Positions 1 through 32,612 are shown, counted from the stretch's first letter. The stretch: 32,612 nucleotides of DNA from Ministeria vibrans ATCC 50519 (GCA_943704425.1 CALSCP010001908.1:1-32612); one strand, 5' to 3'. Made by a program: numbers and translations. Notes: a model not told the origin generated them from the sequence alone.

Positions 1-69
<69 letters not shown>
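1..69. repeat. (TC)n microsatellite in an ACS intron
   Basis: Near-perfect TC dinucleotide run. Confidence 0.95.
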
Positions 70-71
<2 letters not shown>

Positions 72-80
72 GCGTCGCAC

Positions 81-259
81 CTGGCTGAAGATCAGTGTCA
101 CCAGGAAGCGGCGTGAGCATGTGCCCGCCCGTCTCCGACTGCCAGTATGTGTCGACGACTGTGCACCGTCCTTCGCCCACAATGTCATGGTAGAACTGCC
201 ACGCTTCATGGTTGATTGGCTCGCCCACTACAGCACACGTATCGTTGGTCAGTGCGTCA

Positions 260-336
<77 letters not shown>

Positions 337-2409
337 ATGCATGCATCACACACACACATGCATCACACTCTTTCTCTCTATTACCGTGTGTTTCATTCTC
401 CCTCCTCTCTCTCACTTTGTTTCTCTTTCCCTCCTCTCTCTCTCACCAGTGCCAAGAACACGCAACGAAGAACGACTGTGCGCATCGACAAAGTGACGGC
501 CATGCTGAAGCAGTGACCGGATGGCAGTGGGCGATGTGTATAGCTGAGTGAGCTGCAGCCGCTCAACCATCTCCCAATAGCGGGAAGATGTTGGATACGA
601 CGGAACAGACTATAATACAGCGACTCAATCAGACAGAGTCACTATCATGCTGTGTGTGGTTAAAGTGTGAGTGGTACTTCAAAGAGCAGAGTAGATGCAC
701 CGTTGACCAGCGGACCATACACCAGATACGAATGGCCCGTGATCCACCCCACATCTGCCACGCACGCGTACCGGTCACCCGCCCGATAGTCAAACACGTA
801 CTACAAAGCATAATCATTATTAAAACCGATTACAATACGATGGCGCAAAAAAAAAAAAAAAACATGAGTGGCAGAAAAGTTCTTGAGGGGCCATAATGTT
901 GTTGCTTTTGTGTTGTTTTGGCTCACCTGATGAGTGAGTGAGGTGTACAAGAGGTATCCCGCATGAGAGTGTACAAGACCCTATGCAGATCAGAGTGAGA
1001 TTGCGACGGACCACAATCAGAGAGGAAGGGTCAATTTGACGCCAAGGGGGTGAGTGGGTGAGTGAATTGAAAGTGATTCTAAAGAGTGAGAGACATTTCC
1101 TCTAATTGTGTTTTGTGTGTGAGTTACTTTAGGCTGCCCTGTTGATCCGGAAGTGTACAGCAGAAACAACGGATCTTCACTCTCCACTATGCATAGCTAT
1201 TAAAACCTCTTCCCCCTTTTTTGTAAAGCACGAATTGTGGTGGGAATAGGTAGGGATGTATTGACCCGTGTGTTNNNNNNNNNNCCCCCTTTTTTTTTTT
1301 TTTTTTTTTTTTTTGCTTCGTCAGTCACTCTCTCTCTTACTCGGAACAATTTCGCACTCGGTCGACTGAGCACTCATTTCGTCCAGCAGAAACGAGTCGC
1401 GACCCGAAACCATCGCAACGTCACCTAAACAAGCCAGAATCACTCACTTAATAAGAACACATTAAGACCCACCCACACACACACAACATACACACACAGA
1501 TACAATTCCTGTGTTTCTGTCACTCTCTCACTCGTACTGTCAGTGCGCCGCGCCACCAGCACTGTTTCGACAAGGGACACTCCTGCGAGTGCTTCGTCAA
1601 CTGTCTTCTTCAGTCCAATCTGTTTTCCGCCCCGCAACCCTTCATTGGCCGTCAACACAACCCTTGATTGCGCTGCCGAGTCATTGTTAAGAATTGAATT
1701 TTTCAGACTTATTTTATTTTTACCGTCAAGAATGCGCGAGCGTAACGCCTCGGCACTGAGGCCAGCAAACACCACACTGTGCACAGCACCAATCCGAGCA
1801 CACGCCAGCATGCCATACACTGCCTCGGGTATCATTGGCATGTACAGTGTCACTGTGTCGCCCTAACACACAAACACACATTCGTCAAGCGTCCTCCTGC
1901 GCACCCATTGCCTCACCTTAGACACTCCCTTCTGCTTCAACACATTTGCTAGTCTGCATACTTGCTCTTGCATCTCGCTGAAGGTGATGTACACCTCCTG
2001 TCCGGCCTCATCGCGCTCCCAAATCAGTGCCGTCTCATCGCCCTTGCCCGCTTCCACATGCCGGTCAACGCAGTTGTGCGAGGCATTCAACTGGCCGCCA
2101 GCAAACCACGAAATGCGTGCCGAGTGCAAGTCGCAGTCGGACACGGTGTCAAAGGGCTTCGTCCAGCTCAGGCGAGTGCGAGCGTGCTGTTGCGCCATCT
2201 CTTATCAAAACACACACACTAACATTCACTTCTTTGCATCCCCGTACCTCGCCCCAAAAGGCTTCTCCATACTCCACACTCTGCCGGTACATCTCGTTGT
2301 ACTCGCTGCTCCCTCCCGAGGCGAATCGGGCAATGGTCGAGCGCGAAAGGAAAGTGGCGACTTGTCGTCGCACACCACCCGTGCAGCGCATCAACCGAAG
2401 CGAGCTCAT
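81..2409 (-). CDS. ACSS1: Acetyl-CoA synthetase (AMP-forming), probably mitochondrial ACSS1-type; 3' end lies beyond the left edge
   Basis: Phase-consistent GT-AG exons: 2409-2248, 2198-1917, 1862-1724, 1672-1538, 1424-1341, 1186-1128, 980-927, 800-678, 609-447, 227-81. Motifs: [60 protein letters not shown] (AMP-binding loop), [27 protein letters not shown]. The N-terminus [29 protein letters not shown] is Arg-rich and lacks acidic residues, like a presequence. ACS family is certain; the ACSS1 subtype is inferred. Confidence 0.93.
262..330. repeat. (CA)n microsatellite in an ACS intron
   Basis: Perfect CA run; source of the spurious THTHTH ORFs. Confidence 0.95.
1275..1284. other. Assembly gap (10 N) inside an ACS intron
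   Basis: N run next to poly-T. Confidence 0.99.
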
Positions 2410-2774
2410 GTTCAATGCTCAGTATGTGTTTCTGTCGGCGTTCAGTGCACTGTCGATCGATATCGTTCTCCCTCTCTCAAAAAAAAAAAAGTCGAAAAAA
2501 AAGTGAACTTTCGATTTTCGAATTTATTCGATCAAGCGGGGGATTAGAAAAAAAATTGTCAATCGAGCGATCCGTGAGCGAGCTCCACCGCGGAGGCCGA
2601 GAAGGCAAGTGATCTTCACGAGATGGTGATGAGCACCTTCCGAGCACCTACAAAAAGACAGTCTTTGATCCGAGGGTGTCGTTGGTTGGATGGATTAGTG
2701 GATGGCCAGAGCTCTGGGCACGGGTCTCGCGGACGCTGCTTTGTGGTGGAGACAGGTGGACAAACTGGACATAA

Positions 2775-2776
<2 letters not shown>

Positions 2777-2810
<34 letters not shown>
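2777..2810 (-). terminator. Poly-T tract, putative Pol III terminator of tRNA-Thr
   Basis: T34 on the minus strand starting 7 nt after the tRNA discriminator base. Confidence 0.75.
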
Positions 2811-2813
<3 letters not shown>

Positions 2814-2817
2814 ACAT

Positions 2818-2890
2818 TGCCTTGCAGCAGATTTGAACTACTGACCTTTGCATTACTAGTGCAATGCTCTGCCAACTGAGCTAGCAAGGC
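2818..2890 (-). tRNA. tRNA-Thr (anticodon AGT)
   Basis: GCCTTGCTAGCTCAGTTGGCAGAGCATTGCACTAGTAATGCAAAGGTCAGTAGTTCAAATCTGCTGCAAGGCA, 73 nt. Acceptor stem GCCTTGC/GCAAGGC, D arm GCTC/GAGC, anticodon arm TTGCA-CTAGTAA-TGCAA, T-loop TTCAAAT, no encoded CCA. An AGT anticodon (read as IGU) is typical of eukaryotes. Confidence 0.97.
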
Positions 2891-3090
2891 GGCGTCTTTA
2901 GAATATCGAATGATACACACATAGACGTAAAAAAGTGAAATTGTGTTATTAGTCATTTGTGTGAATTGTAGAATAGTTGAGACAAGTTATTTCATTCAAC
3001 ATTTCTTTTCCTACCCCCATTTCTTCCTTCTTTTCTTTCTGCCCTCGCTGTCTCATTTCCCGCCGATCGGCAGACTGAATCGACTCGGCC

Positions 3091-3557
<467 letters not shown>

Positions 3558-3651
3558 TCGCGAGATTCTGTACGAAAGCTGTGTATAAAAAACATCAATT
3601 ATTATCATGGACTTGTACATTATGACTTGTGTTTTTTTCTTCATTTCTACA

Positions 3652-4764
3652 TCACGCTGTTGATTCGATGACGAAACTCTGAGCGGCAGCGCCTCGAAGA
3701 TCAGGAGCAACACTCACAAGCAGACAGAGGAAGGCTGTAAGCGTGCAGATCATACGAATTGTGGTAATGGCCTGGTACGCACTCAACGACGCAATAAGTG
3801 AACCGCTGATGTCGAGTTGATCGTCCCACTTGACTGCAATGAGTGTCAGCACAAAGGCAAGCGTGAGCAAAATTACGCCAACAAGAACAGTCGTGCGACG
3901 CGAAACAGCGCCCGCGTCGTGTCGCTGACGCAGTTGGTCGAGACGAAACAACGCGCCCACTAAGGCAGCAGTACCAAGGGTCATGTACATTTGAGCACTA
4001 GCACCAGCATAGGACCCATAGGCAGCGGCAAAGTCTAACATGTCTGCTCCGCTTGCAAAGACAACCCGTGTGTGGAAAATCGCAAAACCTGCAACAAGAC
4101 CCTGTGCGGCATGGCCCGCAAGAGCTAACAGCGACAGAAAGTACCAGTGTAAGCGTATCAGAGACTCTGAGGAAAGCTCACTCGCGTCCACGATTGAGGG
4201 TATTGAACGCCCCTCAACCAGCTGCTCTCGGGTTTTGCGCGTAAACGCTCCGCCTTCTTGAACATACACAAAGTTGCGCACTTGGCTTTCGGGCACGGCA
4301 GCTGCAGCAACATCTATGCTCCTCTTTCGCTGCTCATGAAAAACAGACGACGGTTCATGAGGCAGCCGTGACCCTCGTCGCACTGCGACTTCGCTTGTAC
4401 CATGACCGCCCAGGCTGTGGTTGCTGTCACCAGGTCGCCCCCTGATAATATCCTCTTCGTCAATCATGAGGGGTGGTGGAGATGAGACATTGATAGACGC
4501 AAGTTTTGAATTTGAATGTTGCGTTTGCTGCAGAAAGGCTGCCGTAAGGATGTCAGCCGCAGGTTCGTGTGAGTCATAGACATGTGAAGAAGAACTTTGG
4601 CGGTTTGATATCATCGCCGCATCGCTGACCGTAGCCAAGGACGGTAAGGCGTTGCCACGGTGATGACGAGCGAGAGATTTTTCAGGGAGCCCCGGAATTC
4701 TCTTGGATTTGCGTGTTCCACGTGCACTCCCCTGTACATGCACAGCACGCTCCTCTTCTGACAT
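3652..4764 (-). CDS. TMEM237: TMEM237-like ciliary transition-zone membrane protein (370 aa, single exon)
   Basis: Long disordered N-terminus followed by 4 TM segments. The stretch GHAAQGLVAGFAIFHTRVVF...Y...QMYMTLGTAALVGALFRLD resembles TMEM237 (HGFLAG.AVW...Y..L..PF..L.Y.L..LS.ISAFDR.D, recalled). Confidence 0.7.
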   Translation of the reverse strand: MSEEERAVHVQGSARGTRKSKRIPGLPEKSLARHHRGNALPSLATVSDAAMISNRQSSSSHVYDSHEPAADILTAAFLQQTQHSNSKLASINVSSPPPLMIDEEDIIRGRPGDSNHSLGGHGTSEVAVRRGSRLPHEPSSVFHEQRKRSIDVAAAAVPESQVRNFVYVQEGGAFTRKTREQLVEGRSIPSIVDASELSSESLIRLHWYFLSLLALAGHAAQGLVAGFAIFHTRVVFASGADMLDFAAAYGSYAGASAQMYMTLGTAALVGALFRLDQLRQRHDAGAVSRRTTVLVGVILLTLAFVLTLIAVKWDDQLDISGSLIASLSAYQAITTIRMICTLTAFLCLLVSVAPDLRGAAAQSFVIESTA

Positions 4765-5117
4765 TAAACGGAAGGAGTAAAAAAAATAAAGAATAAATTT
4801 TGAAGAGTTTCGAAATTCTTAATTCGATCTAGGGCGAACCTCAAAAGGACGGATCCTTAGCACCCCCAGGATACGCCCTCACAGGCGACAGCGAGCGTAC
4901 AAAAAATTAGTTTCATGAAGAGGGCTAAAGAGAGGCACGCACACCGAGAGCACATGCCTGCGAGACAGCATGGTAGGTAGCGGTATGTTATTATTAGTAT
5001 GATAAAAGGTATTGAAAAATGACTTGTGAAAAATAACTAATTGTGAAGTATAATACGCTAATAGCAACACAACCATTAATAATAATAATAATAAAAAAAA
5101 TTCGGTTGACATATCAC

Positions 5118-8100
5118 TCAAACAACAGTCTCGTCCTCGCCATCCTCTTCCTCCTCGTCGTCATACTCTCTTTCTTCTCCCTCTTCTCCTTCTCCTTCGT
5201 CATGCTTGTCAAACGCCCATGGGGTTGCCTTGGGCGACTGAGGCAAGTCCAACTGATCCAACTGAACCTCTGTCTCTGGCGCAGCATGTGACTCAACATC
5301 ACGGTGTTGTCGCGCAACGGGCAACGGCGATGGCACAGGAGACACGACCACAGAGGGCTCCGCTTCTCCAATGCTATTTTGAGTCATGGGAAGCAACGGC
5401 GCTGCGGTCGACTCCATGCCAGACGAGACAATCACGGTCGACTTAAGTTCCTTGGGCGTTGGTGCAGCAGGCGGATGGCTACGTGCGTACTTGATGCGCG
5501 GAACAAAGAACGCCGAAAGCGTGACAATCGACGTGATGACCAGACCAATGACCAGCAGTGTCATGTCGGCGTCGGGCGAAAGCGTCGACAGGCCGAGTGT
5601 AATGGCCAAAATGAGGGTCGCCACAAACGCAATGTCATAAATACAAAATGCAATCCATCGACTCTCATTGAACAGCGGCTGATTGTTTCGCGCCTGATAC
5701 GCAATCACAATGCCAATAATGACCACCAGACCCTCAATGACCAGCAACGCATACAACCAGGGCGTGCGCGCATCACATGTCAACCACTCCTCCGTGCCAC
5801 TCGACGTCACCACCACCACCACGTTGGGCGGCGACACCACACTCCACACAATCAGATACACCACAACAGCCAAATTGATCCCTAGAATCACGGTCAGCAG
5901 CTTCGTGTCAGACAGAAACGACAACGATTTCAAGCTCTTGTTGTTAAACACCTACAAAGTAATAAAAAAAAAAAAAACATACACGCAGATGTTTGTCAGT
6001 AAATGTATTCTCCGCATTCTGCTGGTGTACCGAGTTGGTGCGCCATGTTTTGACAAGGAGTGACGAGAAGACAAGGAAGAAGGCCAAGTGGGCAAACCAT
6101 TGTGTGAGGATGCAGATAGGATTGGTCGGGGCGCGCGTGATGAAAACGGCGGCCAAACACGCACAGATGCAGCCAGCAACTGTGATAAGACCATACTTGA
6201 CGCCACCTGCCTTGACTGCCTTTACTTTTCGATAGTGCAGCGTGCACGCGGCAAGAACAATGGCGTACACAATGATAAGACAACAGATGGCAAGGAGTGC
6301 ATCGCGAAGGGGCCAGGACATGTCGACGTCGTCGTTCTCAATGACAAGGACAAATGAGCTCGACGAACTGCTCACGGCACCGCTTGTGTTCAACGTAAAA
6401 AGCGCAGCCAAGGACGCAACACCGTTGGCAAACGGCACGAAATCGTTCGTCAAGTCCACCTCAAAGAAGCGACTGCCCACCTCCGAGTCGTTCCAGGTCA
6501 CCTCAGCAGATGCAATAACGAAATTCACGCCAAGCTGAGCCACCTCGCGACTGCCCACCTCCGCGGAAGTGGTTGATGCGGGAACGGTAAGACGAGCAGT
6601 GACGGTACCACTGCCAGGCGCGTGGCGTACCACCTCAACGCTCACGCGACCAGATCGCTCAAGCGCCTTTCGAATGGATGAGCCAAAGAGAAGTGTGCCA
6701 CCGTCACCATCGTCCACAACGTTGAGTGTGAGCACCACTGGATTCGATGGAGACGTGCCAGGCGAGCCCGAATCAACATGCGTCGCCGAAATACGAAACA
6801 CACCAGAGTGGTGACTCGGCGAATACTTATTATCGTCGCGCAACGGTATGTACACACCAATGTCGCCGCTCGATCCGTTCGGCCACGTCACCGTGGTGGA
6901 GGCCGAATCAATCACAAAGGTCGAGGGGCTGTTCGTTGCTTCCATCGTGACGTGGGCACGAATCATGCCGTTGGTACCGTTGGAGCGTCGCAGGACCAGT
7001 GTAGCGCCACTCAAGCTCTCGCTGACCGTCATTGACGACGTCACAAAGGCAACTGTACCATAATTGCGCGAATAGTCAATGTACAGCTCCGACTCAACTT
7101 GGACAGTGCGTGGATGCTGGCGCACGGCAAAGATGAGGCGACGAGGCTTGCTTCCGGCATCGTTCGGGAGAATGCGGAGGAAGGTCGTCACACTGACGGT
7201 GGTGACCCCCTCGGCGAAGACCACCGTCGTTGTGTTGGCAATGTAGTCTGTGCTAGGCACCGCGTCGTCTTCATTGCCAACGTACACCACCAGTAGCTCG
7301 GCGACCGTGGTGCCGACGCCACTGGCACGCGTGGCAAAAAAGTCAACCTGGCCAATGGTGTCTTGGACGAGCCGACGATCGTTTGAAGGCGAGATTGACA
7401 CACCCGCCTGGCTCATGTCCAGCTCAACGGTGACACGCTGTTGTGAAGCATTGACAAAAGGAAAGTCGCGGATAGCGACAATGTGGGGGAAGCCAATCAC
7501 AGCGTGTGATGCATCGTCAATGCTTGGAATTATACGCCAGACCGGCTCGGTCGGATTCGAAAGAAGGGTTCCGTCACCAAGAAGACCGGATTGACCCGAG
7601 GAGTGCACAAAGACCGAGCCATTAGTTGCAAGGGCAAGAATCCCCGACTCACTGCAAGCGGCAAAGCGCACAGAGACGGTGGGCAGCTGTCGATTGGGCT
7701 TGAGGCCAAACATCAGGCCGGTGACAAACAGTTGATGGTTTTCGGTCACAAACACGGAGAAGGTGACCGTGGTGGACGTCGCGGCCGAAGCGACAAGAGG
7801 GATAGCGGTGCCCGCTGTTGCTGCCAAGAGATCGATTTTGGTCGGCGCAAAGCGGCCCACCAGGTCGCCTGTGCCAAGGGCCCCGGCAAAGTTGTCTCCT
7901 ATAGCAAAAAGATCTCCATTGGCTGTCGTGATAAATGTAACACGACCACTCGCAGACACGTCGGTGACAATGTGGTCGCCAAGCTCGGCGATGACTCCCA
8001 GCGACAAGTCAAGCTTGCTCACTCGCCCAAGCTGTCCCCAACTGTTATCTCCACGACACAATAACTGCCCGTCGGTGGACAAGAGACATAAGTGGTCGTT

Positions 8101-10639
8101 GGCAATCGCGATTTTGCGCCAGAGAAGAATGGAAGGCAAAAGTTGAGGATTTTCAAAAGCCGCATTGAAACTGACGTCAATTAGGCTGCCATGGTTGGAG
8201 CCCCAGGCATAGGCTTTGCCGGAGGCAGTGACATAACCAGTGGTGCCGCCGCCAACACTCAACTGAATGACTGGATCAACGACCTCACCTGCACCATTGT
8301 ACACGGTACCCGCGCCAGGCATGGTCACGGCAGGGTACGCATTAAAAGGATCTAAGGGTGACGTGAAGTCGCTGACAAGGAAACTGCTGGCGGGCGATCC
8401 CCAGCAGTAGAGGAGACCCACGTCGGATACGATACAAGAGTGCCCGTGCGGCGCCTCAAGCGACGTGTATCGAGTGGGCAACTCAGTCAAAAGAACATCG
8501 CTGGGCACGAGACAATATGTGCCCTGGCCATTCGGCTGCATTGTGCCACACATGTTCTGCTCGTTGGAGCCCAACACAGAGGCACGTTGCCCTGCATTCG
8601 TCTCAATCGTAATGGAAGGGTGTGAGCCGAAGCGAACAGCGACTGTGGCCACGGAGGCGGATGGGCTTGCAGTGGCAATGGCAGTGCGCAGAGCCGGGCA
8701 GTAGTAGGCGAGGCCAATGCGACAGAAGCGGCTTAAAACATTCACCGTGCAGTGGAGCCCATTAATGTTAGAGCCGGTGTAGGTGCGACAGCGATTGTCG
8801 GAAGTACCCGACCAAGAGTCGCACGTGGAGCCGAGCACAGTCACAGCAGGTCCGATGAGCGAGTCCATGTCGAGAGCATTTGCAACACAGGCGCACGCAT
8901 GTGTTGCCGCCGTCACATTGGGTGCAGGACAGGCAGTAGTGTCAAGAACGTCGCTGGCCACGACCCACTTACCGTCGGTTGCGCAATCGACGGCGAGCAG
9001 GGTCGTTGGGTCCGCACTGGAACCGCAGGCGTCGGAAAGGAACGCACGGGTACCGGCGTAAATGGAACCAGAGGTACGTGTGCAAGTTGCCTTAGGGTCG
9101 GCAGAGAAGTCTCGAGGCGATGGCGAAACAATGGCACAGGTGGCAAGAGGTTGTTCACATAGGGCGCCTGTGTGCGACGCTGGGCACGTGCACGTGAATT
9201 GGGTGCTTTCCAAGGGCGCAACGCACGAGGCATCATTCTGACATGGCGACGATGCACATGGATCAACGTTGCGGACACAACGGTAGCCGGGTTGAACGAG
9301 CGGATCGTTCACGCAAGTGTGCGTCGTCGAGTCGCAGGTGGTGGGAATGGAACATGCGTGGGTCGTGCAGTTGGTGCCCGAGCAACCTGTCTCGCAGAGG
9401 CACGGTGTGGTGGACAACGTTTGCGACCAGGTCACAGACATGGATCCGGGTTCACAAATAGATGTTCGTGCTTCGTTTGAGAGAGAAAGCAGCAGTGTGA
9501 CGGTGGGCAACGACATCTCGATGGCGGTGTTGACCTGTGAGTGACAACAAAAAAAAATGATTGAGATGATTCGCACAGTGGAGAGAGAGAGGGTAAGACG
9601 GTAAACGACGAACCTGTTGTGCTGTTAAATTAAGCGTTGTAGAGAAAGTGGTGCATGCGTATTGCGAGTCAGTTGGGGTGAGACGCAGGCGCTGGTAACC
9701 GCGCAAAGACAGCATCATGTACCTGTCGGCTGTGGTGTGGTCGTAGGTGCCCACAAAGGTGAGAGTAGCGGGGGTATTGGGAACAGGATCGATAAAGAGA
9801 AGAGGCAAAGGGTCGGCAGGGAATGATGCGACAGTCACTGTCTGTGAGTAGGAGCCACGACAGCCGCGAGAGCACGGCTCCAGTTCGCACACATCTCCGT
9901 CGAAGCCAACGCGGCAGGCGCAGGAGAAACTACCGCTGAAAAGAAAGGTGCAAGTACCTCCATGTTGACACGGCGACGACACACACGGATTGGAGGCGAG
10001 AGCAGTGACACTGACCGTGTCAATTGCCCACTTGGAATCATACGAGTTCTGTAGAGTGAAGGAGAGGGAGACCGCAGTTGCGTTGGGCGGCACTGCCACA
10101 AATTCCCCAAGCGACCGCGACGCGCCAAGCCACGAACTGGACGTGGCCGAGGAGAACACCGTGACGATGTCGCCGGTGTCAAAGGCGGCTGTAAGCTCGG
10201 CAACATCGGGCGAAAACTCCACGAGAACACACGTCGACAGAAAAGCGACAGAGACGAGCGACGCGTTTAGCGGAATCGCAATGTCGCCCACGTAGGCTGT
10301 AGCCGTATCCGACGTGAATCCAAAATGGGTGTCGGCCGCAATGAATCCCCCGTCGCCGTCAAACGCTTCCGAGAAGAGCTAACAGGAAGAAAGAAAGAAA
10401 AAAAAAACGAATAAACAAAAAAAAAATAATTATTATATTTTTATCAATAATTGCGCGTGCAAACGGAAACCCTCCCCACGTACATCGCTGTCTCCGTCGG
10501 CAATGTAATCCCACGAGTATCCAGCAGACGACTGAAAGGTGAACGAGCCGGGATCGTTGTCAAAGGTCTCGCGCAGCAGCAGCTGAGCGTGTGCGAGTGA
10601 CAACACCGCACACACACTCAGCACAGCAGCCAAGCGCAT
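5118..10639 (-). CDS. Class C (7tm_3/GABA-B-like) GPCR with signal peptide, jelly-roll-like domain, EGF repeats, RCC1 propeller and Calx-beta repeats (~1752 aa)
   Basis: Exons 10639-10484, 10378-9614, 9534-6031, 5951-5118, all phase-0 GT-AG. Signal peptide MRLAAVLSVCAVLSLAHA. EGF repeats NPCVSSPCQHGGTC...CACRVGFDGDVCE and DPCASSPCQNDASC...CTCPASHTGALCE. RCC1 blades (HSCIVSDVGLLYCWG; HLCLLSTDGQLLCRGDNSWGQLG). Calx-beta (GTVAF...VSE...LRRSNGTNG...VTW.NG...LRDD). 7TM class C motifs VKA, C...W...LAF.LVFSSLLVKTWR, FNESRWIAFCIY, FFVPRI. Acidic C-tail. Confidence 0.88.
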
Positions 10640-10919
10640 ATCGGCCCTCCCACAAGGCGGATTCCTCAAAACTCTATAATAAAAGGCGGTGTTCCGTTGC
10701 ACCAGTGTCCACCGACAGTACAGTCGCAAGTGGTGAGGCAGTAAAAAAAATATTGGGAATTTGGGGGGAAAATTCATAACAAAAATTTGTAAGAACAGAA
10801 GTTAACGCGTAATACCCATTTTGGGTGCTATTCTATGGTGTGGAAGCATTCATTTGCATTGTATAATGCATTTCTCTTCATGGTGTTTTTTTCTTCTCGT
10901 AGAGCACACTTTTCAATTG

Positions 10920-10987
10920 TTCTCAAAAATTCAATAAACTATTATTACAATTATTCTCAAAAATTCAATAAACTATTATTACAATTA
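10920..10987. repeat. Perfect 2 x 34 bp tandem duplication just upstream of the MBOAT ATG
   Basis: TTCTCAAAAATTCAATAAACTATTATTACAATTA at 10920-10953 and 10954-10987. Confidence 0.9.
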
Positions 10988-10995
10988 TTCAAATT

Positions 10996-12537
10996 ATGCT
11001 TTCTTCGTCCAACCACCAGCTCAATGTGCTCTGCTATGTGACATTCGTGACCAGCATTATGCTGACGGCATGGAGCTGGTGGCGCATTCGCGACGACATC
11101 CGCGAGTATCTTGAAAGTGCCAATCCAAACCGTTCGGGCATTCTCGACCCGCTGAACCCGTATCAGACCGAAACATCTTACGTGTGCTTCGCGTTGGGCC
11201 TTGCATGCCTGTGCACTGTTGCACACCGCAGTACACAGGCCGTGTTGGGTCGTTCGGTCGCTGTGCGGTCGACCGTTTCCATTTTGCTCGGACTCACAAT
11301 CCTGCTGGGCATTTTTGGCACCGCTCCTGCTGCCACCGTCTCGATTGTGATGCAGCCTGTCCACTATTTTGGTCTTGCATTGGTGCATCGCTTTGCTGGC
11401 AGCTATCGACGCCAAGCATCCATGCTGTACGGATTTGCGCTGTCAATCGCACTGCTACAACTGAGCAACTCCAACCGAGATTTGCTCTCTGTATCCACCT
11501 CCGATGACCACTGGCTAGAATGGTGGAGACACGACGGCGCGCTAGATTTCCTTCCTTTATGGGTGCTTCGGCATCTTCGAGGCTATCGACACGGCTTCTC
11601 CTACTCGGTGATGCGCATGTTGGCCTTGCGCTTTGTCTCACTGGCGGTCGACATGCCCGAACTACCACCCTACGTCGAGCATGCCGCCTACTACTTTTAT
11701 CCTGTCAGTATTCTACGTAGCCCTCACATTCCCTTTGGCATGTGGTACGAGCAGTGGACGAGGAACACGATTGATGCGAAAAGATGGGATCGTGAGCTTC
11801 GCGGAGAGCCGCCTCGCACGGCGCGCTCGGGACTCGTTCTCGCCTTGAAACTTGCCTTGATTATTGCGCTGGTGGAATTTACCTCGGCGTATGTGTATCA
11901 ACCATCGCTGGTGACCATGATGGCCGAAGGTAGGCACAAGAGACTACTGGGTGAGCCCGACTTGGCGGTGTGGCTCTACCATTCGTCTACACCTCTTGTC
12001 ATTGCCTACTTTTTTGTGGGCGCTGTTGCCGGACAGCTGTGGGCGCTGGTCGCCGACGGTATTGTCATGCCGTACGACGTGCGTACGTCCCCCGTAATGT
12101 TCCCACGTCACATCTGGTCCATCAGCGCCTTCTGGAGTGTGATGAACGCGAGCATCTACTGCTTCACATCACGCTACGTGTACCTCCCGACTGGCGGCGG
12201 CGTCATTGGCATTGTCGCTGCCTACGCCTACTCTGCGTTGTGGCACAACGGCGACTTCTTGTCGTTTGCAGGACTCGCTGTCTACACGCTCTTTGAAAAG
12301 CTGGTCGTGGCGCGTCTCGTCGGGCGCGCACACTGGGGCGGTCTCCTCTCCGTTGTTTTGTGGCTGCCCGTCACCGCCTTGGTTACCTACATCTACTCCA
12401 TGGAGGGCGATGTCTACCTCACGTCGCTTCCCTACATTTTTGTTCATGCCCTCGTCGTATACGCCGCCACGCTGCTCCTCTGTCGGCTTTTCCCCGTTTG
12501 TCAAAGCGAGAAGAACGACCGTGCCAAAGTAGATTGA
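10996..12537 (+). CDS. Membrane-bound O-acyltransferase, HHAT/GUP1-like (513 aa, intronless)
   Basis: Multi-TM protein with LRFVSLAVD, YYFYP....P.IPF, SISAFWSVMN...F..RYVYLP.GG and YSALWH (catalytic His). The RYVYxPxGG...WH pattern is characteristic of the HHAT/GUP1/AlgI/DltB branch. Confidence 0.85.
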   Translation: MLSSSNHQLNVLCYVTFVTSIMLTAWSWWRIRDDIREYLESANPNRSGILDPLNPYQTETSYVCFALGLACLCTVAHRSTQAVLGRSVAVRSTVSILLGLTILLGIFGTAPAATVSIVMQPVHYFGLALVHRFAGSYRRQASMLYGFALSIALLQLSNSNRDLLSVSTSDDHWLEWWRHDGALDFLPLWVLRHLRGYRHGFSYSVMRMLALRFVSLAVDMPELPPYVEHAAYYFYPVSILRSPHIPFGMWYEQWTRNTIDAKRWDRELRGEPPRTARSGLVLALKLALIIALVEFTSAYVYQPSLVTMMAEGRHKRLLGEPDLAVWLYHSSTPLVIAYFFVGAVAGQLWALVADGIVMPYDVRTSPVMFPRHIWSISAFWSVMNASIYCFTSRYVYLPTGGGVIGIVAAYAYSALWHNGDFLSFAGLAVYTLFEKLVVARLVGRAHWGGLLSVVLWLPVTALVTYIYSMEGDVYLTSLPYIFVHALVVYAATLLLCRLFPVCQSEKNDRAKVD

Positions 12538-12626
12538 TTTGTAGACGTAGAAAAGTGGGGTTTTCATATATAAAAAATGACATGCTTTGCATTGTACACT
12601 GGAAAAAATGAAAATGAAGTTCCGGT

Positions 12627-14801
12627 TTAAAACGGCTGTTGAACGTGAGGCAGGAAGGGGGCGGGTTGGAGGGTGACAGGATGAAAGGAGCCCACGGGTG
12701 GGGCTACGGATGGTGTGGGGCCAGTGTGGCTCAGGTAGTCGGTGGGCGCGCTTGGCTTTGTGCTGCCGTTGGTGGCGACGGTTGTCGTGGGGTTGAGGAA
12801 TGAGTTGAGGTAGGGCAGGCCGAAGTCGAGGTTGAGGGGCGGGAAGGCGGTTTCGGGCGAGGCGCGCGTGTTGTCTGAGGAGACGAGACTGAAAATGGCC
12901 GAGTGGGGACCGTACGGTCCATTGGTTGTGTCGGGCGACATGGAAGTCTCCTGCTCGAGGAAAGCGCGAGCTTCGTAGAGGTCACGCTGCATGGTGTCGA
13001 CGTAGGGCATGGACTCGGTGAGCCACTCGTCGACGCGTACCGACGCCATGGGCGAGGCGCGCGTGATGCGCTCCAGCTCAAGAACCTGAGCTGAGGGAGC
13101 CGCTGTGGTCGAGGGACGTGAGCGTGAAGCGGCAGCGGCCGCAGCTGCGGCAACGGCCGTGGCCGACGCTGCAGCTGCGGCCGTCGCCTGGGGTCCAAGT
13201 GCGGCAAATAAATGTTTAGTGCCCATAGCGGCGACTGCGGCGGCTGAAGCGGCGGCAGCGGCGGAATTCGCACGCCGTTGCTGCTGTACACGCTGGTGCT
13301 GTTGTTGTTGCAAATGCATTTGCTGGAAATGGTGATGTTGTTGGTGTTGTTGCATGAGGAGTTGTCCTTGTTGTTGCTGTTGCTGTTGCTGTTGTTGCTG
13401 TTGTTGCTGCTGCTGCTGTTGTTGTTGTTGTGGGTCTTGATCGAGAACCATGAACGGAAAGGGTTGACGTGATTGTTGGGGCGGTGAAAGTGCAGTAGGA
13501 AGTACGGGAGTGTACGAGGAAGCGAGGTATTGTGTCAAGGACAAGTGAGGTTGGGTTTGTTGTTGCTGCTGATGGTGCGAAGTGTGCTGTTGTTGCTGTT
13601 GCTGTTGCTGTTGCTGCTGTTGTTGCTGGAGGGTGTGTTGCAGTTGTTGTTGGAGTTGGTGGGCGGAGGCTGCGGCGGCCACGACGGCAGCGGTAGCAGC
13701 GGCGACTGGGTCGCTGTAGCCGGTGGTGATGGAAGCGAGGTCGCGTTCGAGTTGCGTGACAAAACGCACCTGAGCGGGAAGTGGACTTGGAGCGCAGCCG
13801 TGACGAGGAAAGTGAGTCTCAAAGTCGCTGAGAAGAAGGAGTTGGGCATTGAAGAGACGCGGCACAATGGATAGACGAAAGTTGATGGTTTGCAGGAGGT
13901 CGCGACAAGCATCGACCACTGTGTTCTGCGATGCCTGCTGGCTACTCTCGAGTGTCGCACACAGCTGGTTGACCTCTAGCGAGACAGTCGAATGGCAAGT
14001 CTGGCGCAAAAACTGAGTGAGAAGGCATATTGCCCTCCAGGTGATTTCGGCCGTCGAGGACTGCTCGTAGGTCGACGTGGATGAAAGGGTGTGCTGATGT
14101 TGTGGCTGTTGTTGTTGTGGCTGTCGAGATTGCTGTGGTTGTTGATGTTGGGGATGAGATGAGGCAGAAAAAGATGTCTGACGATGAAAAAAAGGATCTG
14201 CCGCGAGGGGTACGGACGAAGGCGCCGCTGTGGTGCCGGGAAGGTGGGTCGTGGTGTCGATCGCGGCTGGGGACGAAGGCGATGGCTGAAAGAGCGCCTG
14301 TTGGCGCGGAGAGAGAGGGAGGGGCGGTGGCGAACGATTGGCCGAAAAGCAATTTGGAGAGTAAAAGGATCCGCCCGCGGCCGCCGCAGCGGGCAAGGGG
14401 TAGCCATACTGAGTGGGAACGTAGGTGCAGTTGGGCACGTTTGTGGGCAGGGGCGCTGCAGTAGGTGCCGTCGGAACGAAGGATCGCGCAGTTGCGGGTG
14501 TGTTGGGTGCGTAGTACGACGAATGTGTGTCTGGATAGGATGCTGGGGGTAGCCCCGCGACGTTGGGCCAGGTGGGGGCAGTGGGGGCGTTTACGACGTT
14601 TGCCATTGACGTCGTCGCAATTTTTCTTGCACGTTTGCGCTGCTGACGTTCCTCCTCGACGTCGTGTTGGTCCAGCACGGCATCCTCCTCGACGGCCAGA
14701 CGTGTACGTTCGCGTGCACGCACCGCCGACGCCCGTACAGGCCGGCTGGACGGGCGAATCTCCCCAAAGTGGACGTCAGCGCCATTTACAAGACCATTCA
14801 T
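12627..14801 (-). CDS. Orphan low-complexity polyQ/polyA/Pro-rich protein (~724 aa), possibly nuclear
   Basis: 2.2 kb uninterrupted ORF with first ATG at 14801. Basic cluster QQRKRARK, three Gln tracts, Ala tracts, and two predicted helical islands (EITWRAICLL...LERDLASIT; VLELERITR...EARAFLEQE). No family recognised. Confidence 0.75.
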   Translation of the reverse strand: MNGLVNGADVHFGEIRPSSRPVRASAVRARERTRLAVEEDAVLDQHDVEEERQQRKRARKIATTSMANVVNAPTAPTWPNVAGLPPASYPDTHSSYYAPNTPATARSFVPTAPTAAPLPTNVPNCTYVPTQYGYPLPAAAAAGGSFYSPNCFSANRSPPPLPLSPRQQALFQPSPSSPAAIDTTTHLPGTTAAPSSVPLAADPFFHRQTSFSASSHPQHQQPQQSRQPQQQQPQHQHTLSSTSTYEQSSTAEITWRAICLLTQFLRQTCHSTVSLEVNQLCATLESSQQASQNTVVDACRDLLQTINFRLSIVPRLFNAQLLLLSDFETHFPRHGCAPSPLPAQVRFVTQLERDLASITTGYSDPVAAATAAVVAAAASAHQLQQQLQHTLQQQQQQQQQQQQQQHTSHHQQQQQTQPHLSLTQYLASSYTPVLPTALSPPQQSRQPFPFMVLDQDPQQQQQQQQQQQQQQQQQQQQQGQLLMQQHQQHHHFQQMHLQQQQHQRVQQQRRANSAAAAASAAAVAAMGTKHLFAALGPQATAAAAASATAVAAAAAAAASRSRPSTTAAPSAQVLELERITRASPMASVRVDEWLTESMPYVDTMQRDLYEARAFLEQETSMSPDTTNGPYGPHSAIFSLVSSDNTRASPETAFPPLNLDFGLPYLNSFLNPTTTVATNGSTKPSAPTDYLSHTGPTPSVAPPVGSFHPVTLQPAPFLPHVQQPF

Positions 14802-15063
14802 GCCTCCCACACAAGAGAACTCTGGGACCGCTCAGTCCACAGCAAAAGCCAACAGGCACTGAAGGGCAGGGGGCGAGCGAGATTGCAATTTGATTGCCCT
14901 ATTTGGATTTTTGGATTTTTCTTTTTGGGCATTTTTTTGCCATAAATTTTTTTATACAAATCATTATACCTAAAATATAGAAATCAAATCAAATCAAATC
15001 AGTATCAGCTTATTCTTCTTCTCCCTCCTTCTCTCTCTCTCTCTCTCTGCGTTTTCTTGATCC

Positions 15064-18000
15064 ATGTCAGAAAGAAGAGGATTGTTAGATGACGCGATAG
15101 CGAGCGATCAGAGTGATGACGAGGACACTTTTCATGTGAGGGAAGAGGTAAACGATCGTTTGTGCTGTTGTGTGGGGCCGTAACGCTTCTGCGACTAGAC
15201 GCATGGACGAGGTGGTGGGACAGCAAGCGGCGTGTGGAGTCCACGAAGTGCCCAATTCAATCATGATGGTATCACAACGGTTCTTTGGTGTGCATTTGAT
15301 TCTCACTCTCTCTGACACGACACTCCAGAGTCCGATGATGAGCCCATATTTGGCGCTGAAACCGATACAGTCGTTGTCGGCAGTGGACTTCCTCTCGACG
15401 AGAATGGCCTAGCCAGCACCGTTGAGCCCGAGACACTCTCGCTAAAGCACACCTACGACGATTTCACCACAATCGGTACTGTACCACTTGACTGCCCTCT
15501 CCCTCCCTCACAACCAAGCACATGCTACATATTAAGCACTAAACATTAAGCACTTGCACGCACCCCCAAGACACAACGACGCAAAGACCGAAGACACACA
15601 CACAGACCAAAGACAAACACACAAAGACCAAAGACACACACACACAAAGACACACACAAACACACGCACAAACACACACACACACACGACTCTGCCTTCT
15701 CTGCCCCTTTCTACTCTTTTTTGAATTTGAATGTGCCTCATATATTATTATGTCCTTGAACTTCTTTTTTCTTTTTCTAAATAGACTGGGTGCGCGACCA
15801 GGTTCGTGAACAGGAACGATTGCGAGCGAACCACTATCGACGACCCACTACGTTTCGCTTGAGGTTATGGTCGTCGTTTGACGCGATTCAGGGCTGGATC
15901 GTTGTGCTACTTGTGGGTCTGGCGGCCGGTGTGCTAGCGGGCGTGCTCGACGTGTCGGTTGACTGGCTTTCGAATGTGAAGATGGGCGTGTGTCGTGGGG
16001 GATTCTGGTTGACAAAACGCGACTGTTGTTGGGCAGAGGTGAGTGAAGACTCGCCCGAGTCGGTCTGTCACAGTTGGTTGTACTGGAGCGAAGTGTTCAG
16101 CGGCAAGAGTGGCATTGATGTGGGTCTGTCGGACAACGCAACCGCCTCCACCTATGTTATCAATTACGTTTTCTACGTGCTTATCAGCGTCATGCTGGCG
16201 GCCGCCTCGGCGCTGATTGTGCGCGACTACTCAGTGTATGCGTCCGGCAGCGGCATTCCCGAGGTGAAGACCATCCTGGGCGGCTTTGTCATTCGACGTT
16301 ACCTCGGTCTGTGGACTCTTGTGACCAAACTGGTGGGCGCGTCGCTGTCGGTCGCATCGGGTCTGTCACTCGGCAAGGAAGGTCCAATGGTGCACATGTG
16401 CAGCTGTGTAGGCAATATCGTGTCGCGTCTCTTTCCCAAGTATCGAGACAACGAGGCAAAGAAGCGCGAGGTGGTGAGTGCCGCGAGTGCCGCGGGTGTC
16501 TCTGTGGCGTTTGGCGCGCCCATTGGCGGCGTACTCTTTTCGCTCGAGGAGATCAGCTACTACTTTCCGCACAAGACTATGTGGCGCTCATTCTTCTGTG
16601 CGCTCGTTGCGGCAGCCACTCTCATGTACCTGGATCCCTTCCGAACAGGTCGCTTGGTGCTGTTCGACGTCACGACTGGTGACAACCCATGGTATTTCTT
16701 TGAGATGCCCGCCTTTCTCCTCCTTGGCATCTTTGGCGGTCTGTTTGGCGCTGCCTTCAACGCCGCCAACACTCGCTGGTGCGCCTACAAGCAGGGCACC
16801 CGTATCCGCGCTTACCCCATTGGAGAAGTTGTTGTCGTCGCCCTGGTGACGGCCCTCGTCAACTACGCCAATCCGTATCAGCGTGGCCAGGCCTCCGAGC
16901 TCATTCTCGAAGTATGATCAAAGAAATTGTGCCACCTCATTCCCTCCAAATCTCACTTTTGTTTCTCTCTATCTATTACTCTCTCTCTTTTTCACTTTGT
17001 TTTTTCTCCTCTCTCTCTCTCTCTCTATCACTTTGTTTCCTCTTTTATTTCTTGCAATCACCATGTCTCTTTTTCCCTCTCTCTATCACTTTGCTTCTTT
17101 CTCTCTCTTTTTGTTTCTGTCTTTCTCTGTTTCTCTTCATGTGTAATAGCTCTTCAACAACTGTCCCAAAGATTCAGACGGCGGAGTAGACGCAGGCGGC
17201 GATCTGTGCGACTCGGCAAAGAATTTTGGTTCGGCTCTGTGGTTGCTCGCACTTGTGGCACTTTTTAAAATGGTCATCACTGTTTTCACCTATGGCATTC
17301 GTGTACCAGCAGGTACCTTACAAGATTTTGTTGTTTTTTTTTTGTTTTGGTGACCGAGATTTTCTATGCTTCAGGACTGTTTGTGCCTTCGATGACGATT
17401 GGCGCGTGTGTTGGACGCATCACAGGGGTCCTCATGTGGCAGTTGGTTCACCGTCATTCGTCGCTGGCGGAGCGTGTCTGTCCTGCCGACACAACCATTC
17501 CATGTGTGTCTCCCGTACGCGAAAGACAATCACTATAATAATAATAATAATAATAATGACGTTATGATAATAATAATACCACTTCTCATGTCACTCTTCT
17601 CTTTCCTCTTTCATTCATACACACACACACACACACACAGACACACACACACACACACACACATACACACACACTAGCACTATCTTATTCACCATCTTAT
17701 TGTTTTTTCTCTTTCCTTTCCCTCTCATTCGTTTTTCAGGGTTTATATGCACTTGTGGGGGCATCGGCAGCACTTGGAGGGATACTGCGTCTGCAAGTGG
17801 CTCTTGTGGTGGTGCTGTTTGAGCTGACGGGTTCGCTCTCAGACATTCTTCCCATTATGGTCGCAGTGGTGTCGGCCAAGTGGGTAGGGGATTTCTTTTC
17901 ACGCGAGGGAATCTACGATGCGCACATTCGCCTAAATGCCTATCCCTATCTGGACAACAAGATTGCTTTTGAGCACACGACACTGGCAGTGGATGCGATG

Positions 18001-18631
18001 CGACCGCAACGCGGTGATCCGCCACTGAGTGTGATTGCACTGGACGAGCACAAGACAGTGCACCATTTGCAGTCGCTGCTGCACGACAATGACTATGTGG
18101 TGAGTGGCTGGCCAGTCGTCGTGTCGCGCGAGTCCATGACACTGGTAGGTTATGTGGCGCGCAGTGAACTTAAAGCGGCACTGGCACACGCACAGCTGCG
18201 CTACGAGACGCAACATCGGGAACAAGGTCACCAAGACTCACTGGTGCTCACCAGCGTCAGTGCCACAGGCGCGTTGTCAGGCCAGAGTGCCTTCAATCTG
18301 TACCGTTGTTACTTTGGGCTGCGTGTGCCGTCACTGTCCACCTCTGACTACGTCCACTTGCGCTCGTGTCTCGACGACAGTCCCTTGCAGGTCACCGAGT
18401 CCACACCAATGGTCGTGGTTGTTGACATGTTCCGCAAAATGGGCCTAAGGTTGCCATAGAAGTAGTACTATTTGTGTCTGATGATACCTTTTTTTTTTTT
18501 CTTTTGCTGCATGTAGGCACGCGATTGTGGGGCGGAGCGGGCAGATTGTGGGTATCATCACGAAGAAGGATGTGATCCGTCACATGGAGCAGATGGACGA
18601 AGGGGGCGCAGAACACGTGCTCTTTCGATGA
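15064..18631 (+). CDS. CLC-3/4/5 (Gef1-like) 2Cl-/H+ exchanger with two CBS domains (~851 aa)
   Basis: Phase-consistent exons: 15064-15147, 15199-15268, 15329-15475, 15785-16911, 17150-17312, 17375-17514, 17740-18449, 18517-18631. Motifs: YDDFTTIDW, GSGIPE, GKEGP (gating Glu), GGVLFSLEE (proton Glu), GLFVP, EGIYDAHI, FRKMGLR, GIITKKD. Confidence 0.95.
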
Positions 18632-18723
18632 CTTATACGAATAAATGAGAGAGTATGTACTGTATAATTATCCCCACTGTGTGCACAGCAGTGAAAATGG
18701 AATGTTCTCGACGGACTAGCTAC

Positions 18724-19622
18724 TTAGACGACGAGGGCCGTGGCCATTCCACCGGCTAACATGGCGACAACGGCGAAGAATGAAAGCACGTTGCCAAGGG
18801 CGGTTCCGGAGATGCCGTGGCCCGAGGTACAACCACCGGCAAGACGCGAGCCGAAGAGCATGATGAGACCGCCGAAGAAGGCGCGCGACGGGGCCAGAGG
18901 CGCTGCAACGCCCATTGACCTGGAGGCAGACGCCGAGAGGAACCCGCCCAGGATGGCGCCTCCCGTATAGATGACTTGCCACCAGTTGGAGAGGCCGTCC
19001 TTGACGCTCATGAGATAGTTGCTACGCACGGCCATGCGAGGTGCACACGCATAGCAGGCATTGGCGAGCTCGGTGGTGTACGAGGAAGATGTGCCCAGCG
19101 TGTCGCCGAGGAGAAGCGTCACTGGCAATTGCAGGAGGCCAATAATCGCGCCGCTCACATAGGGAGACCAATAGCGACCAGCCATATTGGTGATGATGTC
19201 AGCTGAAGCGGGAGCCCCCACATCAACGCGCCACGGAACTAGCGACTCAAGAACCGCAACCAAGGCGGCCACGGCAACGCCCAGCGCAACAATGACCACC
19301 GGATACGACGTGTGTGTTTTCTCCTCGACAAACTTGGTGGGACCAATGTCGCCGACGGGCAAGACCGCGCGGCGCAGCATCGGCTCGGACACCGCGTACA
19401 AGAAGACACCCGCAAATCCGCCTACCAACACGTACAGCGCGGACGACACGCCGGCTCCCAATTGAACAAGAACAGTACCCGGACATGCGCCCGACATGGT
19501 CATTCCCGCGCCCAGCATGGCGCCACCGAGACCCACAGCGAGCAGTCCGCGATGCATCGTGAGTCTGTGCAACACAATGACAACAATAGCCATGATCATA
19601 TTAAAAGTATTATAATAATAAA

Positions 19623-19663
<41 letters not shown>

Positions 19664-20023
19664 TGCTGTAACTTACTTAAAAGCGAATTTTGCGTTGGAA
19701 ACGCTCGTGGGCGCCAGATAAGAGAGTGCTGCGAGCGAGAAGCAGCTCGAGGAAATGGCGCTCAGGAACATTTTGAACATGACAAAGTGTTGAAATTTCA
19801 TTTGGCCTAAATGGCACAATAATAAGCATTGTATGTGGACTGTCACCGGTCTTACCACTTCCTTGGCCATACCTACAATCAAATTTGGCTCGAAGACGCG
19901 ACCCTTCTCGATGGCAATGCCGAATGCGATGCCGGCCGAGGCCGCAGTCAAAATCCTCGCACTTGTCACAAGCACCGAACTCTCCTCGTCCACATTCGGC
20001 TCGGTGCTATCCTTGGATGCCAT
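18724..20023 (-). CDS. YeeE/YedE (TsuA-family) sulfur-compound transporter (~373 aa)
   Basis: Exons 20023-19873, 19806-19677, 19564-18724. Motifs GIAFGIAIEKGRVFEP, GGAMLGAGMTMSGACPG and FGG.IMLFGSRLAGGCTSGHGISG, the two Cys-containing sulfur-transport motifs. Confidence 0.9.
19626..19663. repeat. (AAT)n microsatellite in a YeeE intron
   Basis: Trinucleotide run. Confidence 0.9.
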
Positions 20024-20182
20024 AGCAGTACGACTACTAAATATGTGATATTATTTTAATAATTATTTTGAATTTTTGAGTTGGTTTGATTTTTTGATTG
20101 GATTCAAGCAATACATTGAATCGTAATTTTGAGGGAGACTCGGTTGAAATGAATGGTTAAAAGATACTTCAGTATAAAGAAG

Positions 20183-21824
20183 TTACACACTCTCTTTGAG
20201 CAACCAAAAATCGTAGTACGCAGTGCCATCGCGCGCATCAAGTTGCTGGAAGTGCAAGTGAGTGTCGTTGAATGCTGTGATGCGACCGTAGCCTAGAAAG
20301 TAGAAGGGCACAGTGTCAACGTAAACAAACTATGTACACCCTCATTTTCTTTTTCTCACCACGGCGATACTGCGTGTCGCGAAACGCGTCCCAAGGTTGT
20401 TCGGGCACCGCAAAGAGGTCTTGGCCGTCGACACCGGCAATGCCGCTCTGGATGTGGATTGGTGAGGTGGGGTTGACAAACGAGTGGCTCGTGAGCGCTC
20501 CTTTGGCGACGGGAAGCGTCACTTCAAAGTGATGTGTGTGGCCTGCAAAGTACAGGTCAGTCTTGCTCTCGAGAAGAAGCGGCTCAAGGGCAAATTCCCT
20601 TGCAGTTGGGTCGTCGGCAGTGGGGCGGCCGTTGCGCAGGGTAAGAGCCTCGGCATTGCACTCGGCGTCGGTGTTCTTGGTGCAGTACATTGCGCGATGA
20701 CCAATGACAATCAGGTAGGGCGTGAGCGTCCGATTGACGCGCGCCAGATCAGCCTTGAGCCAGGCGTATTGTTGCGCGGCAAAGTCAAAGACGGGCGGGT
20801 AGATCCATGCGTCCGTGTCGATCATCGCAATGTGAACAAGAGGCAAGTCAAACGAGAGGTAGCGCACCGAGGGTGAATTTGAAGCGACCGCGAGGGACTG
20901 TTGCCCGTGAAAGCGCTTCAGAAAGGTGTCGTAACTATACTTCACATCCTGTTCGTGGTTTCCAACACCGGCAACATAGGGCACTCGCGTGGCCATTTTC
21001 GAGATAGCGTCCATAAATTGGTCGCCTCGTTGTCCACAATGATCGTCCAAGTTGTAAGCTACAGTTCGTGTTTGCATGAAGATTAGGGCGACAGTGTGAA
21101 CAAAAAAAAAAGAAGAAAAAAAAACAAGCAAACAAATCGTACGCACACACACACGTTACCTATGTCACCAAAATGGACCACTGCATCGTGAGCGCCCGCC
21201 AGTGCGTCTTTGGTAAGCTGCGGTACGCTTGAGATCGTGCTATTGTCGGTCATATCGCCAAAGAGCGCAAACGAAAAGGGCCTCTCCGATGCAAAGTCGA
21301 GTGGTTGGAAAGGGAAGAGAGGACTCCACACATCGCCGAGACGCAGCTCGAGTTCGCGCGAGCAATCCTCGACACCCTCAGAGTCGGTGTAGCACGCGAA
21401 CGAGCTCACTTGAAAGTACACAGGCTCGCCTGCCTTGTGTTCGGCGGGCAGCGGAATCGTCGCGCGGTGCATGAGACGCGAGGTGTTACAGCGATCCTCA
21501 ACGTACACCGACGGCTTCGTCTTGACTTGCTGAGGGAAAGACACACACACACACACATTCAACGGTCGCCAGCGCACACGTCAGCTTCTCAGCTCACCAT
21601 ACATTGTCAAGAACATCCTTGGAGAGCCCATACTTGACGAGCGAGCGCAGCGCAGGGAAAGCATCCTCAAAGGACACCCACGACACAACAAACTCCTGTG
21701 CGGTGCCGCCGAGCGTTGCCGTCACCTGCCGAGGCGTGTAGTCGTCAGCATGTACACGCGGCAGTGCCTGTGTGGCAACTGCGCAGCACACAACAAGCGC
21801 TACTGCGGTGAGTGAGCGAAGCAT
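20183..21824 (-). CDS. Purple acid phosphatase, ACP7/PAPL-like, secreted or lysosomal (~466 aa)
   Basis: Exons 21824-21603, 21529-21160, 21058-20360, 20292-20183. Signal peptide and FN3-like N-domain (VVSW...VKYG). Metal-ligand motifs FGDM, GDIAY, GNHE, GHRAMYC, GHTH; C-terminal GYGRITAFNDTHLHF. Confidence 0.93.
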
Positions 21825-22089
21825 AATAATAATAATAATAATAATAATAAACAGTGTTGACTAACGTCGATCACTTTATTGGCTTAGACACGGCTGGAAC
21901 TCCAAACTCCAAACTCCAAAGTGTTGCGATTTGTGGCTTGTCTTTTGTGCTCATGTGCTGCTCTTTGTTTTGTATAATGTCTTGTTTTGACAATGAGTTA
22001 TTTGAGTACAGCTCTCGAGTCTCGAATTCTCGATTAATTTATTTTCCTGATCACTTACTCACACTTAGCAATTCGCATCTTACTGTCTC

Positions 22090-22831
22090 ATGCTCTTGCG
22101 CCAGGCACATCTCGCATTATTGCGGACTCGATTGAGCCACACAGACCCTCTAATGGTCGCTGGAGCGGCACGTCGCGGTACTTCTTCTCTTCACACTCCC
22201 TTGGGGTTCTAGCTCATCCTCGCTTCTCCTCAGCAAGCGTTGTCGTGCCATTCTGTCTTGATGTTAACAATGAGCCGGCCTTGCTGTTTACCAAGCGAAG
22301 CGAGGAGCTTCCGACGCACAAGGGACAGGTTTCGTACGAGCCCATCACTCCACCACAGCCACAGCTCACCCGTCGCTTTGCAGCTTCCCTGGCGGCATGT
22401 ACGCGAAGAAGGACTCAAATGCAACGGAGTGTGGTCTGAGAGAGCTTGAGGAGGAGCTTGGAATACACCGAAGCGCCGTGGATGTCCTGGGAATGCACAA
22501 GTCGGCACCCAACCGAACCGGGACCATTTCTATTACGCCCGTCGTCGCCTACTTGGGAAAAATCGACCCGAGCCAACTGAACTACTGCAAACGAGGTATG
22601 TTTGGTGCTGACACTTGCATTTGTTTATGTGATCTTTGTCGCGCTGCAGAGGTCGACGCGGTCTTTACGCTGACACTGGCGCAGGTGACGGACAAGAGTG
22701 CGCGCGACACAATGGCGTACGAGGGACTCCAACTGCCCGTCGTGTCGGCGGGGCCTTACCCCCTATGGGGCATCACTCTTTACATTCTTGATAGATTACT
22801 TGCCGATCCGCAACTGATGCTCACACGTTAA
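22090..22831 (+). CDS. NUDT8: Nudix CoA diphosphatase, NUDT8-like
   Basis: Exons 22090-22177, 22234-22333, 22384-22595, 22650-22831. CoAse motif LLFTKRSEELPTHKGQVSFPGG, Nudix box G...D....CGLRELEEELG, EVDAVF, LWGIT. The start codon and the NUDT8 versus NUDT7 call are less certain. Confidence 0.8.
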
Positions 22832-22871
22832 TTAATAATGCAATGGTATAGTACAGTACAGTGATCATATG

Positions 22872-24214
22872 TTAATCGACAAGTGTCTTTCGCGGCGCTT
22901 CTTTTTGCGTGAGGGGCAAAGCAAAACGCCAGTGACTGGGCCGACGACGAAAGGCAGATAAGAGAGCGACCAAGGCCATGGCGGCAAAAAGGGCGGGCGA
23001 GAGGCGCTGTTGAATACCAAAGAGAGCGGAGGGCGCAGTAAAGCTGAAGGACTGTGCAGGAGACACAGTCGTGCTGGCGTGTTGGTGGGTCATGAGCGCA
23101 CAGAGAGACGCAATGGCAGTCATAAGAATAGAAGGTAAATGGGTCCAGTGCCAGTGAAAGACAAGTGCCAGTGTCTGTACCGCATGGTGTGCGATCATGT
23201 ACAGGAACAGTCCGCTGAGGAGCGTCGTCGCCTCACGATGGCCGTGCGTGTGTCGAACCACCTACGCCGCAGCACATGCAATGGTGAGTGGATGAGGAGA
23301 CTATTATGGCGTACCTTTGCAAAGGGGTCGTGGTTGAAGAGAACCTCATCGAGAGCCGGGAAGGTGAGGGCGGACGCGCTGGTGTAAACGGCGACGGCAA
23401 GAATGACACTGGAGAGAGCGAGCAGGAGATCGATCGCAATAAAAATAGGCTCGCGCGTGTTGTGTTGCTGTTGGAAGGCGTGTGTTGTTGCTGCTGCTGC
23501 AGTTGTTGTCGTTGCTGTGCTGCCGGTGACCACAGAGTGGCGGGGTGTCGATGAGAGCGAGCTGCTCAGTGGGTCGTCGTCAAGGGACAGATGTCGCGCT
23601 TGCTCGACAAACGGGAGTGCCGTGAATCGCGGTGTTGATGCCCCGGCGACACGCTCTACGGGAGGCACTTCTCGTAGCTCTTGAGCAAGCACGGCCATGT
23701 TGGTGCGTGACTGGACTGCATTGGGCTGGCGGTACCGCTGGTGCAACGACGCCATCTGCTCCTCAAGCTCCATCAGGGAGTACGGGCGTGCCGCCACCAT
23801 GGCTTTCGACACAAGATGAGGATGGGCCAAAAAGGCCTCGGAGAGCTCTCGAAGAAAGGCAAAGCCAACGAGACGCGCGTAGTCGGCGTTGGGAAAGAGC
23901 ACAAGATAGACAAAGCCCGTGAGAACCTCGCTCAGAATCACAACAGCGTTGCCTTCATCGCCATTGTCGAGCGGTGTTCCGCTGGCGTCGTATGGCCCGG
24001 CCACAAACCTGCCCATGGCCGACGAGGAACCTTTACAGATGCTCTAGGGAGAGGAGGGGGGTGGTAAGAACGAGTCAAAGCCATAATTATCATGATCCTG
24101 GGTTCGGACCTTGATCTCTTTGGCGATTGCCGTTGGGAGCTGGTAGTCGCGACTTGCCGACGCACACAACTGGAGACCATCACTAGACCTTGCAACACAA
24201 GCGTACAATGACAT
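22872..24214 (-). CDS. SEC22A/SEC22C-type longin protein with no SNARE motif and ~4 C-terminal TM helices (~407 aa)
   Basis: Exons 24214-24110, 24043-23315, 23261-22872, all phase 0. Longin motifs ACVARSSDGLQLCAS, YARLVGFAFLRELSEAF, RPYSLMELE, QRYRQP. TM block QTLALVFHWHWTHLPSILMTAIASLC. Confidence 0.85.
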
Positions 24215-24376
24215 GCCAGAGAAGAAGACTGAGTGATCAGTGAATAGTCAATCGTGATTTGATTGATTGATTGATTGATTCTTCTGCTGTTAAATCTGCT
24301 ACAATCAACAGTTTCAACTTTCAACACACAAAGTTTGTACGAATAGACGTAAATACTTTGTCCCTCCGACAGCCAC

Positions 24377-24555
24377 ATGGACGACGATCCTCAGGGGTCC
24401 TTGGCGTCGCGCAAACCGCCAGTGCTGTTGCAGGGGCGTGCGCGCAAACGCTTCTTCTTTGGTCTGCTTGTCCTCCTTGGCGTTGTCGCCATTTGGGTCG
24501 GAAGCAGCGAACTCCAGCAGGTAGGACACGTATGTTGCTTCCACCGCCCTCTCAT

Positions 24556-24596
<41 letters not shown>

Positions 24597-26108
24597 TTTG
24601 CAGGTCATTTATGTGAACAATTTCAACAAACCCTTTTTCCTCACTTACTACTCGACCTCCATGTTCTGCATCTACTTCGTGGGCTTCCTCGTCAAGTCCT
24701 CTTGGCGCCGGCAATGTCGCGACTGGCTGTGCGCTCGACGAAGCGCGACACTCGTCGACAGCGATGCAGTCGAACGCGCCAACTTGATCAACAGAGATGA
24801 AGACGTTGAGTCGCCCGCCTCCTCGCAGGACGGACGCGACGACGATGGCCCCGCTAGCACCGGTCGCGATGGATCAGACGAACCCTCCGCTGCAACCACT
24901 CCGCGTGCCGCCTCAGAGACCCCCGTCGAGATGCTCACCATGGCCGAGACGGCACGCGCCGCCCTCATCTTCTGTCTCTTGTGGTTCGCCGCCAACTACA
25001 CCTTCAACCTGTCGCTCACCATGACCAGCGTCTCCTCAAACACCATCATTTCAAGCACATCCGGCTTCTTCACCCTCATTCTCGGTGCCCTTTTCGGTCG
25101 TTCCGTCGTCGAGCGCTTCTCCCTCATCAAACTCGTGTCCGTCGGTGTCAGGTTACACGCACGCACAAATTTTCCGCCTCTATCCTCCCTACCTCACACT
25201 TTTTATCCTCTCTACCTCACACTTTTATCCTCTCTACCTCACACTTTTTGTCCTCTCTACCTCACACTTTTTATCCTCTCTACCTCACACTTTTTATCCT
25301 CCCCACCTCACACACTCTCTCCTCTCACTTTATTGTTTCTCTCTCTATCACTTTATTCTCTTCATCTTATTCTTTCTTTTTTTGTAGTATTGGCGGTGTT
25401 GCCCTGGTGAGTTTGTCAGATACACGCAATGCGTCGTCAAGTGGCAGTGCACCGCTCACAGGCGATCTTATTGCGCTCGTGTCCGCCTTCCTCTACGGCG
25501 TCTACATGACCTTCCTGAAGCGCGCCGTGGAGACCGAAGACCGCGTCGACATGCCGCTCTTCTTTGGCTTTGTCGGTGCCTTCAATGTGGTTCTCATGCT
25601 TCCCTTTTTCTTCATTCTCAACGCAACCGGCCTCGAGGTGTTCGAGTGGCCGCCCGACGGCCGTGCCTGGGGCTTTCTCACGCTGTATGCCCTTGTCGGC
25701 ACGGTTCTCTCCGACTACCTCTGGTTGTGGAGCACCCTCCTGACGTCGCCTCTTATTGCCACCTTGGGCCTCAGCCTCACCATTCCCGTCGCTCTCACCG
25801 TTGACACCCTCCGAAAAGTCGTCCATCCAAACTGGCTGTATGGCGTTGGCACCCTCCTCGTCTTTGCTTCCTTCGTTGTCGTCAATCTAGCCTCCGTTTA
25901 CGATCTCTCCTGGTCTAACCTCGTCGTCCTTTGCCATCTCCCCTCCGCCTGTGTACCCCGTATACATGCACCATCCTCCTCGTCTTTGCCTCCTTCTCCG
26001 GGGGTCTCGCCCCACGATGACGACGACGTGACCAGTCGCACGAGCATTCCTATGCACGCCATCGCTCCGTCTTCTTCTGCGTCTCCATCTCGCTGCTGCG
26101 ATGCCTAA
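24377..26108 (+). CDS. SLC35F5: SLC35F5/Thi74-like EamA-type transporter (~470 aa)
   Basis: Exons 24377-24520, 24604-25151, 25388-26108. Motifs IWVGSSEL, FNKPFFLTY, FCLLWFAANY, TIISSTSGFFTL, GDLIALVSAFLYGVY, DMPLFFGFVG, GTVLSDYLW, TSPLIATLGLSLTIP. Confidence 0.9.
25181..25312. repeat. Minisatellite, ~6 copies of a 22-23 bp unit, in SLC35F5 intron 2
   Basis: Unit TATCCTCTCTACCTCACACTTTT with few substitutions. Confidence 0.9.
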
Positions 26109-26483
26109 ATTCTTTGTATCATACGTACACTGTATACAACAAAACAAACAACTTTATTCGAAATAGAATAGAATAAATTAATAATAAAATCAACTATCAC
26201 CTGATTCATGTCAGGGTGACAATGGATTTCATTGTCGCTGCTCAAACAACTTAGAGCGGTAATAAAATTTATAATTATATTGATCAAAAATTATAATGAA
26301 TATAAATTAATAATAATAATTAAACGCCGCCAAGCCAAAAGATGCTCAAATCCAGACCTGGGACACCCCGCGCTCTATGGCATTACCTATAATTTTTTGG
26401 AGTTCTTGGTGCGCCGCCTCGTTCACAATAATAATAATAATTATTATTATAAAAAGAAAATAATTAATAGAGAATCGAGTGCA

Positions 26484-26714
<231 letters not shown>

Positions 26715-26735
26715 TATTTTTTATTTTATTATTGT

Positions 26736-29700
26736 TTACATTTTCACAGGTCTCGCAATGTGCAATCGACCGGTCTCGGCCTCACACGCAACCACTGTGC
26801 CGTCGGCGGACACCGTCGCATGATTCACACGCACGGCACCCATCGTCATAACGTCCCACTGTCGCACCAGTCGGTTCCAGCGCAGCAGTGCACCCGTCGA
26901 GGTCCAGCACACCAGCTGGTGACGCGTCGCACACGCCACCCCGACAATCTTCTGGCCATCTGTGTTTGACTCATGCCAGTCGCCACTCAAATTCAACTGG
27001 TAGTACAGCGTGTGCCGATCGTCGACAAGGTACAACGAGTCGTCCGAGCCGGCCGCAAGCATCACGACGCGCTTCACACGGAAGGGCACGTTGAGCGTGT
27101 GCCAACGCCCGTCGCTGCTAGTATAACGCAATGCCGACGTGTTGTCTCGTGTGGTCGCCACCACAAGGCCACACCGACCCACACACAGGTTCGCCAGCGG
27201 CTCTACAGCCCCCGACGTGCCCCGTCGATCCATTTGCATCCACATTCCGCCGCTCCACCGCCGCGGTCGTCCAGCTCTGTCCAAGTACCACAACTCGCCA
27301 TCGCTCGACTGCGACACCCACGACGCCGCCATCACATCCGGGCCCACCGTCACCATGGCGTACCGGTGCCAGCGCATGCCATTCCACGACAAAATCGCTC
27401 CATCGCCACTGCGCACCGCCACACACTCGTCACCACGACCGCCCGACGATACCTGCTGAACTACGCAGCCTCGAGGTCCCTCGGGCTGCAAGCCCATTGG
27501 CACCGTAAACGTTCCGTGCGACACAATTTTGCGCATGTCCTCGCGCGTCGCCGTACGCATCACACCGTCCGCGCCCAGCGCCACAATCGTGTCGTTTCGA
27601 TCCACCGACACACGCTGTACACCCGTGAGACCAGGCACCAGGACCCACATGTCACCGTCGCCCAACTCGTACACCAAACCCAAGTCGGTCCAGCACACAA
27701 CCACACGCGCACCTGCCGCCACCCCGACGGGTGACATTTCCCCGCTGAGGTGGCGCCAGTCACCGTCAACAAAACGATACACTCGTCGCAGTCGGTTCAC
27801 GTTGTACATCGTGCCGTCCAGCGTCACCGCACACGACACACAGCGACCGCGCATCTCCTCAAAAGACGCCTCGCGACCGCATCGTTTCATCATGTTGCCC
27901 TCCGCATCAAACGTTAACACAAGCGAGTCGCTCGCAGCACACACAAACACTGCACTGACACCGGCAACGCACGTCCACTGAGGCAAACCACCACTGCCGC
28001 TTTGCAACAAAAGGGTGTCCATGTTCAGCCAGAACAGGCGACTGCGCTGGTCCGTCATCCACAGGTAGCGACCGTCGTGGGTCTGCGACACCGATGTGAC
28101 CATGCCAGGCAGGTTGCCCAGCTCGGTCCAGCCCGCAGCATCACTCTTGACGGCACCACCATCACCACACCACAGGTACATGCGACCTCGCTCGGTCACG
28201 CACACCACGCGCGTACCATCACCTGCAGCCACATGCTTCACACCGCGTCGCGACGCCACTGTACTCATATCCATTGTTGCATCGTAGGCAAGCAGCAGTT
28301 TCTCAAGCGCACGTTCCACGCCCCGCTTTGTCTCAAACTCCACAATCATCTCGTTGCCGGCTTCACGCTGATGAGCACTCAACAGTGTTGCGCGTCGCGC
28401 TCGTGCGTGGTTGCGCTGCGCCGACGACGCCAGTCCTGACAACACTGCACGACCATCGGCACGTTGCTGCGCGGCCGGCACTGCCGCTGTTGCTGCCGTC
28501 GCCGTCGTTGACGTCGTTGACGTCGCGGATCGCACACTTAACGATGATCCATGTGTGTCGAGCGCCTTGGAGGCGCGTCGTGTTGCTGCGACTTCAGAGT
28601 CACGAGACGACACGTGCGATGTCTCGTGGCCCACTACAAGATCAATGCACAACGGTGACATGGAGTCGAGTCGAGGACGCACCAGCAGCACCAACAACGA
28701 CGCATACGTGACCGTCCAGTCGTCCACCTGCAACAAGTCGCTCCCGCGCGACTCGGCAAGTTGCTTGCGCTTCGACGCGTCCAACCGCTCCAGCAACATA
28801 ACACGCTCGCTTGTCACAAAAAAGGCTGGTCCGTCGTGCGACACGCGCTCGCAATACACAAACAGCTCGCTGGGGCTCACCGTGCCCAGCTTCTGGAGCA
28901 TCTCCCAGCCAAGCGCTGCCTGTGCCGAATAATCTTCGAGCTTGCGCCCCAGCGGTACGTGGCGCGGTAGACGCTGACGTCGCACCTGTACTCCCGCAAT
29001 TTGACCGGGCAACATTGTCTTGACCGCGTCCAGTGTGCTCACCAGCGGTTTCACCAGCAGCCCAGTGCCGCCCTGAGCAACGCCACGCATGAATCCTCGG
29101 AATCCTTCGTTCTTGGCACCCTGGATGGGCGCCGTGACCACCCCCGTGAGTGACGACGCGAATCCCTTGAACATGGTCTTAAAACCGTGTCCGACGCGCT
29201 CCGACGTGCGTGTCAGCTGTTGCGCCGCAGCCTTGTCCGCGGCTCGCTCCTCCAGGTACGTGTGGTCCATGGTGGCGCGCGCAAGTGCACTCGATGCCGC
29301 ACCCGCCAGCAAACCAGTGGCAGCCAGCGGACTAAACGAGCTCACAAGCGCCTCACCGCCACGCTTGAGACCACTGCGGAAGCCCGCACCGTCGTGTCGC
29401 ACACCCATGATGGGCTCGTAAAAGAAATCCTTCACGCCCGTGCCCAGACCACTCAAAAGGGCCACAGGTGCAAGTACGTCAAGTGAGCCCACCACACGGA
29501 AAAGCTGGCGCATCGCCGCCTGACGATAGTGCTCGCCAAGGGCCACCAACAGCTCATTCGAACTGGTGCACACGTTGCGACGCTCGTGACCATTCAACTC
29601 GAGTCGAGTTGCCGACACGTCCGACGGAATTAGACTAAACACGTTGTGAACGTTGAAGCGGTGTCGCACTGCCTCGAGTCCCGGTGGAATCGACACCGCC

Positions 29701-32419
29701 TTGTCAAAGCTCAGCACAATCACAATGGGCTGCACATTCAACATCCAAATGTGAATGAGACTTGACGCATCCTTTGCCATCTCACAGTACGACAGCACGC
29801 CCGCCATTGGTACGCATGGCACTGACGTCGTCGTGGCTGCTGCGGTGGTGTCGTCCTCGTCGCTAACGACGCCAACCCAGCCAGAGCCATAGTTGGAACG
29901 GCTCGATATTGAGACACGCTTGGCTTCGACACGATATGTGTTGACAAACTCAAGAATCTGCAACAACTCCGTCTCCTCGATTTGCACACAAAGGCTCTGG
30001 CAGAGCAGATCGATGACGGGAAAGACTTGAACGCCGTGTGCAATGCGTCGCGACCGAGCAATGAACAGATGAAGAAAGGGAGGTGGTGCTGAGGCGCCTG
30101 TCGATGCAGACGTGGCGGGTCCCAAAGTGGCAGAGTTGGCAGGTGGAATAGCGCGAGACGTGACCGAGACTTGCGGGCGTCGCATGTCGTAGACACTAGT
30201 GTTGCGCGATGCCAGCGCAGCTGCGGCGACACCACCCGATGCCGTTGACGTTGTTGCTGTCGCTGTGTTTGTTGTCGTCGTCGTAGACGTAGTCGGCGAC
30301 GAGGCACCATTGTCCGTCGTCGTTCCAGATGCTGCATCCGTGGCAAGCACCGTGGGAAAAAGAAGGACAGGGTAGGGAACGGAGCGTGCAAGCATGTTGT
30401 CAATCTGCACCGACCCAATGTCCATCGTGACCATATCTTCGGCACTCGCTTCATACGCCACCAGCACATCGGTGAGACCCGCATAGAAGAGCTCGCGAGC
30501 AGTCAGATCCACAAGCGAGACGCCAATGCCGCGCGGCAGCGACACAACCACCTTGAAGAGCACCGTTGACAGTGCCTCGTCCGCCGACGCCGTCCCACGC
30601 CCCAACGACAAACTCGTCAGTGCGTCGACTTGAGTCGACGGTGTCGATGCTGCATCGCCCATGACATCACCTTCTCCGTTGTTTGCATCGGCATCAACAC
30701 GAGTGCCGCCACTGAGTAAGTTACTGAAGGCTGCATCGCGGATGTGCAACACGCGTGTCAAACCGTCCGCGCGCACTTCGCACTGCAACAGACCACTTCC
30801 AGGCACCGTCTTGACCACTTGAAAAGTCTGTACCAGTCCCACAGTGTCCGCGGGCGCTTCACTGCGCACCATCACACTCGATGGAACCACCGAGTGCGTG
30901 TCACCACCAGTACTACTGCCGAGTAGCACGCTAAGCAGAGACATCCGGAGCGAAAGATGAGGAAGACGACGATCGTGAGGCGACGACGGTTTGTCCAAAA
31001 GAACCACACGCCCACCGTCAATGGCCCACTTCGACGCACGCGTGCTGCCACCGTGACGCACCATCACCACACGAACCCCCTGCGCTGTGTCGATCGACGA
31101 AGTTCCGCCAGTGACGCTGAGTAGTCGTTTGGTCGCACGATTTTCAAGGTAGTGTCGATCAGTCAGACGCCACTGTTGCGCCTCTCGCTGTCGCGCCGCC
31201 ACATCCAATCGCACACCCGCATCCGCAAGCAAAATGGGAGCAGTGATGCGCGGCACTACCTCTTGTGGTGTCTGCCGACTGCTGCTGTTGCTGACACTGC
31301 CAGAGACGCTGGAAAGGAAGGCGGACGTGGAAGGAACAGTGGCTGCCAAGGGCGTGTCGGGCGAGTCCTCGAGTACTCGACTGCGACCCGCGTCGTCCTC
31401 AAACTGCAACATAAACCACAGCGGATAGCTAATCTCAACAGAGGTGTCGACAACATCGAGCGACACTTTTGTCGGCGGCGTGTCCGTCGTCGGCACAGGG
31501 TGATGTGGGGCCACCGCAGGCGAGACAGTCGCACTCTCCATCTGCGCACTGTTCACAGGCGTGAAGCAGAATTGCTGTCGGTCCGTCAACTCGGCAGAGG
31601 CTCGCATCAGCTGGACACCTTCCTTGCGACCAAGCGCAGACACCACCAGATCCGACGTCTTGCCACTGCGCAAATACCCATTGTCCACAATCCAATGTTG
31701 GTGGTACGCGTCACTCATAATAGGCAGGCGCGACACCACCCGCTGGCCCTCGTGCGCCTCTCCACATCCCTCCAGATCAAATACATGCCCATTGAATCGA
31801 TTCGTCAGCCGTCCGTCAGGCGAAAAGCGCCACATTTGCTTCGCAGCAGCTACAAAAACATTGATAAAAATCATTATTATTATTATTATAATAATAATAA
31901 TTAATAATAAGAGTTTTTTGTTATGTTTTCATACCTGCAGACTGCGTTGGAGAACGTCGAGTAATGGTGAGCGGGGAGTATTGGGTGTGGGTGGCGGGAA
32001 TGAACACGGTGCCTCGCGATGGCTCCACTTTGGTTTTGGATGGGTCACCCGCGACCGAGACCACCCAGCTCGAGAGGGTGTCACCAGATGATGTGCTCTC
32101 GCTCTCCGAACGCAGCTCAATGAAGTAGAACTCTTCCTGAGCATCGCGTGCTAGATCGGCCAAAGCCATGGCAGACGTCGCCAGCGCAACGTCAATCCCT
32201 TCAGGAGCGTGTTGGGGCACGGCGACATGCGAGAGCAGGGCCAAATCGGGGAACACATCAAGAATCAGTTGACTCGCGAGAGGGTCATCCGGGGCAAAGT
32301 CACCGTGGTCGTTGATGCTCACGCGCTCAAACGACATCTCTGCCATGCCGTGTTGTCGAAAGGCAAACGGCACGAGTGAACAGTTCTCCACGCGAATCGG
32401 TGGCGCGCCCAAATTCTCC
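26736..32419 (-). CDS. VPS13D: VPS13D-like lipid-transfer protein, C-terminal part (VAB end, 2 ricin-type domains, VPS13_C/ATG2_C, PH-like, tectonin-like tail); 5' end lies beyond the right edge
   Basis: Exons 32419-31935 and 31849-26736. Motifs PPIRVENCSLVPFAFRQ (VAB), QMWRF/QHW and QQWRL ricin-type repeats, PGSGLLQCEVRADGLTRVLHIRD (VPS13D-like), GIGVSLVD..RELFYA, VQIDN...YPVLL, HYRQ....LFRVVGSLDVL, LGTGVKDFFYEP, TMDHTY, GVVTAPIQGA..EG..GF..G...G..GLLVKP, RQRLPR. Confidence 0.9.
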
Positions 32420-32486
32420 CTAGAAAAACATTATTATTTTGAATATAATTAGTAAGATTGGCAGTCTGTTGAAAATAAAATTAATA

Positions 32487-32612
<126 letters not shown>

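Follow-up and report, generated by a model that had tools for sequence, protein, structure and literature searches.

Among class C receptors, GABA-B2 and the mGluRs combine a Venus flytrap (ANF_receptor) and an NCD3G cysteine-rich domain with a 7TM core that carries K-T-W-R in TM3, F-N-E-S-R/K before TM6, F-V-P-R/K in TM7 and a Cys pair between TM3 and ECL2. An earlier sequence-only reading of the present DNA regarded the Venus flytrap as the normal class C ectodomain, which was overstated, since GPR158 (mGlyR) and GPR179 have a class C 7TM without it. In these two receptors Cache sits directly on an EGF-like stalk, and the ectodomain including the EGF-like element serves matrix or trans-cellular partners. 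In ADGRV1 (VLGR1) and other adhesion GPCRs, EGF and Calx-beta modules make up a long extracellular arm, and a GAIN/GPS domain for autoproteolysis, which contains a tethered agonist, stands before a class B2 7TM (7tm_2); a PDZ-ligand-like C-terminus is common among them. GPR158 and GPR179 are described as metazoan-only and as using non-Venus-flytrap ectodomains to bind matrix partners (PMC12716839). In protists, species-specific N-terminal configurations of 7tm_3 receptors have been described (PMC3971589), filasterean Glutamate receptors were reported to show greater ectodomain diversity (PMC12716839), and EGF was recorded on non-metazoan Glutamate receptors (de Mendoza et al. 2014; Garcia De Las Bayonas and King 2025). 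Here we analyzed a window, i.e. the whole stretch of 32,612 nucleotides from Ministeria vibrans ATCC 50519 (GCA_943704425.1 CALSCP010001908.1:1-32612), a marine single-celled predator.

A spliced and transcribed gene of four exons

The gene lies on the minus strand and consists of four exons and three introns (105, 79 and 79 nt; each GT..AG and phase 0), with 1752 codons (1752 aa) and no internal stop:

10639-10484, minus strand: exon 1, 52 aa, ATG at 10639-10637
10379..10483, minus strand: intron 1, 105 nt, GT..AG, phase 0, T-rich; absent from the X3 contig
10378-9614, minus strand: exon 2, 255 aa
9535..9613, minus strand: intron 2, 79 nt, GT..AG, phase 0; absent from the X1 and X3 contigs, retained in DNA run X8
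9534-6031, minus strand: exon 3, 1168 aa
5952..6030, minus strand: intron 3, 79 nt, GT..AG, phase 0, separating TM3 from intracellular loop 2
5951-5121, minus strand: exon 4, 277 aa, with the stop at 5120-5118

ORF pieces and a signal-peptide exon had earlier been joined through three phase-0 GT-AG introns into one protein of ~1752 aa, and transcripts confirmed these exact positions. Run X3 gave a single spliced contig of 5228 nt (10644 to 5154) that spans all four exons and from which exactly 10379-10483, 9535-9613 and 5952-6030 were removed, with 10484 joined to 10378. Thus, all three junctions (10484/10378, 9614/9534 and 6031/5951) were observed in X3, the last two also in a 5172-nt contig of run X1, and the transcripts represent one gene rather than separate genes. 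Intron 3 and intron 2 were retained in DNA run X8 (contigs 5106-8889 and 8891-9772, respectively); the X8 contigs break at 10378/10445 and the comparison with DNA therefore covers introns 2 and 3. Intron 3 was also validated because the 7tm_3 profile, with exons searched singly in Pfam, continued (97/104) from exon 3 into exon 4. Furthermore, EGF domain 2, the RCC1 region, the Calx-like repeats and TM1-3 are all contained in one uninterrupted exon of 1168 codons, so the odd fusion is independent of splicing. Seven sequence variants were found between runs, of which five were non-synonymous, giving no sign of strong purifying selection in numbers that are tiny and partly drawn from low-depth contigs. 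The organism is present in seawater metatranscriptomes. The locus is an intact, spliced and transcribed single gene encoding a class C receptor of 1752 residues.

Modules of the ectodomain and the class C core

Pfam profile searches were done exon by exon. The ectodomain (~1370 residues) starts with a signal peptide and an orphan beta-rich N-domain, continues with an EGF, a spacer and a Cys-rich region that holds another EGF, and ends with the RCC1 propeller and three Calx-beta-like repeats:

10639-10586, minus strand: signal-peptide-like stretch, hydrophobic segment at aa 3-21
Remainder of exon 1, minus strand: start of the N-terminal orphan domain, first ~34 residues
9995..10378, minus strand: rest of the N-terminal orphan domain, ~160 aa including the exon 1 part, beta-rich
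9893..9985, minus strand: EGF domain 1, Pfam EGF 3.2e-7, 30.9 bits against a cut-off of 21.5
9614..9892, running on into exon 3, minus strand: beta-rich spacer, no Pfam match, strands predicted at low confidence
9166..9258, minus strand: EGF domain 2, Pfam EGF 8.4e-5, 23.2 bits against a cut-off of 21.5 (4.1e-6 on a sub-piece)
7480..8577, minus strand: RCC1-like domain, seven-bladed beta-propeller (Pfam WD40_RLD, RCC1_2, RCC1)
7090..7437, minus strand: Calx-beta-like repeat 1, Pfam Calx-beta E 0.006, 17 bits, below the cut-off of 27
6700..7077, minus strand: Calx-beta-like repeat 2 (phmmer against P0051), closed by the acidic junction motif D-D-G-D
6340..6687, minus strand: Calx-beta-like repeat 3, ending N-D-D-V-D ~5 residues before TM1
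6031..6324, minus strand: class C 7TM, TM1-TM3, 7tm_3 profile 2-97, 3.1e-14, 53.7 bits against a cut-off of 33.5
5496..5951, minus strand: class C 7TM, TM4-TM7, 7tm_3 profile 104-251, 2.2e-21, 77.1 bits against a cut-off of 33.5
5118..5495, minus strand: cytoplasmic tail and stop, 125 aa, Ser/Thr/Pro-rich and then strongly acidic, ending E-T-V-V

The N-domain had no match in Pfam and PDB sequence searches and no paralogue was found for it in the genome. Its look-alikes in the ESM Atlas language model were CBM_4_9, Cleaved_Adhesin and MAM (0.89-0.92, <170 shared features), a weak lead, and an AF2 single-sequence model had a pLDDT of 38, too low for use; it is possibly a MAM/CBM-like jelly-roll, an assignment that is unproven. 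Both EGF domains, called earlier at ~9990-9885 and ~9265-9155, scored above the PF00008 cut-off, and EGF domain 1 matched Notch EGFs in PDB, down to 3.7e-15. EGF domain 2 is enclosed by a Cys-rich region (~9460-8578) with no Pfam family match outside that domain; 34 Cys precede the propeller.

The ~7 RCC1-like blades expected at ~8620-7470 proved to be a full-length propeller by profile: WD40_RLD matched at 1e-30 over positions 4-361 of 363 with 107.8 bits, under that model's cut-off of 150, and RCC1_2 (46.9 bits, cut-off 22) and RCC1 (36 bits, cut-off 21.7) both passed. The region had thousands of RCC1 matches in the sequence search; the nearest outside the genome were bacterial surface-type proteins and the nearest within it was an intracellular HERC-like RLD-HECT protein. 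RLD and Calx-beta have been described as extracellular modules of adhesion GPCRs in filastereans and choanoflagellates (PMC12716839). Given this description and the bacterial surface-type matches, an extracellular propeller in itself is not odd.

For the stalk, three Calx-beta repeats (~7440-6325) had been proposed. No PF03160 match above cut-off was found there, the 17 bits of repeat 1 being the sole Pfam signal, but the stalk proved homologous to true Calx-beta proteins. The stalk matched P0051, a protein with 18 Calx-beta domains by Pfam, at a phmmer E of 2.8e-42, with exon-3 residues 817-1073 aligned to 11 successive P0051 repeat pairs (15-30 bits for a single pair), and P0163 (Calx-beta and autotransporter) at 1.7e-16. 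It matched the fly CALX CBD1-CBD2 junction at an E of 0.04, and D-D-G-D at the junction of repeats 2 and 3 aligned to D-D-D of CALX CBD1. The acidic cluster was kept at this junction, one of the two between repeats, and was missing between repeats 1 and 2; N-D-D-V-D at the end of repeat 3 resembles it. The link from repeat 3 to TM1 is only ~5 residues.

Seven hydrophobic helices were found besides the signal-peptide-like N-terminus. The class C assignment held: 7tm_3 (PF00003) exceeded its cut-off in both halves and 7tm_2 (PF00002) had no Pfam match in exons 3 or 4. The TM1-TM3 segment, aligned to GPR158, mGluR2 and GABA-B2, carries the TM3 Cys and the K of K-T-W-R, and the TM4-TM7 segment carries the ECL2 Cys, F-N-E-S-R before TM6 and F-V-P-R ending TM7, the motifs pointed out earlier. 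Its best solved relative was GABA-B2 (6.6e-11, PDB match with motifs aligned). In HMMER alignments with GABA-B2 and GPR158, the class C microswitches (TM3 Lys, Glu before TM6, P-K/R in TM7) were kept and both Cys of the TM3-ECL2 disulfide pair aligned. ANF_receptor and NCD3G had no Pfam match at E<=1 in any exon, in line with a replaced Venus flytrap. GPS/GAIN likewise had no Pfam match at E<=1 in the gene, and the segment adjoining TM1 is Calx-beta-like. The tail is acidic as stated before (29 D+E versus 9 K+R), and its E-T-V-V end looks like a class I PDZ ligand.

Comparison with known receptors

The gene shares with GABA-B2 and the mGluRs the 7TM core, its three motifs and the Cys pair, and TM6 is GABA-B-like, lacking the mGluR Trp. 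However, it has neither Venus flytrap nor NCD3G, and its ectodomain is instead EGF/RCC1/Calx-beta-like with a Calx-beta-like sandwich next to the membrane. The absence of a Venus flytrap is common to GPR158 and GPR179, with which 7TM similarity was detectable (E 3e-3 to 5e-4). Unlike in these receptors, no Cache was found, the EGFs are distal, and a propeller and Calx-beta repeats are present. With ADGRV1 and other adhesion GPCRs it shares the long modular adhesive ectodomain (EGF, Calx-beta-like), whereas it has neither the class B2 7TM nor GAIN/GPS. The same is true in comparison with contig C1507 of this genome, which encodes a canonical EGF-Calx-beta-7tm_2 adhesion GPCR and resembles the class C gene in EGF only; together with the HERC-like nature of the nearest genomic RLD, this supports the earlier proposal that the receptor was built independently.

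Protist 7tm_3 receptors are likewise described with lineage-specific, non-metazoan ectodomains on a class C 7TM (de Mendoza et al. 2014; Garcia De Las Bayonas and King 2025). An RCC1 propeller with Calx-beta on 7tm_3 is not mentioned in the main text of these two papers, and our literature search found no paper on it. No orthologue and no relative with the same architecture was found in any sequence search. Class C receptors without Venus flytrap and species-specific protist 7tm_3 ectodomains were already published. Its novelty is tempered by these and by RLD and Calx-beta on filasterean adhesion GPCRs: domain shuffling of this sort is a known habit, of which the receptor represents an unusual, species-specific case.

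In the genome, six further 7tm_3 loci were counted; they include non-Venus-flytrap ectodomains such as beta-helix/PMP joined to 7tm_3, some as beta-helix, 7TM and TIR. ANF_receptor had no match in the whole genome in six frames. There were ~50 adhesion GPCR (7tm_2) loci, at least three G-alpha genes and PDZ domains. Judged from its genome, the organism is heterotrophic, because no light-harvesting (LHC) genes were found.

Proposed function and its rivals

On balance we lean towards a surface- or macromolecule-sensing class C receptor with a rigid Calx-beta rod and G-protein signalling, acting presumably as a contact or particle sensor. By analogy with other class C receptors, it is probably a dimer. 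The ligand of the distal modules (N-domain, EGFs and propeller) is probably macromolecular or surface-bound and not a small metabolite; the envelope of bacterial prey, the substratum and conspecific cells are candidates. In calcium-rich seawater the Calx-beta repeats are predicted to be a rigid rod, through which clustering, pulling force or an altered geometry of the arm would act directly on the 7TM. The Ca2+-stiffened stalk and the prey, surface or mechanical sensing suggested earlier are likewise hypothetical. With its class C switch residues, the 7TM probably signals via one of the organism's heterotrimeric G proteins, and the E-T-V-V end may tether the receptor to PDZ scaffolds. Having no GAIN/GPS domain, the receptor cannot work by the tethered agonist that true adhesion GPCRs use. 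Several points count against the favoured reading: the junction of repeats 1 and 2 has no acidic cluster, the searches found no orthologue, the few variants between runs give no sign of strong purifying selection, and GPR158/179 are examples of a class C 7TM whose signalling does not involve G-protein activation.

It is less probable that the protein is a G-protein-independent adhesion or scaffold protein, in which the 7TM is mainly a membrane anchor and docking platform, the ectodomain is adhesive and the tail binds PDZ scaffolds. The model for it is the recruitment of RGS complexes and the binding of matrix partners by GPR158 and GPR179, and the large modular ectodomain, the lack of a Venus flytrap, and the PDZ-ligand-like end together with PDZ genes in the genome would fit. 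The 7TM matches to GPR158/179 were modest, equal to those of GABA-B2/mGluRs in TM1-3 and weaker in TM4-7. However, the protein retains the ionic-lock K and E as well as P-(K/R) in TM7, G-alpha genes are present, and TM4-7 matches GPR158 less closely (4.6e-4) than GABA-B2 (6.6e-11), which is the G-protein-coupling subunit.

Similarly doubtful is a chemoreceptor for soluble cues, whose propeller or N-domain would recognise a diffusible molecule (e.g. a peptide, an ion or a fragment of bacterial glycan) while the other parts of the arm serve only as a spacer that raises the sensor above the glycocalyx. To our knowledge, every characterised class C receptor of known ligand senses soluble molecules. 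Sugar binding is frequent among beta-propellers and CBM/MAM-like sandwiches, bacterial surface-type proteins gave the closest RLD matches, and carbohydrate-binding modules are among the (weak) N-domain look-alikes. Nevertheless, no small-ligand pocket domain (Venus flytrap, Cache) was found, the set of EGF, Calx-beta and propeller is typical of adhesion and matrix proteins, and the very short link between stalk and TM1 suggests transmission of geometry or force. A misjoining of separate genes in annotation or assembly, or a decaying pseudogene, is very improbable and already largely refuted: it would suit the non-synonymous variants and the missing orthologues, but not the four-exon X3 contig, the two joints in the independent sample X1, the 1752 stop-free codons, the fusion within one exon, the 7tm_3 profile unbroken over intron 3 and the intact key 7TM motifs.

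Beyond the favoured reading, a bolder and rather unlikely one is that this lineage rebuilt its whole class C family without Venus flytraps. This member would then be a true, separately invented functional analogue of adhesion GPCRs, without GAIN or tethered agonist, that senses contact or force from bacterial prey or from sister cells during aggregation. If this is true, adhesion modules of the cell surface would have been linked to G-protein signalling a second time, by an independent route, in a unicellular organism closely related to animals.

Exon structure and transcripts of the receptor gene

The receptor gene consists of four open stretches on the minus strand, joined through three introns that are each GT..AG and each in phase 0, with a coding length of 52 + 255 + 1168 + 277 = 1752 codons:

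10639-10484, minus strand, exon 1, 52 codons
10378-9614, minus strand, exon 2, 255 codons
9534-6031, minus strand, exon 3, 1168 codons
5951-5118, minus strand, exon 4, 277 codons

Public sequencing runs were available from 2011 (small), 2022 (DNA) and 2025 (four RNA samples). In run X3, one 5228-nt contig spans 10644 to 5154 and lacks exactly the three introns, and in run X1 introns 2 and 3 were spliced out in a 5172-nt contig. In run X8, which is evidently DNA, intron 3 was retained in the contig 5106-8889 and intron 2 in a second contig, 8891-9772; the X8 contigs break at 10378/10445, and intron 1 lies outside their coverage. Because the X3 and X1 contigs skip introns while the DNA run keeps introns 2 and 3, the splicing of the gene is settled, and the junctions 10484/10378, 9614/9534 and 6031/5951 are those predicted by the sequence-only reading. 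Six near-identical fragments of the receptor were also found in run X5, a seawater metatranscriptome. Exon 3 by itself holds the second EGF, the propeller, the stalk and TM1-3, so the unusual fusion is independent of splicing.

A signal-peptide-like stretch directly follows the ATG at 10639. A second in-frame ATG is located at 10777, 46 codons upstream (10640-10777, minus strand), and its use would bury the signal peptide. Since the transcript contig stops at 10644 and this upstream ATG exists, the start at 10639 is probable, not proven. Between the window and the public runs there were seven single-base differences (6828, 8174, 8189, 8890, 9154, 9165 and 9773), five of which alter the amino acid (K>E, V>A, G>D, E>D, A>T) and two of which are silent; this sample, drawn partly from low-depth contigs, is too small to support or exclude constraint on the receptor.

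A class C core bearing an adhesion-type ectodomain

All family, structure and homologue searches were performed exon by exon. They gave the following order of domains:

9985-9893, minus strand, EGF 1 (Pfam, above cut-off)
9258-9166, minus strand, EGF 2 (Pfam, above cut-off)
8577-7480, minus strand, complete RCC1-like domain (Pfam WD40_RLD 1e-30, profile 4-361 of 363)
7437-7090, minus strand, Calx-beta-like repeat 1, read from sequence comparisons
7077-6700, minus strand, Calx-beta-like repeat 2, read from sequence comparisons
6687-6340, minus strand, Calx-beta-like repeat 3, ending N-D-D-V-D about 5 residues before TM1
end of exon 3, minus strand, 7tm_3, profile 2-97 (Pfam 53.7 bits, cut-off 33.5)
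start of exon 4, minus strand, 7tm_3, profile 104-251 (Pfam 77.1 bits, cut-off 33.5)

The second 7tm_3 match takes up the profile where the first ends, indicating that intron 3 interrupts a single class C 7TM domain, in the stretch from TM3 to intracellular loop 2. A hydropathy scan of the receptor gave seven helices. The hallmark Cys pair of class C (one in TM3, one in ECL2) was aligned, as were the motifs K-T-W-R at the end of TM3, F-N-E-S-R before TM6 and F-V-P-R at the end of TM7. With both 7tm_3 matches above cut-off and these motifs in place, the class C assignment first made from the sequence was borne out. When compared with solved structures, TM4-7 matched GABA-B2 best (6.6e-11), followed by GABA-B1 and mGluRs (about 1e-7 to 1e-6) and GPR158/179 (about 1e-3); TM1-3 matched GPR158, mGluR2 and GABA-B2 about equally. 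The C-terminal stretch of about 25 residues (5121-5200, minus strand) is mostly acidic, as the acidic tail had been described, and its last four residues are E-T-V-V. Judged by its residues, this end conforms to the pattern of a class I PDZ ligand, and a six-frame family search showed that the genome codes for PDZ domains.

The two EGFs and the RCC1-like propeller were likewise recovered, the RCC1 and RCC1_2 models both being above their own cut-offs at 8577-7480. In the receptor exons there was no Pfam match at E<=1 to 7tm_2, GPS/GAIN, ANF_receptor, NCD3G or Cache; the absence of a Venus flytrap, which the earlier reading had claimed, therefore holds at that threshold. No Pfam family was matched by the spacer that follows EGF 1 or by most of the Cys-rich region ahead of the propeller.

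The claim of about three Calx-beta repeats stood on homology and failed by Pfam, whose only match on the stalk was sub-threshold and confined to the first repeat (E 0.006). In a HMMER search of exon 3 against 1.84 billion representatives, one match, protein P0051 (E 2.8e-42), lay on the stalk and not on the propeller. By Pfam it is an 18-fold Calx-beta protein, and eleven of its repeat pairs in succession were aligned to exon-3 residues 817-1073, with 15-30 bits per pair. A Calx-beta autotransporter found by word-indexed protein search matched the stalk at 1.7e-16 with 72% coverage. Furthermore, the junction of repeats 2 and 3 was aligned to the CBD1-CBD2 junction of the fly Na/Ca exchanger CALX (E 0.04), taking in an acidic D-D-x-D cluster and then a G-x-x-x-F strand. 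Homology of the stalk to Calx-beta is thus well supported. By the same comparisons, the repeat 2/3 junction and the end of repeat 3 are plausible candidates for Ca2+ binding, and the repeat 1/2 junction is not.

The N-terminal domain of about 160 residues, encoded by exons 1 and 2, had no Pfam match, no PDB sequence match and no paralogue in the M. vibrans genome assembly. Contig C2844 was rejected as a paralogue, its match being to the EGF only. The look-alikes given by a language model (ESM Atlas) were CBM_4_9, Cleaved_Adhesin and MAM clusters at 0.89-0.92, which is below the tool's reliable level, and the alignment-free AlphaFold (AF2) model of exon 2 had a pLDDT of 38, too low for use. That this domain is a jelly-roll is a reasonable guess, not a finding.

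Relatives, paralogues and genome context

No sequence search returned a relative with the same architecture, though records of this genome and of very close ones may be missing from these collections. With the whole of exon 3, the word-indexed protein search matched the RCC1 region alone, to bacterial surface-type proteins; with the stalk plus TM1-3 it gave one match, the autotransporter, and with TM1-3 alone it gave nothing. Among the best 150 HMMER matches of exon 3, which were dominated by giant multi-RCC1 and EGF proteins, there was no full-length relative. Scans of metagenome contigs with exons 3 and 4 found nothing, and the ESM Atlas gave no usable match for exon 3.

The genome assembly (29.7 Mb in 2860 contigs) was searched with family profiles in six frames. 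It contains seven 7tm_3 loci, the receptor included, and about 50 7tm_2 loci, most of them within open frames of 1000-2500 codons. EGFs were also seen at more than 150 loci, some of these in open frames of more than 4000 codons. Four of the class C paralogues carry beta-helix/PMP and/or TIR:

C2106 L029:3959-8176, plus strand
C1920 L032:4472-6331, plus strand
C2373 L033:5163-6920, plus strand
C2017 L030:4511-8260, plus strand

In three of them a C-terminal TIR directly follows the 7TM (TIR_2 7e-21, 5e-19 and 2e-18), a combination that we did not find in our literature search. In one TIR-bearing paralogue a right-handed beta-helix ectodomain is encoded within the same open frame, and in a second such an ectodomain lies in the ORF immediately upstream; the fourth paralogue combines beta-helix, PMP repeats and 7tm_3 without a TIR. 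The closest 7TM paralogue, on contig C491 (L031 6008-9043, plus strand), has the best 7tm_3 score of the genome (3.5e-37); it seems to be nearly devoid of an ectodomain and to end in a long tail rich in Ser. Its intron follows the F-T-E-A-K loop, whereas intron 3 of the receptor follows TM3. Because the paralogues carry beta-helix/PMP ectodomains, the class C core of this organism serves as a general chassis for ectodomains other than the flytrap. No ANF_receptor was found in six frames of the whole genome, and the class C family of this organism seems to be without a flytrap altogether, an absence that is not proven because the assembly is fragmented.

A recent origin of the ectodomain by copying, whether from an adhesion GPCR or from an RLD protein encoded in this genome, was rejected. 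Contig C1507 (L037:2975-7663, minus strand) encodes a canonical adhesion GPCR with eight EGFs, one Calx-beta and 7tm_2, and its likeness to the receptor is limited to the EGFs; the nearest RLD elsewhere is in an intracellular HERC-like RLD-HECT protein. Since the ectodomain is no recent class B copy, the proposal of independent assembly on a class C scaffold fits.

The neighbours of the receptor are ordinary (a TMEM237-like ciliary protein, a CLC channel, a sulphur transporter and others). The TMEM237-like protein, of a ciliary transition-zone family (9.5e-8), lies downstream at 3652-4764 (minus strand) and indicates an organism with a cilium or flagellum. Six-frame searches of the assembly found neither light-harvesting proteins nor a silicon transporter; the overall profile is that of a marine, non-photosynthetic organism with ciliary genes and an assembly of about 30 Mb. 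Two long ORFs of 513 and 727 codons adjoin the receptor, at 10996-12537 (plus strand) and 12627-14810 (minus strand); both lack a Pfam match, and the former resembles a multi-pass membrane protein. A 1712-codon ORF at 26736-31874 (minus strand) had weak Tectonin, VPS13_C and Ricin-B matches, and its 3' end adjoins the AT-rich kilobase 26001-27000 (GC 0.34 vs about 0.55 elsewhere).

Possible mode of action and significance

M. vibrans is a marine bacterivorous filasterean whose genome was published in 2022 (PMC9492541), and its class B GPCR count has been called "exceptional outside of Metazoa" (PMC13366479). According to de Mendoza et al. (2014, PMC3971589), the configuration of 7tm_3 receptors is species-specific in several non-metazoans. 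From a screen of filasterean proteomes that took in Ministeria, Garcia De Las Bayonas and King (2025, PMC12716839) reported EGF on Glutamate receptors outside the metazoans, N-termini that are more diverse in filastereans, and Calx-beta and RLD among the ectodomains of filasterean adhesion GPCRs. RCC1 or Calx-beta on 7tm_3 was mentioned neither in the main texts of these two papers nor elsewhere in our literature search. The receptor is a class C GPCR whose adhesion-type ectodomain is lineage-specific; the shuffling of N-terminal domains on 7tm_3 was already published, and what sets the receptor apart is the specific RCC1 + Calx-beta architecture. The architecture in the sequence-only reading was confirmed, save for the fold of the N-terminal domain, its interpretation as an adhesion-like sensor was supported in part, and the principle was not new (PMC3971589, PMC12716839).

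The architecture is established, and from it we infer how the receptor may act. Such a set of modules is typically found in proteins whose partners are surfaces, polymers or other cells. Together with bacterivory and the aggregation of Ministeria, this makes a contact or particle sensor the most economical reading. The class C core is normally dimeric, and shifts in the relative position of the ectodomains re-set the 7TM interface. Here the Calx-beta-like chain is the membrane-proximal element; it would be stiff in seawater calcium, and it holds the propeller, the EGFs and the orphan N-terminal domain about 1000 residues further out. Engagement, clustering or pulling may be relayed by this rod to the GABA-B-like 7TM, in which the switch residues are kept and which would signal via one of the organism's G-alpha proteins (at least three genes in the assembly); the acidic tail could be anchored to PDZ scaffolds.

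Class C receptors without a flytrap are already known, namely GPR158/mGlyR and GPR179 (PMC12716839, section 9). Their Cache domain sits on an EGF-like element, and they bind matrix partners, whereas the receptor is without a Cache match. A G-protein-independent scaffold of the GPR158/179 type is one rival to the contact sensor. Another is a chemoreceptor for a soluble cue, with the arm as a mere spacer; class C receptors are, in textbook terms, small-molecule sensors built on the Venus flytrap. An artefact or decaying gene is essentially excluded.

The receptor is a clean, transcript-supported case of a class C 7TM core bearing an adhesion-type arm, in an organism that also has fusions of class C to TIR and about 50 loci for genuine adhesion GPCRs, and whose aggregation and prey capture are now under experimental study. 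Since the shuffling of 7tm_3 N-termini was already published, its value lies in the specific architecture and in its testability. It opens the question of how a class C 7TM is activated without flytrap closure and, coming from a close unicellular relative of animals, bears on how freely GPCR classes swapped ectodomains before animals.
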